DNA of 64,000 nucleotides from Candidatus Multivoradales bacterium (GCA_965223325.1 CBDCWI010000002.1:1248001-1312000); one strand, 5' to 3'; counted from the stretch's first letter, positions 1 through 64,000 are shown. The notes: generated by a model not told the origin, from the sequence alone. Made by a program: numbers and translations.

Positions 1-194
1 ATCTCGCCGAGGTCTCCGAGGCGAGCGCGGGCCCGGGCGCGCGCCTCTCCTTCGCTCAAGCCTTCCGCGACGTACTGGCGCCAGCGCGCCTCAAAGTGAT
101 GCTCGATCTCCTCTCGCACCTCATCTCGCACCGGGACCTTCCACAGCGGCGACCGGGGCGAGTGACGATGGTCCTCCGGGCGTTTCGGGCTCAT
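1..194 (-). CDS. ABC-type (ADOP-like) permease, N-terminal part only; runs off the window edge
   Basis: Not in the ORF track. Manual translation MSPKRPEDHRHSPRSPLWKVPVRDEVREEIEHHFEARWRQYVAEGLSEGEARARARARLGDLGE resembles the prefix domain of acidobacterial permeases. ATG overlaps the padR stop (ATGA). Confidence 0.75.
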   Translation of the reverse strand, partial: MSPKRPEDHRHSPRSPLWKVPVRDEVREEIEHHFEARWRQYVAEGLSEGEARARARARLGDLGE

Positions 195-538
195 GCGAAC
201 AACACCTCTGAGACAGCGGTCGAGAATTCGCGCCAGCGTTGTGTCCGCTCCGCCAATGAGGCACGCCCGCTGGCGGTGAGTTGGTAGAACTTGGCGCGCC
301 GACCGAGCTCCGAGGTCCCCCACTCGGCTTCGACCAGACCCTTCTTCTCGAGCCTGTAGAGAGCCGGATAGAGCGAACCCTCTTCGAGGGCTAGAGCGTC
401 GTTGGTGGTGCTTTCGAGCCAACGCGCGATGCCATAGCCATGACGTGGGCCCCAGGTCAGGGTCTTGAGAATGAGTGTGTCGACGGTTCCGCGCAGCAGG
501 TCGTTGGCCGGATGCTGCTTTGAAGAATGCTGTGGCAC
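191..538 (-). CDS. PadR family transcriptional regulator (acidobacterial type)
   Basis: LLRGTVDTLILKTL..PRHGYGIA..EEGSLYPALYRLE..WGTSELGRRAKFYQLT motifs. Confidence 0.93.
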   Translation of the reverse strand: MPQHSSKQHPANDLLRGTVDTLILKTLTWGPRHGYGIARWLESTTNDALALEEGSLYPALYRLEKKGLVEAEWGTSELGRRAKFYQLTASGRASLAERTQRWREFSTAVSEVLFA

Positions 539-626
539 GCCGCGGCTCCTTCTCCACCCGCCCGGGTCCGGGCCTCGGCGGGCTCTCTGGTTCTCTGGTC
601 TGTTCTCTGTTCTGGTACCTGGCTTG

Positions 627-663
627 TCTAGGTAAGGCTAGATCGCATTACCCAGCTTGTCAA
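627..663 (-). promoter_or_regulatory. sigma-70 promoter of the padR operon with an overlapping palindromic operator candidate
   Basis: Minus strand reads TTGACA (663-658), a 17-nt spacer, then TAGCCT (640-635). Palindrome TCTAG-N6-CTAGA (627-642) overlaps the -10. Confidence 0.65.
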
Positions 664-691
664 GGTATCGGTCCCGTTGCCCTCCGGCCCC

Positions 692-1978
692 TCAAAGCCA
701 GCGGCGGACACCCTGGCAATAGCTCCGGTAGCGATCCTGGAACTTCCGCTCGAGGTAGCGCTCCTCGCGCCGCACCACTCCAGGCTCGAGAAGCAAGAGG
801 AAGATCACCGCCAGGACCAGGAACCAGGCACTGTTCGCCCACAGCCCGAGGCCGCCCAGGAGGGCGAGCATCGCCAGGTAGATCGGGTTGCGCGACCAAC
901 GATAGGGCCCCGTCACAACGATCGCCTCGGTGGGCTGCTTGCACGGCACCGTCGCTGCGCCGCGCCGCATCGTGGCGACGGCCCAGACGAACAACGCCAC
1001 TGCAAGCGCCACCAACAACGGGCCGATCACCAACGGCCACGGCTGCGAGAGGAAAGCGAGCTGCCTCCAGCCCCTCAAGAGCACGCCGAGACCGATCAAG
1101 AGCAAGAGCACCACCGGTGGATGAAAAGCGACCTCGGCCCAGTCGGGCGCTGGGTGAGAAACCTGTTCTGGTGCCGGCTGGCGACGGAAGGGGGCAAGCA
1201 GAAGAACGGGCAACCGATTCGCATCCGGCTCGCGCAGATCTCTCAGTCCGAGTTGCATGCCTTCGTGCCCGTCACGCGGCTCGGCACGAAAGGTGCCGAA
1301 GAAGAGGTCCCAGATCGGAAACACGGCGCCAAAGTTGCTGTCGGTCTCAGGCTGCCAACTCGAGTGGTGAACGCGATGCAGATCAGGCGTCACGATGAGG
1401 TAGCGCAGTCGGCGATCGATCCACTGCGGAATCCTGAGGTTCGAATGCGAGAACAGGGTCACCGCAACGTCGAGCAGCTCGTAGACAGCCAGAACCCATG
1501 GTGACAGCCCAAAGGCAAACACGATCGGTAGACCAATCGCTGAACTGAGGAAGAACTCGACCGGGTGAAAGCGCACGGTCGAGGAGACATCGAGCTCGGT
1601 GTCGAGATGGTGGACACGATGAAAGCGCCACAGGAACGGAATCTTGTGGTTGAGAAAGTGAGTGAAGAACGAGATGAAGCCCCGGACCAAGAGGGTCAAG
1701 AGCACCAGTAGCGGGAGCGGCATCGCAACCTGGTGGAAGAGCCCGACCATGCGTTGCTCAGCGATCACCGCGGCACCGATGAAGGAAAGCGGGATGAACC
1801 CTAGGGAGACGATATTGATCGCCGTAAGCGCCCAGTTGGTTGGCCAGCGTCGCAGACGGTCGAGCCGAAGGCGCCGCGGTAGGAGTCGCTCGGCGATCAC
1901 CAAGAGCACCAGGGTGCCGAAGAAGAGCGGCACCTGAAGCTGTCCGCCGTTGTCGAGAATCCAATCTTCAAAAGCCAC
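692..1978 (-). CDS. Sterol desaturase/fatty-acid hydroxylase family domain fused to an ICMT/PEMT-like membrane methyltransferase domain
   Basis: His boxes HFLNH, FHRVHH, HSN, LHRVHH; C-terminal GPYRWSRNPIYL..REERYL..Y..YC..VRRWL. GTG start at 1978 is preceded by AAGGAGG. Confidence 0.85.
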   Translation of the reverse strand: MAFEDWILDNGGQLQVPLFFGTLVLLVIAERLLPRRLRLDRLRRWPTNWALTAINIVSLGFIPLSFIGAAVIAEQRMVGLFHQVAMPLPLLVLLTLLVRGFISFFTHFLNHKIPFLWRFHRVHHLDTELDVSSTVRFHPVEFFLSSAIGLPIVFAFGLSPWVLAVYELLDVAVTLFSHSNLRIPQWIDRRLRYLIVTPDLHRVHHSSWQPETDSNFGAVFPIWDLFFGTFRAEPRDGHEGMQLGLRDLREPDANRLPVLLLAPFRRQPAPEQVSHPAPDWAEVAFHPPVVLLLLIGLGVLLRGWRQLAFLSQPWPLVIGPLLVALAVALFVWAVATMRRGAATVPCKQPTEAIVVTGPYRWSRNPIYLAMLALLGGLGLWANSAWFLVLAVIFLLLLEPGVVRREERYLERKFQDRYRSYCQGVRRWL

Positions 1979-2005
1979 AGTGGCCTCCTTTCTGCCATCG
2001 TTCAT

Positions 2006-2046
2006 ATGACAATACGAATTGTCATGATGACAAGTTACAGTGTCAT
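2006..2046. promoter_or_regulatory. Tandem palindromic operators, probable MarR sites
   Basis: ATGACAAT-ACGA-ATTGTCAT (2006-2025) and ATGACAAG-TTAC-AGTGTCAT (2027-2046) lie between divergent genes. Confidence 0.75.
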
Positions 2047-2522
2047 TGACAGAAAGTTCAGAAAGTTGCGAGACTGCCCCCGTGAGCCCCGCCCTGCAAG
2101 AGACGATCGACGAGGTCCGCCTGCTCTTCCATGCCCTGGTGCGGGCCGGCGAGAGCCTGCACGCGGGAGAGAGCGTCACCATGGGCATGCGCGCGGTGCT
2201 CGAGTACCTGCTCGAGAACGGAGCCACGACGGTCCCAGCGATGGCTCGCGCGCGGGGGGTGACTCGGCAGCACATCCAGAGCCTGGTCAACGCTCTGCGG
2301 ACGCTCGGCTATGTCGAACAAACCAGGAACCCCGAGCACCAGCGCTCCCACCTGATCAGCCTCACCGCCAGCGGCCTCGGAACCATCGAGCGGATGCGCC
2401 GGCGTGAGGGCGAAGCCCTGGCTGGCGTCCGAAAGAAACTCAAGCGAGAAGAACTTCGCCAGGCCGCACAGACTCTGCGCACCCTGCGCTCCACCATTCC
2501 GTCTTCTGCGGCCCGGGAATGA
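2040..2522 (+). CDS. MarR family transcriptional regulator (start uncertain)
   Basis: wHTH TVPAMARARGVTRQHIQSLVNAL..GYVE..NPEHQRSHLISLTASG. Confidence 0.88.
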   Translation: MSLTESSESCETAPVSPALQETIDEVRLLFHALVRAGESLHAGESVTMGMRAVLEYLLENGATTVPAMARARGVTRQHIQSLVNALRTLGYVEQTRNPEHQRSHLISLTASGLGTIERMRRREGEALAGVRKKLKREELRQAAQTLRTLRSTIPSSAARE

Positions 2523-2609
2523 GGTGAGCTGCTACCCTCGTCTGGTTGTTTCTCAGAAACCGTTAGACGATTCGCGCTGGTCGCCGTCCGGGCGCGCGGG
2601 AGGGTTCCC

Positions 2610-4529
2610 ATGAAGACTTCTGCTCCACCGCTCCAATGCTTGTTCCAACGTTGCGCCGCCATCGCCCTCGGCCTTCTGGCAGCGATCCTGGTGATCGGTT
2701 GCAGCGACTCGAGTGAACCAAGCGATGAAGCGGAGTCGAACGCCGGCACCGCCACCGGTGAGATCGCAGTGAATGCAGACCGCGAGGCCTACTTCGGCGA
2801 TCTTCACGTGCATACACGCTTCTCTTTCGACGCCTATCTCTTTGGCACGCGTCGCAACCCCGACGATGCCTACGTTTTTGCCAAAGGTGGCGCCATCGAG
2901 CATGCCTCGGGTTTCGAGATGAAGATGAAGAAGCCGCTCGACTTCCAGGCGGTGACCGATCACGCCTTCTATCTCGGCATGATGCCGGCGATCGGCGAGG
3001 TCGGTGGCGCGTTTTCTGACCATCGCCTCGCCGAGGTGGTCCGCGCAGCGACCACACCGGAGGGTTCGAACGCGGCGTTTGCCGCCGCGCTAGTCAACGT
3101 GCGCCGCGCCGCGCAAGGCGAAGACGTCGAGGACGATCTCGACAATCGTGAGATCGCACGTGAAGCCTGGGCAAAGATCATCGAGTCAGCCGAGCGCCAC
3201 AACGATCCCGGCACCTTCACCACCTTTATCGGCTACGAGTACACCAGCTCCGGTCCGGCCTTCGAGAACCTCCATCGCAATGTCATCTTCAAGGGCAGCG
3301 AAGCACCGGCACAGCCTTTCAGTCGTCTCGATTCGACCAACCCCGAGGATCTGTGGGCATGGATGGACGAGAATCGCGAGAAGGGCATGGATTCGGTCGC
3401 CTTCCCGCACAACATGAATGGCTCCGATGGCTGGATGTTCCAGACCACCAACTGGGCCGGCGAAGCGATCGACGGCGACTACGCCGACCTGCGCATGCGC
3501 AACGAGCCGGTGGTCGAGAACACCCAGGTCAAGGGGACCTCCGACACCCATCCCCTCTTGTCGCCCAACGACGAATGGGCAAACTACGAGATCATGCCGC
3601 TGCGCGTCGCTTCGACCCTCGAGAGCCGACCGCCTGGTAGTTACGTCCGCGACGCCTACCTGCGCGGCCTGGTGATGCAGGAAACCGGTGGCTTCAACCC
3701 CTACAAGTTCGGCGTCATCGGTTCCTCAGACACCCATAACGCCGCCGGTTCCTTTGAGGAAGACAACTATTGGAGCAAGACCGGCATTCGCGATATCGAG
3801 CCCCAGCAGCGTGGCTCGGTGCCACTCGATGAGCCTGGGCCGGACGGCGAGCCCTATGCCAACGGTGCGTCGAAGTACTGGGGAGCCTCGGGACTTGCGG
3901 GAGTGTGGGCGGAGTCCAACACCCGCGAGTCGATCTTCCAGGCTTTCCGTCGCAAGGAGACCTTCAGCACCAGCGGGCCGCACATCAAAGTGCGCTTCTT
4001 CGGCGGCTGGGGTATCGATCCAGCACTCATCAGCGACACAGACAACATTTCGAAGCTCTACCAGGACGCCGTGCCGATGGGCGGCGACCTGTTCGCCAAC
4101 GACAGCGCCGCACCGTCGTTCTTCGTCTGGGCCATGCGCGACCCCGACGCCGGCACCTTGCAACGCCTGCAAGTGATCAAGGGCTGGGTCGAGAACGGCA
4201 AGGTTTCCGAGAAGGTGTTCGACATCGCCTGCTCGGACGGCTCGACCATCGACGCGACCACCCACCGTTGCTCAGACAACGGCGCCACGGTCGATCTCGC
4301 GACCTGCGAGCCAACCCCTGGCAAGGGGGCCACCGAGCTCGTCACCGTGTGGACCGACCCCGAGTTCGACCCTTCGCTACACGCCTTCTACTACACCCGG
4401 GTGCTCGAGAACCCGGTCTGTCGCTGGTCGACCTGGGATGCCCTTCGCGCCGGCGTGGCACCGCGCCCCGACATGCAGGCCACCATTCAGGACCGCGCCT
4501 GGTCGTCACCCATCTGGTACACGCCGTAG
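2610..4529 (+). CDS. DUF3604 domain lipoprotein (PHP-like metallohydrolase fold)
   Basis: Lipobox LVIGC; YFGDLHVHT, AVTDH, NLHRNVIF, GSSDTH and terminal RAWSSPIWY motifs. Confidence 0.85.
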   Translation: MKTSAPPLQCLFQRCAAIALGLLAAILVIGCSDSSEPSDEAESNAGTATGEIAVNADREAYFGDLHVHTRFSFDAYLFGTRRNPDDAYVFAKGGAIEHASGFEMKMKKPLDFQAVTDHAFYLGMMPAIGEVGGAFSDHRLAEVVRAATTPEGSNAAFAAALVNVRRAAQGEDVEDDLDNREIAREAWAKIIESAERHNDPGTFTTFIGYEYTSSGPAFENLHRNVIFKGSEAPAQPFSRLDSTNPEDLWAWMDENREKGMDSVAFPHNMNGSDGWMFQTTNWAGEAIDGDYADLRMRNEPVVENTQVKGTSDTHPLLSPNDEWANYEIMPLRVASTLESRPPGSYVRDAYLRGLVMQETGGFNPYKFGVIGSSDTHNAAGSFEEDNYWSKTGIRDIEPQQRGSVPLDEPGPDGEPYANGASKYWGASGLAGVWAESNTRESIFQAFRRKETFSTSGPHIKVRFFGGWGIDPALISDTDNISKLYQDAVPMGGDLFANDSAAPSFFVWAMRDPDAGTLQRLQVIKGWVENGKVSEKVFDIACSDGSTIDATTHRCSDNGATVDLATCEPTPGKGATELVTVWTDPEFDPSLHAFYYTRVLENPVCRWSTWDALRAGVAPRPDMQATIQDRAWSSPIWYTP

Positions 4530-4547
4530 CCTCCTGGGCTCTCTCCT

Positions 4548-5411
4548 GTGAGCACCGATCTGCAGTTCCTCACCAAAGAGCAGCACGACGCCTTCTCTCG
4601 CGACGGGTTCCTGGTTCTCCCTGACTTTGTCGATGCATCGGCCGTCGCCGCCGTCATGGCGCGCGCCAACCAGCTCGTCAGGGCATTCGATCCAAGAGAA
4701 GTGGTTTCGATCTTCTCCACCAGGGCAGAGTCGCGCACCGCCGACGCCTACTTCCTCGACTCGGCCGACAAGATCAGCTTCTTCTTCGAAGAGGAGGCCT
4801 TCGACGCCGATGGCACCCTTCAGCAGGCCAAGGAACTGTCGATCAACAAGATCGGCCACGCCCTCCACGACCTCGACCCGGTCTTCCAGGAGTTCTCTCA
4901 CACCAGAGATCTAGCGGCCGTCGCCTCAGACATCGGCATGGAAGATCCTCTGCTCTTACAGTCGATGTACATCTTCAAGCAGCCAAAGATCGGCGGCGAA
5001 GTCAACGTCCACAGTGACGCCACCTTCCTCTACACCGACCCGATTTCGGTCGTCGGGTTCTGGTTCGCGATCGAAGACGCCACCACCGAGAACGGCTGCC
5101 TCTGGGCCTTGCCGGGTGGCCACTCGATCCCGATCAAGGAACGCTTTCGGCGACTGCCTTCCGGCGAGACCGACTTCGAGGTCTTCGACGAGACGCCCTT
5201 CCCCGAGGAAGGCATGGTTCCCCTCGAGGCACCGGCGGGGACGCTGGTTCTCCTGCATGGTCTGTTGCCCCACTACAGCGCTCCCAACCGTTCCGAGCGA
5301 TCGCGCCACGCCTACGCGATTCATGCCGTAGAGCGCGCCGCGCACTACCCGAGCGACAACTGGCTGCAGCGCCCGGCAGACTTTCCCTTCGGCGGGTTCG
5401 CCACCACATGA
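4548..5411 (+). CDS. Phytanoyl-CoA dioxygenase family (PhyH/PHYHD1-like) Fe/2OG dioxygenase
   Basis: INKIGHALHD, QSMYIFKQPKIGGEV.HSD, ENGCLW, LPHYS.PNRS.RSR motifs. Confidence 0.9.
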   Translation: MSTDLQFLTKEQHDAFSRDGFLVLPDFVDASAVAAVMARANQLVRAFDPREVVSIFSTRAESRTADAYFLDSADKISFFFEEEAFDADGTLQQAKELSINKIGHALHDLDPVFQEFSHTRDLAAVASDIGMEDPLLLQSMYIFKQPKIGGEVNVHSDATFLYTDPISVVGFWFAIEDATTENGCLWALPGGHSIPIKERFRRLPSGETDFEVFDETPFPEEGMVPLEAPAGTLVLLHGLLPHYSAPNRSERSRHAYAIHAVERAAHYPSDNWLQRPADFPFGGFATT

Positions 5412-5528
5412 CAAGGGCAGCCTCCAGTCTCACCACCTGAGTGGTTGCGTTCGTCCGGTGGCGAAACCATCGGCCGCCACTCTTCGTACTGCTAGTACGG
5501 CCGGCCACACGGCCCGCCACTCGCGACC

Positions 5529-7145
5529 ATGACGGGCGCCTCCACGACATCAGAGCCTCAGCCGCTCGCCCGGCGCCTGGCACTGGCGCTCGCCGGGACC
5601 AAGGTCGCGGTCCACTCCGCGCTGCTCGGGCGCTATGGCATTCACGGCGACGAGATGTACTTCCTCGACTGCGGGCGCCACCTGGCTGCTGGATATGTCG
5701 ATCACGGTCCGTTGGTACCCTGGATCGCGCGCCTCGTCGAGGTCACACTCGGCGACAGCGCCGCCTTCTTACGCATTCCCTCGACGCTCGCCGGCGCGCT
5801 CACCATCGTGCTCGCAATGCTTTTGGCGGCCCAGCTCGGCGGCAGGCGCTGGGCGCAGGGGATCGCGGGCTTGTGCGTTCTGGTCGCACCGGTCTACCTG
5901 CGCGCGCAAAGCCTCCTGAGCCTGCCTGCCTTCGAACCGCTCTACTGGACGGCGGCAAGTCTGCTCGCGCTGTGGGCGCTTTCCCGCGACGCTCGGCTGT
6001 GGCTGGCGGTCGGCGCGGTTGCGGGGTTTGGCCTGCTCAACAAGCACACCATGGCCGTGTGGGGAGTTGCCGTTCTCCTGGGCATGTTGCTCTCACCGGC
6101 CCGCACGGCACTCCGTCGGCCGTGGCCGTGGCTGGGCGGCGCGATGGCCTTTCTGGTGTTTCTTCCCAACCTTCTCTGGCAGATCTCTAACGGTGCCCCA
6201 ACCCTGGCGTTCCTTTCTTCGATGCAAAGCGGCGTGTTGGCTGAGATTCCCCGCTCATTGTTCGTTCTCGGGCAGGTGCTCTACCAGCATCCGCTGACGC
6301 TGCCGATCTGGCTGACGGGCGTGGTCTTCTTCTTTCGCGGCCCCGGCGAAAGTCGGTTTCTTGGCTGGCTATGTGGCCTGAGCTTTCTCATTTTCTTCGT
6401 GCTGCACTCCAAGCCGTACTACCTGGCCCCGGTTTATCCGCTCCTCTACGCCGGCGGCGCGATCGCCATCGAACGCTGGCTCGACCGGTCGCCTACCAGA
6501 CTCAGGTCTGTGCGTTGGCTTCGCTGGCTGGTTCCTGGAGCCCTCGCCGCCGGAGGAGTTCTCACCGGCCTCTTTGCACTACCGGTGCTGCCGCTTGCGC
6601 GGGCCGACGCGCTTCTTACGCCGCTTACCCGCCCGGTTCTCGAGGACCCGGCCGATCTGACCAGCGAGTTCCACGAGCAACATGGCTGGCGAGAGCTCGC
6701 CGAAGGCGTCGACGACTTCGTCGGCGCCCTCTCCTCCGATCTTCAGTCCGAAGTGGTCATCCTGGCCTGGGGCTATGTCGAAGCTGGCGCCGTGGCACGC
6801 TTCTCACGAACCGCGCAGACGAGGCCTGTCTTGAGCGGTCACCTCACCTGGTGGCTGTGGGGACCGGGTGACGCAAGCGATCGAGCCATTGTCGCGGTCG
6901 GCTTTGATCCCGAAGACCTCGGTGAATGGTGCCCCAAGCCGCAAAAACTCATGCGCCTCGGAGCCGAAGCCGCCGGAGAACCTGGAGGCGACCAGAGCTC
7001 GCGGCAAGGGTCGCGACACCTGGCGCCACGCTGGCAGCGCGATCTTCCGATCGCGCTGTGTGAAGGCCGGGGCGAGCCGATCGAGCGCATATGGCCCGAG
7101 CTTCAACGCTACGAGCATCGACCTCGCGCCCAGCTCATCCGCTGA
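5529..7145 (+). CDS. Polytopic glycosyltransferase, GT39/ArnT-like (GT-C fold)
   Basis: HGDEMYF..GYVDHGPL, GLLNKHT, LPNLLWQ, KPYYLAP motifs and many TM helices. Confidence 0.85.
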   Translation: MTGASTTSEPQPLARRLALALAGTKVAVHSALLGRYGIHGDEMYFLDCGRHLAAGYVDHGPLVPWIARLVEVTLGDSAAFLRIPSTLAGALTIVLAMLLAAQLGGRRWAQGIAGLCVLVAPVYLRAQSLLSLPAFEPLYWTAASLLALWALSRDARLWLAVGAVAGFGLLNKHTMAVWGVAVLLGMLLSPARTALRRPWPWLGGAMAFLVFLPNLLWQISNGAPTLAFLSSMQSGVLAEIPRSLFVLGQVLYQHPLTLPIWLTGVVFFFRGPGESRFLGWLCGLSFLIFFVLHSKPYYLAPVYPLLYAGGAIAIERWLDRSPTRLRSVRWLRWLVPGALAAGGVLTGLFALPVLPLARADALLTPLTRPVLEDPADLTSEFHEQHGWRELAEGVDDFVGALSSDLQSEVVILAWGYVEAGAVARFSRTAQTRPVLSGHLTWWLWGPGDASDRAIVAVGFDPEDLGEWCPKPQKLMRLGAEAAGEPGGDQSSRQGSRHLAPRWQRDLPIALCEGRGEPIERIWPELQRYEHRPRAQLIR

Positions 7146-7225
7146 TCACCCACCCGCCTGGTACTCCACCTGCGGTAGCGTGATCGCCTCTCGCAACGTT
7201 CATTCATTCCTCGGAGGCGCTCGCT

Positions 7226-8122
7226 TTGACTATGCCTGCTCTCTCACTCGCCGCGATTCCCAAGCGTCGGCGAGCAATTCTCGACCTGGCGCCGGAAGTC
7301 GAGCGCCGTGGCTGGAACGGCATCTGGTGCCCGAGCCTGGGCGACAACATGTCGTTGGCGCTGGCTCTCGCGATGGCGACCGAGCGGATCGAGATTGCGA
7401 CTTCGATCGCGCCGATCTACCTTCGCCATCCATCAGACTGGGCACAGGCGGCGGCGTTTTTACACGAGATCTCAGAAGGTCGCTTCCGGTTTGGAGTCGG
7501 GGTGAGCCACGGCCCGGTCCACGACCGGCTCCAGATCACACCTGGGAAACCGCTTTCGGACATGCGACGTTTCGTTGGTGCGCTGCGCGAGGTCCCGCGT
7601 ATCGGTGAGCTGCCACCCGTCATTCTCGCCACGCTGCGCGACAAGATGCTGGGGCTTTCAGCCGAGATCGCGGAAGGCGCCGTGTTTGCCAACGGTGCCC
7701 TTTCTCACATGCCGCACTCGCTTGCGGTGCTCGACGACAAGGGTCGCGGCAGCGACTTCGTCGTCGCAAACATGCTGCCAACCGTCATCTCGAATGACTC
7801 ACAAGCCGCAGCGGCACGCAACCGCAGAACCCTTGCCGGCTACGTCGCGCTCCCCAACTACCGCAACTACTGGCGTGCAGCCGGCTTCGAGGAAGAAATG
7901 GACCAGGCCGAGAAGGCCCTCGCGGCTGGCGACCAGGACGCCTTGCAGGCGGCGATGTCGGACCGCTGGCTGCGGAACGTCACGCTCTACGGTTCGGTCG
8001 AACAGGTGAGAGACGGGGTCGCCGCCTGGTACGAAGCCGGGGTGACACCGATCCTCGTGCCGTCGTCAGCGAGCGGCAACCAGCTACAGGCCATCCAGGA
8101 AGTCTTTGACGCCTTCGCCTGA
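7226..8122 (+). CDS. LLM class flavin-dependent oxidoreductase
   Basis: ATERIEIATSIAPIY, SEGRFRFGVGVSH; luciferase-like pattern. Confidence 0.85.
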   Translation: MTMPALSLAAIPKRRRAILDLAPEVERRGWNGIWCPSLGDNMSLALALAMATERIEIATSIAPIYLRHPSDWAQAAAFLHEISEGRFRFGVGVSHGPVHDRLQITPGKPLSDMRRFVGALREVPRIGELPPVILATLRDKMLGLSAEIAEGAVFANGALSHMPHSLAVLDDKGRGSDFVVANMLPTVISNDSQAAAARNRRTLAGYVALPNYRNYWRAAGFEEEMDQAEKALAAGDQDALQAAMSDRWLRNVTLYGSVEQVRDGVAAWYEAGVTPILVPSSASGNQLQAIQEVFDAFA

Positions 8123-8145
8123 CTTACTCCGGCCGGTCCCAGAGG

Positions 8146-9864
8146 TCACGAGCCGACGGGGCCGATCTCTTCTGTGGCCCATTCGCGCAGGCCGTTGTAG
8201 TCCGCCTTGCCGTTGGCGGCCCGGCCGACGGGTCGAAAAAGAATGCGGCGCGGCGCCTTGTAGGGTGCAAGCTCGCTTCTCACCCACGCGGCGATGCGCT
8301 CGGCAGCTTCGGGCGGAGGTGCCGCTTCGGGTTCAACGTCGGCCTCGACGACCGCGGTGACCATCTGGCCGAAGCGCGGATGCGGCACACCGACGCAGAC
8401 CGCATCGCGGACCAGTTCGTGACGCTTGAGCACCTCCTCGACCTCTTCGGGAAAGACCTTCTCGCCGCCAGTGTTGATGCACACCGAACCACGGCCAAGG
8501 AGCTGAATCGAGCCGTCCGCCTCGATCGTCGCCCAGTCTCCCGGTATGGAGTAGCGCACGCCGTCGTACGTCGGAAAGGTGGCGGCGGTCTTTTCAGGAT
8601 CCTTGTAGTAGCCGACCGGCAGGTAGCCGAAAATCGCCACCCGGCCGCGTTCACCGCTCCCCGGCCGCACGCGGCGACCGTCTTCGGTGAGCACACAGGC
8701 ACGGTCGCCGAGAGTGAACGAAGCGGTTCCGGCGGCGGCCTCGCCAGTCGACTCCGACTTGCCCATTCCAATCGCCTCCGACGATCCGAGGCCGTCGGCA
8801 AGTACGACCTCCGGGTGATGCCGCAACATGCCGCGCTTGACTTCCTCGCTCCACATGACGCCTGACGACACGACACTCAAGAGACTGGTGATGTCCCAGC
8901 GCCCGGGTTCGGCGTCGAGGGCCTCGACCATCGGGCGGCCAAAGGCGTCACCAACGATCGCCATCGCCTGCACCTTTTCCTGCTCAATCACATCGAGCAC
9001 GAACTCGGGGCGATAGCTGCGCTCACCCAGGGTCACCACAGAACCGCCGCCGAGTAGAGCACCCAGGGCGGTCAGAAAGCCCGTGCCGTGCATCAGCGGA
9101 CAGGCCGGTAGTTGAACGGGACGGGTGAGCTTCGCTTCGTACTGATTCTCGAGACCAACCAGTCCGCCGGTGAGATCGAAAGGCTCGAGGCGACCGGCGT
9201 TCATGATCCGCCAGAGATCGTCGTGGCGCCACATGACGCCCTTTGGCATGCCGGTGGTGCCGCCGGTGTAGAGAATCCACAGGTCATCGCCGTCGCGTTT
9301 CCAGGGCGGAGAAAACGCATCGACACCGCCTCCGACAACGTCTTCGTAGGGCACCGCCCACTCCGGACACGGCGAACCATCGTCGTCGACCTGAATCCAG
9401 ACAGACACGCCGGGAACCTTTCGGCGAACGAGAGCGGCGCGTTTTGCCAACGAGCTGTGGAAGATCACCGCCTCCGCGTCGGCGTTGTCCCACAGGTAGA
9501 CCAGCTCGGACTCGACATAGCGATAGTTGGTGTTGACCGGGACCAGCGATGCCTTGAAACAACCGAAGACCGACTCCATGTACTCGGGGCCGTTCCACAG
9601 GTACTGCGCCACCTTGCCTTGCCGAGTGCAGCCACGTTCGACCAGATAGCGCGCCAGGGCGTTGGCGCGCTTGTCCATGGCGCGATAGTCGAAGCGTCGC
9701 ACAGCATGTCCGCCAGAAGTCTGGTCGTCAGGCGGAACGCGGCGAACGTAGGCCTGCGCTGGCGCGGTGGGATCATCTCGCACCAGAGCCTCGAAGAGAT
9801 CGGCGAGATTCCACTCGGTACTGCCGACGACGATGTCCTCGGGGGACTCTGGGTTCTCTGACAT
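8146..9864 (-). CDS. Acyl-CoA synthetase (FadD19-like AMP-binding enzyme)
   Basis: YTGGTTGMPKGVMW, GYYKDPEKT, GRGSVCINTGGEKVFPEEVE, NGKADY motifs. Confidence 0.92.
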   Translation of the reverse strand: MSENPESPEDIVVGSTEWNLADLFEALVRDDPTAPAQAYVRRVPPDDQTSGGHAVRRFDYRAMDKRANALARYLVERGCTRQGKVAQYLWNGPEYMESVFGCFKASLVPVNTNYRYVESELVYLWDNADAEAVIFHSSLAKRAALVRRKVPGVSVWIQVDDDGSPCPEWAVPYEDVVGGGVDAFSPPWKRDGDDLWILYTGGTTGMPKGVMWRHDDLWRIMNAGRLEPFDLTGGLVGLENQYEAKLTRPVQLPACPLMHGTGFLTALGALLGGGSVVTLGERSYRPEFVLDVIEQEKVQAMAIVGDAFGRPMVEALDAEPGRWDITSLLSVVSSGVMWSEEVKRGMLRHHPEVVLADGLGSSEAIGMGKSESTGEAAAGTASFTLGDRACVLTEDGRRVRPGSGERGRVAIFGYLPVGYYKDPEKTAATFPTYDGVRYSIPGDWATIEADGSIQLLGRGSVCINTGGEKVFPEEVEEVLKRHELVRDAVCVGVPHPRFGQMVTAVVEADVEPEAAPPPEAAERIAAWVRSELAPYKAPRRILFRPVGRAANGKADYNGLREWATEEIGPVGS

Positions 9865-9932
9865 GGCTCAGCGGCGCTCTCAACAACGTTCTGTTTTGAT
9901 ACAGCCTACCGCGATGTTCTCACCCCGCCCGG

Positions 9933-11027
9933 CTACGGCTCGACGAGGATCTTGGCGTGCCGTTCGGCTGACTCGAGTTCCCTGAAGGCGTCTCGAACCC
10001 CATCGAGACCGACGGTGCCGGTAATCAGCTCGCGCGCTCCGATCCGGCCGGCGGCGAGGTCCTCGAGAGTCACTTTGAACTCGGCGGGGGTGCTGCCGAG
10101 TGTGAACTGCAGCGACAGCTCCTTGTTGATGCCATAGAGCGGCCTGAAGTGATCGGTCTGCATGCACACACCGACCACGACGATCCGTGCCGAGCGCGGC
10201 GCCTGGCGCATCAGCGAGTCGATCATGCCCGGTGTTCCCACGCATTCGAAGATCACCGCCGGTCGAAGCGCCGGCCCCGCGGGCATGAAGCTGAGCTCTG
10301 GCGGTGGGATGTGCGGCGGGACGCTCGCGGGATCGATCGACGCGGCCGCGGCCCAGGGTTCGATCGGGTCGCCCGCTGCCGGATCGACAACCACGTCTGC
10401 CCCCAGGAGAGCGGCGAGTTCCCGGCGACGTGGCGAAAAGTCCGCGGCGACGATTGGCTCGGCACCCGCCAGTCGCAGAGCGGCGATTACCGCCAGGCCT
10501 ACCGGACCGCAACCGACCACCAACGGTGTGTCACCGGGCTGAAGACGTGCCAGAGCAACGGCATGACGACCGACGGCCAGCGGTTCGGTCAACGCCGCGT
10601 ACTCGGTCGCCAGCCCGTTCGGCACCTCGACCAGAGTCTCTTCGCGCAGCACCATGTACTCACCGAAACCACCCGGCAGATCGTTGTGGTACCCGACGGT
10701 GGCCGCCTGGCCGTGACGCAGGCCGAGAGGAATGCCACACACCCGCGTTCCCGGCGAGAGCACTCTCTGACACCCCGGTCCGAAGTCGACGACCTCGGCG
10801 CAATACTCGTGCCCCATCACCACGTCGCGATCGAGGTCCATCCCGAACTCGGTCTCGCCGGCGGCCAACGACGCCTCCATCATTTCGCGACCATGAACGC
10901 GCGCATGCAGGTCTGAGCCGCAGATTCCACAGGCGAGGGTACGCACGACCACCTCGGCGTGCTCGGGCACCGGGTCTGGCACAAGGTCGACGACGATCTC
11001 GCCGGCGCGCAAGACGGCAGCCTTCAT
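9933..11027 (-). CDS. Zinc-binding alcohol dehydrogenase (MDR family)
   Basis: MKAAVL start; CGICGSDLH, GHEYC, GCGPVG motifs. The track's extension to 11234 overlaps the upstream gene. Confidence 0.9.
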   Translation of the reverse strand: MKAAVLRAGEIVVDLVPDPVPEHAEVVVRTLACGICGSDLHARVHGREMMEASLAAGETEFGMDLDRDVVMGHEYCAEVVDFGPGCQRVLSPGTRVCGIPLGLRHGQAATVGYHNDLPGGFGEYMVLREETLVEVPNGLATEYAALTEPLAVGRHAVALARLQPGDTPLVVGCGPVGLAVIAALRLAGAEPIVAADFSPRRRELAALLGADVVVDPAAGDPIEPWAAAASIDPASVPPHIPPPELSFMPAGPALRPAVIFECVGTPGMIDSLMRQAPRSARIVVVGVCMQTDHFRPLYGINKELSLQFTLGSTPAEFKVTLEDLAAGRIGARELITGTVGLDGVRDAFRELESAERHAKILVEP

Positions 11028-11049
11028 CTGTAGCGATCCTCTCCGCGCA

Positions 11050-12315
11050 TCAACGGCCGGCCTCGGCCGCGCCGAAGGTCGGCGACGGAACCTCGGCCTT
11101 CTCAACCGACGCCTCAACGACCGGCACCTGCTCGCGGGCGAGCGTCGGCATGACCTTCTTGCGCGCCAACGCAGCCTCGATGTAGGGCGCCAGTTCGGCC
11201 TCCTTCTTGGTAGCTCTCGCGGCCTCGCGCTCACGAAACTCGGGCATCACGTCGGAAGCGAACAGTTCCAACGACGAGCAGATGTGCTCGTGACGGTTGC
11301 GCCCCGCCTGTTGCAGACAGATCACCTGATCGACGCCCGCCTCTTCGAAGCCGCGCAGGTGGCGCCGCATGTCGGCTGGGGTTCCGATGGACGCTCGGTA
11401 GTCCTCTCCTAGAGCCTCTGCGGCCCGCACCAGTTCTTCGCTGCGGTCGCCGCGCTGGGCGATGAACTCGCCCCAGAGATCGGTGTGCCCTGGAATGGTG
11501 TCGCTGGCCACCAAAGCGTTGAGGGCAAAGCTGAAGAACTCGAAGCCCTCGGACCCACGCCGGATCGCCTCGGCGCGGTCTGGATGGAGCGAAAAACTCG
11601 ACACCATCGCCACGTTGGCATTGACGCGATGGCCGATCGGGCGGCACTGCTCGCTCTTGATGATGTCGTAGTAGATGCCCATCCAGGACATCGCCTCCTC
11701 GGGATCGAGAAACGAGAACGCCAGGGCACCGACGCCGAGACTCGCCGCGACCTTGATCGTGTCGCGGTTCGTACACGCCATCCACATCGGTGGGTGCGGT
11801 TTCTGCAATGGCTTCGGCAGGACGTTGCGACACGGCATCGAGAAGGCCTCGCCGTCGTAGCCTGGGTAAGGCTCCATCACCATCATGTTGGCGATCTGCT
11901 CGGCAGATTCGATCGCCAGGGCACGCTTCCGCTTGGTAGGAATGCCAAAACCACCGAGCTCGAGGCGGGTGGCTCCCTCCCCGATCCCGAAGTCCACCCG
12001 CCCGTTCGACACCAGATCGAGAGTTGCAATGCCCTCGGCGGTACGGGCTGGATGGTTGTAGTGCGGGATCACCTGGCGAATGCCATGACCGAGTCGAATG
12101 TTCTCAGTGCGTGCCGCAGCTGCCGCCAACAGCACCTCGGGGCTCGAACAGTGCGAGTACTCGTCGAGAAAGTGGTGCTCGACCGCCCAGGCGTAGTCGA
12201 AACCCAGGCGGTCGGCGAGCTCGACCTGCTCGAGGGCCTCCTGGAAGAGGCGGTGTTCGTCGCCCTCGTTCCATGGTCTGGGGAGTTGCTGCTCGTAGAA
12301 GATGCCGAACTTCAT
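11050..12315 (-). CDS. LLM class flavin-dependent oxidoreductase
   Basis: MKFGIFYEQQLPRPW..WAVEHHF..NHPARTAE..PKPLQKPHPPMW; ATG at 12315. Confidence 0.9.
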   Translation of the reverse strand: MKFGIFYEQQLPRPWNEGDEHRLFQEALEQVELADRLGFDYAWAVEHHFLDEYSHCSSPEVLLAAAAARTENIRLGHGIRQVIPHYNHPARTAEGIATLDLVSNGRVDFGIGEGATRLELGGFGIPTKRKRALAIESAEQIANMMVMEPYPGYDGEAFSMPCRNVLPKPLQKPHPPMWMACTNRDTIKVAASLGVGALAFSFLDPEEAMSWMGIYYDIIKSEQCRPIGHRVNANVAMVSSFSLHPDRAEAIRRGSEGFEFFSFALNALVASDTIPGHTDLWGEFIAQRGDRSEELVRAAEALGEDYRASIGTPADMRRHLRGFEEAGVDQVICLQQAGRNRHEHICSSLELFASDVMPEFREREAARATKKEAELAPYIEAALARKKVMPTLAREQVPVVEASVEKAEVPSPTFGAAEAGR

Positions 12316-12603
12316 CAGTTGATCCTCGAGAGAGATGGGGAGCGTAGTCGCTGGGAAACAAAGGAAAGCAGGCCGGACCCGCCGCCTCGACCACTGTACC
12401 GGCGCGACCCTACGCAATGCCTTCGGTGACTCGCGACGGGCCGCGGCCGGCGCCGTTGACCTGGGCCTGCCTGGTTGAGTCCTCGGACCAGCGTATCGCC
12501 CGCAGGGGCCCTGTGTTCTGCAGTGTTCCAGCGCTGGGGCTGTACTCTGCGGGCGCACACCCCTTGGACCTCGAACCGACCTCAACGACCCGAGAGACTT
12601 CTG

Positions 12604-13746
12604 ATGACCGAACTTCCTGCGCGCCAACTCCAACTGCAGTCGACGATCACCAAGGGCGGCGAGCTCCGCCTCGAGCTCGTCGAGGTTCCCACTCCCGAGC
12701 TCCGCGACCAGGACGTTCTGGTGCGGGTCGAGGCGAGCCCCATCAACCCCTCGGACCTCGGGCTCCTCTTCGGGGTTGCCGACATGTCGACCGCCCGCGC
12801 TACCGGCACCGATCAAAAACCTGAGATCACTGCCGACGTGCCGGAGAAGGTTCTCGGCGCGATGGCGGGCCGCCTTGACCAGGCGATGCCGGTGGGCAAC
12901 GAAGGCTGCGGCGTGGTCGTGGCTACCGGCTCGGATGAAGCGGCCCAGGCGCTCCTCGGCAAGACCGTGGCAATCCTCGGCGGCGCCATGTACTCCCAGT
13001 ACCGCGCCACCCCCGCCGCCGGTTGCCTGGTTCTTCCCGATGGAACCGACCCTGCGGCCGGTGCGTCGTGCTTCGTCAATCCGCTGACCGCCCTCGGCAT
13101 GGTCGAAACGATGCAACGTGAAGGGCACAGCGCGCTGGTGCACACTGCCGCAGCGTCGAACCTCGGCCAGATGCTCCAGAAAATCTGTCTCGCCGATGGA
13201 ATCGACCTGGTCAATATCGTCCGTCGCGAAGAACAAGCGCAGGTCTTGCGCGATCTCGGAGCGAAGCACGTCTGCGACTCGAGTGCCGAGACCTTTCGCT
13301 CCGACCTCGCCCGCGCGCTCGCTCAGTCGGGCGCCACCCTCGCCTTCGACGCCATCGGCGGCGGGCGCCTGGCCTCGGACATTCTGGCGGCGATGGAGGT
13401 CGCCGCGAGTCAGAACGCCGACACCTACAGCCGCTATGGATCGACCGTTCACAAGCAGGTCTACATCTACGGCGGCCTCGACCGCGGGCCAACGGAACTC
13501 CGCCGTGCCTACGGCATGGCCTGGGGCATCGGGGGCTGGCTGCTGCCGATCTTCCTCGACCGCGTCGGTCCCGAAGTCGGTGCGCGCATGCGGCAGCGGG
13601 TTGCCAACGAACTCCACACCACCTTCGCGAGCTCCTACGCACGCGAGATCTCACTCTTCGAGGCACTCGATCTCGACAACATCGCGATCTACGGCAAGCA
13701 GGCCACCGGCGAGAAGTTCCTGGTGCGTCCCAACAAGGGACTCTGA
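12604..13746 (+). CDS. MDR-family NAD(P)H oxidoreductase (enoyl-reductase-like)
   Basis: EASPINPSDLG, VGNEGCG, FVNPLTALGM, HTAAASNLGQML motifs. Confidence 0.88.
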   Translation: MTELPARQLQLQSTITKGGELRLELVEVPTPELRDQDVLVRVEASPINPSDLGLLFGVADMSTARATGTDQKPEITADVPEKVLGAMAGRLDQAMPVGNEGCGVVVATGSDEAAQALLGKTVAILGGAMYSQYRATPAAGCLVLPDGTDPAAGASCFVNPLTALGMVETMQREGHSALVHTAAASNLGQMLQKICLADGIDLVNIVRREEQAQVLRDLGAKHVCDSSAETFRSDLARALAQSGATLAFDAIGGGRLASDILAAMEVAASQNADTYSRYGSTVHKQVYIYGGLDRGPTELRRAYGMAWGIGGWLLPIFLDRVGPEVGARMRQRVANELHTTFASSYAREISLFEALDLDNIAIYGKQATGEKFLVRPNKGL

Positions 13747-13747
13747 A

Positions 13748-14545
13748 GTGGAACGGCTGAGCAACTACCAGACCCTCCAGTTCGAACGCTCTGACCGCGT
13801 CCTCACCATGACGCTTCAAGGTGCCCCACCGGTGAACGGCGTCACCGAACGCATGCACGAAGAGCTCGCGACGGTGTTCTTCGACCTGCAGCGTGACGAG
13901 GGAAGCGATCTGATCGTCATGACTGGCCAGGGGCGTGCCTTCTGTGCCGGCGCTGATATGGCGTTCTTCGAGCGCATGATCGACGACCCGAAGATCCTGC
14001 GCGACATGCTGCCCGACGCCAAGCGCATCATTCATGGCCTGATCGACCTCGAGAAACCCATCATCTGCCGCATGAACGGCGCCGCCGCAGGGTTGGGAGC
14101 CAGCCTTGCTCTCCTCTCTGACATCATCGTTGCCGACGAGACGTCGAAGATCGGTGATCCGCATGTCAAGGTCGGCCTGGTCGCCGGCGACGGCGGCGCA
14201 ATCATCTGGCCACAGCTCGTCGGCATGGCAAAGGCAAAGGAGCTCCTCCTGACCGGCGACATGATCACCGCCGGCGAGGCCGCCGACCTCGGGCTGATCA
14301 ACTACGCCGTCCCGGCACCGGAGCTCGACACCAAGGTCGAGGCTCTGGCGGCAAAGGTCCTCAGTAACCCCCGCTGGGCGGTGCGTTGGACCAAAACGGC
14401 GATGAACATCACCCTCCGCGACCTCGCCAACAAGATCAACGATGCGGCGATGGCCTACGAGCTGGTGAGCAACCTCACCGAAGACCGCAAAGAGGCGGTG
14501 CGCGCCTTCATCGAGAAGCGCGGGGCCCGGCTGACCGGCGAGTAG
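13748..14545 (+). CDS. Enoyl-CoA hydratase/isomerase family protein
   Basis: GRAFCAGAD, NGAAAGLG, DPHVKVGLVAGDGG motifs; GTG start 1 nt after the upstream stop. Confidence 0.9.
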   Translation: MERLSNYQTLQFERSDRVLTMTLQGAPPVNGVTERMHEELATVFFDLQRDEGSDLIVMTGQGRAFCAGADMAFFERMIDDPKILRDMLPDAKRIIHGLIDLEKPIICRMNGAAAGLGASLALLSDIIVADETSKIGDPHVKVGLVAGDGGAIIWPQLVGMAKAKELLLTGDMITAGEAADLGLINYAVPAPELDTKVEALAAKVLSNPRWAVRWTKTAMNITLRDLANKINDAAMAYELVSNLTEDRKEAVRAFIEKRGARLTGE

Positions 14546-14721
14546 CGGGCCCACACCCTGCGGGCGAGCCTTCCACGCATCGCAACAGGTGCATACTCCG
14601 CGGTGGCGACCCCGGAAACGTATGATTGAGGGGCCGGCTCGCGCAGTCGGTCCTGCCCGTTTCCGCATCCCCGCGGCCCCACCCCCTCCTCAGCCTGACT
14701 CCCAGAAGGGCCTTAGCCTCC

Positions 14722-15618
14722 TTGATTGTCTGCCAGGGACTCACCAAGACCTATCGCAACGGCCACCGCGCCCTGGCGCCCCTCGACCTGACCGTCGACC
14801 AGGGTGTCGTGGGTCTCTTGGGGCCCAACGGGGCCGGGAAGACGACTCTCCTTTCGATGCTGGTCCTGGCACTCGAACCGAGCGCCGGGACCCGGGAGTG
14901 GTTCGGCCTCGACGACCGGCCGGCGCACCACGCAACCATTCGACCCTGGATCGGCTTTCTGCCTCAGGAGATGGACCTGGTAGCCGGCCTGACCGGTCGC
15001 GAGGTCCTCTACTTCGCTGCCCGGCTGCGCCAGGTCGACTTGACGCGCCACCAACTCGACCGGCGCATCACCGGGCTGCTGGCGGCGGTCGGGCTCGAAC
15101 AAGACGGTAACCGTCGGGCCGATCACTACTCGGGCGGCATGCAACGACGACTCGGAACGGCCATGGCCCTCGTGCACCGGCCGCGCTTCCTGGTCGTCGA
15201 CGAACCCACCGCCGGCCTCGATCCTGAAGAACGGTTGCGCTTTCGCGCCCTGGTGACCGAGCTCGGAGACCGCATTCCAGTGCTCCTCTCGACACACATC
15301 GTCGAAGACATCGAGGCCACCTGTCCACGGCTGGTGATCCTCGAAGAAGGTCAGGCCATCTTCGACGATGGGCCGGGGGTGCTCTTCGAGGCAACGGCCG
15401 GCAAAGTCTGGCGCCTGCCACCCGACGCTGCCGACCGGCAAACCGACGCACCGGTCATCGGCCGTGCCAGTGACGGCGAACGGCCGTGCGACGTAGTGTG
15501 GAGCGCCGGACCGCCCGCCGGCTTCGCCGGCGACGAAGTGACATTGCTCGAGCCGAGCCTCGAACAGGCCTATGCGGCCTGGCTCGCCGCCAGCAACGCC
15601 CGGAAGGTGGCGGCATGA
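14722..15618 (+). CDS. ABC transporter ATP-binding protein (ABC-2/DrrA-like; start uncertain)
   Basis: Walker A GPNGAGKTT, signature YSGGM, Walker B VVDE, H-loop STH. Confidence 0.92.
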   Translation: MIVCQGLTKTYRNGHRALAPLDLTVDQGVVGLLGPNGAGKTTLLSMLVLALEPSAGTREWFGLDDRPAHHATIRPWIGFLPQEMDLVAGLTGREVLYFAARLRQVDLTRHQLDRRITGLLAAVGLEQDGNRRADHYSGGMQRRLGTAMALVHRPRFLVVDEPTAGLDPEERLRFRALVTELGDRIPVLLSTHIVEDIEATCPRLVILEEGQAIFDDGPGVLFEATAGKVWRLPPDAADRQTDAPVIGRASDGERPCDVVWSAGPPAGFAGDEVTLLEPSLEQAYAAWLAASNARKVAA

Positions 15619-18407
15619 ACAGCCATCGCTCCAGCCCTTCAATGCTGTGGCCCCTCTTGCGGCTCGAGTGGCTCCTGCAGCTCCGTTCGCTGCGCTTTCG
15701 CTTTGCGGTCGCGCTCTCTCTCGCCCTGGCGGCTTTCCCGCCGCTCCTCCTCCACCTGAACCTGGCAGAGCAGCGCTGGCAGTTCGGACCGACGAGCTTT
15801 CTCACCGAGACCCAGGCGCTTCTGCCACTGCTTTCGGTTCTGTTGACCGTCGCAATCGTCGGCAACACCGCCCGCCGCCCCGGCATGACGCAACTCTTGA
15901 TCTCTTCGCCGATTTCAGTCGCGGGCTACTCGCTGACCAGGCTGTTGGCGCAAATCGCCACCGTCCTGCCGCTCACGTTGCTGGCTCTTCTCCCGGCGCT
16001 CGGCCTGGGCATTTGGCATTTCGGTACCGGCGACCTACCGCTGCGCACGGCTCTCTTGCTGTGGCTCTTGGAGATCGCACCACGTGTTCTGATCGTTGCG
16101 TCTGCCTGGCTGGGCCTGGTTCTCCTGGTGCAGAGTGAGGTGGCGGCCTTCTTCCTCGCCTGGCTCGGTGGGCTGACGGGCGAGGCGCTCCTCGACCGGC
16201 TGACCTTCCCGCTCGGCGTTCGCCTCAGCGAGTCAACGAGCTGGATCGGCATTCAGGAGTTCGGCCAGTGGGTGACAGTCCACTTCTTCATGAACGACAA
16301 CGAGCGGGCATGGCTCACGTTGCCGGCCACCGAGGCCCCGATCGTGCTCGACGCGGCCACCGCCGAGAGCCTGCTGCCCCTCCTCTTGCCACTCGCGGGG
16401 GCGCTCTTGGCTCTCTTGATCGGCATGAGCCGCATGGGTCGAACGACGCCCGACACGGGAGTGCGCCCGATTCCGCCGGATCATCCATTGCGCACCTTTC
16501 TTCAGCGGGCGCGCGACGTCCGCGACGCGATGCGCGCCGACGCCGGGCAGACGACCCGCGATCGCGCCCTTCGTTGGTCCGCTGCGGCCCTGGCCATCGT
16601 GATCGTCTCGATCGCGGTCCTGCGCGCCCGCGCGGTGGTCGATGCCGCAAACCGTCGCTACAACGCCATGGTTGCACCCGCGATCACCGCGACCGACTCC
16701 GCGGCTCGCATCGAGAGGTGGTCCGTCGTCGGCAGCCTTGGACCCCGCGGCCAGCTTTCTACGACGACCACCGGCGTCGTCACCAACACCGGCAATCGAG
16801 CTCTCTTAGCCCTGGGGTTCGAGCTCACCGACGGCGTCCGGGTCGACGCGGTCACGGCGACGGTCGCCGGCCAGACGCGCACAATCACCAAAGAGCGCCA
16901 GTTCGACCGCTTGGGTCTGCTCCTCGAACCCGCCCTCGATCCCGGCGCTACGCTCGAGCTCGAGGTCAAGACTTCGGGCCGGCCGCGCCATCTTGTCCTT
17001 CCGATTCGTGGATCTCTGGCGATCCGTTGGAAGCGCCATCTCGAGGCACGCTTTCCCCGCCATCTCGTCGCCGCCGGGAGCGCTCGTTTTGGCTCGGGGA
17101 TGAGTCCCGAAAGAACCGAACTCGGTCTTTCCGACCTGTCTCCACAGCCTCGCTTCACGACCTGGGAACTCACCCCTCCACCCGAGTTTCCCGGCGGACC
17201 CGGCCGGACCGTTCCGCCAGAGGAGGGACCGAGAGAGGTCGATCTGCGCTTCGATCTCGAGGTGCCAGACACCTGGACGCTCGTCGACTCGTGCGGGCAG
17301 GTGGCAAACGCCGGCCGGCTCCGATCGAGCTGCCGACAGCAGCCTGCGACCTGGCAGCTGGTGGGTGGCCGCGACTATGAACTCCACTCCTCCGCGGACG
17401 GGCAAGTCAAAGCGGCGCTCCTCGCTCCGCATGCGGAAGGTGCAGGTACTGTCTTGTCTGCCATGTCGCGGGTGGCTGAACTGTCGCGCGAAGGAAGAGG
17501 TGGCTTCGCTCCGATCGAGCGCATCACCCTCTGGGAGTACACGCCTCCCTTCGGCGCGCATCCCCAAACGGCACTAGCCGGCTTCCTCAGAAACCGTGAC
17601 GACAAGCCGATCATCAAGGGTCGACTGGTGTGGTTGCCCGAAGCATCGATCCTTCGTCCAGAGCCAATTGCCGCCGAAGCGCTCGCCGCGGCGATCCTCA
17701 TACAGGACGTCGAACTGCCCGAAGCCGCCACCGAAGCGGACGGCCGGGCACTGCGGGCTCTGCTTCGCACCTGGGTCCTCGAGCGCCTGGGCGTCGAACG
17801 GGAGAGTGCGGTGGTGTTCGCCAGCGGCTGGCAGTCCTGGAGCCTCTATCAACCGATGCTCGGAGCTGACCCCTACGACGGCCACTACTGGGGGCAACGC
17901 GTCCCAGCGCTTCTGGTTGACCTCAAGCACCGGGTCGGCGGCGCTGCACTCGACCGGGCCTTTAGGACCACTCTCCTCGAGCCGGAAGCCGCCGCTGCAC
18001 TCCCGGGCCCGGTGAGCGTACGCGGTTTGATCGAAGCGATCGCGCGCGAGTCGGGCAAAGACCTGTCGCAGTACTACGCCGACTACATCGCCCGCGGGCA
18101 CCTGCCGAGACTCATTCTGGCGAACGTCACCTCACGCCCCGAACGCGGTGTCTGGCGGGTCGAAGGCCAGCTGCGCAACGAGGGCCGTGGGCAGTCCGAG
18201 TGCCCCATCGTCGTGCAGACAGTGGCTGGCCCTGCGAGCATCAGAGTCACCGTCGACGGGTCCAGCCAGACGTCCTTCGAACTCGAGACCGATGGGCGCC
18301 CGCACACCGTCGTCGTGGACCCTGAAGAAACCTGTCTGCGTTTTCGCGCCTGGCGGCAACGTCGTCAGGAACGAGCTGACCTGGTCGGCGGAGATGAGGG
18401 CACATGA
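15615..18407 (+). CDS. ABC-2-type permease fused to a large extracytoplasmic, M1-aminopeptidase-like domain lacking HExxH
   Basis: About 7 N-terminal TM helices, then a beta-rich region. C-terminal LLVDLKHRVGGAAL..ESGKDLSQYYADYI..LP..VVVDPE resembles M1 C-terminal motifs. Overlaps the ATPase stop. Confidence 0.65.
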   Translation: MNSHRSSPSMLWPLLRLEWLLQLRSLRFRFAVALSLALAAFPPLLLHLNLAEQRWQFGPTSFLTETQALLPLLSVLLTVAIVGNTARRPGMTQLLISSPISVAGYSLTRLLAQIATVLPLTLLALLPALGLGIWHFGTGDLPLRTALLLWLLEIAPRVLIVASAWLGLVLLVQSEVAAFFLAWLGGLTGEALLDRLTFPLGVRLSESTSWIGIQEFGQWVTVHFFMNDNERAWLTLPATEAPIVLDAATAESLLPLLLPLAGALLALLIGMSRMGRTTPDTGVRPIPPDHPLRTFLQRARDVRDAMRADAGQTTRDRALRWSAAALAIVIVSIAVLRARAVVDAANRRYNAMVAPAITATDSAARIERWSVVGSLGPRGQLSTTTTGVVTNTGNRALLALGFELTDGVRVDAVTATVAGQTRTITKERQFDRLGLLLEPALDPGATLELEVKTSGRPRHLVLPIRGSLAIRWKRHLEARFPRHLVAAGSARFGSGMSPERTELGLSDLSPQPRFTTWELTPPPEFPGGPGRTVPPEEGPREVDLRFDLEVPDTWTLVDSCGQVANAGRLRSSCRQQPATWQLVGGRDYELHSSADGQVKAALLAPHAEGAGTVLSAMSRVAELSREGRGGFAPIERITLWEYTPPFGAHPQTALAGFLRNRDDKPIIKGRLVWLPEASILRPEPIAAEALAAAILIQDVELPEAATEADGRALRALLRTWVLERLGVERESAVVFASGWQSWSLYQPMLGADPYDGHYWGQRVPALLVDLKHRVGGAALDRAFRTTLLEPEAAAALPGPVSVRGLIEAIARESGKDLSQYYADYIARGHLPRLILANVTSRPERGVWRVEGQLRNEGRGQSECPIVVQTVAGPASIRVTVDGSSQTSFELETDGRPHTVVVDPEETCLRFRAWRQRRQERADLVGGDEGT

Positions 18408-19147
18408 GTCGGCAAGCCCGGAGCTCTCTCGGCAGCGTGCCGACGAGAGTGCAGGCCGTTCTCTGGCGCGCCTGGTACGACGTCGACCTCCTCCTCGGCC
18501 GACGCATCTGGCTGCTGCTCCTGGTCGACGGCATGCTGATCCTCTCCGGAATCCAGACCGCCGTCGACGCCGACGGCGACCAGCAAGCCTGGGTTCTGTA
18601 CCGCCAGACCGTGCTCATTCCCGCTTTCGTTCTCATGCTGCCCGCCCTTTCGGCGGTGCTTGCCCTCGAACGGCGGGCGGGGTCTTTAGAACTGGCTCTC
18701 TCCTCGGTCTCGGTAACGCGCTACGTCGCCCGTCGCGTGTGGCCTCTACCTGTGTTCTTTATCGTGCAGTCGCTTTTGGTGATCCCTTTCCTCCCCCACC
18801 CGCGCCGCGCCTGGCTCCTGCTCGTCGCCCTGCACGCGATCGCCGTCATTCTCAGCCTGGTGGCGGTGGTGGTCTTTTGGATCGTACGCATCGAGACTGC
18901 GGGAGGCGTGCTGGTCGCGGCGCTGGCGAGCTCGATCGCGCTCTCGACATTCGTCTTCAGGAGCCCGTTTCCACCGCGCACCGTCTTGACATTCGACCGA
19001 CTGCGACTGCCCCTACTCGAGAACGTCTCGACGCACCTGGTTGAGACTTTGTGGGGAATCGTCGTGCTTCTCGCGACCAGCCTGGTCTTGTTGATCGCTG
19101 CACGGTGGCGACTCCGACGACCGCATCGCCTGGCAGGCCATCACTGA
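18404..19147 (+). CDS. ABC-2-type membrane permease
   Basis: About 6 TM helices with an ERRAGSLEL coupling-type motif; ATGA overlap with the upstream gene. Confidence 0.72.
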   Translation: MSRQARSSLGSVPTRVQAVLWRAWYDVDLLLGRRIWLLLLVDGMLILSGIQTAVDADGDQQAWVLYRQTVLIPAFVLMLPALSAVLALERRAGSLELALSSVSVTRYVARRVWPLPVFFIVQSLLVIPFLPHPRRAWLLLVALHAIAVILSLVAVVVFWIVRIETAGGVLVAALASSIALSTFVFRSPFPPRTVLTFDRLRLPLLENVSTHLVETLWGIVVLLATSLVLLIAARWRLRRPHRLAGHH

Positions 19148-19207
19148 TCGACGGGCCCTCCCCTGCCCCATGGACTCTTCCTACCCGCTAACACCGAGAA
19201 CCCGAAC

Positions 19208-20419
19208 ATGAACCACCTTCAACGACCGCAACAGCGGGCTGCCCCCATCGGGGCGACCGGACTGGTTTGCGTTCTCTGCCTCACCGCGTGCGTAACGCCC
19301 GAGTCCCCACCGGTCGAACCGACAGCGGTCGCCGTGACCTCGGAAGTGGTGGCCAGGAAGCCGTTTCGCGCCGCCATTGACCTACTCGGTGAAGTCGAGG
19401 CTCACTCGCTCACACCCATCACCGCACCCATCGCCGGCGAGCTCGAACTGGCCGCGCGCTTTCGCAACGGGTTCGAAACGGGAGCCAGCGTCCGGCGCGG
19501 TGAGGTGCTGGCAACCATCTCCAACCTCGACCTACGCCTGGAGGTCGACCGCGCCACACTCGAAGTGTCCACCAAGGACGCCGAACTCGAACGGACCCAA
19601 GCTGGCGTTGATGCAGGAGTCGTGCGCGACGTCGATTTGGAGCGGGCGCGAGACGAGGCGAAGATCGCCCACGCGCAGCTCGAGGCTGCGCGAGCACGTC
19701 TAGAACGTCGTATCGTGCGCTCGCCGAGAACCGGATGGCTGCGGGTCGCCGAAACGATCCACTCGGCAACTGAAGTCTCGGCCGGGCAGGTCTTGGCAAG
19801 CGTCGCGGAAGGTGGACCCCAGCGCATCGTCGCGTGGGCCAGTGCCTCGGACCTGCCGCGTCTTCGCTCGGCGCTCGACGACCCCTCGACCGTTGTCGAG
19901 GCTCGGCTTCCAGGCCGAATCGAGCCGATCGCCAGCGGGCGGTTGGTCGAAGTCGCCCGCGACCTCGACCAGCACGGCGCGGCGCGGATCGGCGCAGTAG
20001 CCCTCGAGTCCTACCTGCTTCCGCCAGCCGGTCAGGGGCTCGAAGTGCGGGTCCTCATCGGCGAGGCCGAAGACAGCCTCACGGTGCCCGAAGACGCCCT
20101 GGTCAAACGCTCGGGCATCTCCTCGGTCTGGGTCCTCGAAACCACGGGCGATCACTTCCGGGCGAACCATCGCATCGTCACCCTCGGCGGCCAGAACGAC
20201 GGCACCTGGCAGGTCGTCGACGGGCTGGCCGAAGGCGAGCGCATTGCTGTGCGTGGGGTGGAGTTGCTCAGCGACGGTGGACTCGCCATTCGCGACGACC
20301 GTCGGCGGACGGCCTCGGGTCGCTGGGTGAGCAGCGACGACTCACCGCCGGAATCCGCGCGCACAGGCCAGGACGAAAGTGAACCCGGCGACCAGGAGCA
20401 GGAGACGGCCGACCCTTGA
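19208..20419 (+). CDS. RND efflux periplasmic adaptor (MFP) lipoprotein
   Basis: Lipobox LTAC; lipoyl-like G.SVRRGEVLA, alpha-hairpin, IVRSP..G, LTVPEDAL, GLAEGERI. Confidence 0.88.
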   Translation: MNHLQRPQQRAAPIGATGLVCVLCLTACVTPESPPVEPTAVAVTSEVVARKPFRAAIDLLGEVEAHSLTPITAPIAGELELAARFRNGFETGASVRRGEVLATISNLDLRLEVDRATLEVSTKDAELERTQAGVDAGVVRDVDLERARDEAKIAHAQLEAARARLERRIVRSPRTGWLRVAETIHSATEVSAGQVLASVAEGGPQRIVAWASASDLPRLRSALDDPSTVVEARLPGRIEPIASGRLVEVARDLDQHGAARIGAVALESYLLPPAGQGLEVRVLIGEAEDSLTVPEDALVKRSGISSVWVLETTGDHFRANHRIVTLGGQNDGTWQVVDGLAEGERIAVRGVELLSDGGLAIRDDRRRTASGRWVSSDDSPPESARTGQDESEPGDQEQETADP

Positions 20420-23400
20420 CGACCCGCAAGTCAGAGGACAGGGAAAACGATCCGGCGCCCCCCGGACCACCGCTAGAGGGCCCGGTGCGGCGACTGGTGT
20501 CGGCCTGCCTCGAGCGCCCGACCGCCGTCACCATCGCCAGCCTTGCGTTGGTGGCACTCGGCGCTCTCTCACTCCTTCGACTGCCGGTCGCCCTCTTGCC
20601 GCAGCTCGAACGACCCGCCCTGGTGGTCTTGCTCGAGGACCCGGAAGCCGGCCGGGAGGATCTGCTCCTGCGCGCCGTCGAGCCGCTCGAGCGCCGTTTG
20701 ATGACGCTCCCGGGAGTCTTGCGCGTCGAAAGTTGGGTCGGCGACGGTACAGCGCGCCTGGTCACTGAAGCCGAGTGGCAAACCGATCCTGACACCTTGC
20801 GCATCGACGCAGAGCGCCGCCTCGCCGGAATCGATCTCGGCAACGCACGGCGCACCATCACGATGCGCTCGGGCGACTCCGAACCGGTTCTCTCGATTGT
20901 CATCACCGGCGGCCGTTCGGCGATCCACCGCGCACGATTCACCGACCGCACCCTGGTTCCCGAGTTGGCGACCAGCCGTGGCGCCGGCGACCTGCACCGC
21001 ACGGGCGGTGCCACCCTGCGGCCCGTGGTTCGGCCCCATGCGGCAGCTCTTGCCGCCAACGACCTGTCCGCCCACAGCATCGCACTGCGACTCGAGAGCA
21101 TCGGAGAAAGCCGGCCGATCGGCCGCATCCGCGAAGGAGGCGAACGCAGAGCGCTCGAGTTCGGAGAGACGGTGCGTACTATCGAAGAACTCGCGCGCGT
21201 CCGCGTGTACCGCGAAGGCGAGATGAGCGAGGGGCCCGGTGTCGCTCTCGGAGACCTTGCCCAGGTGGCGCTCGAGTCGGTGCGTGAGGACGGCCTCTAT
21301 CGCTACCGCGGACGCGACGCGGTCCTGCTCGAGCTCTGGCGAGGCCCCGGCCAGAACGCGGTGCGACTGGCGCGCGACGCCAAACAGAAGGTCGCCTCCC
21401 TCAAAAGTGCGGCGAACGCCGAAGGGATCGAGCTGCAGACGATCGACAACGCCGGCGACGAGGTGGAGCAAGCACTGCTGGCGCTCGGCGGAGCGGCGCT
21501 CCTCGGCCTGTTCTTCGCCACCGTCATTCTGCGTTTGCTCCTCGGCGCCTGGCTCCCGACCCTGGTTCTCGCGGTCATCATTCCGGCGTCTCTCGCGATT
21601 ACCTTTGGCCTCTTCCTGCTCACCGGCACGACGCTCGACATCGTGGCGCTCGCTGGCCTGGCGCTGGCGATCGGACTCCTGGTCGACAACTCGATCGTGG
21701 TGCTCGAAGCGATCGCGGTGACAAGTCGCCGAGGAAAGCAGGAAGTAGGCGATGAAGCGGACGCTGGTGTCAGTGAGCTGGGAACACAGGCCACGGTACG
21801 AACGGTTGTCGCGACCGGCGTCGGAGGAGTTGCGGCGGCATTGGTGGGCAGTTTTCTCACCACCGCTGCGATCTTCATTCCCCTCATCTATCTACGCGGC
21901 CTGGCTCGCGCGTTCTTTGGCGTTCAGGCCTTCGCCATCGTCGGAGCGCTCCTGGTCTCGCTCCTCTTGTCGTTGACTCTGCTTCCCGTCATCGTTTCGG
22001 TCTTCGGTCGAGGTCGTCGATCGGCTCCTCGCGCCCTCCTTCGATCGGCGGTTGAGAGCGGGCGTCAACCGCTGCGCCCCCTCTTTCTGCGCCTTCTCCG
22101 CGCCGCGCTCAGAACACCGCGAACTACCGTGGTCTTCGCCTCGCTCGTCGCCCTTGTGACCGGTGGTCTCGCGTACCTGACCCTACCGCGCGCCTTGATG
22201 CCTGGCGGACCGGCCCAGGGTCTCGAGGCCACCCTCACCTTCCCCGGTGACCTCGACGAGGACGCGGTGCTCGAGCGGATGCTCGAACTCGAGGCGAACC
22301 TGGTGGGCAACGCCAACCATCCCTGGTCGTTGCGCTGGCGGACCGCTGGCCTCGCCGATCCCGACCCCGACGAACGGGAGAATGGCCTCCTCCGTCTGGT
22401 GGGAGAACCGGACAACCGTGAGTTTGACGAGTTCATCGCCCGTACCCGCGAAGCGCTCCTCCGAACGCCTGGCCTCGACTCGAGCCTCAGGCGCCGGGGT
22501 AGCGCCCTCGAGCGCGCCTTCGATCGCAGCCTGGCCCGCTTCGAGATCGATGCCAGCGCGCCCACACCGGTCAGCGCTCGCCAGTTGGCCGACCGCGTTC
22601 TCGAGGCCGACGCGACCCAAGCGGGAGGAGCCCGGCTCGTCGAGCGTTACCCACCCACACCGCATCGCACGCTCCACCTCCGCCCAGGTGTTCTCGGCAA
22701 GGTCGACGCGGTGAGTATCGAGCGCCAGGTGGGAGCGAGCCTCGGCGGCATCGAAGCCGGTCGTCTCGACGGCGACGCCTATCCCGATGCCGACGCCGCC
22801 ATCCTCCTCGAGGCTACCGAACCAAGAGATCCAGCACGCCTCCCGGTGGTCACCGCAAGCGTGACCCAGGGAGGCGAGCGAGCGGTGCCGCTTGGAGTCC
22901 TGGCGGTCTTCGAAGACCGACGCTCACCTGCACCGTGGTTCAGAGTCAACGGCCGGCCGTCGGTGCGCATCGAGCAGGCCTCCGGCGCACCGCTCCATGA
23001 GGGAGCGCTCGAGCTCCGGCCGGACGAAACCCTCCGGCCAACCGGAACCGCCTTCGAAACGCGGCGTTCCTTCAGACAGCTCGGCCTCGCTCTGGGACTC
23101 GGCCTGGTCCTCATGTGGCTAACCCTCGCGGCGCTTCAGGAGTCGCTCGTTCTGCCCCTCGCGACCCTCTTGACCCTCCCGATCGCAATCGCCGGCGGCC
23201 TGACGGCGCTTCTGGTCTCTGGGCAGACCCTCAACGTCGCGTCGATTCTCGGACTGGTGCTGTTGTCTGGGATCGTGGTCAACAACTCCATCGTACTTCT
23301 CTTTCGAATGGAGTCGCATTGGCGAGGCGGTGCCAGCGCGCCCGAGGCCGCGCTCCTAGGAGCACGCGAGCGCTACCGCCCCATCCTCATGACCTCGGCC

Positions 23401-23556
23401 ACCACGGTCGCAGCCCTCCTGCCCTTGGCCATCGCCGGTGCCGGAATCGAGGCATCGCTCGCTGTCGGCGTCATCGGTGGGCTGCTCGCCGGCTTCATCG
23501 GCTCGCTGATCGTCTCGCCGGCGACCTGGGCACTGCTGCGCCGGGCGAGTCAGTAG
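20416..23556 (+). CDS. RND efflux permease (AcrB/MdtBC superfamily)
   Basis: 1046 aa; TM4 GLLVDNSIVVLE, TM10 GIVVNNSIVL, RYRPILMT, GVIGGL. Confidence 0.9.
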   Translation: MTTRKSEDRENDPAPPGPPLEGPVRRLVSACLERPTAVTIASLALVALGALSLLRLPVALLPQLERPALVVLLEDPEAGREDLLLRAVEPLERRLMTLPGVLRVESWVGDGTARLVTEAEWQTDPDTLRIDAERRLAGIDLGNARRTITMRSGDSEPVLSIVITGGRSAIHRARFTDRTLVPELATSRGAGDLHRTGGATLRPVVRPHAAALAANDLSAHSIALRLESIGESRPIGRIREGGERRALEFGETVRTIEELARVRVYREGEMSEGPGVALGDLAQVALESVREDGLYRYRGRDAVLLELWRGPGQNAVRLARDAKQKVASLKSAANAEGIELQTIDNAGDEVEQALLALGGAALLGLFFATVILRLLLGAWLPTLVLAVIIPASLAITFGLFLLTGTTLDIVALAGLALAIGLLVDNSIVVLEAIAVTSRRGKQEVGDEADAGVSELGTQATVRTVVATGVGGVAAALVGSFLTTAAIFIPLIYLRGLARAFFGVQAFAIVGALLVSLLLSLTLLPVIVSVFGRGRRSAPRALLRSAVESGRQPLRPLFLRLLRAALRTPRTTVVFASLVALVTGGLAYLTLPRALMPGGPAQGLEATLTFPGDLDEDAVLERMLELEANLVGNANHPWSLRWRTAGLADPDPDERENGLLRLVGEPDNREFDEFIARTREALLRTPGLDSSLRRRGSALERAFDRSLARFEIDASAPTPVSARQLADRVLEADATQAGGARLVERYPPTPHRTLHLRPGVLGKVDAVSIERQVGASLGGIEAGRLDGDAYPDADAAILLEATEPRDPARLPVVTASVTQGGERAVPLGVLAVFEDRRSPAPWFRVNGRPSVRIEQASGAPLHEGALELRPDETLRPTGTAFETRRSFRQLGLALGLGLVLMWLTLAALQESLVLPLATLLTLPIAIAGGLTALLVSGQTLNVASILGLVLLSGIVVNNSIVLLFRMESHWRGGASAPEAALLGARERYRPILMTSATTVAALLPLAIAGAGIEASLAVGVIGGLLAGFIGSLIVSPATWALLRRASQ

Positions 23557-23557
23557 C

Positions 23558-26500
23558 GTGAGGCAAACCAACCGAAAGCCTGCCGGGCAGAATCGGAGCC
23601 TTTCGGCGATTCTCATTCTCCTTTCCCTCTGGATCATCGGCGGAGTCGCCGCCACCGAGCTCCAACCGAGCTGGCTGCCAACGGCCGGTGGCGGCGACCT
23701 GCGCATCAACCTCACGCTCAGAAACGCCCTGCCCGTCGAAGTGGTCACCGAACGCTTCGTCGTGCCCATCGAGGCGGCGACGCGCGCCGCCGGAGGAATC
23801 CAGGAAGCGGTCGGTAGAGTTTCGACACACGGCGCTGATCTCCAGCTGCGCCTGGCGCCCGCACCCGCGACCGGGATCCCGAGGAGCACAACCACCGCTG
23901 GCGAGCGCAAACTCGCACGCCTCGAAACCGAGCTTTTGCCTCTGCGCGAAACACTGCCCGAAGGCGCGCGACTCGAGGTTTCAGCCGGCAGTCGCACGCG
24001 CAGCTTCGCGCTCGCACTGTGGATCGATGACGACGAGGCGGCCATCACCTCGCACCGCGATCGTTTGCGCGCCCTGCCGGAGGTGCGCCACGTCGATCTA
24101 GCGGGCGTTGGAAACACGCGTGTCGAAATCACGCCGCGACCAGAGTCGAATGACCCGGAGTCGAGGCGCGCCATAGAGACAGCCGCTAACCACGTCGCTC
24201 GCAGCGTCGACCTCGGGACCTATCGCACAGAGACCGGGCAGGAGATTCCGCTACGCACCGGTAGCCCCGCCTCCAGGAACCAGACCCTGGGTGAGACCGT
24301 CATCGCTGCTGGAGGCACGGCCCCGCCCATGCGACTCGACGCGATCGCCGATCTCGCCATCAACCGTCGCGCCGCCGACTTCCGCGTGCGCGCCGACGGA
24401 GAGGCCGGACGAGCCCTCCTCATCCATGGCCAAGACGGCGGCACACAGCGCGATGCGGCGGGCGGCCCGCTGGCCCTGCGGCGCGCGCTCGACCGTTACC
24501 GCGCCACGCACGACCTGCTGGAGAACAGCCGCATTCTCTTCGACGACGGTGGGCCGCTGCGCGACTTTCTAGGCCGCGGCTTGACGGCCCTTGTTGTCCT
24601 CGCACTCGTTCTCCTCGTCGCTGGTTGGTCGTCGCTCGGACCGCGAGCGGGACTCTGGTGGGCTTCCTCGCTCCCCACCGCCATGGCTCTGGTTGCGACC
24701 GCAGCCCGACTTTTGGACTTCGAACTGACGATCGTCACCATGCCGACCATCCTCGTGGGACTTCTCGCGGGGCCGCTGGCCCACTCGCTTCTCATGATGG
24801 CGAGGTCCGACGAAGGTGGGAGGGGCAGTCGCTGGCTCTGGTTCTTCGCCGCCTCGAGTCTCAGCCTGGTGGCCATCCGTTGGCTCGGAGGACCTCTGGC
24901 GCCAATCCTCGAAGGGCCGGCGCGCGTGTTCTGGACAACCACTACGCTGGCCGCGTTGGGCGGTACGGGAACAGGCCTCTTCGCGCGCCGCGCTGCAACG
25001 CGGGGTGGGCAGCGGCCCAAGCTGCGACCGACGGCACAGCGCTTCGCCCGCACCATCCTGCGCCTCAACTTGCGCCACGCACCAGCGGTCGTAGCGGTCA
25101 CCCTTCTACCGGTCTGGTTCGCTGTCGGCTGGCTCTTGCCCACCCTCACGCCGCGGCCAACCAGCCTGGCTCCTCCGAGCGACGACCTGGTGATCGAGGT
25201 CATGCCTCCGCATGGGTACACGGTCTCGGAAACGGAACAGTTGGTCGCCAATATCGAAGCCCATCTACAAGCGAAGTTCAAGCAGCGCCCACCTGGTGGG
25301 ACGCCCGAAAACGACGGTGCAACCTGGTGGTCGTGGCTCGGCGCCTCCCAGGCGCGCATTCTCATCGACCTCCACGAGGACTTGGGGCGGGGCGAGCTGG
25401 AACGCCGCGCGCTGCGCCTCGAAAGCGAGCTCGCGGTCCTCCCGGCGATCATAGAAGTCAAGAGTCTGACCGACGGTGCGGCGGCATCGGCCCCGGCCGT
25501 GCGTTTCTCGGGCAGCCTGGCGAGCGAGGCCGAGACCGACGACGACGCCTTCAGCTATCGCGTCCTCTTGAGCGCCACCCGCCTCGAGGCGCTGCGCCGC
25601 GCCGAGCGCCTCATCACTCGCGGCCTGTCGACACGCGGCATTCCGCCGCGCTCGATTCACACCGCCTGGAGCACTCCCGAAACCATCGTTCGCCTCGAAC
25701 CGATCACCGCCGGTGGTCTCGGGGCCAGCGAAGCGGCGGCCCTCGATCTGCTCGCCGAACGCAGCCGACCGCCGGTCAGCCGACCGCTGGCGGGTCAACG
25801 TGACATCGAGTGGACGCTTCGCCGGCCCGGCACTCCGACTCACGTCGACCCAGAACAGCTACCGCCGCCTGAACTCGAAACACTCCGCCGCCCCGAGGTC
25901 ACCACCCTCGGGCCAATCGCTCCGCTCGATGCCTTTCGCCTCAGACGGACCCTACGCGAGCCCATGGTTCTGCGCGAGAACGGCCGCTACGTGCTACCTG
26001 TCGATATCGCGCTTTCCGGTAGCGAATCAAAGCGCCGAGCGCTGCAAAGAGACACCCACCGCTGGCTGGGACAAAGGGCAGGCTCACTCGGCGTCCACAT
26101 CGAACGTCCGCGCATGGGGCGCTGGGAGAGGGCACTGGAGCACCAGCGCCTCTTGTCTCTCCTGCTCTTTCTCCCGGTTCTGGCGCTGGTCCTCGCCGGC
26201 ATCCGGCTCGACTCCTCTACTCTCGCCCTCTTCTCAGGCGCAGCGTTGGCGGTGGCGATCTCGGTTGCGATCCTGGCGTTGCGCGCCGGCAGTGGCCAGG
26301 CCTCCGCGATGAGTCTCTTCGCCCTCGCGACGGGGATCTCGCTGTCGTTGCCGATGCTCCTCGAGCACCTGGCGCGCGGCGCCGATGCCTCTCGGGTTCA
26401 CCAACCGTATGGCTGGCGCGGTGACCTCCGCGTCTCCGGTTTCTCGATTGCCGCGCTGCGACGACTGCTCCAAAACATCGTGCCGTTCGCCTGCGTGGCG

Positions 26501-27778
26501 ATGTTGCCGCTTCTGCTGGCTGTCCTGGCAGGTGCCGGCCTCGAGAGAACTCGCGAACCGTGGGTGGAACCGCTCTACACCGCTGGCTTCGCGGCAACCG
26601 CTCTGATGCTGACCGCGTTGGCGCTGACACCGGCGCTCCTGGCTCTTCGTCGCGCCGCGATCTCGAAAGCGAGGACCAGTAGAGGCGCCCGCTCAGAAGA
26701 ATGGCAGAAACTGACCTCGCCGCCGCCCTGGCGCGAGCCGGCCCTCGGCAAGGCGGGCGACGGCGGCGCTCCGGAGATCGAAGTCCGGCACCTGACCCGG
26801 GTGTACCGACCGCCGACAGTCAGACTGCATCGCAAGATCAGCGATGGCCGGCCGCCCGACCCGCGCCAGGCGCGCGAGGGTTTCAGGGCGCTCTATGACC
26901 TGAACTTCGAACTCGGTCCCGGCATCGTGGGCCTGCTTGGTCCCAACGGAGCCGGCAAGACGACTCTTCTCCACCTCCTGTGCGGCCTGGCACATCCAGA
27001 CCGTGGTCGCTTGATGTACCGCGGCGTGACCGTCACACCGCTCAACCTGACCGCCTATCGCCGACGCATCGGCTACCTTCCCCAAACGTTCAACGCACCT
27101 GCCCGGGTTTCGGTTGAGCGCTTTCTCGACTATCAGGCGCTCGAACTCGGCATTCACGATCGGAGCGAGCGCCGGCGGATCATCGACGGGTTACTCGAGC
27201 GGGTCGAGCTCGAACAGGCGCGCACCACCGAGGTCCGAGAGCTGTCCGGTGGTATGCGAAGGCGTGCTGGCGTAGCGCGAGCACTGATCGGTGACCCTGG
27301 TGTTCTGATCGTCGATGAACCGACCACCGGGCTCGACGTCGACTCGCGTCGCAAGTTGCGCCAGACCCTGCTCGAGGTCGCCGACCAGCGCATCGTCTTC
27401 TTCTCGACCCACATCGCCAGTGACATTCAAGCCGCCGCGGTTCGCATTCTGGTTCTTGGGGCTGGTCGACTGCTCTTCGACGGTTCGGCTGAAGAGCTCA
27501 AGCGACGCGCCGGGAGCCGGGTAGCCGTTGCCACGACTGACGACGTCGCGCTGCGTGCTCTCCTCACCGAATACCGCGTGACAACCCGGGTGCGCACGGC
27601 CGACGGAGTGAAAGTGCGCTTCGTGCTCGCACCAGGCCAACCGCTGCCTCCCGGCGCGGTTGCCGAGAAGCCGACTCTCGAGGAGGCCTGCGTCGCCCTC
27701 ATGGCGGAGCAACTAGACGGTGCGTTAGAGCTCGAGCCCGAGCGCGCCACCTCGGTCTTGTGGCCTTCGGCCAGCTAG
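23558..27778 (+). CDS. Degenerate RND permease-like protein fused to a C-terminal ABC ATPase domain
   Basis: About 1040 aa with a two-repeat TM/periplasmic RND-like layout, then GPNGAGKTT, YLPQ, LSGGM, LIVDE, STH. Single uninterrupted ORF. Confidence 0.8.
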   Translation: MRQTNRKPAGQNRSLSAILILLSLWIIGGVAATELQPSWLPTAGGGDLRINLTLRNALPVEVVTERFVVPIEAATRAAGGIQEAVGRVSTHGADLQLRLAPAPATGIPRSTTTAGERKLARLETELLPLRETLPEGARLEVSAGSRTRSFALALWIDDDEAAITSHRDRLRALPEVRHVDLAGVGNTRVEITPRPESNDPESRRAIETAANHVARSVDLGTYRTETGQEIPLRTGSPASRNQTLGETVIAAGGTAPPMRLDAIADLAINRRAADFRVRADGEAGRALLIHGQDGGTQRDAAGGPLALRRALDRYRATHDLLENSRILFDDGGPLRDFLGRGLTALVVLALVLLVAGWSSLGPRAGLWWASSLPTAMALVATAARLLDFELTIVTMPTILVGLLAGPLAHSLLMMARSDEGGRGSRWLWFFAASSLSLVAIRWLGGPLAPILEGPARVFWTTTTLAALGGTGTGLFARRAATRGGQRPKLRPTAQRFARTILRLNLRHAPAVVAVTLLPVWFAVGWLLPTLTPRPTSLAPPSDDLVIEVMPPHGYTVSETEQLVANIEAHLQAKFKQRPPGGTPENDGATWWSWLGASQARILIDLHEDLGRGELERRALRLESELAVLPAIIEVKSLTDGAAASAPAVRFSGSLASEAETDDDAFSYRVLLSATRLEALRRAERLITRGLSTRGIPPRSIHTAWSTPETIVRLEPITAGGLGASEAAALDLLAERSRPPVSRPLAGQRDIEWTLRRPGTPTHVDPEQLPPPELETLRRPEVTTLGPIAPLDAFRLRRTLREPMVLRENGRYVLPVDIALSGSESKRRALQRDTHRWLGQRAGSLGVHIERPRMGRWERALEHQRLLSLLLFLPVLALVLAGIRLDSSTLALFSGAALAVAISVAILALRAGSGQASAMSLFALATGISLSLPMLLEHLARGADASRVHQPYGWRGDLRVSGFSIAALRRLLQNIVPFACVAMLPLLLAVLAGAGLERTREPWVEPLYTAGFAATALMLTALALTPALLALRRAAISKARTSRGARSEEWQKLTSPPPWREPALGKAGDGGAPEIEVRHLTRVYRPPTVRLHRKISDGRPPDPRQAREGFRALYDLNFELGPGIVGLLGPNGAGKTTLLHLLCGLAHPDRGRLMYRGVTVTPLNLTAYRRRIGYLPQTFNAPARVSVERFLDYQALELGIHDRSERRRIIDGLLERVELEQARTTEVRELSGGMRRRAGVARALIGDPGVLIVDEPTTGLDVDSRRKLRQTLLEVADQRIVFFSTHIASDIQAAAVRILVLGAGRLLFDGSAEELKRRAGSRVAVATTDDVALRALLTEYRVTTRVRTADGVKVRFVLAPGQPLPPGAVAEKPTLEEACVALMAEQLDGALELEPERATSVLWPSAS

Positions 27779-27824
27779 CCGACCCCAGGAAAGGCTGAGG
27801 AGCATGAGCCGCCCTTGCCGCTTC

Positions 27825-28853
27825 TCAGCGCCCGAGGACGATGTCGGCAACTCGGCGGAGAGTCTCGGGATCGCGGGTGCCGACCAGCAGCGTGGTGACC
27901 AGGCTGTCGTCCCAGGCGGCAAGCCGATCGCGGATTCTCTCGGGCGAACCCACCAGTGAGATCTCGTCGGCGAACTCCGTCGGCACGAGGGCTGCCGCCT
28001 CTTGGCGGCGGCCCGACATGAAGGCGTCCATGATCTCTTCTGCGAGCTTGGGATAGCCCATGCGCGCGAAGAGTTCGCGATGGAAGTTGCGCTTCTTCGA
28101 GCCCATGCCACCAACGTAGAAACTCACCCGCTCCCGCACGCTCATGAGCGCCTTGTCGACGTCGTCCTCGAGGACGATGGGAACGCCGTAGAAGATCTCG
28201 AACCCCTTCTCCATTCCCACCAGCGAATCTCTATAGACCTCGGGTCGGTAAGGCGTGTAGTAGAGCGGGATCCAACCGTCGCAGAGCTCGACCGCCAACG
28301 CAACGTTCTTCGGCCCTTCGGCTCCGAGAATGATGGGCAGGTCGGCTCGCAATGGGTGCACGATGGGCTTGAGCGGTTTGCCCATTCCCCACGAGCCCTC
28401 GCCGGTGTAGGGCAGCGGGTAGTGCTCGCCGTGGTTCTTGACCGGCGCTTCGCGCCGCATGACCTGGCGAATGATCGAAACGTACTCGCGAGTGCGTGAG
28501 AGAGGCTTCGCGAACGGTTGCCCGTACCATCCCTCGACGACCTGCGGCCCCGAAACTCCCAGCCCGAGGATGACCCGGCCACCGCTCAGATGATCGAGCG
28601 TGAGGGCATGCATCGCGGTCGCCGTCGGTGTGCGCGCCGAGAGCTGCGCGATCCCAGTACCCAGGCGAATGCTGGAGGTCTGGGAACCGATCCACGAAAG
28701 TGGCGTGAAAACGTCGCTACCCCAGGCCTCGGCGGTGAAGACCGAAGTAAAGCCAAGCTCCTCCGCCACGACGGCAAGATCGACAAAACCGGGAGTCGGT
28801 CCAGCGTCCCAATAACCGAGGGCGAGTCCGAGTTCGAGTGCCATCGCCGCCAA
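27825..28853 (-). CDS. LLM class, probably F420-dependent oxidoreductase (Rv3520c-like)
   Basis: LGYW..FTAEAWGSD..SARTPTA..LGLGVSGPQVVEGWYG..GAEGPKNV closely matches my recollection of the Rv3520c family. Confidence 0.85.
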   Translation of the reverse strand: MAAMALELGLALGYWDAGPTPGFVDLAVVAEELGFTSVFTAEAWGSDVFTPLSWIGSQTSSIRLGTGIAQLSARTPTATAMHALTLDHLSGGRVILGLGVSGPQVVEGWYGQPFAKPLSRTREYVSIIRQVMRREAPVKNHGEHYPLPYTGEGSWGMGKPLKPIVHPLRADLPIILGAEGPKNVALAVELCDGWIPLYYTPYRPEVYRDSLVGMEKGFEIFYGVPIVLEDDVDKALMSVRERVSFYVGGMGSKKRNFHRELFARMGYPKLAEEIMDAFMSGRRQEAAALVPTEFADEISLVGSPERIRDRLAAWDDSLVTTLLVGTRDPETLRRVADIVLGR

Positions 28854-28928
28854 GGTAGCACAGCGAGCGAGCCGGCAGGAGCACCTGGCGATGTGCGCCC
28901 TGGCGGGTGATGTGGGCGCGGTGTGCTC

Positions 28929-29225
28929 TCAGGCCTGCAGGACGCGCGGCCGAACCCAACCGAACTCGCGCAGCGCGAGTTCCTCGGCGACGTTGAGCAT
29001 CTGGCATGCCGCGCGCGCCGAGTCGTCGGGCGAAACGCCCATGGCAACCTGCTCGGCGCGCACACTGTCGATCATCACGTCGAGCTGATGAAAGAAGGCG
29101 TCGATCTTGAGCTCGCGCTCGTGACCGTCGTAGTACTCCTCGGCGGCCTCCTTGAGTTGCTGCAGCGTGTCGAGCATCGCAAGTTTCATTTCCTGGTCTG
29201 TACGGATCATCAGCAACTCCTCCAA
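28929..29225 (-). CDS. Small helical hypothetical protein
   Basis: Protein-like composition; fills the gap between co-oriented genes. Confidence 0.6.
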   Translation of the reverse strand: MEELLMIRTDQEMKLAMLDTLQQLKEAAEEYYDGHERELKIDAFFHQLDVMIDSVRAEQVAMGVSPDDSARAACQMLNVAEELALREFGWVRPRVLQA

Positions 29226-29273
29226 TGGATTCGGAAACGCCCCGAGAGGGCAGACAGGCGGCCTGACGTTCGC

Positions 29274-30464
29274 TCAGTTCCCATAGTCGATCTTCTGGGT
29301 CAACGTCGCGCGGCCTCGGCCTTCGAAGAACACCCCGTCAATTGCGCCGCGCATGATGACTGGTCCCTCGAGCGAGAACTCACGGTCGCGACAGCCCGCG
29401 AGATAGGTCTCACCGCGCCCGCCCAACTTGATGCCGAAGCGCATGTCATCGAGAGCCATCTTGGCGACCAGCGAAGCTTCGTACTCGGCCACCTCACCAC
29501 CCTTGCGCTTGCTGTGGCCGCTGACTCTGGTCACCAACTCCTCGACCGAGATCGCCGGGTCGAGTGCCAGATCCCCAACCAGCTGCCTGGGCTCTTGCAG
29601 CGCGCTGTTGGCAGTGATCGCGGATCGCGAGAGCTCGGTACAGCCGTTCATGCCGTCGGCACTCAGGCCCGGCAGATCGGTGAGCACCAGGCGACGCTCA
29701 TTGTCGCTCGCCTCGCGGCCATTCTCATGTCGAACGTTGGCGTCCTCGCCGTCGAGCAAAAGCATGTAGGTACGCCCGCTGACCACGTGGCGCTCGATGC
29801 GCGGATCGCGGGTGCCGAAGTTCTCGGTACGACTCGAGTCCTGGTACTTGACCATCACCGCCTGTGGTAGACCGTTTTCGGTCGCCAGAATCTCGGCCCG
29901 CACCTCGTTGCTCTCGCGCACGACCAAGGGCACGTCCTTGACTTTGCCGGCCTTGTCGTTGGCGGTGATCGAAATCGTGAAGCTGGTGACCACCGTGAAC
30001 GTCTCACCCTCTTTCCAGGCGCGGCGCTTGAAGGCGACGTCACGCCGCGACGGCTTGGGATCGGCGGGAGGGTCGGCGCGCCGCTTGCGCTTGGGCTTGG
30101 CGTCAGGCTCACGGCGCTTCGGCGGTGGATCGGCGCGCGGCGCGATCTCCGGCTCGGAGGTCGGGATCAGTTCACGAAACTCCGCCGGTTCGGTAATCGC
30201 GCGCAGACGCGAACGCACCGGGCTGAGATCAGCCGTCGCCACCTGGTCGCCGGCCAGACGATCCGGCGCGGCGGCCGGCTCGGGAGCCACCAGCGCCGAC
30301 ACACCTGGGGGCAGCACCGGCTGCTCGTGGATCGGCATGCCGGCCGGCGGCAGATCGATACCATCGGGCGTCGCGGCCATCAGCAAGGAACCTCCGAGGA
30401 GCAAGCTCGAGAAGGCGGTGGCGAGAGAAGGAATCGGTCGTCGAATGAGCATCGTCGGGCGCAT
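29274..30464 (-). CDS. Secreted hypothetical protein with a Pro-rich linker and beta-rich C-terminal domain (start uncertain)
   Basis: Signal-like LLLGGSLLMAA, then a Pro/Lys/Arg-rich linker and a globular C-terminal region. Confidence 0.65.
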   Translation of the reverse strand: MRPTMLIRRPIPSLATAFSSLLLGGSLLMAATPDGIDLPPAGMPIHEQPVLPPGVSALVAPEPAAAPDRLAGDQVATADLSPVRSRLRAITEPAEFRELIPTSEPEIAPRADPPPKRREPDAKPKRKRRADPPADPKPSRRDVAFKRRAWKEGETFTVVTSFTISITANDKAGKVKDVPLVVRESNEVRAEILATENGLPQAVMVKYQDSSRTENFGTRDPRIERHVVSGRTYMLLLDGEDANVRHENGREASDNERRLVLTDLPGLSADGMNGCTELSRSAITANSALQEPRQLVGDLALDPAISVEELVTRVSGHSKRKGGEVAEYEASLVAKMALDDMRFGIKLGGRGETYLAGCRDREFSLEGPVIMRGAIDGVFFEGRGRATLTQKIDYGN

Positions 30465-30736
30465 GGTCAGCGGGGTCTCGAAGGGGTTTTTCCGAGGGTC
30501 CAGTGGCGGGGGCCTCGCCAAGGACCAAGACGATTGTAACCACAAAAACTAGAAGTTCTTGGTTTTCGAAGAACAAATCCACCAATTTCTCGGGAATATC
30601 GGGCCAGGCTCCCGGCACGTCGGGTTCGATCTGCTCTCCGGAACAGCAACCTCGTGCCGTCTAACTCGCTCAGAACGAGGCACTTACCCCAGCGAGAGAC
30701 TCCAGGCGGGCTGGGCTTTGGCCGAAGACCGCGACT

Positions 30737-32071
30737 TCAGAGGCTCCGCGACAGGACGCGATCGCGGTACCACGCCCAGGAGGCCTTCGGCACCCGCCGG
30801 CCGGTGCCCGGCTCCTGCCAGATCAGCCCCCAGCGCTTGCTCAAGCCGTCGGCCCACTCGAAGCCATCGACCAGGGTGCGGACGAAGAATCCTCGCAGGT
30901 CGATGCCGCGCTCGAGCGCCTCGAGGGCAGCCTCCAGGTGTTGCTCCAGGTAGCGGATGCGCCGGTGATCGTCGATGGGTCCGAGCCGTGCGGCTTCGTC
31001 TTCCGCTCGGCCGTCCGTTGCCAGCCCACACGCCGTGACCACCACCGGGACGCCGTAGCGCTCGCTCACCCGAGCGAGAACTTCAGTCAACCCCTGTGGA
31101 GCGATCAGACGACCCAGGCCGTCGCAGCGCTCCTGGTGACCGGGGGGAACAACCGCCGCATCGAAGAGCGGCGCCCCGCGGCGGGCCTCGACCCGTAGGC
31201 GCGTCGAATAGCTGAGTCCAAGGAAGTCGAGCTCGGTGTCTTCGAGACGAGCCAGGTCACCTTCACCGACCGCTGGGCTCATGTGAGAAGCGATCGCCTC
31301 GGGGTAGGCACCAGAGAAGAAGGGGTCGGCGCCGGAGCGATGAAGGAAGCCGTCGAGCAATTCGGTGGCCTCTCGATCGGCCATCCCGTCCGTCGCTGGC
31401 TCGAGTGCGTTCCACTCCAACACAGTGCCGATCGAGAGCCCCGGCCGCAGAGCACGCAGCGCCTCGCAACCGTGCGCCGTCGCCAGGTTCTGGTGGTGAA
31501 GAACGGCCACGTAGGTCGAGCTCTCTCTCGTTCCCGGTGCGTGGTCGCCGAAGAGATGGCCGCGGGTCGCAAACACCCCTGGCTCATTGAACATCAGCCA
31601 GTTCCGAACGCGGTCTGCCAGCCGCCGACCGACGACTGCGGCGTAGTCGGCGTAGCGGAAGATGACATCGCGGTTGCCAAACCCACCACGGTCTTCGAGC
31701 GCCGCTGGCAGGTCCCAGTGAAACAGGCAAGCCCAGGGTTCGACTCCCGCTTCGAGCAACTCGTCAACTAGACGATCGTAGAAGTCGAGCCCGACGATGC
31801 TCACTTCGCCCGAACCGGCTGGCAAGACGCGCGGCCAGGAAATCGAAAAGCGGTAGGCGTCGAGCTGAGCCTCGGCGAGCCGAAAGACATCTTCCGCCCA
31901 GCGTCTGCGGTGATCGGTTGCGAAGTTACCGTTCTGTCCGTCGACGATCGTGCCGTCGAGAAAACAGAAGCGATCCCAGATCGAACGACCGCGACCATCC
32001 CGCTCCGTGCCGCCCTCGATCGAGTACGCAGCGGTCGAGATACCAAACGTGAATCCCTCGGGAAAGCTCAT
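30737..32071 (-). CDS. Glycoside hydrolase family 1 (beta-glucosidase-like) with substituted nucleophile motif
   Basis: FPEGFTFGIST, YRFSISWPR, HWDLP, FNEP present; TENG replaced by TACG; DGFEW. Confidence 0.9.
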   Translation of the reverse strand: MSFPEGFTFGISTAAYSIEGGTERDGRGRSIWDRFCFLDGTIVDGQNGNFATDHRRRWAEDVFRLAEAQLDAYRFSISWPRVLPAGSGEVSIVGLDFYDRLVDELLEAGVEPWACLFHWDLPAALEDRGGFGNRDVIFRYADYAAVVGRRLADRVRNWLMFNEPGVFATRGHLFGDHAPGTRESSTYVAVLHHQNLATAHGCEALRALRPGLSIGTVLEWNALEPATDGMADREATELLDGFLHRSGADPFFSGAYPEAIASHMSPAVGEGDLARLEDTELDFLGLSYSTRLRVEARRGAPLFDAAVVPPGHQERCDGLGRLIAPQGLTEVLARVSERYGVPVVVTACGLATDGRAEDEAARLGPIDDHRRIRYLEQHLEAALEALERGIDLRGFFVRTLVDGFEWADGLSKRWGLIWQEPGTGRRVPKASWAWYRDRVLSRSL

Positions 32072-32106
32072 CCTGCCTTCTTCACTCCCTTGACTCGAAA
32101 CGCCTT

Positions 32107-33459
32107 TCAACTGCGGCCGGCGAGCCACTCCTGACCGACATGAGAGATGACCAGGCGACGTTTACCGCGTCCACTGAGAGGGATTTCGGCGGTCCAGTCG
32201 ATGGTGATCTCGACCTGGCCGCGAGTAGCGGCCAGGATCTCGCGGCAGAGCGTAGCCTCCACCAGGGCACGGTCGGCGCCCTCCCGGGCGACCAGACGCA
32301 CCCGCAGGTCCTCTAGTGTTTCCTGAACCACCTGATAGTGCTCCAGGTGCTCTTCGAGCGACTTCATCAGCACCACGAAGAAGTGCATGACCAGAAAGGT
32401 CTCGTCGGGCAGAACGATCAGGTCGGGTACCCGCCCCTCGACACGCTCGAGCATCGGGAGGGTCCGGCCGCAGAGGCAGGTGGCGTCAGGCGGTGCCGGC
32501 ACCGCCAGATCACCGACTTCGTAGCGCACCAGGGGCATGGCGAAGTTGTCCAGCTGCGTGAGCACGACGCGCCCGAGCTCCCCGGGCGCACACGGGCCGT
32601 CTGCTCCTAGCACCTCGAAGATCGCGTTCTCGGGGTGGAGGTGGTAACGGGTTTCGCTGTGCGCGCACTGGCTCGCCACGTGGAAGCCTTCGCCGCCGGC
32701 CCCGTAGTAGTCGAAAACCCGCTGTTTGAAGACCCGCTCGATCGCTTCACGATAGGGCGTGTAGAGGGCATCACCGGTAGCCGTGATGCCATCGACCTCC
32801 GGCACCTCGAGGCCGAGAGACTCGAAGCGCCGAGCCACGGCATAGAGCGACGACGAAAAACCGTTCAGATGCGCTGGCTCACTGCCCCTGGGCGACAGGG
32901 CCCTTTGAACCGCACGAGCGTCGAGATCATCGGCGTTCATCGTCAGGTAGGCGCAACGAAACAAGCGATCCTGGAGTTTCTTCTTCCAACCCAGGCGGGG
33001 ATTCAGGTTCACCGTCACGTAGCGATCGCCCGGCGAGTACCCAGCCCAGTTCCAGATGCGAAAACGCAGCGCCCAGAACCAACTCTCCTGGGTCGCCGTG
33101 CGATAAAAGACCATCGGTCGCCCGGTCGAGCCACTGGTGGCATAGCGATAGACCTTCTCGTTCGTTTCGAGCGGAAAGAGGCCTTCCGGCGCATCGCGAA
33201 GGTCGTCCTTGGAAACCACCGGCAGCCCCGACAAGAGCTCGTAGTCCGAAGGAGGCCCTTCGCGGTTCTCGAACCCGCGATAGAAGGCACTCTTCTGACT
33301 TGTGGCGAGAAGCCGCTCGAGCTTTTCTTCCTGGCGTGCCCTCTGCTTCTCTCGCGACAGATTCTCCGACTCGTGCAACTGGCCGATGAGCGGCACAATG
33401 TGCGTGCCATTCGCCCGATCGAGAAGCGGGAACACCAGCTTCTCGAAAACACCACTCAC
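32107..33459 (-). CDS. Phenylacetate-CoA ligase/CapK-like adenylate-forming enzyme
   Basis: TSGSTGRP, YYGAGG, AMPLVRYEVGD, VEGR, GKRR motifs. Confidence 0.85.
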   Translation of the reverse strand: MSGVFEKLVFPLLDRANGTHIVPLIGQLHESENLSREKQRARQEEKLERLLATSQKSAFYRGFENREGPPSDYELLSGLPVVSKDDLRDAPEGLFPLETNEKVYRYATSGSTGRPMVFYRTATQESWFWALRFRIWNWAGYSPGDRYVTVNLNPRLGWKKKLQDRLFRCAYLTMNADDLDARAVQRALSPRGSEPAHLNGFSSSLYAVARRFESLGLEVPEVDGITATGDALYTPYREAIERVFKQRVFDYYGAGGEGFHVASQCAHSETRYHLHPENAIFEVLGADGPCAPGELGRVVLTQLDNFAMPLVRYEVGDLAVPAPPDATCLCGRTLPMLERVEGRVPDLIVLPDETFLVMHFFVVLMKSLEEHLEHYQVVQETLEDLRVRLVAREGADRALVEATLCREILAATRGQVEITIDWTAEIPLSGRGKRRLVISHVGQEWLAGRS

Positions 33460-35036
33460 TCGTGCTCCTTTGCCCCGGCGAGCGCTTCGAGCAGGGCCGA
33501 ATCGATGCGTGCCTTGACCGTGCGCCGGTCGAGGCCGAGGCGGCGGGCTGCTTCGACGTAGCTGCCGGCCTTCGAGTACACCAACGTCGTGTACCCCGAG
33601 AGCAGCTCGTCGGCGTCGAGATCACCTACCTCGAGGCGCGCCAGAAAGCCGGCGAGACCCGGCGGGTCGACCGCCTCGCCGCCGGCCGGGTGGTACGAGC
33701 CGCGCACCAGGACGTTGCGTACGCACTGCTCGAGCTCTCGGAAGTTTCCGCGCCATGGATACTCCGACCCGAGGTTCTGCCGAACGAAAGCCGTCGTCTC
33801 GGCGGCCAGCGAATCGGCCTCGGAGGCGCCCACCATACGCCCGGCGATGGTCGCGATCAGCCGACCGAGCTCAGACGGTGCATCGTCGAGTTGCTCGCGC
33901 AAGGACGGCGTGCGCACGATGTCCGAGCAGATTCGGTAGTAGAAGTCTTCGCGCATGCGGCCTTCTGCCATCTCGACCTCGGGCTCACGGTTGGTCGCCG
34001 CAATCAGTTTGCCGCGGAAGCGCCGGGTCTCGGTATCGCCGAGGCGCTGGAAGGTCCTGGTCTGGAGAACCCGCAACAGCTTTACCTGGATGGTTTCATC
34101 GATCTCGCCGATCTCGTCGAGAAACACCGAGCCGAGTGGTGGACAGACCTCGAACCAGCCCTCCCGGTCGGCCACTGCGCCGGTGAAGGCGCCACGCTGG
34201 TGGCCAAAGAGTTCCGACTCGATCAAGGTCGGCGAGAGGGCCACCAGGTTGAGGGCGAAAAAGGCTCCCTCGAAGTCTTCGGCAAATGCCTGCCTGGCCT
34301 GGTCAAAGGGAATGAATCGAGAAAGACCGATGGCCCGCGCAACTAATTCCTTACCCGTACCTGAGGGGCCGGTAATCAGCGTCGTGACATCGCCCATGCG
34401 GTCATAGAGGCCACGGCGGTAGCGGCGCATGTCGTGAGTGAAGATCGACTGCCAAACCGCCGAGCGCAGCGCCGCCGCCGGTTTCGAGGCACCAGCGAAG
34501 GTGCCGAAGACGAAGTGAAAGGCCCGTCGCAGCTGGAAGAACCACCCGAGGCACAACGAGGCGTCGAGGCGCTCGACCATCCCGAGGTCTGGATCGTTGA
34601 TCCAATGGTGAATCTGCTTCTCGAGCGCCGGGAAGATCGCCACCGGGCGGGTCGATGCCACACCGCCGCGCGCAATCAGTGCGCCGAGATCACCCTGATG
34701 CAGGTTATAGAGGTGGTAGAGAACGAGATCACGCCACAGGCGGCGCGTCTCCTCGCTGGGCCTATCGCCCTTTCTGTTCTTTTCTACCAGTCGAGGGCGC
34801 GCACGCTCGAGCAGCGCCGCGAGCCGCTGGTCGATCAAGGGTAGGTTGGGATTCTTCTCGTAGTCACTGGCCCGGTGCCAGACCTCCTGACCGAGCTCCT
34901 GGTACTGGCCGCCAAGAGCTTCGCGCTCGAGGGACACGCGCTCGACGGAGAAAGGATCAGCGTGTGACAAGCGCGCCACCGCCTCGACGAAAGCCCGGTC
35001 GGAACCGGCAAACAGATGGGGCGCAGCACTAGCCAT
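33456..35036 (-). CDS. Sigma-54-dependent transcriptional activator (bEBP) with an unrecognised N-terminal domain
   Basis: GPSGTGKELVA, ESELFGH..GAFTGA, FLDEIGE, QVKLLRVLQ, WRGNFREL; C-terminal Fis-type HTH. Confidence 0.92.
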   Translation of the reverse strand: MASAAPHLFAGSDRAFVEAVARLSHADPFSVERVSLEREALGGQYQELGQEVWHRASDYEKNPNLPLIDQRLAALLERARPRLVEKNRKGDRPSEETRRLWRDLVLYHLYNLHQGDLGALIARGGVASTRPVAIFPALEKQIHHWINDPDLGMVERLDASLCLGWFFQLRRAFHFVFGTFAGASKPAAALRSAVWQSIFTHDMRRYRRGLYDRMGDVTTLITGPSGTGKELVARAIGLSRFIPFDQARQAFAEDFEGAFFALNLVALSPTLIESELFGHQRGAFTGAVADREGWFEVCPPLGSVFLDEIGEIDETIQVKLLRVLQTRTFQRLGDTETRRFRGKLIAATNREPEVEMAEGRMREDFYYRICSDIVRTPSLREQLDDAPSELGRLIATIAGRMVGASEADSLAAETTAFVRQNLGSEYPWRGNFRELEQCVRNVLVRGSYHPAGGEAVDPPGLAGFLARLEVGDLDADELLSGYTTLVYSKAGSYVEAARRLGLDRRTVKARIDSALLEALAGAKEHE

Positions 35037-35111
35037 TCCCGGATCCTATGCAAGTCCGGGCCCGAAGATACAACCCGGGCCCAAGGGGCCTTCAGGTGTC
35101 AAACAGGAGGC

Positions 35112-35645
35112 TCAAGCCTTGACGACCTTGGTACTCGCCATCATGTCGTGGATGCAGCGTCGATCGGCACGGAAAATGAAGAGAACGTCGATAAGGCCAA
35201 AGAAGGGAATGAAGCTCACCAGCAGCTGCGTCGCCGCAAAGCGAATGAACACCACCTTCCCGACCGGAACCGGCGAGCCATCGTCGTTGACGATCTTCAC
35301 TCCGAGCATGCGCTTGCCGATCGTCTGACCATTCTCTGCCAGGAGTTTGAGGGTCCAGCCACACCAGGCAACAAGGCCGAGAAGCACGCCCAGAGCGCCG
35401 CCGAGCAAAGCGAGGTCCTCGTCAACCGAGACCATCGAGACCATAACCAGGAAGCCCGGCAGCAACACGGCCATCAGACTCAGATTGTCGACGATCTTGG
35501 CCACCAGGCGCGAACCCGGATCCGCCAGGGTCGAGTGGTCAGTGGCGGTCGGAGCGACTCCGCCGACGTCCGCGTTTGGCGCCGCGTAGGGGTTGTCGTA
35601 GGGCGAAAGGCTGGGTTGCAGAGTCTGCGGGTCGGACATCGTCAA
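35112..35645 (-). CDS. RDD family membrane protein
   Basis: NPYAAP, RLVAKIVD, GQTIGKRMLGVKIV, HDMMASTKVV motifs. Confidence 0.9.
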   Translation of the reverse strand: MTMSDPQTLQPSLSPYDNPYAAPNADVGGVAPTATDHSTLADPGSRLVAKIVDNLSLMAVLLPGFLVMVSMVSVDEDLALLGGALGVLLGLVAWCGWTLKLLAENGQTIGKRMLGVKIVNDDGSPVPVGKVVFIRFAATQLLVSFIPFFGLIDVLFIFRADRRCIHDMMASTKVVKA

Positions 35646-35967
35646 TTTTCTCCAAAATACATCGAATACCAGACATACAAAGTATACATGGTTTCTAGCT
35701 CGATTCCCAGCCTCCTAAGTAAACCTCTCATTCAAAGGGACTTACGAGCCAGACGGAGGTCAGGTCGGCAGTCACCAGGATTCAGGCCCTCCCCAGAATC
35801 ATCCCAGTCATTTCCCAGTCGATCGCCCGGCGTTTGCCCGGCGACGGCCGGGCTGCCGATCCAACGAGGCAGGATCACTCCAGCGAGAATCCGCGGCCAA
35901 ACGCAGCTGCGGTGTGACGACCTTCGGAGGCTGAAGGCGAAGCGGGCCGCTTGCGCCGCAAACGGAG

Positions 35968-37251
35968 CTAGTACCGGAGAACCGAGAACAGCATCGCCTT
36001 TTGAACGTCAGTCGAGAATCCATCGGCGCTGTAGTCGGCGATCTTGAGACCGACGACCTGGCCGCCGGGCGCCTTCCAGGTCACGAGAGCATCGACTTCG
36101 GTGCCGTAGTCGCCCGAGGTGTTCTCGGCCGAAAAGTCGTGGTAGGCGGCCTGTACATTCCACACACCCTTGCCCCAGCCAAGCTTCAGGTAGAGGTCTT
36201 CGAGACCGTTGGCAGGAGTTGCGAGGAACTTGTCGGCGAAGCCGTTGAACTTGTGCAGTGTGGCAAGCGGGGTGATGAACGCCGTCGTCCCGTCGCCTTC
36301 GAGAACTTCGGTCCCGAGGCGAGCGCTCCAGGCACCCTGTTTGAGCCCGCCCTCGACCCGCAGGTAGTCGTGCGAGAGATCGGCGGCGTTGTCGCCATAG
36401 TCGTCCTGGCGGGCGAACTGTAGATCGTAGAGGCCCGCAAGACCAGAGGAACCGAGCGCGCTCGAGCCCGTGAAGCTCACCGCGACGGTCGCCCGTGAGC
36501 GCCCAGAAAGAGCCGCGGCGTCGTAGTCCAGCCACTGCCCCGAAATCCCCAACACTCCCCCACCGAACGCACGTCGCACGTCGGCTAGATGTCCCGTCAG
36601 GTCCTGCCGAGCGCCGGTGATCGTATGCACCCGGTCGAGGAAGACGTAGGAGAGCTTCCAGGCCTCCTTGCCTTCTCCGATGGCGGTATCGATCGACACG
36701 GCATCGAAACTCTGGTGGTTCTGACGCCAGGCAACCGCGCCAACGAAACGCTGGTCGCCGAGGTTCTTCTCGAACCGCCCGGCCTTGACCGCCACCTGGC
36801 CGCCGAAGTCGTAGGCCACCCAGGCCTGGTTGATCTCGGTGAGATCGGGGTCGGCGACCACGGGACGATTGGTCACACCGTTGTGAAGGGAGCGCGCACC
36901 AACATTGTTGTAGAGCTCCTCGCGCGGGCCACTGACGTCTTCGACCTCCAGCCCGAAGGTAAAGCCGCTCAACGGGGCACTCTGGAACACGAAACCGGAA
37001 CGCAGGGTGAGCGCCTCGCCATCGCGGCCTTCGAAACGCGCGGCGTCGTCATCGACAAACTCGAAGCGCGGTCTGAAGGAGACACCCCACTTGCCCTTCT
37101 TGAAAGTCTCCCCGAGGGTCGAAGCCACTTCATCCTCACTGTCCGATGCAGCCTGGGCAGCCGGAGGGGCGACCAGCGCGAGCGAGAAGAGGAGGGCAAG
37201 AGAGGCCAGGGCCGACGATCGGACAGTCCAACGAATGGTTCTATAAAGCAT
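35968..37251 (-). CDS. Outer-membrane beta-barrel, alginate-export (AlgE-like) family porin
   Basis: Signal peptide; TEINQAW, QRFVGAVAWRQN.QSFDA, TPLATLHKFNG.AD.F motifs; terminal aromatic residue; AGGAG before the ATG. Confidence 0.82.
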   Translation of the reverse strand: MLYRTIRWTVRSSALASLALLFSLALVAPPAAQAASDSEDEVASTLGETFKKGKWGVSFRPRFEFVDDDAARFEGRDGEALTLRSGFVFQSAPLSGFTFGLEVEDVSGPREELYNNVGARSLHNGVTNRPVVADPDLTEINQAWVAYDFGGQVAVKAGRFEKNLGDQRFVGAVAWRQNHQSFDAVSIDTAIGEGKEAWKLSYVFLDRVHTITGARQDLTGHLADVRRAFGGGVLGISGQWLDYDAAALSGRSRATVAVSFTGSSALGSSGLAGLYDLQFARQDDYGDNAADLSHDYLRVEGGLKQGAWSARLGTEVLEGDGTTAFITPLATLHKFNGFADKFLATPANGLEDLYLKLGWGKGVWNVQAAYHDFSAENTSGDYGTEVDALVTWKAPGGQVVGLKIADYSADGFSTDVQKAMLFSVLRY

Positions 37252-37326
37252 TGAAAAACTCCTGAGGGTGTGCACCCTACGTCCGAGAGGTAAGAAAAGG
37301 GAAAGGCGAAAAGGCGAGAAGAGGAA

Positions 37327-37914
37327 CTAGCCGCCGCTGGCCGTATGACCTAGCGGATCACTGACACTCGCCACCGCGACGTGGCACTGCCGGCAATTCA
37401 CGCGCTCGGGATGGCTGGTACGCAACTCGGGGCGCGCCGCATCGCCGTCATGACAGGCCAGGCAGTTCTCGCGCATGAAGACCCGATGCGGCAGTCGCGG
37501 CGGGGCGATCTCACTCGCTCGATCGCCGTGCACCCCGCCGGGCCCGGTGGCCGAGACTTCGAGGGCCTTGCCCACGAAGGTGGAGGCCACGAAGACGTCA
37601 TCGGTTGCCACCTCGACGTGACACTGGCGGCAGCGGGCAGCCGCCATTCCCAGCGTGCCGCCATGCGGCAGAGCTGGCGAGAGACCGACGTTTGGAACCT
37701 CGATCGCCCGGTCGCCATGACAGGAAACACATTCCGCCGAGAAACCGAGGTGCGGGATGACCGGAGGCGCACCGTGAAAGGCCCGGCGCTCGGCACGCTC
37801 GGCGTACGAAGCAGGATCTTCTCCAGGGCCCGGGCCCGGCGAGCAGCAGAGCGCGCCGAGGGACGCCACGAGAATGACTGCCAGTGTTCGAACCGTGAAT
37901 ACGGGGGGGCCCAT
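37327..37914 (-). CDS. napB: NapB-like c-type cytochrome with internal duplication (four CxxCH)
   Basis: Two repeats: PPVIPH..CVSCH..CRQCH and PPRLPH..CLACH..CRQCH; directly downstream of napA. Confidence 0.8.
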   Translation of the reverse strand: MGPPVFTVRTLAVILVASLGALCCSPGPGPGEDPASYAERAERRAFHGAPPVIPHLGFSAECVSCHGDRAIEVPNVGLSPALPHGGTLGMAAARCRQCHVEVATDDVFVASTFVGKALEVSATGPGGVHGDRASEIAPPRLPHRVFMRENCLACHDGDAARPELRTSHPERVNCRQCHVAVASVSDPLGHTASGG

Positions 37915-37925
37915 CTCGCGACCTC

Positions 37926-40340
37926 TCAGACCCGTTCGACGCGCACGGCGCACTTCTTGAAGTCAGGCTCTTTCGAGATGTTGTCCAGCGCGTCGAGTGT
38001 GAGCTCGTTGATCAACTTCGACTCGTCGAAGAAGGGCACGAAGACCGATCCTTCGGGCGGTGCCCCCCGCCCGTCGACGGCGGCTTGCAGTTCGATGGTG
38101 CCGCGGCGACTCGTTACCCGCACTCGCGACCCGTCCTGCACGCCGAGGCGCGCCGCATCGGCTGGATTGAGCTCGACGTAGGCCTCGGGTACCGCCTGGT
38201 GCAGCTGCCGTACGCGGCGGGTCATCGAACCGCTGTGCCAGTGTTCGAGGACCCGGCCGGTCGAGAGCCACAGAGGGTACTCGTCGTCTGGGATCTCGGC
38301 TGGCGGGTGGTAGGGGCGCAGCCAGAAGGCCGCCTTTTCGCCATACCCCTTGGCCTTGTAAAAGTGCACACCCTCGTTCTTCTTGACGTATGGGTCGATC
38401 CCGGCGGCGTAGCGATAGGGGGTTTCGCGCCCGTCGACAACCGGCCAGCGCAACCCACGGGTGGCCTTCAGATCCTCATAGGAGGCGAGATCTTTGCCGA
38501 CCCCGAGGGTGAAGCTCCGATACTCCTCGTACATCGCCTCGTGCCAGTCCCCCTCCCAGGGGAACAGGTACCCCATGCCCATGCGCCTGGCCACTTCGAC
38601 GATCTGCTCGGCGTCCTCGACCGCCTCGCCGGGAGGCTCGATCATCTTGTTCCAGTGCTGGGTGCGCCGCTCGGTGTTCCCGAAGACACCCTCGCGCTCG
38701 ATCCACGCGGCGGCAGGGAGCACGAGGTCGGCCATCTCGGTGGTCGGTGTCGGATAGATCTCGGAGACCACCACGAACCGACCGTCACCCGGCTGGCGCT
38801 CGAAACGATGCAGGTTGGGCAGCGACAACCACGGGTTGGTGGTCTGAATCCACATTGCTTTGACGTCACCGCGCCGAAGCGCACGAAACATGTCGACTGC
38901 GTGGTACCCGGGCTTGGGATTGATCGTCCCGGGTTCGAGGCCCCAGATCTCCTCAGTCTTCTTGCGGTGGTCGGGATTCATCACCACCATGTCGGCCGGC
39001 AGTCGATTCGACAGCGTGCCCACTTCGCGTGCCGTTCCGCACGCCGAAGGTTGCCCGGTGAGACTGAAGGGGTTGGCACCGGGGCGGCCGATCTTACCGG
39101 TGATCAGATGGAGGTCGTTGATCAGGTTGTTCATCCAGGTGCCGCGAGTGTGCTGGTTGACCCCCATGCACCACAGGCTGACCGTGCCGCGGCTGCGGGC
39201 CCCGTAGATCTCTGCCAGCGAGTGGATGGTCGCAGCAGGCACTCCGGTGATCTCACTCGTGCGCTCGGGGCTGTAGTCCGCCAGGAAGGTACGCAGCTCG
39301 GCGAGTGAACTGTCACGGCCCTTGTCTTTCCAGGTGTAGCGCTCGGCCTGGTCGCCGTAGCAGCCATAGCCGATCTCGTCCTGGTCTTCGATGCCGCGCT
39401 TCCAGACCACGTTCTCGTCGATGAACGCCTTGTCGATGGCGTCGTTCTCGAGCAGGAGATGCATGATGCCGTTGGCCAGCGCCAGATCGGTGCCGGGCTT
39501 GAACTGCACATAGAGATCGGCATACTGCGAGGTCGCCGTCCGCCGTGTCGCGAGGTCGATGATGCGAACGTCGGGGCGCTGGCGCCGGGCCTCGAGAATG
39601 CGGCTGAACAAGACCGGATGCGCCTCGGCCATGTTGTTGCCCCACAGCACGAAATCGTCGCCAACCTCGAAGTCTTCGTAGCAGCCCATCGGCTCGTCGC
39701 TCTGGAACTGGGTCACGAAACCCATCACCGCGCTCGCCATGCACAGACGCGCATTCGGGTCGATGTTGTTCGAACGCATTCCGCCTTTGACCCACTTGAG
39801 CGCCGCATACCCATCGTGCACGGTCCACTGTCCTGAGCCATAGACGGCCACCGACTCGGGACCACTCTCGGCCAAGGCCTCCTGGAACTTCTCGGCGATC
39901 AGATCGTAGGCCTCGTCCCAGGAAATGCGTTCGAGCTTCCCGTTGGCATTGCGGCGCTGCGGGTACAAGAGGCGGTCTTCGCCGTAGAGAAGACCCGGCA
40001 GGTGGTAGCCCTTGACACACAAGAGACCCCTGTTGACAGGGTTCTTGGTGTCGCCGCGCACGGCTACGGCGCGCCCATCCTGGACCCCGACCTCGACCCC
40101 ACAGCCGGCTCCACAGAAGCGACACGGGGCCTTCTGCCAGTTCACACCCTCACGATCGAGAGCCGCGACGTCGGTGTCGTCGGCGGCTGCCTCGATCTCT
40201 CGCGCTCGTTCCTGGTCGCTGCAAGAGAAGGCCGCTGCGGCCGCACCACCGGTACCAAGAACAGTCAGGAATCGACGTCGGTCGACACCACGTTTCGGAT
40301 CGTTCGGATTCTTCATCGGGTTCGTTTTCCGGAAGGCCAT
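37926..40340 (-). CDS. napA: Periplasmic nitrate reductase catalytic subunit
   Basis: Tat motif DRRRFL; 4Fe-4S CRFCGAGC..LCVKG; NARLCMASA; SLTGQPSACGTAREVG; terminal PDFKKCAVRV. Confidence 0.95.
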   Translation of the reverse strand: MAFRKTNPMKNPNDPKRGVDRRRFLTVLGTGGAAAAAFSCSDQERAREIEAAADDTDVAALDREGVNWQKAPCRFCGAGCGVEVGVQDGRAVAVRGDTKNPVNRGLLCVKGYHLPGLLYGEDRLLYPQRRNANGKLERISWDEAYDLIAEKFQEALAESGPESVAVYGSGQWTVHDGYAALKWVKGGMRSNNIDPNARLCMASAVMGFVTQFQSDEPMGCYEDFEVGDDFVLWGNNMAEAHPVLFSRILEARRQRPDVRIIDLATRRTATSQYADLYVQFKPGTDLALANGIMHLLLENDAIDKAFIDENVVWKRGIEDQDEIGYGCYGDQAERYTWKDKGRDSSLAELRTFLADYSPERTSEITGVPAATIHSLAEIYGARSRGTVSLWCMGVNQHTRGTWMNNLINDLHLITGKIGRPGANPFSLTGQPSACGTAREVGTLSNRLPADMVVMNPDHRKKTEEIWGLEPGTINPKPGYHAVDMFRALRRGDVKAMWIQTTNPWLSLPNLHRFERQPGDGRFVVVSEIYPTPTTEMADLVLPAAAWIEREGVFGNTERRTQHWNKMIEPPGEAVEDAEQIVEVARRMGMGYLFPWEGDWHEAMYEEYRSFTLGVGKDLASYEDLKATRGLRWPVVDGRETPYRYAAGIDPYVKKNEGVHFYKAKGYGEKAAFWLRPYHPPAEIPDDEYPLWLSTGRVLEHWHSGSMTRRVRQLHQAVPEAYVELNPADAARLGVQDGSRVRVTSRRGTIELQAAVDGRGAPPEGSVFVPFFDESKLINELTLDALDNISKEPDFKKCAVRVERV

Positions 40341-40391
40341 TGTTTAGGGCGCCGCTGCGGGCACTTTTAGGGGTGCGAGCTGAGCGAGAGC

Positions 40392-42044
40392 TCAGGGCCC
40401 GCTCGGAGCTGAGCCCTGTCCGTAGCGTTCCTGCATCTGACGACGGATCTGTTCCATCTGGTCTGTCGCACCCTGTTCGAACCAGGCGTGCTCGGGACGT
40501 GCAAGGAGGTCATTGATGACCTTCTCGGCCCGGGCCGCACCAGCGGCGTTGCCGTGCGAACGCCCATGGGCGACGAGCTCACGCGCCTGCGGGATGAGCT
40601 CCATGTAGAAGCGCTCGGCAACTTCATACATGCCGTGCCAATGGGTGTAGTCGGGAGCCATCATCGCAGCGCCATGGCGAGCGCGCCGGCCCTCGTGATG
40701 CCAGAGGTAGAACCAGGTCCACTCGATCTCTTCGTCGAATTGCGTGTCGGAGATCAGGCCGTTGCTGCGCAGCGCAGTCACAATGTCGCGACCGGGCTTG
40801 GCGAACTTCTCGTTGTAGAGAATCACCAGGTTGTCGTACTGCTTGTAGAAGCCCTCGATGTAGGAAGGCGTGTGGCAGTGCGAGCACACTTCCTTCATCC
40901 GATTGCGCTTCGAGGTCGCCGTATCGACGGTCAGCTTCTGGCGTTCGATCGGGTCTGTCTCCTTGACCAGGTGGCCGTTGATGTCGGTATCCATCACCAG
41001 CGACACCGGCGGGCGGTTGGTCCACGAAATGCGAGTCCCAGGATCGTGGGTCACCTCGCCGCCGTTGCGACTGTGGCCCGACATGTGGCAGGTGGCGCAG
41101 GTCGGCGCTTCAGAGTAGTCCTCGCCGAGGACCCAGTTCTCACCGTCGAGATCCATCTCATCCTTGAGATCGCGATAGGCGATCCCGTGTTTGGACTCTT
41201 CGAAGATCTCCTTCTGCGGATGATCTGGGCCGAGGTGACACTTGCCGCAGTTCTCAGGCTGCCGCGCACGCCGCGGCGAAAAGTCATGCCGGCTGTGACA
41301 TGCCGAGCAGGAACCGCGCGACCCGTCGAGGTTCAGGCGACCGATGCCCGTGTTGGGCCAGGTGCCTTGATGGAAAACTGGCCGGCCGTTGTCGGCCCGT
41401 TTGATACGCGCCACCGCGGCGGTGTTGGTTGGCTTTCCGTCCTCGTCCGGCTCGAGCTCATCGACCGTAATGCGACTTCCGTCGGCGGCCTCGAGCGCCA
41501 CCTTCGAACCGTGACACTGCTGGCAGCCGCTGAACGCCGAGGCACCGCCCTCGACCAACTCCATCGGGCGACCGGGGGTTGGCGAGTGAGGGTTGAAACT
41601 CCCGCGCGCACCCTCGACCGTTTCGGCGAGGAAGTTGTCGAGCGAGGCCAGGATGTTGCCGGCCGCCGCATGGTGACTGCTTTCGAACTGGTGCGCCTCT
41701 TCCTGGTGACACTGCCCGCAGTCGCGTGGTGTGACGACGGTCGCGATCAGGCTGCCGTAGTGCGAGTGCGCATCCGCCTCGCCCTCGTTGGCCTGATGGC
41801 AGTCATAGCACCCCACGCCACTGTGGGCGTGCTGGCTGCCTTCCCAGTGCTCGTTGATGCCGGGCGTGGTCTGACCATGGCAATCGACACACGACGCCGA
41901 TGAAGCCGGCACCGCGACTTTGACGGTCGTTACTCCGGCCTCTTCGGCCTTGCGGATGACTTCCATCCACTGCACGAAGACCAGCGACAGCAGGAAGACA
42001 GCCGCCAGGATGATGATGATCTTTCTTTTCTGATTCAGTGTCAT
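40392..42044 (-). CDS. Membrane-anchored octaheme HAO-family cytochrome c
   Basis: Eight motifs: CVDCH, CYDCH, CGQCH, CQQCH, CSACH, CGKCH, CATCH, CSHCH; GPDH after heme 6; C-terminal GAAMMAPDYTHWHG; N-terminal TM helix. Confidence 0.88.
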   Translation of the reverse strand: MTLNQKRKIIIILAAVFLLSLVFVQWMEVIRKAEEAGVTTVKVAVPASSASCVDCHGQTTPGINEHWEGSQHAHSGVGCYDCHQANEGEADAHSHYGSLIATVVTPRDCGQCHQEEAHQFESSHHAAAGNILASLDNFLAETVEGARGSFNPHSPTPGRPMELVEGGASAFSGCQQCHGSKVALEAADGSRITVDELEPDEDGKPTNTAAVARIKRADNGRPVFHQGTWPNTGIGRLNLDGSRGSCSACHSRHDFSPRRARQPENCGKCHLGPDHPQKEIFEESKHGIAYRDLKDEMDLDGENWVLGEDYSEAPTCATCHMSGHSRNGGEVTHDPGTRISWTNRPPVSLVMDTDINGHLVKETDPIERQKLTVDTATSKRNRMKEVCSHCHTPSYIEGFYKQYDNLVILYNEKFAKPGRDIVTALRSNGLISDTQFDEEIEWTWFYLWHHEGRRARHGAAMMAPDYTHWHGMYEVAERFYMELIPQARELVAHGRSHGNAAGAARAEKVINDLLARPEHAWFEQGATDQMEQIRRQMQERYGQGSAPSGP

Positions 42045-42060
42045 CAGGACTCCAAAAGGG

Positions 42061-43152
42061 TCAGTGGGCGACGGCTGCCTCCCAGATCGTCAGGATGGTG
42101 ATTGCGAACACGCCGACAATGCCAATCCAGACAGTCGCTTCTCGAAAACGTGTGTTCTTGCGGATCCAGGCGTCGATGAAGGGCCAGGTGAACATGACGA
42201 ACACGATGAAGCCCATCGACAGAATCGCAGCGGTTCCCGAGAACAGCTTCAACCAACGAAACGTCACATAGAAGAACCACTCGGGCTTGATCACGTCGGG
42301 GGTGACCAAGGGATCGGCCTTGGGGCCGAGGGTAGCCGGGAAAACAGTCGCCAGGAAAGACAAGAGGATCATCAGGGTGAGGCCGGCCATGACCTCGGAG
42401 AGCACGTGATCCGGGAAGAAGTTGAAGGTCTTCTTGGGCCTTTCTTTCTCGTCCTCGAACTCGAACTCGGTCACGCCCTGCAGCCGAATGATCGCAATGT
42501 GCACCACGATCAGCAGAATGAGGGTGATCGGAAGAACGGCGGCGTGGAGGACGTAGAAGCGCGGCAGAGTGTTGTCGTTGTAGACCTCTCCGCCGAGCAT
42601 GAAGTCGCGCATCAGGCCGCCAACGATCGGAACGTTGGCGGCGATATTGGCGCCGACCGTCGCACCCCAGAAGCTGAGCTGCTCGAACACCAGGCTGTAG
42701 CCGGTGAAGCCGAGCATCAACGACGTCAACAAGAGGCACATACCCACCATCCAGTTGAGCTCGCGCGGCTTTCTGAAGGCGCCAGTGAAATAGACCCGCA
42801 TCTGATGGAGCACGACCGCCGCAATCATCAGCGTCGCACCCCAGCGATGCAGGCTACGCAAGAACCACCCATACGACGCCTCGTTGGTGATGTAGAGCAC
42901 CGACTCGTAGGCGCTCTCTGGCGACGGCTTGTAGTAGAGCGCCAGCAGAATGCCGGTGACAATCTGCACCACGAACAGATAGGCCGGGGTGCCGCCGAGT
43001 GCGAACCACCACCGCTTGAGGTGGTTTGGGACCGGTTCATTGGTGAGCTCGCGCAGCTGCTCCATCGAGAAGGGCAGACGTTCCTGAATCCACTGGGCGG
43101 CGCGAGCTCCAGTCCTCCTGGTGAGCGAACGTTCGTGAGCCGGAGTCGTCAT
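42061..43152 (-). CDS. Cytochrome b of a Rieske/cytochrome b complex (b and subunit IV unsplit)
   Basis: RSLHRWGA..LHQMRV, KPRELNW, RFYVLH..VHI, IKPEWFF motifs. Confidence 0.92.
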   Translation of the reverse strand: MTTPAHERSLTRRTGARAAQWIQERLPFSMEQLRELTNEPVPNHLKRWWFALGGTPAYLFVVQIVTGILLALYYKPSPESAYESVLYITNEASYGWFLRSLHRWGATLMIAAVVLHQMRVYFTGAFRKPRELNWMVGMCLLLTSLMLGFTGYSLVFEQLSFWGATVGANIAANVPIVGGLMRDFMLGGEVYNDNTLPRFYVLHAAVLPITLILLIVVHIAIIRLQGVTEFEFEDEKERPKKTFNFFPDHVLSEVMAGLTLMILLSFLATVFPATLGPKADPLVTPDVIKPEWFFYVTFRWLKLFSGTAAILSMGFIVFVMFTWPFIDAWIRKNTRFREATVWIGIVGVFAITILTIWEAAVAH

Positions 43153-43162
43153 CTAACAGCCC

Positions 43163-43816
43163 CTAGGCGCTCTCGTCGTTGGCGGTCTGGTCGGCCACAG
43201 AGTGGGACGCCCGCTGCAGGTCCGGAAACAGGCACGGGTCATGACCAGGACCGATGGGGCAGGTCCCACGAAACACCTCGGGCGCTTCGATGGTGCCTTC
43301 GCCCGCCGCGACCTCGGCAGCTTCGAGCTCGATGAACAACAGGCCGTTCTCGACCTTGAGTGGGTAGGTCGGCAGGCTCTGTCCGGCTTCGGCCGGAGGA
43401 CCGCTAGTCGCCACCCCGGCAGGGTCGAACACGCCGTTGTGACACGGGCAAAAGAAGCGGTCGTTGGCAGCTTCCCAGTGCACCTGACAGCCGAGATGCG
43501 GGCAGGTAGACGACAGCGCAACCAACGAGTCGTCGCCCTCGCCCTGGCGGGCAATGTTGATCGTCGAGCCCAAAGGTGTACGGAAAACAATTGCCTCACC
43601 GGCAGCGATCCTCTCGGCGCCCGTGACGTACATCCAACGCGAGGTTTCGCCCGCCGCCGGATAGGCAAAGCGAGCCATGAAGACGGCCAGGGTGCCGTAG
43701 GCCGCCGCCAGTGCGCCGAACATCGAAACGCCAACTGCCCGGTGCAGAAAACCGCGGCGATCCTGCTCATCGGCCGGGTTGCTGGCCGGAAGGTGGTCAG
43801 AATGAGTGGTGTTCAC
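43163..43816 (-). CDS. Rieske 2Fe-2S subunit of a Rieske/cytochrome b complex
   Basis: Tat motif DRRGFL plus TM helix; CPHLGC and CPCHNGVF boxes; GPP. Confidence 0.92.
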   Translation of the reverse strand: MNTTHSDHLPASNPADEQDRRGFLHRAVGVSMFGALAAAYGTLAVFMARFAYPAAGETSRWMYVTGAERIAAGEAIVFRTPLGSTINIARQGEGDDSLVALSSTCPHLGCQVHWEAANDRFFCPCHNGVFDPAGVATSGPPAEAGQSLPTYPLKVENGLLFIELEAAEVAAGEGTIEAPEVFRGTCPIGPGHDPCLFPDLQRASHSVADQTANDESA

Positions 43817-43883
43817 GCCGGGTGATCTCCCTGGACAGAAACGAAGAGGCGAGAGCGCAAAGGGGTCACAACAACGGGAATCA

Positions 43884-45533
43884 TCAGAAGGGCCTGAAGC
43901 CCGGCGAACCGAAGCGCTCCAGCGAGAAGAGGTGGTACATCGGATAGGCGTAGGCGATGATGATCAAAAGCACGGCCACTGCGGTCCACAAACCGAGGCG
44001 GTCCCACAGAAGCTCGCCACCGGTGACCTGCTCGGAGGCATGGAGCGGCCTGGCGAATTCGATCGAGGGCGGGTCGATATGTTTGCCCCAGATCATCGTC
44101 GCAGCGACCACGGCGATAAAGCACAGTGAGCTCACAAACAGCACCATGCCGCCGAGAGCCGAGAACATCGTCAGGTTCTCCCAGGCCTTCGAGGCCTCCG
44201 AGCCGGCGAAGTTCGAACTGTAGACCCGCCTCGGTTCACCGAGCAGCCCGGTGACGTGACTCGTCCAGGCGAACATCACCATGCCGAAGAACCACAGGTA
44301 GGGCTGAATCGTCGCGACCTCCCGCAGCATCAATGCGCGACCACTCAAACGCGGCAGGAGCCAGTACGAGGCACCCATGAACGAAAGCGCCACAGCAGTA
44401 CCAACGGTCAGATGAAAGTGCCCATGGATCCAGGCGGTGTTGTGCACCATCGTGTTCATGGCAAACGCCGCGTTGATCGCGCCGCCCCAACCACCGACGG
44501 CAAAGGTGATCATCGCCAGGGCGATGCACGCGAAGAACGGCTCGCGCCAGGGCAGCTTCCAGATCCAGTTGAACAAACCTGTAGCGCCGCGCAGGCGACC
44601 AGCGATCTCGAGCGAAGCGATGACTGTAAAGGCGGTGATCAGGCTCGGAAACAGGATCGCGTAGGTGGTCGCGGTATGGACCAGCTTCCACGACGCCGGA
44701 ATCCCCGGGTCGGTGAACTGATGGTGGAAGCCGACCGGAGTCGAGAACAGGATGAACATCACGAACACCACTCGGGCCAAGCGGTCACTGAACAAACGCC
44801 CCCCGGCGACCTCGGGCAGCACCGTGTACCAGAGCATGTAGGTCGGCAACAACCAGAAGTAGGTCAGCGGGTGACCGAACCACCAGAACCAGGTGCGCGC
44901 GACAATCGGATCGATGCGCTCGATCCACCCCAGAGACCAAGGTACCAGTTGACCAAGCACCTCGGCCGCAAGACCCGAGGTCGCCAGCAGCCAGATGATC
45001 ACCGAGGTGAGCATCGCGTGCATGGCAAGTGGCAGAGGCTCGACCTTGCCGCCGTTGCGGTTCTCGCGACGCCAGGCAAGCCAGGTGCGGATCATCACCA
45101 CGCACCAGATCCACGACCCAACGATCAGAAGGGTGGCGCCGATGTAGAACAGCGGGTGGGCCTGGAGCGGCGGATAGAACGTGTAGAGAACCGTCGCCTC
45201 GCCACTCAGAATCGTAAGAGCAGTAAGCAGTGAGCCAATCGTTGCCACCCAGAACGCACTCCACCCCATCGCCTCGCTCTCGAGCCGGCCGAGCGTCCGC
45301 CGAGCGATGACATAGCCGAGGCCCATGATGAAGAACGTCGTAAAAACCAGGGCCATCAAGACACCGTGCGCGGTCACCGAGACGTAGTAGACCTCGGGCG
45401 AACGAAACGCCACATCGAGGTCGGCACGCGAAAGCGACTGCATAACCGCCATCAAGGCGCCAATGCCAAAGGCTCCAATCGAGACGCCAAAGTTGGCGAG
45501 CGGCAGCTGATTGCGCCGCGTGGCTTCGTTCAT
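43884..45533 (-). CDS. cbaA: B-family (ba3-type) heme-copper oxidase subunit I
   Basis: HGVLMALVFTT, WWFGHPLTYFWLLP, PVGFHHQF, PSLITAFT, GHFHLTVG, PRR motifs. Confidence 0.92.
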   Translation of the reverse strand: MNEATRRNQLPLANFGVSIGAFGIGALMAVMQSLSRADLDVAFRSPEVYYVSVTAHGVLMALVFTTFFIMGLGYVIARRTLGRLESEAMGWSAFWVATIGSLLTALTILSGEATVLYTFYPPLQAHPLFYIGATLLIVGSWIWCVVMIRTWLAWRRENRNGGKVEPLPLAMHAMLTSVIIWLLATSGLAAEVLGQLVPWSLGWIERIDPIVARTWFWWFGHPLTYFWLLPTYMLWYTVLPEVAGGRLFSDRLARVVFVMFILFSTPVGFHHQFTDPGIPASWKLVHTATTYAILFPSLITAFTVIASLEIAGRLRGATGLFNWIWKLPWREPFFACIALAMITFAVGGWGGAINAAFAMNTMVHNTAWIHGHFHLTVGTAVALSFMGASYWLLPRLSGRALMLREVATIQPYLWFFGMVMFAWTSHVTGLLGEPRRVYSSNFAGSEASKAWENLTMFSALGGMVLFVSSLCFIAVVAATMIWGKHIDPPSIEFARPLHASEQVTGGELLWDRLGLWTAVAVLLIIIAYAYPMYHLFSLERFGSPGFRPF

Positions 45534-46021
45534 GAACCAGCCCCCGCCGCTCCAGCCCCCAGCACAATCAGCTTGCCCTGCATCATGTGGTGAGAGAGGC
45601 CGCAGAACTCGTTACACACAATCAGGTACTCGCCGGGCTTCTCCAGTTCGACACTGAACTCGCTGACGTAGCCGGGCGTCACCGTGACATTGGCGTTGGT
45701 TCCAACAATCTGAAAACCGTGGATCACATCTGGGCTGGTGATGCGAAACCGCACCAGTCCGGGCGATACTCGAATCACCCCTGGCCTGAAGGCGAACATT
45801 TCGGCCACCGCGATGACCAGAGTCGAGCCGTCCGGCTGTTGCTCGACGCGAGGATCGGCGAACTCGGTCTCGGTTCGCACAAGAAGCGGATCAATGGTCT
45901 CGACGTGGCTCGGAGGCTCGACCGCGTGAAGAACAGCGGCAATACACACCGTCGCCAGGAACGACGCGATCATCAGGATCGAGAACCAGATCCACCAACG
46001 CTCATAGAGGTCGACCTTCAT
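45530..46021 (-). CDS. cbaB: B-family oxidase subunit II (CuA)
   Basis: Single TM helix; SPDVIHGF..CNEFCGLSHHMM. Confidence 0.92.
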   Translation of the reverse strand: MKVDLYERWWIWFSILMIASFLATVCIAAVLHAVEPPSHVETIDPLLVRTETEFADPRVEQQPDGSTLVIAVAEMFAFRPGVIRVSPGLVRFRITSPDVIHGFQIVGTNANVTVTPGYVSEFSVELEKPGEYLIVCNEFCGLSHHMMQGKLIVLGAGAAGAGS

Positions 46022-46109
46022 CGCCCGCTCCAGGTGCACCTGGCCGCCAGGCCCCTAGCCACCCTGCCATGCAGAGCAGAAGGTCTATCGGTCATCGCAC
46101 GCGTTTCTC

Positions 46110-46277
46110 TCATTGAAGAGGTGCTCCGCGTTCGAGAAACACAAGGACATAGAGCCCAACCCACCCGAGGATGAAGAGCACTGCATAAACCACCATCACA
46201 GCGAGAGTCCCCTTCGGATGCTCAGGAAGGTCTTCAACACGGACGGTGTGTTCGGGGTGTGACTGCCGATCGTTCAT
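46110..46277 (-). CDS. cbaD: ba3-type oxidase subunit IIa (55 aa)
   Basis: Below the ORF-track cutoff. Manual translation MNDRQSHPEHTVRVEDLPEHPKGTLAVMVVYAVLFILGWVGLYVLVFLERGAPLQ matches the PKG.LAV...W...Y..F..RG pattern. Confidence 0.85.
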   Translation of the reverse strand: MNDRQSHPEHTVRVEDLPEHPKGTLAVMVVYAVLFILGWVGLYVLVFLERGAPLQ

Positions 46278-46353
46278 CTACAGGCCTCTTTGCAACCGGT
46301 CGCCTGATCTGCTACCAGCGTCAGAAGTTAGCGAGGAGCCACGGGCGACGACA

Positions 46354-46369
46354 TACGTGAAAGCACGTA
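46354..46369. promoter_or_regulatory. Palindrome upstream of the respiratory cluster; candidate regulator site
   Basis: TACGTG-AAAG-CACGTA about 77 bp upstream of the cbaD start. Confidence 0.4.
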
Positions 46370-46679
46370 AAGAGATGGTGTGGAACAACAGGGGAAGGAG
46401 GGAAAGTCTGCGGGCGGCGCGAAGACTCTAACTGCTAGCTGACTCCGAACAAGAGATCGCGAGCCCGGGCAACAGCCAAGCCACCGTCCGAGCCCAGCGC
46501 CAAGACTGCATCACCAAAGAACCAATCCCGTCACAAAAGCGAGCTGCCGAAGGCACGAGCATGCCCCCACCCACCTAAGACTTTGCGGGACGTCGTCCGC
46601 CCGGCCTTCCTGCCCCATCCATTCCAACAACCGAGACCAAAACAACCGAAACAACCCGAGCAACCCGAGTCGTCAAGAA

Positions 46680-47378
46680 TCACAGAGAATCAAAAACCCC
46701 CCGCACATCGCCGAATCCAGCAGCCCGATCAGCCACCTCCTGCAAAGCGACCATCCGCTCCTCGAGCTCCAAGCGGCAGTGCTCGAACTCCGGCGAACGC
46801 ATGCGCGAAGGCACCTCCAGAGGCTCGCCGTACACCACTTCGACGCGCGCGAACGGCCAGGCCAAGAGAGTGCGGTCCCAGGTACGCGCGAGAATGCGCG
46901 CCGGGCGCGCCGAAACCGTGATCGGCACGATCAGACCACCAGTGCGCTGAGCCAGCGACACAATGCCGCCCTGGACCCGGCCGCGCGGCCCCCGCGAACC
47001 GTCGACCGCCAGGCAGGACCCCAGCTCCGGATCGGCACGAACGCGTCGAATCATGTCGACGATCGCCTGCAGACCGTCACGACCGGAGGAGCCCCGCACC
47101 ACCTCGAATCCCAGGCGCTCCTCGATCCTGGCCATCGCATCGCCGTCGAGACTCTTCGAACACATCGACAACCAGCGCCCGTTGCGGGCCCTGGCCATGA
47201 AGCACAGCAACATGAACGTTCGACCGTGCAGGAAGGCTCCCACGACCGGCCGGCCGGAAGCGCGCGCAGCGTCGAAATGTTCCCGACCAGTCTCGCGGTA
47301 ACGCCACGAACGATCGAGCAAGCGCAGGAGCGCCAGTGCCAGGATGGGCACCACCTGCCTCATCAACACCCGCTTCAT
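46680..47378 (-). CDS. Lysophospholipid acyltransferase family protein (DUF374-like)
   Basis: FLHGR, SKSLDGD, VRGSSGRDG, AVDGSRGP, WDRTLL.WPF motifs. Confidence 0.85.
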   Translation of the reverse strand: MKRVLMRQVVPILALALLRLLDRSWRYRETGREHFDAARASGRPVVGAFLHGRTFMLLCFMARARNGRWLSMCSKSLDGDAMARIEERLGFEVVRGSSGRDGLQAIVDMIRRVRADPELGSCLAVDGSRGPRGRVQGGIVSLAQRTGGLIVPITVSARPARILARTWDRTLLAWPFARVEVVYGEPLEVPSRMRSPEFEHCRLELEERMVALQEVADRAAGFGDVRGVFDSL

Positions 47379-47419
47379 CGGCAGGTCCTCTCAGGGAGAC
47401 TCAGCGGGCCGTAACAAGG

Positions 47420-47677
47420 CTAGGAGCCGTCGCTCTTGGTGCGCTGATCGAGAAACGTCACCAGGTCACCGATGGTCTTCATGCCCATCATTTCTTCGGC
47501 CTCGATCTCGACCCCGAACTCCTGCTCCAGATCGAAGATCAGATCGAGCACCGCCAGCGAGTCGAGACCGAAAGAATCGAAAGAGGTCACTTCGGTCACC
47601 GTGCTCCAGTCGACATCCTCGGTTGCCGATTCCTCCATGATCCGGCCGAGGCCGGCAATGATCCTCTCGCGCTCCAT
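47420..47677 (-). CDS. Acyl carrier protein
   Basis: Acidic 85-aa protein; GLDSL phosphopantetheine site; LEQEFGVEI..TIGDLV. Confidence 0.92.
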   Translation of the reverse strand: MERERIIAGLGRIMEESATEDVDWSTVTEVTSFDSFGLDSLAVLDLIFDLEQEFGVEIEAEEMMGMKTIGDLVTFLDQRTKSDGS

Positions 47678-47784
47678 GATCTCTCCTTGCTGTCGCCAAA
47701 CGGCGAAGGCTTACGTTTGCAGAGCGTAGCTGAAAGTCGACCGCGGCCTATCGGTCCGGAAACAGGCTCTTACTTACCAGGCCG

Positions 47785-49026
47785 TCAGTCGGCACGACCG
47801 AAGAGCAGAACTCCGTTTCCACCGCCAAAACCGAAACTGTTCTTCATCGCCACCCGGACTGGGAGCTCGGACGACTGGCCACCGACCAGCGGCACCTCGC
47901 AGGCGGGATCGGGGGACTCGAGGTTGAGATTCGGCGGCACCCGCCCTGCCTCGAGACCGAGGATCGTGGCGATGCCTTCGAGAACTCCCGAGGCACCCAG
48001 GGTGTGACCGAAGTACGACTTGTTGGCTCCCACGGGCGCATTGTCGGCGGCCGGCCCGAGTGCGGCGCGCACCGACTGAGCCTCGGTGACATCGTTAGCG
48101 GGCGTGCCGGTGCCATGCGCGTTGACGAATCCCACCTCGGCCGCATCGATCCGAGCGTCCTGGAGGGCGGCTCGAATCGCGCGCACCTGGCCAGCCTCAT
48201 CGGGCGCGGTCATGTGCGTGGCATCGGACGACTCACCGTAGCCGAGCACCCGCGCACGAACGGCGGCTCCGCGCGCTGCCGCAACCTCGGCCGCTTCGAG
48301 CAGCACCGCGCCGCCGCCCTCGCCGAGCAAAGTACCCTCGCGCGCGGAATCGAAAGGACGCACGGCGCGCTTTGGATCCGCGATCGGCGAGAGCACCCCG
48401 AGATTGTTCCAGACCCCGTAGTAGAACGGGTCGAGCCCAGCCTCGACGCCGCCGCAGAGCACCGCGTCGACATAGCCGTCGCGAATCATGCGCAACCCCT
48501 GACCGATGGCGTTGGTCGAAGAGGTGCACGCCGAGACGATCACCTGATTGGTGCCGCCCAGCCGGTGGTGAATCGACACCCCGGCCGAGATCGAGTTCGC
48601 CATGCACGCGGGAATCGTACTCGGGCGCATGCCCTTCGGCCCCTTCTCACCGAACCTCTTGTGCGACTCGTAAAGCGTCGTCGCAGCGCCGCTGCCACTG
48701 CCCCAGACGCTGGCAATCGGCAGAACCTCCGTACCCACGTTCTCTTCCGCCGGGTCGCGCCAACCGGCTTCGACCAGGGCCTGGCGTGCAACTTCGACGG
48801 CGTAGCGCAGGGTGCGGTCGGCGCGACGCAGTTTGCCCTTCTGCCGCTCATCGAGCGCGCTCAGGTCGACTTCGGCGGCGTTCTGCACCTTGTTGAGCGA
48901 CGCATCGAACACTGTGATCGGGCCAAGACCCGTCTCGCCACCAAGCAGATTGCTCCACACCGTATCGACATCGTTGCCGATCGCCGACACGATGCCCACC
49001 CCGGTCACCACCACCTCCCGCGCCAC
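47785..49026 (-). CDS. fabF: Beta-ketoacyl-ACP synthase II-like
   Basis: VVVTGVG, SACTSS, NAHGTGT, KSYFGHTLGA, NSFGFGG (Cys-His-His intact). Confidence 0.9.
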   Translation of the reverse strand: MAREVVVTGVGIVSAIGNDVDTVWSNLLGGETGLGPITVFDASLNKVQNAAEVDLSALDERQKGKLRRADRTLRYAVEVARQALVEAGWRDPAEENVGTEVLPIASVWGSGSGAATTLYESHKRFGEKGPKGMRPSTIPACMANSISAGVSIHHRLGGTNQVIVSACTSSTNAIGQGLRMIRDGYVDAVLCGGVEAGLDPFYYGVWNNLGVLSPIADPKRAVRPFDSAREGTLLGEGGGAVLLEAAEVAAARGAAVRARVLGYGESSDATHMTAPDEAGQVRAIRAALQDARIDAAEVGFVNAHGTGTPANDVTEAQSVRAALGPAADNAPVGANKSYFGHTLGASGVLEGIATILGLEAGRVPPNLNLESPDPACEVPLVGGQSSELPVRVAMKNSFGFGGGNGVLLFGRAD

Positions 49027-49814
49027 TAGGAACTCCTCATCCACAGCCCGCCGTCGACGTGCAGGACCTGACCGGTGACGTAGGAGGCGCGTTCCGAAAG
49101 CAGGAAACAGACGACCTCGGCAATCTCTTCTGGACTCGCCAGGCGCCCGAGGGGAATCTGCAGGTTGTCGCGATTCTCCAGTGGCAAGGGGGCCGTCATG
49201 TCGGTGTCGACAAAGCCAGGAGACACGGCGTTACAGCGCACGCCGAAGCGCGCCGCCTCGAGCGCCAGGCTGTAGGTGAGGTTGACCAGCGCCGCCTTCG
49301 ACGCCGCATAGTCGGCACCCATCCACTTGCCGGGCCCGTGCGCCGACGTCGAGGCGATGTTGACGATCGCTCCCCGCTTCGCCTTGCGCATCAACTTGTA
49401 GGCCGTCTGGCTCGCCAACATCGCCGCCTCGACGTTGACCGCAAATGTCTGGCGCCAGGAATCGAGATCGAGGCCACGAAAGGCGACCGCTCGACCGCCG
49501 CCGGCGTTGTTGACGAGGCCGGAGAGACCGCCAGCAGCCGCATTGAAGTCCTCCACCAGCCCGATGGCCGAGGCGGCGTCCGCAAGGTCTGCGGTGAGCG
49601 CGATCGTCTTTCCCGCTTCGACGTGCTCGCCCGCGGCGACTTCCTCGGCGATCTCGGCACACGCTCGAGCAACCGCACTGGCGTTGCGTCCGTGCACTCC
49701 GACCGTCGCACCGGCAAGCGCCAGCTTCCTCGCCACGGCGTTGCCAATTCCACGCGTCGAGCCGGTGACCAGGACTCGCTGACCCGCCAGGCTGTCAGTT
49801 GTAGGACCGGTCAC
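49026..49814 (-). CDS. fabG: 3-oxoacyl-ACP reductase (SDR)
   Basis: TGSTRGIG, NNAG, YAASK, PGFVDTDM motifs; clustered with fabF and ACP. Confidence 0.85.
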   Translation of the reverse strand: MTGPTTDSLAGQRVLVTGSTRGIGNAVARKLALAGATVGVHGRNASAVARACAEIAEEVAAGEHVEAGKTIALTADLADAASAIGLVEDFNAAAGGLSGLVNNAGGGRAVAFRGLDLDSWRQTFAVNVEAAMLASQTAYKLMRKAKRGAIVNIASTSAHGPGKWMGADYAASKAALVNLTYSLALEAARFGVRCNAVSPGFVDTDMTAPLPLENRDNLQIPLGRLASPEEIAEVVCFLLSERASYVTGQVLHVDGGLWMRSS

Positions 49815-49833
49815 GCTCTTGGCTCCGGCCGCA

Positions 49834-50487
49834 TCACGGTTCTGGCCGAATCGGGAACCTGACCGCAGTGCGATCCCACTGAATGAGCAAGTCGACGCCA
49901 GAGCCTTCTGGTTCGAAGCCGATGATCAGCCCATGCGTCACCTCGTCGGTAGCCTCGGGGACCGCATCGACCGTCAGCACGTCGAGCTCGGGGTCGTACT
50001 CATCGGCAAGGTGCATGCCGAGCGCGCGGTTCAAGTGCAGGGTCCAGTGGTCGGCCCGCGGGGTCGTGAACAAGCTATAGAGACCCGGCTCGAGGGCCTG
50101 GCCACCGACCTTGACCGGAACCGTGACCGCCAGCTCGGTAGAACGATGGGCTCCCGTAGCCCAGACGGTGCCATAGGCGACCAGGCCTCCGAAGACCGTC
50201 CGCCCGCGGGTGTAGGGCTTGCCGTAGACGACATGCAGGTAGCCACCACCCGGCAGCCGTGCGCCCGCACGACCGACGGCGCTTCCCGGCGGCGGGTCGG
50301 CGGGGTCGAGCCGCAGGCCTTCGACCAGAAAGGTATCCGCGACAGGACCCTCGCTGGCACCATGGGCGTGTGCCGACTGCGCACCTGCCGGCGAAACGCT
50401 GAGTACGAGAACCGCGAGCGCGATGCCTGCTGCACTCTCGACTACTCGCGCACTCGCCCGAACGCCTTTCCTGACCTGACTCACCAT
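49834..50487 (-). CDS. DUF2911-like secreted protein
   Basis: VYGKPYTRGR.VFGGLVAYG.VWATGA, GLYSLFT.P, IQWD motifs. Confidence 0.82.
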   Translation of the reverse strand: MVSQVRKGVRASARVVESAAGIALAVLVLSVSPAGAQSAHAHGASEGPVADTFLVEGLRLDPADPPPGSAVGRAGARLPGGGYLHVVYGKPYTRGRTVFGGLVAYGTVWATGAHRSTELAVTVPVKVGGQALEPGLYSLFTTPRADHWTLHLNRALGMHLADEYDPELDVLTVDAVPEATDEVTHGLIIGFEPEGSGVDLLIQWDRTAVRFPIRPEP

Positions 50488-50660
50488 GGTTCTTCGGCTC
50501 CCTGACTCTCGTATCCTGTTGTCGCGCTCCACGCCCCCAGGGGACGTGAGCCTCAGAATACAGCGCCAAGAGCGGTGAGTGCGCTCCAGGGCTCTGACGC
50601 AGGCAATCAGAACGCAGGTTCAGGACGCGGGTTCAGGACCAGGGCCTGGCCGAGAGGGGC

Positions 50661-51068
50661 TCAAAACTCCGGCAGGGTACGGTGCATCCACTGCACGCAC
50701 ACCGCCTGCAGCAGGCTGTCGAGCCCCTTGTCGGGCGACGGCAGATTCTGCACCCGCGTGCGTACCGACTTGCGGAAGAGGTGCGTGCCGTAGACAGCGA
50801 CCAGGAGGGTAACCACCAAACCGACCTGGACCGGTCCCCAACCTTCGAGCACCGTGCTCACCAGGGCCAGCAACGCCGCCGCCTGGAGAAGCAGGGTCAG
50901 TCCCAGACTCAAATACATCTGGCGCCTGGCGAGCGACTTGAAGGCGGCGAGGTGCTCCATCGTTTCGACCTTGTCGATCTGCGCCATGAAGTTCTGCATG
51001 TCGATCGTCGACGCGATCTGCAGCATCAAGGCAACGAAGAGAACGACGAGCAGGATGGTGGTGAACAT
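50661..51068 (-). CDS. Hypothetical membrane protein (3 TM)
   Basis: Hydrophobic helices; co-oriented with its neighbours. Confidence 0.6.
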   Translation of the reverse strand: MFTTILLVVLFVALMLQIASTIDMQNFMAQIDKVETMEHLAAFKSLARRQMYLSLGLTLLLQAAALLALVSTVLEGWGPVQVGLVVTLLVAVYGTHLFRKSVRTRVQNLPSPDKGLDSLLQAVCVQWMHRTLPEF

Positions 51069-51189
51069 TCCAGCCTCGAAGGGAAGTGGAGGGAACCTTT
51101 GGTCGAAAGGCGATAACGCGCCCGAATCGGCGAGATTATACCATCGAAATACTTGTTTTAAGAGCTGTTCGCTCTCGGCGGCACACCTT

Positions 51190-51699
51190 CTACGGCTTCC
51201 AGAACGCCACCAGCCGTCCGGCGCACAAGACAGCGGTCCACAGCAGTAGCGACAGGCCACCCATCCAACGCGCCGCTCCAGGCACCTGGCCCCCGGGCGG
51301 CAGCGCCGCCACCCGTCCGGCGACCGTTCGGTGGTAGATCAACACGTTCACGAGCGCCGCGGACAGAAAGACCACCTTCCAGTGGAAGGCCGGGTTGCCG
51401 AGGTAGCCGCGCGGAATCCCAACGACGAACAAGGCGCCGGTCGCGGCACAGAGCAGGAAACCGAAGGCCCCGCAGCGCTCCAGCGGCCGAAACCCCGCCG
51501 GGGCCAGCTCTTTCACCCACCCGAGAAGACTGAGATCGAACAGCACGACGGTTCCGATCAGAAGCGTCAGGCCGAGAAAATGCAGGGACTCACACAATGG
51601 CCACGCCCAGGCCGACCAGTTCATGAACGACGACAACCAGGTGCCCTCGAGCCATGTCGCCAGGCCGTCGAGATACGGTGCGGGAGGAGCGGCGTTCAC
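51190..51699 (-). CDS. DUF6644-like 4-TM membrane protein
   Basis: WPLCESLHFLGL..DL.LLG..YLGNPAF.WK..GRLVAF; GTG overlaps the upstream stop. Confidence 0.75.
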   Translation of the reverse strand: MNAAPPAPYLDGLATWLEGTWLSSFMNWSAWAWPLCESLHFLGLTLLIGTVVLFDLSLLGWVKELAPAGFRPLERCGAFGFLLCAATGALFVVGIPRGYLGNPAFHWKVVFLSAALVNVLIYHRTVAGRVAALPPGGQVPGAARWMGGLSLLLWTAVLCAGRLVAFWKP

Positions 51700-52220
51700 A
51701 TGCTGCTCATCAGATGGCGGTAGGTGTAGGCCAGCAGGCGACCGGAAACGATCGCGGCCGTCCACGAAGCGAGCGACACCCAGGCGATGGGAACCAGACC
51801 GCGACGACTCTTTGCCGACGCGGCGCCAGGATCCCGCAGGTGGCCTTCGAGTCGGCGCGCGATCAGCACCGCCACCGCCACGCACAGCATCTTGAAGAAG
51901 AACATCGGGTTGGTCAGTGCCTTCGCCGGGTAGGCCACAAAGAGGAGTACACCGCTCAGCGCACTGGCGAGGAAACTCACCCACAGGATCGGAAAGAACC
52001 TCCTCATCGGCGGCAAAGGCAGCCGCGGCGCAATCCCGAGGATGCGGAGGTCGATGGCGATGCTCACTCCGGCGACGACTGCCAGAGCCAGAGTGTGCAG
52101 AGTGAGAACGCCGGGGAAGGCGAAGACCGACAAGGACTCACGCATCCAGACGCTGATCGCCGTCGCTTCGATCCAGCCGCTGACCTCGACCCAAGGAAAC
52201 GCCTGCACAGCGAGCCTCAC
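51696..52220 (-). CDS. DUF6644-like 4-TM membrane protein (paralog)
   Basis: TLHTLAL..DLRILG..NPMFFFK..GRLLAY. Confidence 0.75.
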   Translation of the reverse strand: MRLAVQAFPWVEVSGWIEATAISVWMRESLSVFAFPGVLTLHTLALAVVAGVSIAIDLRILGIAPRLPLPPMRRFFPILWVSFLASALSGVLLFVAYPAKALTNPMFFFKMLCVAVAVLIARRLEGHLRDPGAASAKSRRGLVPIAWVSLASWTAAIVSGRLLAYTYRHLMSSM

Positions 52221-53932
52221 CGCTCTTCATCGCCTGGCAAAGCCGCACCGCGCAGCTGAGCCAGAGCAACTTCAGGGGAGATCTCCGGGGCGATCTCGAG
52301 AAGCGGTTCGAGCACGAACGCCCGTTGGCCCATGCGCGGATGCGGCACCACCAGGCCGGGTTCGTCGATCTCCTGGTCGCCGAACAGCAACAGGTCGAGA
52401 TCAACCACCCGTGGACCGTTGCGAAACGTCTTCTCGCGACCGAGCTCACGCTCGATGCGTTGCAACTGCTCGAGAAGAGACCGCGCGTCGAGTGCCACCT
52501 CGAGTCTCACGACGGCATTGAGGAAGTCCGGCTGATCGGCGAACCCCACCGGCTCGGTCTCGTAGAAGCTGGAACGGCCAGTGAGCCGGCCGAGTCGTGA
52601 GAGTAGGGCGATGGCGCGCTCGAGCGTTTCCCGCCGGGCACCGAGGTTGGCACCCAGGCCGACATAGGCCGGCACCACCGTGCCAGACGCCCCCACCAGG
52701 CGGGTGCACTCGACCGCCACCCGCGCTCCCAGCTGTCGGCTGATCTCTGGTTTCTCGACGCGTACACGAACCGACAGAACCGGCGCGCCGGCCTCACGGG
52801 CCAAGTCAAGCACCCGGTCGCCCAGTGACCGCGCCAGAGTCTCGAGCAGTCGCCACGGGCGCGCGGCGACATGCTCGGAAACGGCGGCGACGATGCGGGC
52901 ATAGTCGAGCCTGCCGGTGAGCACATCATCTTCGGGCCCTGGGCTGAACACGGCCTCGACGTCGACCAGGAGCGGCTGCGGCTTCTCACGCTCTCGGTCA
53001 GGAACACCGACCGTCGCCCGCAGTTCGAGACCCTCGACCAGGCTGCGCTCGTCTCCGGCGCGACCGATCTCCATACCCACCCAACTCCCGGGTCGAGCTC
53101 CTTGCGGCCGCAAGGCCTGGGCGACGTCGAGAGCACGACGGTTGGCCAGAACATCGTGCACCCGAACCACCGCCACTCCCGCGAGAACCGCATGCACCGT
53201 GGTTGCAATCGTGGCTTCGAGGCGCTCCCCTTGCGGCAAACCGAGAAGTTTCCCGAACATCGACTTGCGCGAGGTTCCCAAAACCACCGGCGCCCCCAGC
53301 TCGACCAACTGCGGCAGAGCACGCAGAAGCGCTGTGTTGTCCTCTAAGGTCTTGCCGAAGCCGATCCCGGGATCGAGGAGTAGCCGGACCCCGAACCGTT
53401 CGGCTGCAGCCAGACGCCGGCGCAGAAATAGCAGCACCTCACGGACGACGTCGTCGTACTGCGGTGCCGACTGCATGGTGGAGGGTGTCCCCTTCATGTG
53501 CATGGCAATGACCGGAGCGCCGGTGGAGGCCGCCACCTCGAGCATCGACTGCCGTGCGCCGCGAACGTCATTGATGATCGAAGCCCCTGCCGCCAATGCC
53601 GCTTCAGCCACCCCCGGCTTGCTGGTGTCGATGCTGATCGGAACGCCGTGGGCAGCCAGGCCCTCGACCACTGGCAGAATGCGCGCCAGCTCGGTTTCGG
53701 TTGAAACCGCTTCGGCACCCGGCCGGGTGCTCTCGCCCCCCACATCGAGCAGGTCTGCACCCTCTTCGATCAGTCGACGCCCGTAGTCGACCGCGTCGAG
53801 AGGGCGCAGAAACCTGCCGCCATCCGAGAAGCTGTCCGGCGTGACATTGACGATGCCCATCACGAGCGGGCGATCGAACGTCAGAACGGTCCCGTTCGCG
53901 AGCCCGAGCGGCATGAGGCTGCGACTAGCCAT
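52217..53932 (-). CDS. folP-folB-folK: Trifunctional folate enzyme: dihydropteroate synthase - dihydroneopterin aldolase - HPPK
   Basis: MGIVNVTPDSFSDGG, GESTRPGA, DPGIGFGK, SRKS, RVHDV (FolP); GV..ERE..Q..LDY..LLETLA (FolB); GLGANLG, YETEP, GPRVVDLDLL, PHPRM..RAFVL (FolK). Confidence 0.92.
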   Translation of the reverse strand: MASRSLMPLGLANGTVLTFDRPLVMGIVNVTPDSFSDGGRFLRPLDAVDYGRRLIEEGADLLDVGGESTRPGAEAVSTETELARILPVVEGLAAHGVPISIDTSKPGVAEAALAAGASIINDVRGARQSMLEVAASTGAPVIAMHMKGTPSTMQSAPQYDDVVREVLLFLRRRLAAAERFGVRLLLDPGIGFGKTLEDNTALLRALPQLVELGAPVVLGTSRKSMFGKLLGLPQGERLEATIATTVHAVLAGVAVVRVHDVLANRRALDVAQALRPQGARPGSWVGMEIGRAGDERSLVEGLELRATVGVPDREREKPQPLLVDVEAVFSPGPEDDVLTGRLDYARIVAAVSEHVAARPWRLLETLARSLGDRVLDLAREAGAPVLSVRVRVEKPEISRQLGARVAVECTRLVGASGTVVPAYVGLGANLGARRETLERAIALLSRLGRLTGRSSFYETEPVGFADQPDFLNAVVRLEVALDARSLLEQLQRIERELGREKTFRNGPRVVDLDLLLFGDQEIDEPGLVVPHPRMGQRAFVLEPLLEIAPEISPEVALAQLRGAALPGDEER

Positions 53933-54239
53933 GGGTGGTGAGGGAACAGGGAGGGGAAGCCTGCGCCGGGCACCCGGGTCCGAGGGGGGCTGGGAACCGA
54001 GAGCCGGTGCACGACCGAACGAGGAGACTGACCAAGGAGGCCAAACAAGATGAAGGACGGCGCGTCATACGCGGAAGTCCAGCCACCGGCTTCTCCCTCC
54101 AGAGTTTGAGACCGGCCTCGTCGTCGCAAGTCACACCGATCCCTTCGGGGAAAGCAACCAACGCGCACCGGCCATTGGTAAGGCGAGTCGCCGCGACAAT
54201 AGCCGAGTGGGCAGTACACTGCCGTCGAGGTCCCTGGAG

Positions 54240-55823
54240 ATGCGAGAAGTGGATGACTCAAAAGCCCTGGCAGGAGGTGGCGCGGCGCTGGTGGCGGCGA
54301 CGGTGCGATGGCTCCTGGCGGCCCTGATCGTCTTCCTGGCTGGGCAGATGGTTGCGCCGCCACTCAGCGCGCAGACCACCGATCCACGCGGGCGCGTTTC
54401 GGTACTCGGCGTCGGCGACGAAGAACTGCGTCGGCTGCGCGCCGCCGTGCCCGAGGGCGAAGCGAGCGGCGAAGTCATCGAGCTCACCATTCCTGACGCA
54501 GTGCGCCGTGCCCTGCGCCAGAGCCTCGCCGAGCGCACCGCGGGTGGAGCGGTGGCTGCAGCCGAGGCGCGCGTGCAGTCGGCGCGCGCGCGACGGCTAC
54601 CGGATCTGACCGCCAACCTCGGTTTCGTGCGCAGCGAGTTCAACCTCGCGGCATCCTTCTTTCGCGATCTTCCTCCGCCGGGCGGCGACAGCACCGAGGC
54701 GGCGACCGACCGCGGGGTCGTCGGGCCGTTCGAAGTCTGGGACGCCCGTTTCGGCCTGCGGGTACCACTCTACGACCGCGGGCTGGCGCTCGCCCACGAC
54801 GCTGCGGCGGCGCACCTCGAAGGCCAGCGTCACCACTACCAGGGGCAGCGCGATCTCATCGTCCTGGCGGTTTCGAATCTCTACCTGACCGCCGTCGCCC
54901 ACCGCACACGGGTCGAAGCCGCCGTGGCGCAACTCGAAACCTCGCGCTCGCTACGCGAACTCGCCGCGAGTCGCCATGCGGCCGGAATGGCGCCAGCGAT
55001 TGAAACCCTGCGCGCCGAGGTTGCGATGAGTGCCGACGAAGTCCGGTTGATTCGGGCGCAGAACGAACTCTCCAAGTCTCGGCTCGACCTCGCCTACGCC
55101 ATCGGTCTACCGGCCGGGCAGCGCTTCCGACTGGTCGAGGACATCCACTTCGAGCCCCTACCGCCCACCGACCTCGACGAGGCGATCGCACGTGCCTTCG
55201 AGCAGCGCGGCGACTGGGCCGCTTCGGCCGCCCGACGGCACGCGGCCAGCAGCCAGGTGCGCGCGCTGCGCGCCGAACGCCTCCCGCGCCTCGCAGCGGA
55301 GGCCAACTGGGGTCGGATCGGCCCTACCGAGGACGACCTCGAACCCACCTGGGGAATCGCTGCCAACCTGTCGGTTCCGATTTGGCGCTCCGGTCGAATC
55401 GCCGGTGCGCTGGCTGAAGCCCTGGCCGATTTCAGGCGTCGCGACGCCGAGCACAAAGCGCTCGAAGCGGCGATTCGTTTCCAGGTCGAAGCGGCGCTGC
55501 TCGACGCCGCAGCCGCCGAGCGAACGGTCACCGTCGCCCGCCAGGCCGTAGCGCTCGGTGATGCACAGCTGGTCCAGGCCCGCCACCGCTTCGAAGAGGG
55601 GGTCGCCAACAACATCGAAGTCCTCCGCGCGCAGGAAGATCTGGCGCGCCTGCGGGAGATCCTCATCAGCAGTCTCTTTGCCCACCGCACGGCCAAAGGC
55701 GCCGTGGCGCGGGCTCTCGGAATCGCCGAGGCACGCCTGGTCGAGTACCTTGTCGGCACGTCTCTGGCGACCGAGCCACAAGTCAACCAACTCCACGCAA
55801 ACGAAGAAGAGGCCAGGCGTTGA
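54240..55823 (+). CDS. TolC family outer-membrane efflux protein (start uncertain)
   Basis: Two OEP repeats (RLPDL..VPLYD; RLPRL..VPIW), RFEEGV; first gene of an emrAB-type operon. Confidence 0.88.
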   Translation: MREVDDSKALAGGGAALVAATVRWLLAALIVFLAGQMVAPPLSAQTTDPRGRVSVLGVGDEELRRLRAAVPEGEASGEVIELTIPDAVRRALRQSLAERTAGGAVAAAEARVQSARARRLPDLTANLGFVRSEFNLAASFFRDLPPPGGDSTEAATDRGVVGPFEVWDARFGLRVPLYDRGLALAHDAAAAHLEGQRHHYQGQRDLIVLAVSNLYLTAVAHRTRVEAAVAQLETSRSLRELAASRHAAGMAPAIETLRAEVAMSADEVRLIRAQNELSKSRLDLAYAIGLPAGQRFRLVEDIHFEPLPPTDLDEAIARAFEQRGDWAASAARRHAASSQVRALRAERLPRLAAEANWGRIGPTEDDLEPTWGIAANLSVPIWRSGRIAGALAEALADFRRRDAEHKALEAAIRFQVEAALLDAAAAERTVTVARQAVALGDAQLVQARHRFEEGVANNIEVLRAQEDLARLREILISSLFAHRTAKGAVARALGIAEARLVEYLVGTSLATEPQVNQLHANEEEARR

Positions 55824-57082
55824 GCACCTCCGAAGGCAAGAACCCAGAACCGACTCATGGTTCGAAGGGCCGGCGCCGCCGAGGCGCCCTGGTTGGCGGC
55901 CTGATGGTCGCGTTGCTGGCTACGCTTCTCGTGGCCTGGTGGCTCGGGCGCCGCGAATCGACCGACAACGCTCACCTCGAGGGACATGTGCACCCGGTCG
56001 CCGCACGTGTCGAAGGACCGGTGATCGAAGTGGCGGTTGGAGAGAACCAGGAGGTCGAGAAAGGCGACGTCTTGTTTCGCATCGACCCGGCGCTCTACCG
56101 GGTCAACCTCGCCACCGCCGTCGCCCACCTGGCCGACGCGCGCGCCGAAGCGGCCGCGGCTCAGACTGGAGTGCCCATCGCCTCGACGACCACGCGCTCG
56201 GCTCTGCGTTCGGCACTGGCGAGCCGCGAGGGCGCGCGGACCGGCATCTTGCAAGCCAGACAACAAGCCGAAGTCGCCGAAGCAGAGCTCGACGCTGCTC
56301 TGGCGCGACGAGTACAGGCCGAGCGCGACCTTGAGCGTATGCAGCGACTCGTCGAGCGCGACGAAGTGTCACAGCAGGACTACGACCGTGCGGTCGCTGA
56401 GGAAACCAGAGCGCGCTCGGCGCACGCCGCCGCGCGGCTCGAGGTCGAGATCGCCGCCGGTCGCATGGACCAGGCAGCCGGCGCACTCGAGCGTGCCGAG
56501 GCGCTGGTCGCAGAGGCCCAGACGGCACCCCAACAGGTGGCAGTGCACGAGGCTGGAGCCAGTGCCGCCGCGGCGCGCCTCGAGTCCGCCGAGGCGGCAG
56601 TCGAGCAGGCGCAGCTGCAGCTGAAGTGGACCGAGGTGCGGGCTCCAGCCGCTGGGGTCATAGGCCGCAAGCGTGTCGAGGTCGGTCAGTTCCTGCGCCC
56701 CGGCGAGCCCGTCCTCGCCGTCGTGGCAAGCGGCGAGATCTGGGTCGTGGCGAACTTCAAGGAGACCCAACTCGAGCACCTCCGCCCCGGCCAGGAGGCG
56801 CGCGTCAAGGTCGATGCCTACCCTGCACTCGAGCTTTCTGGCAAGGTTGAAAGCCTGTCGGCGGCGACCGGTTCGCGCTTCAGCCTGCTGCCGGCCGAAA
56901 ACGCCACCGGCAACTTCGTCAAGGTCGTCCAGCGCGTTCCGGTACGCATCGGCCTCGATCCCGCAGCTCTTTCGGAGGCGACACGCGGCGGGCAACCGCT
57001 GCGGCCCGGCATGTCGGTGGTGGTGCGCGTGTACACCGGCGAGAGCAGAACGCCTCGAAGTGTCTCTCGCGACGCTCCCTGA
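55820..57082 (+). CDS. emrA: EmrA-like HlyD family membrane fusion protein
   Basis: ESTDNA, WVVANFKETQL, FSLLPAENATGNFVKVVQRVPVRI, LRPGMS motifs. Confidence 0.9.
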   Translation: MSTSEGKNPEPTHGSKGRRRRGALVGGLMVALLATLLVAWWLGRRESTDNAHLEGHVHPVAARVEGPVIEVAVGENQEVEKGDVLFRIDPALYRVNLATAVAHLADARAEAAAAQTGVPIASTTTRSALRSALASREGARTGILQARQQAEVAEAELDAALARRVQAERDLERMQRLVERDEVSQQDYDRAVAEETRARSAHAAARLEVEIAAGRMDQAAGALERAEALVAEAQTAPQQVAVHEAGASAAAARLESAEAAVEQAQLQLKWTEVRAPAAGVIGRKRVEVGQFLRPGEPVLAVVASGEIWVVANFKETQLEHLRPGQEARVKVDAYPALELSGKVESLSAATGSRFSLLPAENATGNFVKVVQRVPVRIGLDPAALSEATRGGQPLRPGMSVVVRVYTGESRTPRSVSRDAP

Positions 57083-58677
57083 TGGAGTCAGACGACAGGC
57101 CGACCCCCTCGTCATCTGCCGCGTTCACAGCAGGCGAGCCGACAGGTTCCGCGCTGCCCGAGAACCCCTGGCCGAGTGCCATCGCGATCATGCTGGCGAC
57201 CATGATGGTGTATCTCGACACCACGGTGGTCAACCTGTCGCTACCACACATGGCGGGCAGCCTCTCGGCCTCGATCCACGAGGCCACCTGGAGCCTGACC
57301 TCTTACCTGGCCGCCAACGCAGTCATCTTGCCGCTCACCGGTTGGCTGGCCAACTGGATCGGGCGCAAGCGTCTGATCATGGGCGCGCTGACCGGCTTCG
57401 TCGCTGCCTCGCTGGGCTGTGGCGTCTCGAGCTCGATCGGCATGCTGATCGTCTTCCGAGTCATCCAAGGTCTCACCGGCGGGGTAATGCAACCGATTTC
57501 GCAAGCGGTGCTGCTCGAGAGCTTTCCGGCTGACCAACGGGGAAAGGCGATGGGCGTCTGGTCGATGGGAATCGTCCTGGCACCGATCCTCGGGCCGGTG
57601 ATCGGCGGCTGGCTGACCGAGAACTGGAATTGGCGTTGGGTCTTTCTGATCAACGTGCCGGTGGGGCTCTTGAGCCTCCTTCTGGTGCGTCAGACGATCG
57701 TCGATCCGTCCTACATCAAGCGACAGACGGAGCGCATCGACTGGGCGGGCATCGGGCTGGTCACCCTGGGGATCGCCTGCATTCAGATCATGCTCGACCA
57801 GGGGCAGGACGAAGACTGGTTCAACTCGCGCTTCGTCGTTGGGCTTCTGGCGGTGGGAGTCGTTAGCCTGGTGATCTTCGTCGTCCGCAGCCTGCGCAGC
57901 GAGTACCCGGTGCTCGACCTCAGGGACCTGTGGATCCGCACCTTTGCCATCGGGACCGCCTTCTCCGGCCTGGTTGGCTATCTGCTCCACGGCTCGATCG
58001 TCGTTTTGCCGCTTCTCCTACAGACCCAGCTCGGGTTCCCGCCGCTCGAAGCCGGCCTGGCCATCGTGCCGCGCGGTATCGGCGCCTTTCTGGCTTTCCC
58101 CCTCGTCGGGGTGATCGCCGACCGCTTCGATCCCCGCAAGCTCCTGTTCGCCGGCCTGGTGCTGGGCAGCTTCACCATGTTCTGGTTCGCGACTCTGGAC
58201 CACTCGCTGGGCTACTGGGATCTGGTGGCGCCACAATTCATTCAGGGACTCGCCCTCGGACTCCTCTTCGTGCCCCTGTCGACGATCACCATGGACCCGA
58301 TCTCGCGACCACGCATGGGCAACGCCACCAGTGTCTACAACGTGGTGCGCAATCTCGGTTCGTCGATTGGCATCGCGATCGTCGCCACCCAGCTGACGCG
58401 CGGCCAGCTGCGCCACCAGGCGCACCTCATCGAAGGGATCACCGCGTACGACCCGGCGACCCGGCTGCGCCTCGAGTCGCTCGAGCAGCTGTGGAAAGAG
58501 GCCGGCGTCGACCCGGCCACCGCCGCCCTCGGGGCACGGGCGGCTCTCGGGCGCCTGGTCGATCAACAGGCTGGCATTCTCGCCTACCTGGATTCGTTCC
58601 GCCTCTTCGGCCTGGTGTTTCTGCTGATGTGCCCGTTCGTTTTCCTGATGGAGCGACCGCGTCATCTGCGGCGCTAG
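57082..58677 (+). CDS. emrB: EmrB-like DHA2 MFS efflux permease
   Basis: LDTTVVN, TSYLAAN, FRVIQG, APILGPVIGG, WRWVFLINVPVG; 14-TM pattern. Confidence 0.92.
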   Translation: MESDDRPTPSSSAAFTAGEPTGSALPENPWPSAIAIMLATMMVYLDTTVVNLSLPHMAGSLSASIHEATWSLTSYLAANAVILPLTGWLANWIGRKRLIMGALTGFVAASLGCGVSSSIGMLIVFRVIQGLTGGVMQPISQAVLLESFPADQRGKAMGVWSMGIVLAPILGPVIGGWLTENWNWRWVFLINVPVGLLSLLLVRQTIVDPSYIKRQTERIDWAGIGLVTLGIACIQIMLDQGQDEDWFNSRFVVGLLAVGVVSLVIFVVRSLRSEYPVLDLRDLWIRTFAIGTAFSGLVGYLLHGSIVVLPLLLQTQLGFPPLEAGLAIVPRGIGAFLAFPLVGVIADRFDPRKLLFAGLVLGSFTMFWFATLDHSLGYWDLVAPQFIQGLALGLLFVPLSTITMDPISRPRMGNATSVYNVVRNLGSSIGIAIVATQLTRGQLRHQAHLIEGITAYDPATRLRLESLEQLWKEAGVDPATAALGARAALGRLVDQQAGILAYLDSFRLFGLVFLLMCPFVFLMERPRHLRR

Positions 58678-58722
58678 GGGGGGTTCTGTTGATGCCCTGA
58701 TCCCATATCTACCCGGTTTCAC

Positions 58723-58747
58723 GTCCCGTGGGGCTCCACACGGGACT
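58723..58747 (+). terminator. GC-rich hairpin downstream of emrB; possible terminator or stabiliser
   Basis: GTCCCGTG...CACGGGAC stem; no clear U-tract. Confidence 0.35.
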
Positions 58748-58954
58748 GCTACGGCGCTCACCGCCGCCTTTTGTTGGCCGATCGGTCTGGTAGCTCGTTT
58801 GCACAACATCTGGCCAGGGATCACAAGATCTCTTGAGATTTGTAAAAAATCAGCATTTTCCTTGTAATCCCATGTGCCGCTGGAACAGGATCCCAGTTCA
58901 CACGGATCGATTCGAAACACCGACCGCCCCGGTGTGCGCCCCAGAGGATTCCGA

Positions 58955-59407
58955 ATGACTGACAGCATCGAGAGCCCAGGCCTGGTTTTGATCGTCGACG
59001 ACGAGCCGACCGTCCTCAACGTCACCAAACAGGTCGTCCAGCGGGCGGGCTTCAATTCCGTCACGGCGACCAGCGGCTTCGAGGCCATTGCCACCCTCGA
59101 AGAGGCCCCGATGGCCATCCAGTGCGTGCTTCTGGACATGAGCATGCCCGAGATGGACGGCGCACAGACCTTTCGCGAGCTCCGCAGGCTGAGAGCCGAC
59201 CTGCCCATCGTCCTGGTGAGCGGCTACCCCGATCTCGAGTCCGAACCTTGCTTTGCGACCGACAAGCCTTTCGCTTTCCTGCAGAAACCCTTCTCGATTG
59301 CTCAGATCGACGACGTGCTGCGGCGCGCCATCGAGGCCGGGAACCGCAGCGGACACCCGCGCAGCCCTTCGTCAGACGCCAGTAGCGAACGCCACGCGCG
59401 CGCCTGA
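58955..59407 (+). CDS. Single-domain response regulator (receiver only)
   Basis: LIVDDE, LLDMSMPEMDG, VSGY, FLQKPF motifs. Confidence 0.9.
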   Translation: MTDSIESPGLVLIVDDEPTVLNVTKQVVQRAGFNSVTATSGFEAIATLEEAPMAIQCVLLDMSMPEMDGAQTFRELRRLRADLPIVLVSGYPDLESEPCFATDKPFAFLQKPFSIAQIDDVLRRAIEAGNRSGHPRSPSSDASSERHARA

Positions 59408-59465
59408 ATAGGGCTTCTGATAGGGCTTCTGATAGAGCTTCTGATAGGGCTTCTGATAGGGCTTC
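59408..59465. repeat. 12-bp tandem repeat (ATAGGGCTTCTG), about 4.8 copies
   Basis: Copies start at 59408, 59420, 59432 (one G>A change), 59444 and 59456 (partial). Confidence 0.95.
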
Positions 59466-59682
59466 GAGCCTCGGTCTCGTTCGAGACCCACGACCCGGAA
59501 CATCGAAAGATGCCCTGGGCGTTACACGGCACTCTGATTGTGGCCAACCGCAGGCAAACTCGAGGTCATCTTCTGGCGACCGCTAAAAGTCGCGGCCCCT
59601 ATGGTTAGGATTCTTCTCCCGGCTGTCTACCGGCAGGAGGCGGCCTTCGTATCAACGGAGGCTGCGAGGAGGACCAAGATCG

Positions 59683-60432
59683 ATGACCACCCCAAAAAGC
59701 GAGCAGTCCACCACCACCCAGGGCCGCGCTGCGAGCGCCGGCACGGTAGCCCTGGTCGACGACGAAGCGACATTGCGCGAAACCGTCTCCTTCGCACTCG
59801 AGCGCCACGGTTTCCAGGTCGACACCTATGTCGACGGCCAGGAGGCCTGGGAACGCTTTCAAGAAGAGCTTCCCGATGTCGCCATCCTCGACGTGACCAT
59901 GCCGAGAATGGACGGGCTGGAGCTGTGCAGGCGCCTACGCTCGATCTCGGAGCGCCTGCCGATTCTCTTTCTGACCTCTCGCGACGAGGAGTTCGATCGC
60001 GTGCTCGGTCTCGAACTGGGTGCCGACGACTACCTCTGTAAGCCTTTCTCGATGCGCGAGCTCGAAGCCCGCGTCAAAGTCGTCTTCCGCCGTCTCGCAT
60101 TGTCCCGCGAGCCAATTCCCGATGACGAGACGTTGACACTCGGCGACGTCACCCTCGACCTTCAGCGGTACCAGACGCGCCTCGGCGGTGAACTCGTTCC
60201 ACTCACCATCACCGAGTTCCTGCTGGTCAAGGCCCTCGTTCAGAACCCCGGGCACGTCAAGACGCGCGCCCAGCTGATGAACGCGGCCTACGAACACGAC
60301 ACCTACGTCAGCGAGCGCACCATCGACAGTCATGTGAAACGGCTGCGCAAGAAGTTCACCGATCTAGACGCTGAATTCGACCTCATTGAAACGGTCTACG
60401 GCCTCGGCTACCGGGTGCGCACCGAAACGTGA
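59683..60432 (+). CDS. OmpR-family response regulator, ChvI-like
   Basis: LVDDE, LDVTMPRMDG, FLTSRDEEFD, GADDY, RTIDSHVKRLRKKF..IETVYGLGY. Confidence 0.92.
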   Translation: MTTPKSEQSTTTQGRAASAGTVALVDDEATLRETVSFALERHGFQVDTYVDGQEAWERFQEELPDVAILDVTMPRMDGLELCRRLRSISERLPILFLTSRDEEFDRVLGLELGADDYLCKPFSMRELEARVKVVFRRLALSREPIPDDETLTLGDVTLDLQRYQTRLGGELVPLTITEFLLVKALVQNPGHVKTRAQLMNAAYEHDTYVSERTIDSHVKRLRKKFTDLDAEFDLIETVYGLGYRVRTET

Positions 60433-60457
60433 GGCCACGCTCTTCTCCAGTCGTCGT

Positions 60458-62053
60458 ATGACCCGCCTGGGCGAGGCACTCGAGCGCCTGCGGGTCGCTC
60501 TCTCGAGGATCTGGCTGCGCCTCCTGGCGTTCAATGTGCTGCTGGTCTTTCTGCCGCTGGCCGCAGTCTTCACGCTGCAGGTCTACGAAGATCAGCTGCT
60601 CGACCGTCAGGAGCAGGCGATGGCGCAGCAGGGGCGCCTGATCGCAGCGGCGCTCGGCGAATCAGGGCCCGTCGATGAGCGCCAGGCGCGGGAGTTGCTG
60701 CGCAAGCTCGAAGGTCGCACCCGTGCCCGTCTGCGAATCCTCGATGCCACGGGTCGCCTGCTCGCCGACACCAGTCAGCTCGGGCCGAGTTCGCCGACGG
60801 ACTCCCCGCCAGCTGCCGAGACGGAGAAACAGGACGCTCCCGAAGAGAGCCTGCTCTACCGCATCGGTGCCTCTCCGTTCCGTTTTCGCCAACGCTTCAA
60901 ACCCAGCCCTCCGGTGGCGGCCAGCGATGGCTACTCTCCCAATCAACCCTTCGACGGCCCAGAGGTCGAGCGCGCCCTCTCTGGAGCGTACGGTGCGGAC
61001 ACCCGCCTGACCCCTGGACAGCGTTCGGTGACCCTCTACAGCGCCATTCCGATTCGCGACGACCACCGCGTCGTTGGCGTGGCCCTGGTGTCGCAATCGA
61101 CGTTTTCGATCTTGCAAGACCTCTACGAAGTCCGCCTACAGGTCTTCAAGATCTTCCTGTTCTCGATCGCCGCGGCCTCGATCCTGAGCCTGGTTGTCGC
61201 GACGACCATCGCACGGCCCCTGCGGCGCCTGCGGCAGGAGACCGGCTCACTCATGGATGCCCGCGGTCGTCTGACCGGGGCGTTTGCTGAAAGCCGCCGC
61301 CGCGACGAGATCGGTGATCTGACGCGGGCGTTGCGTGAATTGTCGCGTCGGCTGGGCGAACATCAGGAACGGACTCGCAGCTTCGCAGCTGATCTGTCGC
61401 ACGAGTTCAAGAACCCGCTGGCTTCGATCCGGAGTGCCGCCGAGGTCCTTGACGTCGCCGAGAACGACCGCGAGCGCGAGCGTTTCCTCGAGATGATCAG
61501 GAGCGATACTGCGCGACTGGAGCGCCTCTTGACGTCGCTCCGCGACCTCTCGGTCATCGACGCCGGCGCCGACGCTCGTGACTCCAGCCGGATCTCGTTC
61601 GCCCGGCTCAGTGAGCCGATCGTCGAAGGATGGCGCGCGCGTCAGGGGCGCGGCCGCGAGGTTCGGCTGAGGTCCGACGGCCCGGAGCCCTGGGCGCAGT
61701 TCTCGGCCGACTATTTCGCCCAGGTCCTCGACAACCTCCTCGACAATGCGGCGTCGTTCTCGCCACCGGACGCTCCGATCGAAGTCGAGACCGCCGTCGC
61801 CGGCAACTGGTCTGAGCTCTCGGTTCGCGATCACGGTCCCGGCATCCCCGACCAGCACCTCGACCGGGTCTTCGACCGCTTCTTCACCTATCGTCCGGGC
61901 GAGGAACCTCGCGCCGACGAGCCCGACGAGCACTCGGGGCTCGGCCTGGCGATCGTCAAATCGATCATCGAAAGCCACGGCGGACAGGTCACCGTCGAAA
62001 ACGCGCAGGGCGGCGGGGCGCGCTTTACGATCCGCCTGCCCCGTGCGACCTGA
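60458..62053 (+). CDS. Sensor histidine kinase, ChvG-like
   Basis: Two TM helices, HAMP (RRDEIGDL), H-box HEFKNPLASI, NLLDNA.SFSP, DHGPGI, GLGL. Confidence 0.92.
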   Translation: MTRLGEALERLRVALSRIWLRLLAFNVLLVFLPLAAVFTLQVYEDQLLDRQEQAMAQQGRLIAAALGESGPVDERQARELLRKLEGRTRARLRILDATGRLLADTSQLGPSSPTDSPPAAETEKQDAPEESLLYRIGASPFRFRQRFKPSPPVAASDGYSPNQPFDGPEVERALSGAYGADTRLTPGQRSVTLYSAIPIRDDHRVVGVALVSQSTFSILQDLYEVRLQVFKIFLFSIAAASILSLVVATTIARPLRRLRQETGSLMDARGRLTGAFAESRRRDEIGDLTRALRELSRRLGEHQERTRSFAADLSHEFKNPLASIRSAAEVLDVAENDRERERFLEMIRSDTARLERLLTSLRDLSVIDAGADARDSSRISFARLSEPIVEGWRARQGRGREVRLRSDGPEPWAQFSADYFAQVLDNLLDNAASFSPPDAPIEVETAVAGNWSELSVRDHGPGIPDQHLDRVFDRFFTYRPGEEPRADEPDEHSGLGLAIVKSIIESHGGQVTVENAQGGGARFTIRLPRAT

Positions 62054-62247
62054 ACCCCTCCCGAGTCCACGACGCGCCCCCCGGCCACGACACCCACCCG
62101 GGGACTCCGCCCTTGCCTCGAGAACTCCGTTCTCTTGGGTTTCAAAGCAATATTTGTTAATATCTATATTTCTCCGGGAGCGGGCCCGTAGCCCGTTCGA
62201 TCCCTCCCCCGCCCAGGAAACGGCCCGAGTCCTCACAGACGGAATCC

Positions 62248-62982
62248 ATGATCATGCTCGAACCACGCCTCGCTCTGACCTTCCTGTTGTTGGCCGGAGC
62301 CGCTTCGCTCGCCGCCGCTGACCACCTGGTGCTCATCGACGGCTCGGTCATGGAGACCAAAGGACCCTGGAAGCTCGAGGGGAACCGCGTCACCTTCACC
62401 AACTCCACCGGGGTCAAGAGCGTCGTGCGCGCATCGAACGTCGACCTCGAGGCATCACGAACCTACGAGCAGCGCATGGCCGAGGAGTACGCGCGTCGGG
62501 CAGCCGCAGCCGAGGCCGCTTCCAGCGCCATCGAGAGGCGCCCGGTCAACGTCGTAGAAGTCGCCGCGCGGCAGCCAGAGGCGCCGCACCGCCAGCAGGG
62601 AGTGATCGCCAACGAAGTCGTCATGAACGAACGGGGCAGCACCGTGGCGCTCGGCCAGCTCAGCAAGGACCTCGGGATCCGGGTCTTCCCATCTGACGAG
62701 CCCGGCGAAGCAGCGCGCCTAGAGGGCCTGACCCGTCAATACCTCAATCGCACTCTCGCCATCGTCTCGCGCTTTGACTACGAGAAGGGGTTGGGCGCAG
62801 TGCGAGATGCCGAACCGGAACTGCGTGAGGTCGCAGGGGCCGCTCGGCAAAGGGCAGCTCGCGAACCCGAGTACATTCGCGACGGTCTCGAGCAACTCGC
62901 CGATGCACTCGACCGACTCGCGACGATGGCGGTACGCAACAAACGTGGTTTCGCGAAGTTGATCGGCCCGCACGTCGGGTAG
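62248..62982 (+). CDS. Secreted hypothetical protein
   Basis: Signal peptide LLLAGAASLAAA; small beta domain followed by a helical domain. Confidence 0.7.
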   Translation: MIMLEPRLALTFLLLAGAASLAAADHLVLIDGSVMETKGPWKLEGNRVTFTNSTGVKSVVRASNVDLEASRTYEQRMAEEYARRAAAAEAASSAIERRPVNVVEVAARQPEAPHRQQGVIANEVVMNERGSTVALGQLSKDLGIRVFPSDEPGEAARLEGLTRQYLNRTLAIVSRFDYEKGLGAVRDAEPELREVAGAARQRAAREPEYIRDGLEQLADALDRLATMAVRNKRGFAKLIGPHVG

Positions 62983-63020
62983 CTGGGGCAACACGCCACC
63001 TTGGTGTAGCCTCGCGCCCT

Positions 63021-63434
63021 ATGCCAACGCTACTCCGCGGTGTGCGCGGCGCAACCCGTCTGAGCGAGGACTCGCGTGAAGCACTGCTGGTCGCTACCGG
63101 CGAGCTGCTCCTCTTGATGGTGCGAGAGAACGACATCAAGCCCGAAGACGTCGCCAGCGCCTGGTTCACCACCACGCCCGATCTGGTCGCCGAGTATCCC
63201 GCACTGGCGGCGCGCAAGCTCGGTTGGAAGGACGTACCGCTGCTCTGCGCTCACGAGATGAATGTGCCCCACGGCCTCGCGCAGTGCGTGCGTATCCTCT
63301 TGCACTGGAACACAGCGGTTGCGCAGGCAGACATTCGACACGTCTACATTCGAGGCGCCGAGGTGCTGCGGCCGGACAATCTCGATCTCTATGACGTGCC
63401 GGAGGTGGCCGAGGTACCCTTCGATCTCGATTGA
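63021..63434 (+). CDS. aroH: Chorismate mutase, AroH class
   Basis: LRGVRGAT, FTTTPDL..YPA..AR, VPLLCAHEM.VP, RHVYI.GA..LRPD motifs. Confidence 0.92.
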   Translation: MPTLLRGVRGATRLSEDSREALLVATGELLLLMVRENDIKPEDVASAWFTTTPDLVAEYPALAARKLGWKDVPLLCAHEMNVPHGLAQCVRILLHWNTAVAQADIRHVYIRGAEVLRPDNLDLYDVPEVAEVPFDLD

Positions 63435-63451
63435 TCGGCGCAAGTTCAGAG

Positions 63452-64000
63452 CTAGTCGCGCAGCTCGGGGTACGTGTACCAGTAGGCGATCTCGGGTTCT
63501 TCCTTGGTCATCACTTCGAGTACTGCGGGACGACCTTCGCGAGTTGCGGCATGGGCACGCTCGAAGGCAGCCACCAGGTCTGTTGGATCGTCGACCCGCT
63601 CCGACCAGGCACCGAGGCCCGAGGCGACGCGCTGATAGTCACCACTCAGGTACTTGGTGCCGAAGCGCTCCGAGGCGACCGGAATGTTCTTCTCGTAGTT
63701 CCCCATCGCCTGATTGTTCAAGAGCACCGTCATGATCGGAATCTTCTCGCGCACGGCGGTCTCGAGATCCATCCCGACCATGCCAAAGGCAGCGTCACCC
63801 ATGAAGTTGACCACCAACTTGTCGGGGCAGGCGAGCTTTGCACCCATCGCACAGCCGAGCGAGAAACCGAGTTGGGTCGAGTGCCCCCAGCCGATGTAGC
63901 CGCGCGGGCTGGTGGCTTGATAGATCGGCACCAGTTGGTCGCGAGAGCCACCGGACTCATGGGTCACGATGATGTCGTCGGGATCGAAGGTCTCCATGAA
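63452..64000 (-). CDS. Thiamine-pyrophosphate-dependent enzyme, C-terminal part (N-terminus outside the window)
   Basis: TPP motif GDAAFGM...LLNN; GAKLA.PDKLVV. Confidence 0.88.
   Translation of the reverse strand, partial: FMETFDPDDIIVTHESGGSRDQLVPIYQATSPRGYIGWGHSTQLGFSLGCAMGAKLACPDKLVVNFMGDAAFGMVGMDLETAVREKIPIMTVLLNNQAMGNYEKNIPVASERFGTKYLSGDYQRVASGLGAWSERVDDPTDLVAAFERAHAATREGRPAVLEVMTKEEPEIAYWYTYPELRD

Follow-up and report, generated by a model that had tools for sequence, protein, structure and literature searches.

In octaheme cytochromes c of the hydroxylamine oxidoreductase (HAO) family, heme 4 is the five-coordinate catalytic heme (PMC8042395), and Asp267 and His268 of the Nitrosomonas enzyme have been named as functional residues (PMC3814345). 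Several members lack the tyrosine cross-link of the oxidative enzymes: the Ignicoccus hospitalis octaheme IhOCC has no P460 heme (PMC9250108), Kustc0458 (HAOr) of Kuenenia stuttgartiensis has no heme-Tyr cross-link (PMC8042395), and replacement of Tyr by Trp was reported for reductive anammox HAO homologues (bioRxiv 10.64898/2026.07.28.741245). The Tyr-less HAOs that have been assayed, HAOr and epsilon-HAOs, reduce nitrite and do not oxidize hydroxylamine (PMC8042395).

An octaheme gene beside Rieske and cytochrome b genes in non-anammox bacteria is already known, both for Nitrospira (PMC6311188, PMC6606698, PMC12342949), where the complex was hypothesized to draw on the quinone pool and reduce nitrite to ammonia, and for Caldithrix abyssi (PMC5317091), where a Rieske/cytochrome b complex was proposed to donate electrons to the octaheme and/or NapM. 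With these cases in print, an earlier reading of the present locus made from the sequence alone, which implied that a quinol-coupled arrangement outside anammox bacteria was new, overstated its novelty. In the literature searched, no Rieske/cytochrome b-octaheme complex has been characterized outside anammox bacteria, and the anammox complex was described without activity data (PMC12485887). On the octaheme clade in Acidobacteriota and Gemmatimonadota, the accessible literature yielded survey papers only.

The octaheme protein

The window analyzed here, a stretch of DNA of 64,000 nucleotides, encodes an octaheme cytochrome c of the HAO/IhOCC family (P0001) at 40392..42044, a 550-aa open reading frame on the minus strand that was assigned from Pfam, PDB and fold matches; a plus-strand reading of the same positions was ruled out by stop codons. 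Eight CxxCH motifs, beginning at C52, C79, C109, C174, C246, C266, C316 and C387 of the translation, span 40872..41891 (minus strand). All eight are invariant in a family alignment of 79 sequences (A2) and occur in each of the 74 full-length relatives from the fetched loci, and the count of CxxCK motifs is zero. The fourth, CQQCH (residues 174-178; 41511..41525, minus strand), presumed to hold the catalytic heme, aligns by profile with CTMCH, the heme motif located ahead of chain residue 238 in Nitrosomonas HAO. Directly after the heme 6 motif CGKCH (266-270) comes GPDH (G272-H275), whose Asp274-His275 pair (41220..41225, minus strand) aligns with D267/H268 of Nitrosomonas HAO both as a single sequence and by profile; LGPDH is found in 79 of 80 loci.

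At the N-terminus, residues 9-26 are hydrophobic and follow a KRK stretch, and the AlphaFold2 model has a single helix over residues 3-35 (41940..42038, minus strand) which, from the model, its conservation and a modelled interface, appears to combine an uncleaved membrane anchor with an amphipathic stretch after it. There, 68 sequences share the pattern MtL..Kr..i..L...Fl.SLvfVQwmE, and identity among them is 0.59 over residues 9-26 versus 0.63 over residues 46-130, so that the helix is about as conserved as the heme domain. The ATG at 42044 lies 16 nt from the stop codon of the cytochrome b gene (42061-42063), with GGAG 7 nt before it. The eight CxxCH motifs, the N-terminal anchor, the Asp-His pair following heme 6, a C-terminal MAPDYTHWHG (residues 462-471) and the start 16 bp after cytochrome b had all been noticed in the sequence-only reading, and each was recovered here, with the gene on the minus strand. 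That reading had passed over the strand, the napA and tetraheme genes immediately downstream and the ba3-type oxidase operon immediately upstream. Chance occurrence of the motifs is excluded; the family has more than 7,997 relatives in databases, and the motifs stand at positions conserved within it.

Profile comparison with solved structures and the predicted fold agree, as had also been supposed earlier, in making the protein a member of the HAO/IhOCC octaheme family. It matches Pfam PF13447 at 7.3e-23 (81.6 bits versus a cut-off of 21.9) and the IhOCC structure 4qo5 at 3.7e-41 as a single sequence and 3.7e-102 with profile A1 (positions 35-419); the same profile matches Kustc0458 (6h5l) at 3e-51 and the Nitrosomonas europaea enzyme at 6e-51. 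The AlphaFold2 model (pLDDT 94.4, pTM 0.87), with helices at 393-427, 439-460 and 464-496, returned only IhOCC, HAO or HDH chains at Foldseek ranks 1-10, the best being 4qo5 (6.3e-21) and 6h5l (1.1e-12), followed by N. europaea HAO and anammox HAO/HDH chains. ONR and NrfA chains entered the Foldseek list only from E 2e-3; with ONR chains matched by profile at 1.4e-06 over positions 45-125 only, Foldseek TM values of 0.27-0.33 and no CxxCK motif, the protein is not of the ONR/NrfA type. The NCBIfam hydrazine_HDH model (NF052343) gave 62.1 bits versus a cut-off of 900, and no cytochrome c1 or f family appeared among the Pfam and NCBIfam matches. An HAO-like enzyme in Trichlorobacter ammonificans was considered as a further relative and set aside: the enzyme of that organism, TaNiR, is an octaheme with CxxCK (PMC12142623), and its fold matches poorly (8rv0, E 1.2e-2).

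The cross-link site

MAPDYTHWHG (40632..40661, minus strand) is, by profile alignment, the counterpart of the loop that bears the cross-linking tyrosine in oxidative HAOs. Under the broad profile A1, Tyr467 of N. europaea HAO falls on His468; under the narrow profile A4 the gap is shifted and a Phe of IhOCC aligns with Trp469, which by transitivity would place Tyr467 on Trp469. The two profiles differ in the place of a one-residue gap, and the call for the Tyr467 column comes from sequence alignment only, with an uncertainty of one residue. The expectation that Trp occupies this position thus holds under A4, by way of IhOCC, and gives way to His468 under A1. Under both alignments Tyr is absent from the column. 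The proposed check, an alignment with Nitrosomonas HAO and Kuenenia Kustc0458, put Tyr467 on His468 or Trp469 and never on Tyr466. The nearby Tyr of the earlier caution, Tyr466, lies 2-3 residues upstream of the column.

Tyr466 itself is invariant in 80 of 80 loci, all of which contain MMAPDY[T/A/V][H/Q]WHG. Off the Tyr467 column in both profiles, it aligns with W465 of N. europaea HAO, a Trp of IhOCC and a Val of Kustc0458, and in sister clades its position is taken by F, W, I, V, D, H or E. The Kustc0458 segment QQDVSWWWG aligns gaplessly with APDYTHWHG in profile A1. R344, Y466, W469 and H470 are invariant in the family alignment, Arg344 occupying the column of N. europaea Tyr334. When tested by alignment and model, the protein was found to have the predicted HAO fold without the cross-linking Tyr, as in the reductive HAOs (epsilon-Hao, HAOr, IhOCC), and with no Tyr on the cross-link column a reductive role may reasonably be inferred.

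Neighboring genes

The cytochrome b gene (P0002, 363 aa; 42061..43152, minus strand) joins a b6-like N-terminal part to a subunit-IV-like C-terminal part, as judged from Pfam (PF00033 1.1e-52, PF00032 2.7e-09) and NCBIfam (cytochrome b6 5.9e-64, subunit IV 4.2e-07), and PEWF (290-293) and H102, H116, H203 and H218 are invariant in it. The Rieske [2Fe-2S] protein (P0275, 217 aa; 43163..43816, minus strand) carries a twin-arginine motif and was identified from Pfam (PF00355 2.6e-11) and the motifs DRRGFL, CPHLGC and CPCH, its cluster ligands being invariant in alignment A5. A 205-aa open reading frame (43153-43770, minus strand) overlapping this gene was discarded as an Arg/Ala-rich off-frame artefact.

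On the other side, 51 nt downstream of the octaheme gene, lies that for the periplasmic nitrate reductase NapA (P0005, 804 aa; 37926..40340, minus strand), which scored 944.2 bits with NCBIfam NF010055 (equivalog cut-off 904), matched PDB 2nya at 3.5e-241 and has the Tat motif RRRFL. A tetraheme c-type cytochrome (P0276, four CxxCH; 37327..37953, minus strand) follows; it matched Pfam Cytochrome_C7 at 1e-07 and NapB at 2.2e-05, just below cut-off, had no sequence match in the PDB, and has an alternative ATG at 37914 that would remove the overlap with napA. It is a probable electron donor to NapA. In Pfam and NCBIfam searches the NapA operon of the window showed no napC, napGH or napB.

Farther out, an outer-membrane beta-barrel of the Alginate_exp family (435 aa; 35968..37275, minus strand; PF13372 9.5e-10) has a relative in 15 of 80 loci, Pfam-confirmed in L002, L013 and L063, and seems loosely tied to the module. 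A sigma-54-dependent activator (526 aa; 33456..35036, minus strand; PF00158 6.3e-44), for which NifA/NorR-type NCBIfam models all scored below their cut-offs, is a possible regulator of the module. Upstream of the Rieske gene by 67 nt are genes for a ba3-type (B-family) heme-copper oxidase (43884..46039, minus strand; subunit II 45530-46039, subunit I 43884-45533), recognized by Pfam (COX1 3e-93, COX2 1.6e-08) and by a match to Thermus ba3 in the PDB (2.3e-126) with an HPLTY motif; a relative occurs in 5 of 80 loci, and these genes are perhaps co-transcribed with the module. The possibility that this enzyme is an NO reductase was rejected, as it is nearest to Thermus ba3 and has the HP.TY motif in common with it. 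Promoter and terminator scans gave no signal beyond that of shuffled sequence (1 promoter-like site versus a mean of 1.8, 13 terminator-like sites versus 10.4), and Rfam detected no RNA family in the window.

Distribution and conservation of the gene order

The octaheme belongs to a tight clade represented in at least 578 species genomes, and its members are 66-79% identical across phyla. In 71 of 73 loci the gene just before the octaheme is that for cytochrome b, with a median gap of 24 nt (at most 60 nt in 45 of 50), and the Rieske and cytochrome b genes both stand directly upstream in 67 of 69 informative loci, which bears out its placement in the cytochrome c1 position. NapA is found downstream in 43 of 68 loci and is followed by the tetraheme in 39 of the 40 NapA-bearing loci with at least 3100 nt of downstream sequence. 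No napA lies downstream in 24 of 65 scored rows, and on the tree at least 9 changes in its linkage are counted, with 4 forced by well-supported branches.

Open reading frames of the flanks were filtered by GC3, and for 15 of the 80 loci 114 of them were searched against Pfam. Neither these flanks nor the window contained nor, nirK, nirS or nosZ, and no other nitrogen-cycle genes that would fix the pathway were found in the flanks of the 15 loci; glutamate dehydrogenase was present in 2 of the 15, both without napA. As first surmised, the host is not an anammox bacterium: G+C content is 61-68%, the octaheme groups among Thermoanaerobaculia/Acidobacteriota rows, and the best named matches of a neighboring housekeeping-type gene are also in Thermoanaerobaculia/Acidobacteriota. 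The named matches to a sister protein (P0131) are metagenome-assembled genomes (MAGs) of Phycisphaerae, Myxococcales, Binatia and a Cyanobacteria bin. The published octahemes of Nitrospira, Caldithrix and Kuenenia complex 3 are not among the named matches, either to the window protein or to P0131. At least one carrier record of the octaheme, CP011806 ('Acidobacteria bacterium Mor1'), bears no MAG label.

A proposed complex with Rieske and cytochrome b

Modelling of the octaheme with cytochrome b gave a score of 0.79, against 0.12 for the best of 3 controls, the score being a model confidence and not a measurement; runs agreed in at least 0% of contacts, and the pLDDT of the partner was at least 66. 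Of 157 solved complexes, 116 attained the mark set for this test, as did 2 of 215 mismatched pairs, in a calibration unlike the run made here (own alignments, three chains). In the modelled interface octaheme residues 1-38 lie against residues 107-123 and 338-360 of cytochrome b, which lends model-based support to a predicted contact of the N-terminal helix with cytochrome b. The octaheme seems to replace cytochrome c1 in a quinol-oxidizing membrane complex.

Proposed function and alternatives

The reading favored here, and thought somewhat better than an even bet, is that the octaheme forms the periplasmic subunit that accepts electrons and performs catalysis in a dedicated Rieske/cytochrome b complex, one driven by quinol and probably reducing nitrite, with ammonium as the likelier product and NO as the main rival; substrate, product and electron path are inferred. 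Quinol would be oxidized at the Qo site formed by cytochrome b and the Rieske protein, and the Rieske cluster would hand electrons to the heme chain of the membrane-anchored octaheme, which, unrelated to cytochrome c1, would stand in its gene position and pack its N-terminal helix against cytochrome b. Heme 4 would work reductively, since the octaheme is without the P460-forming Tyr, and its substrate would most probably be nitrite and its product more likely ammonium. In the window, NapA next door would supply the nitrite, fed by way of the tetraheme cytochrome, and the operon would then encode a quinol-coupled, Q-cycle-linked respiration from nitrate to reduced nitrogen.

Nitrite is suggested as the substrate because NapA passes its equivalog cut-off and so often follows the octaheme. 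Ammonium is suggested as the product by the description of IhOCC as an octaheme nitrite reductase (PMC9250108), by the expression of the Nitrospira octaheme on nitrite as sole nitrogen source (PMC6606698), and by the glutamate dehydrogenase genes in two of the flanks scanned; counting against it, HAOr, the closest assayed anammox relative, makes NO and not ammonium with physiological donors (PMC8042395). That the octaheme is itself the terminal enzyme, and not just a wire to NapA, is suggested by the rows without napA and by the repeated changes in napA linkage.

A more far-reaching version is put forward tentatively, as rather doubtful. It holds that Rieske protein, cytochrome b, octaheme, NapA and tetraheme form one self-contained, periplasm-facing 'nitrate ammonification respirasome', in which the octaheme would serve at once as c1 equivalent, six-electron nitrite reductase and hub wiring NapA, with both steps running through a proton-motive Q cycle and not through the non-electrogenic NapC/NrfH, and that horizontal transfer carried the whole into Acidobacteriota, Gemmatimonadota, Planctomycetota and further phyla. 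If this were true, carriers annotated with 'hao' would make up a large guild of nitrate ammonifiers, energy-efficient and so far overlooked.

The same complex might instead carry out a one-electron reduction of nitrite to NO, as proposed for Kuenenia HAOr (Kustc0458) and Kuste4574, which would make the operon the nitrate-to-NO front end of denitrification. HAOr makes NO from nitrite without a Tyr cross-link (PMC8042395); its close homologue Kuste4574 is a subunit of the anammox Rieske/cytochrome b complex 3 (PMC8042395, PMC12485887); Kustc0458 is the second-best solved relative, with the ungapped loop match described above; and a MAG among the carriers bears the name 'Candidatus Kutchimonas denitrificans'. 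However, IhOCC comes first among the solved relatives, its E-value 50 orders of magnitude below that of Kustc0458, the denitrification genes sought are missing from the window and the 15 sets of flanks, the adjoining heme-copper enzyme is of ba3 type and not a recognized NO reductase, and HAOr also yields ammonium with a strong reductant (PMC8042395). NO formation as the function is regarded as unlikely.

A reductase subunit with another physiological substrate, either hydroxylamine or NO in detoxification or a sulfur oxyanion, would fit the third of loci without napA, and HAO-family reductases also turn over hydroxylamine and NO (PMC8042395), while related octahemes reduce sulfite or tetrathionate (PMC9250108). 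The NapA linkage points to nitrite, however, and MccA and OTR have the open heme in another module (PMC9250108) and are absent among the significant fold matches, which leaves such a substrate improbable.

The octaheme could also be mainly a substitute for cytochrome c1, a heme wire that takes electrons of the Rieske protein to NapA, by way of the tetraheme, and perhaps to the ba3 oxidase, and that itself catalyzes little or nothing. Its gene position, the lack of napC, napGH and napB, and the nearness of the ba3 genes, with no detectable terminator between and recurrence at some other loci, would suit such a role. Yet the octaheme keeps its 66-79% identity across phyla even though napA is missing from 24 of 65 rows and the oxidase is present in 5 of 80 loci only, and the retention of the Asp-His pair together with invariant R344, Y466, W469 and H470 makes a pure wire hard to explain; this role is judged quite improbable. 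Least credible, and very improbable indeed, is an oxidative HAO in which Tyr466 cross-links heme 4 of the neighboring subunit, hydroxylamine is oxidized and electrons enter the complex in reverse. In its favor, Tyr466 is invariant and near the column, and many relatives go by the name of hydroxylamine dehydrogenase or oxidoreductase at JGI and NCBI. Against it, neither profile sets Tyr466 on the Tyr467 column, sister clades vary at the Tyr466 position, bringing this Tyr onto the column would take a deletion of three residues between it and the conserved Pro, the window showed no amo genes, and we know of no precedent for a Rieske/cytochrome b complex run backwards from hydroxylamine.

With quinol-driven nitrite reduction as the preferred reading, the 'hydroxylamine oxidoreductase' annotation of many clade relatives is probably wrong, and taking the oxidoreductase or dehydrogenase label as a nitrification marker probably gets the direction wrong for this clade. 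A nitrite reductase on a Rieske/cytochrome b complex, if true, would couple the reduction of nitrite, and here also of nitrate, to the Q cycle, and the yield of energy now assigned to nitrate ammonification or denitrification in abundant phyla of soil and sediment would change. Given the high conservation of the clade, one structure or assay could speak for hundreds of genomes.

Comparison with known systems

HAO of N. europaea (1fgj, 4fas) has in common with the window protein the octaheme fold, the heme order and the Asp267/His268 pair. Identity is only 16-17%, Tyr467 is replaced as described and Tyr334 by Arg344, and the N. europaea enzyme, unlike the membrane-anchored window octaheme encoded with a quinol oxidase module, is encoded with c554/cM552. 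Cytochromes c1 and f resemble the window protein in being the third gene after Rieske and cytochrome b, in the presumed role of acceptor of the Rieske electron, and in having one transmembrane helix, here modelled at cytochrome b. They are non-homologous, however, with one heme and a C-terminal anchor, whereas the window protein has eight hemes, an N-terminal anchor and a probable catalytic heme.

IhOCC is the best match in both sequence and fold (Foldseek TM 0.62-0.66), with eight hemes in the same order, but it is archaeal, is 24% identical over the fold alignment, and in the aligned part of its chain has no counterpart of the N-terminal anchor. Activity data for it were reportedly obtained by Parey in 2016; no report of a Rieske/cytochrome b partner was found for it in the accessible literature. 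HAOr and Kuste4574 of K. stuttgartiensis are reductive, as is proposed for the window protein, and HAOr also has the HAO fold without the Tyr cross-link, while Kuste4574 is in a membrane complex with Rieske/cytochrome b (PMC12485887), like the gene order of the window. Both, by contrast, are anammox-specific; HAOr is soluble, has a diheme partner and makes NO (PMC8042395). NapA linkage is absent, and similarity is lower than that to IhOCC.

The Nitrospira octaheme (OCC or 'ONR') is likened to that of the window by gene order, as Rieske and cytochrome b genes adjoin it in a non-anammox bacterium. It was proposed to be assimilatory and lies in a nitrogen-assimilation gene region without napA, whereas the window module has napA. 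The sole lead on orthology with the Nitrospira and Caldithrix proteins is an Atlas look-alike cluster that is commonest in Nitrospirota. In Caldithrix abyssi (Cabys_2556-2564), too, NapA, tetraheme, Rieske, cytochrome b and an HAO-type octaheme (epsilon-Hao) lie in one locus (PMC5317091); that locus adds napG, napH and napF and has another gene order, whereas the window holds a minimal set of Rieske, cytochrome b, octaheme, NapA and tetraheme.

The octaheme gene and its family

The analysis showed that a conserved Rieske-cytochrome b unit has, as its third gene, one for an HAO-family octaheme protein with no Tyr in the aligned cross-link column. The gene for this protein (P0001) lies on the minus strand at 40392-42044 (550 codons); a plus-strand reading of the interval is interrupted by stops and was rejected. 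The translation has a basic, then hydrophobic, N-terminus and eight CxxCH motifs (at C52, C79, C109, C174, C246, C266, C316 and C387), with LGPDH immediately after the sixth and MAPDYTHWHG at residues 462-471. Its ATG at 42044, with GGAG located 7 nt ahead, is separated by 16 nt from the cytochrome b stop codon (42061-42063). Pfam and NCBIfam show the cytochrome b (363 aa, 42061-43152, minus strand; PF00033 at 1.1e-52, PF00032 at 2.7e-09) to have a b6-like N-terminal part and a subunit IV-like C-terminal part. The Rieske protein (43163-43816, minus strand; Pfam) carries a twin-arginine motif and the cluster ligands CPHLGC/CPCH. Every element listed in the sequence-only reading of this DNA (the eight CxxCH motifs, anchor, GPDH, MAPDYTHWHG, cytochrome b and the 16-bp spacing) was found in the translation and ORFs. 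An ATG ORF of 205 codons (43153-43770, minus strand) overlies the Rieske gene in another frame; rich in Arg, Ala and Pro, it looks like a high-G+C artefact and was rejected as a gene.

That reading had also placed the protein in the HAO family, which was borne out by matches to solved members and by the predicted fold. E-values for the single sequence were 3.7e-41 against the Ignicoccus hospitalis octaheme cytochrome c (IhOCC, PDB 4qo5), 1.1e-23 against Kuenenia HAOr (Kustc0458, PDB 6h5l) and about 2e-16 against Nitrosomonas HAO; with a profile built from 45 relatives (A1) they became 3.7e-102, 3e-51 and 6e-51. Matches of A1 to the lysine-ligated nitrite reductases, octaheme and pentaheme, were no better than 1e-6 and confined to a short N-terminal stretch, and P0001 contains no CxxCK motif. 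An AlphaFold2 model from a 79-row alignment (A2; mean pLDDT 94.4, pTM 0.87) has one N-terminal helix (3-35) and long C-terminal helices. Foldseek against the PDB ranked IhOCC first (6.3e-21, TM 0.62/0.66), followed by Kustc0458 (1.1e-12), Nitrosomonas HAO, anammox HAOs and hydrazine dehydrogenase, with ONR-type enzymes appearing only from 2e-3. Membership in the HAO/IhOCC family is thus secure.

The cross-link position

In the profile alignment D267/H268 of Nitrosomonas HAO pair with D274/H275 of P0001, and Nitrosomonas residue 467 is the Tyr of PGGWTYTEG, with consistent chain numbering; these three residues are named in PMC3814345 and bioRxiv 10.64898/2026.07.28.741245. The segment bounded by the conserved Pro and Gly is nine residues long in Nitrosomonas versus eight in P0001 (PDYTHWHG), and the profiles place the gap differently. 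A1 sets the extra Nitrosomonas residue before Trp465, so that Tyr467 stands opposite His468 and Trp465 opposite Tyr466. In the narrower clade profile (A4) the gap shifts and the IhOCC Phe (QDWTTFKRG) stands opposite Trp469; since IhOCC and Nitrosomonas share the nine-residue spacing, Tyr467 would then correspond to Trp469. The Kustc0458 segment QQDVSWWWG aligns with APDYTHWHG without a gap. No Tyr of P0001 falls on the column of Nitrosomonas Tyr467, and Tyr466 occupies it in none of the alignments. Among close relatives (the clade) no variation is seen at Y466, W469, H470 or G471, and 79 of the 80 loci keep H468. Sister clades have F, W, I, V, D, H or E at the Tyr466 position, and an IhOCC-like relative with nine-residue spacing (P0221) has Tyr opposite His468. 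We conclude from the alignments that P0001 probably has no cross-link Tyr and that His or Trp stands there; the Trp originally proposed is favored by A4 through IhOCC, whereas A1 gives His468.

PMC9250108 describes IhOCC as having no P460 heme, and bioRxiv 10.64898/2026.07.28.741245 a Tyr-to-Trp replacement in reductive anammox homologues; both support a functional meaning of the missing Tyr. Opposite the distal Tyr334 of Nitrosomonas HAO stands Arg344, invariant here, a clade-specific difference in the active site.

Distribution and gene order

A word-indexed database yielded 7,997 relatives of the octaheme among 8,000 scored candidates; the 120 matches listed are all at least 70% identical, and several among them are named hydroxylamine oxidoreductase/dehydrogenase or multiheme cytochrome (Acidobacteria, Thermoanaerobaculia and "Deltaproteobacteria" MAGs). 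Exhaustive search of a representative library gave 1,935 matches at E<=1e-3 and 257 at <=1e-30, the best full-length match being 65% identical and the next at most 52%. Species-representative genomes held at least 578 encoding stretches, of which 80 loci (65-79% identity) were retained, from Acidobacteriota (Thermoanaerobaculia, Vicinamibacterales, "Multivoradales"), Gemmatimonadota, non-anammox Planctomycetota, Eiseniibacteriota, Binatota, Chlorobiota, Omnitrophota and others.

In 71 of 73 loci with sufficient upstream DNA, cytochrome b sits immediately upstream of the octaheme gene, at a median gap of 24 nt (<=60 nt in 45 of 50). The proposed cytochrome c1 gene position, after Rieske and cytochrome b, is kept in 67 of 69 loci, the exceptions being L038 and L057. 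Five loci (L050, L063, L064, L065 and L069, at about 6000-8000 in each) match cytochrome b in two separated pieces (35-53% identity) and Rieske more weakly as well; they form one supported subclade of Planctomycetota plus one bin labelled Alphaproteobacteria, a pattern suggesting that cytochrome b is split or remodelled there. NapA is found downstream in 43 of 68 loci, and NapA with a tetraheme cytochrome in 39 of 63. In a tree of 68 clade sequences and 5 outgroup rows, the window octaheme groups with 11 rows, mostly Thermoanaerobaculia/Acidobacteriota (SH-aLRT 99); napA linkage changes at least 9 times, 4 of these forced by well-supported branches. Scanned with Pfam, 114 ORFs from the flanks of 15 of the 80 loci included no nirK, nirS, nor, nosZ or nrfA.

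The host is probably an acidobacterium of the class Thermoanaerobaculia, since the best named matches of the window ketoacyl synthase (47785-49044) are from Thermoanaerobaculia and Acidobacteriota, at only 63-64% identity. This gene, 6 kb from the octaheme, is 67% identical to its best database match, versus 65-79% for the octaheme across phyla. Better conservation of the octaheme across phyla than of the synthase within its own phylum suggests that the respiratory module is under strong constraint, has spread horizontally, or both.

The operon and its surroundings

In the direction of transcription, the same-strand order is ba3 subunit II, subunit I, Rieske, cytochrome b, octaheme, NapA, tetraheme, Alginate_exp barrel and sigma-54 activator. 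The ba3-type (B-family) heme-copper oxidase (subunit II 45530-46039, subunit I 43884-45533, minus strand; best PDB match Thermus ba3, 2.3e-126) retains the HP.TY motif. Its genes stop 67 nt short of the Rieske gene, no terminator-like signal lies in the gap, and relatives adjoin the module in 5 of the 80 loci (L007, L008, L011, L019, L021). This oxidase might also be supplied with electrons by the Rieske/cytochrome b-octaheme complex.

NapA (37926-40340, minus strand) is bona fide by its matches (NCBIfam NF010055, 944 bits where the cut-off is 904; PDB 2nya, 3.5e-241); Pfam and NCBIfam found no napB, napC, napG or napH in the operon stretch. The tetraheme c-type cytochrome (37327-37953, minus strand; four CxxCH) has no PDB sequence match. 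Its listed GTG start runs 28 nt into the end of napA; starting instead from the in-frame ATG at 37914 (residue 14, MGPPVF...) would put 11 nt between the two genes and open the protein with a plausible signal peptide. The outer-membrane barrel (35968-37275, minus strand; Pfam Alginate_exp) could serve as a porin through which nitrate or nitrite anions pass, and such a porin-like gene recurs up- or downstream of the module in 15 of the 80 loci (L002, L013 and L063 among them). The sigma-54-dependent activator (33456-35036, minus strand) has an AAA+ domain at residues 216-370; residues 1 to about 215 match no Pfam family, and all scores against NifA-, NorR- and RtcR-type NCBIfam models are under cut-off.

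A promoter/terminator scan gave no signal over shuffled expectation, the remainder of the window contains no other nitrogen-cycle genes, and no Rfam family matched. A single 571-aa ORF (52217-53932, minus strand) is a FolP-FolB-FolK fusion of dihydropteroate synthase, dihydroneopterin aldolase and HPPK domains. Three long ORFs (15486-18407, plus; 13211-14668, minus; 19208-20419, plus; 973, 485 and 403 aa) match no Pfam family at 1e-5, and some may be off-frame artefacts of G+C-rich DNA.

Association with cytochrome b

The N-terminal 45 residues of the octaheme are conserved in pattern, including polar positions within the hydrophobic helix (F17, S20, L21, V24, Q25, E28), and identity over residues 9-26 is 0.59 versus 0.63 in the first heme domain; a cleaved signal peptide would not usually be so conserved. 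An anchor of this kind occurs in some sister clusters only, others having ordinary signal peptides. A fold-based binding test of octaheme residues 1-230 (A4) with cytochrome b (alignment A3) and Rieske (A5) scored 0.79 versus 0.12 for the best of 3 controls. Of 157 solved complexes 116 reach this mark, as do 2 of 215 mismatched pairs, this calibration being only approximate for a run with its own alignments and three chains. Contact agreement between runs was at least 0% and partner pLDDT at least 66. The confident modelled interface joins octaheme 1-38 to cytochrome b 107-123, 338-360 and the loop around PEWF, and the model supports binding of the octaheme to cytochrome b. In solved bc1/b6f complexes the c1 or f subunits are anchored C-terminally, so it seems unlikely that the test was passed because the model had learned such complexes.

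Proposed electron path and product

Quinol would be oxidized at Qo, with one electron passing via the Rieske cluster into the octaheme heme chain and on to heme 4, which would reduce nitrite made by the neighbouring NapA. NapA, here without NapB, NapC and NapGH, would most simply be fed from the same complex via the tetraheme. We favor ammonium as the product, because the nearest solved relative, IhOCC, is described as a nitrite reductase and the octaheme of Nitrospira, which has these neighbours too, has been linked to nitrogen assimilation; glutamate dehydrogenase genes no more than 8 kb from the module in two of the 15 scanned loci, both lacking napA (L062, 16174-17580, minus; L014, 2787-4139, minus), are a weak further hint. 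NO, whose formation has been shown for Kuenenia HAOr, is a serious rival. The octaheme is better read as a terminal enzyme than as just a wire, because its active-site residues and conservation are retained in rows that lack napA (24 of 65).

Comparison with known complexes

The label "hydroxylamine oxidoreductase" on this very widespread gene is probably wrong, and its correction is the main, practical value of these findings; the clade is also a tractable target for learning how Rieske/cytochrome b-octaheme complexes work. A limited literature search found no description of the Acidobacteriota/Gemmatimonadota clade or its minimal five-gene form. An HAO-type octaheme fed by Rieske/cytochrome b has already been proposed for anammox R/b-3 (PMC12485887), for Nitrospira (PMC6311188, PMC6606698, PMC12342949, PMC5767232), whose octaheme shares the Rieske/cytochrome b neighbours of P0001, and for Caldithrix abyssi, where it is part of a Nap cluster (PMC5317091). 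P0001 thus adds to a known type, one described from genomes without biochemical characterization.
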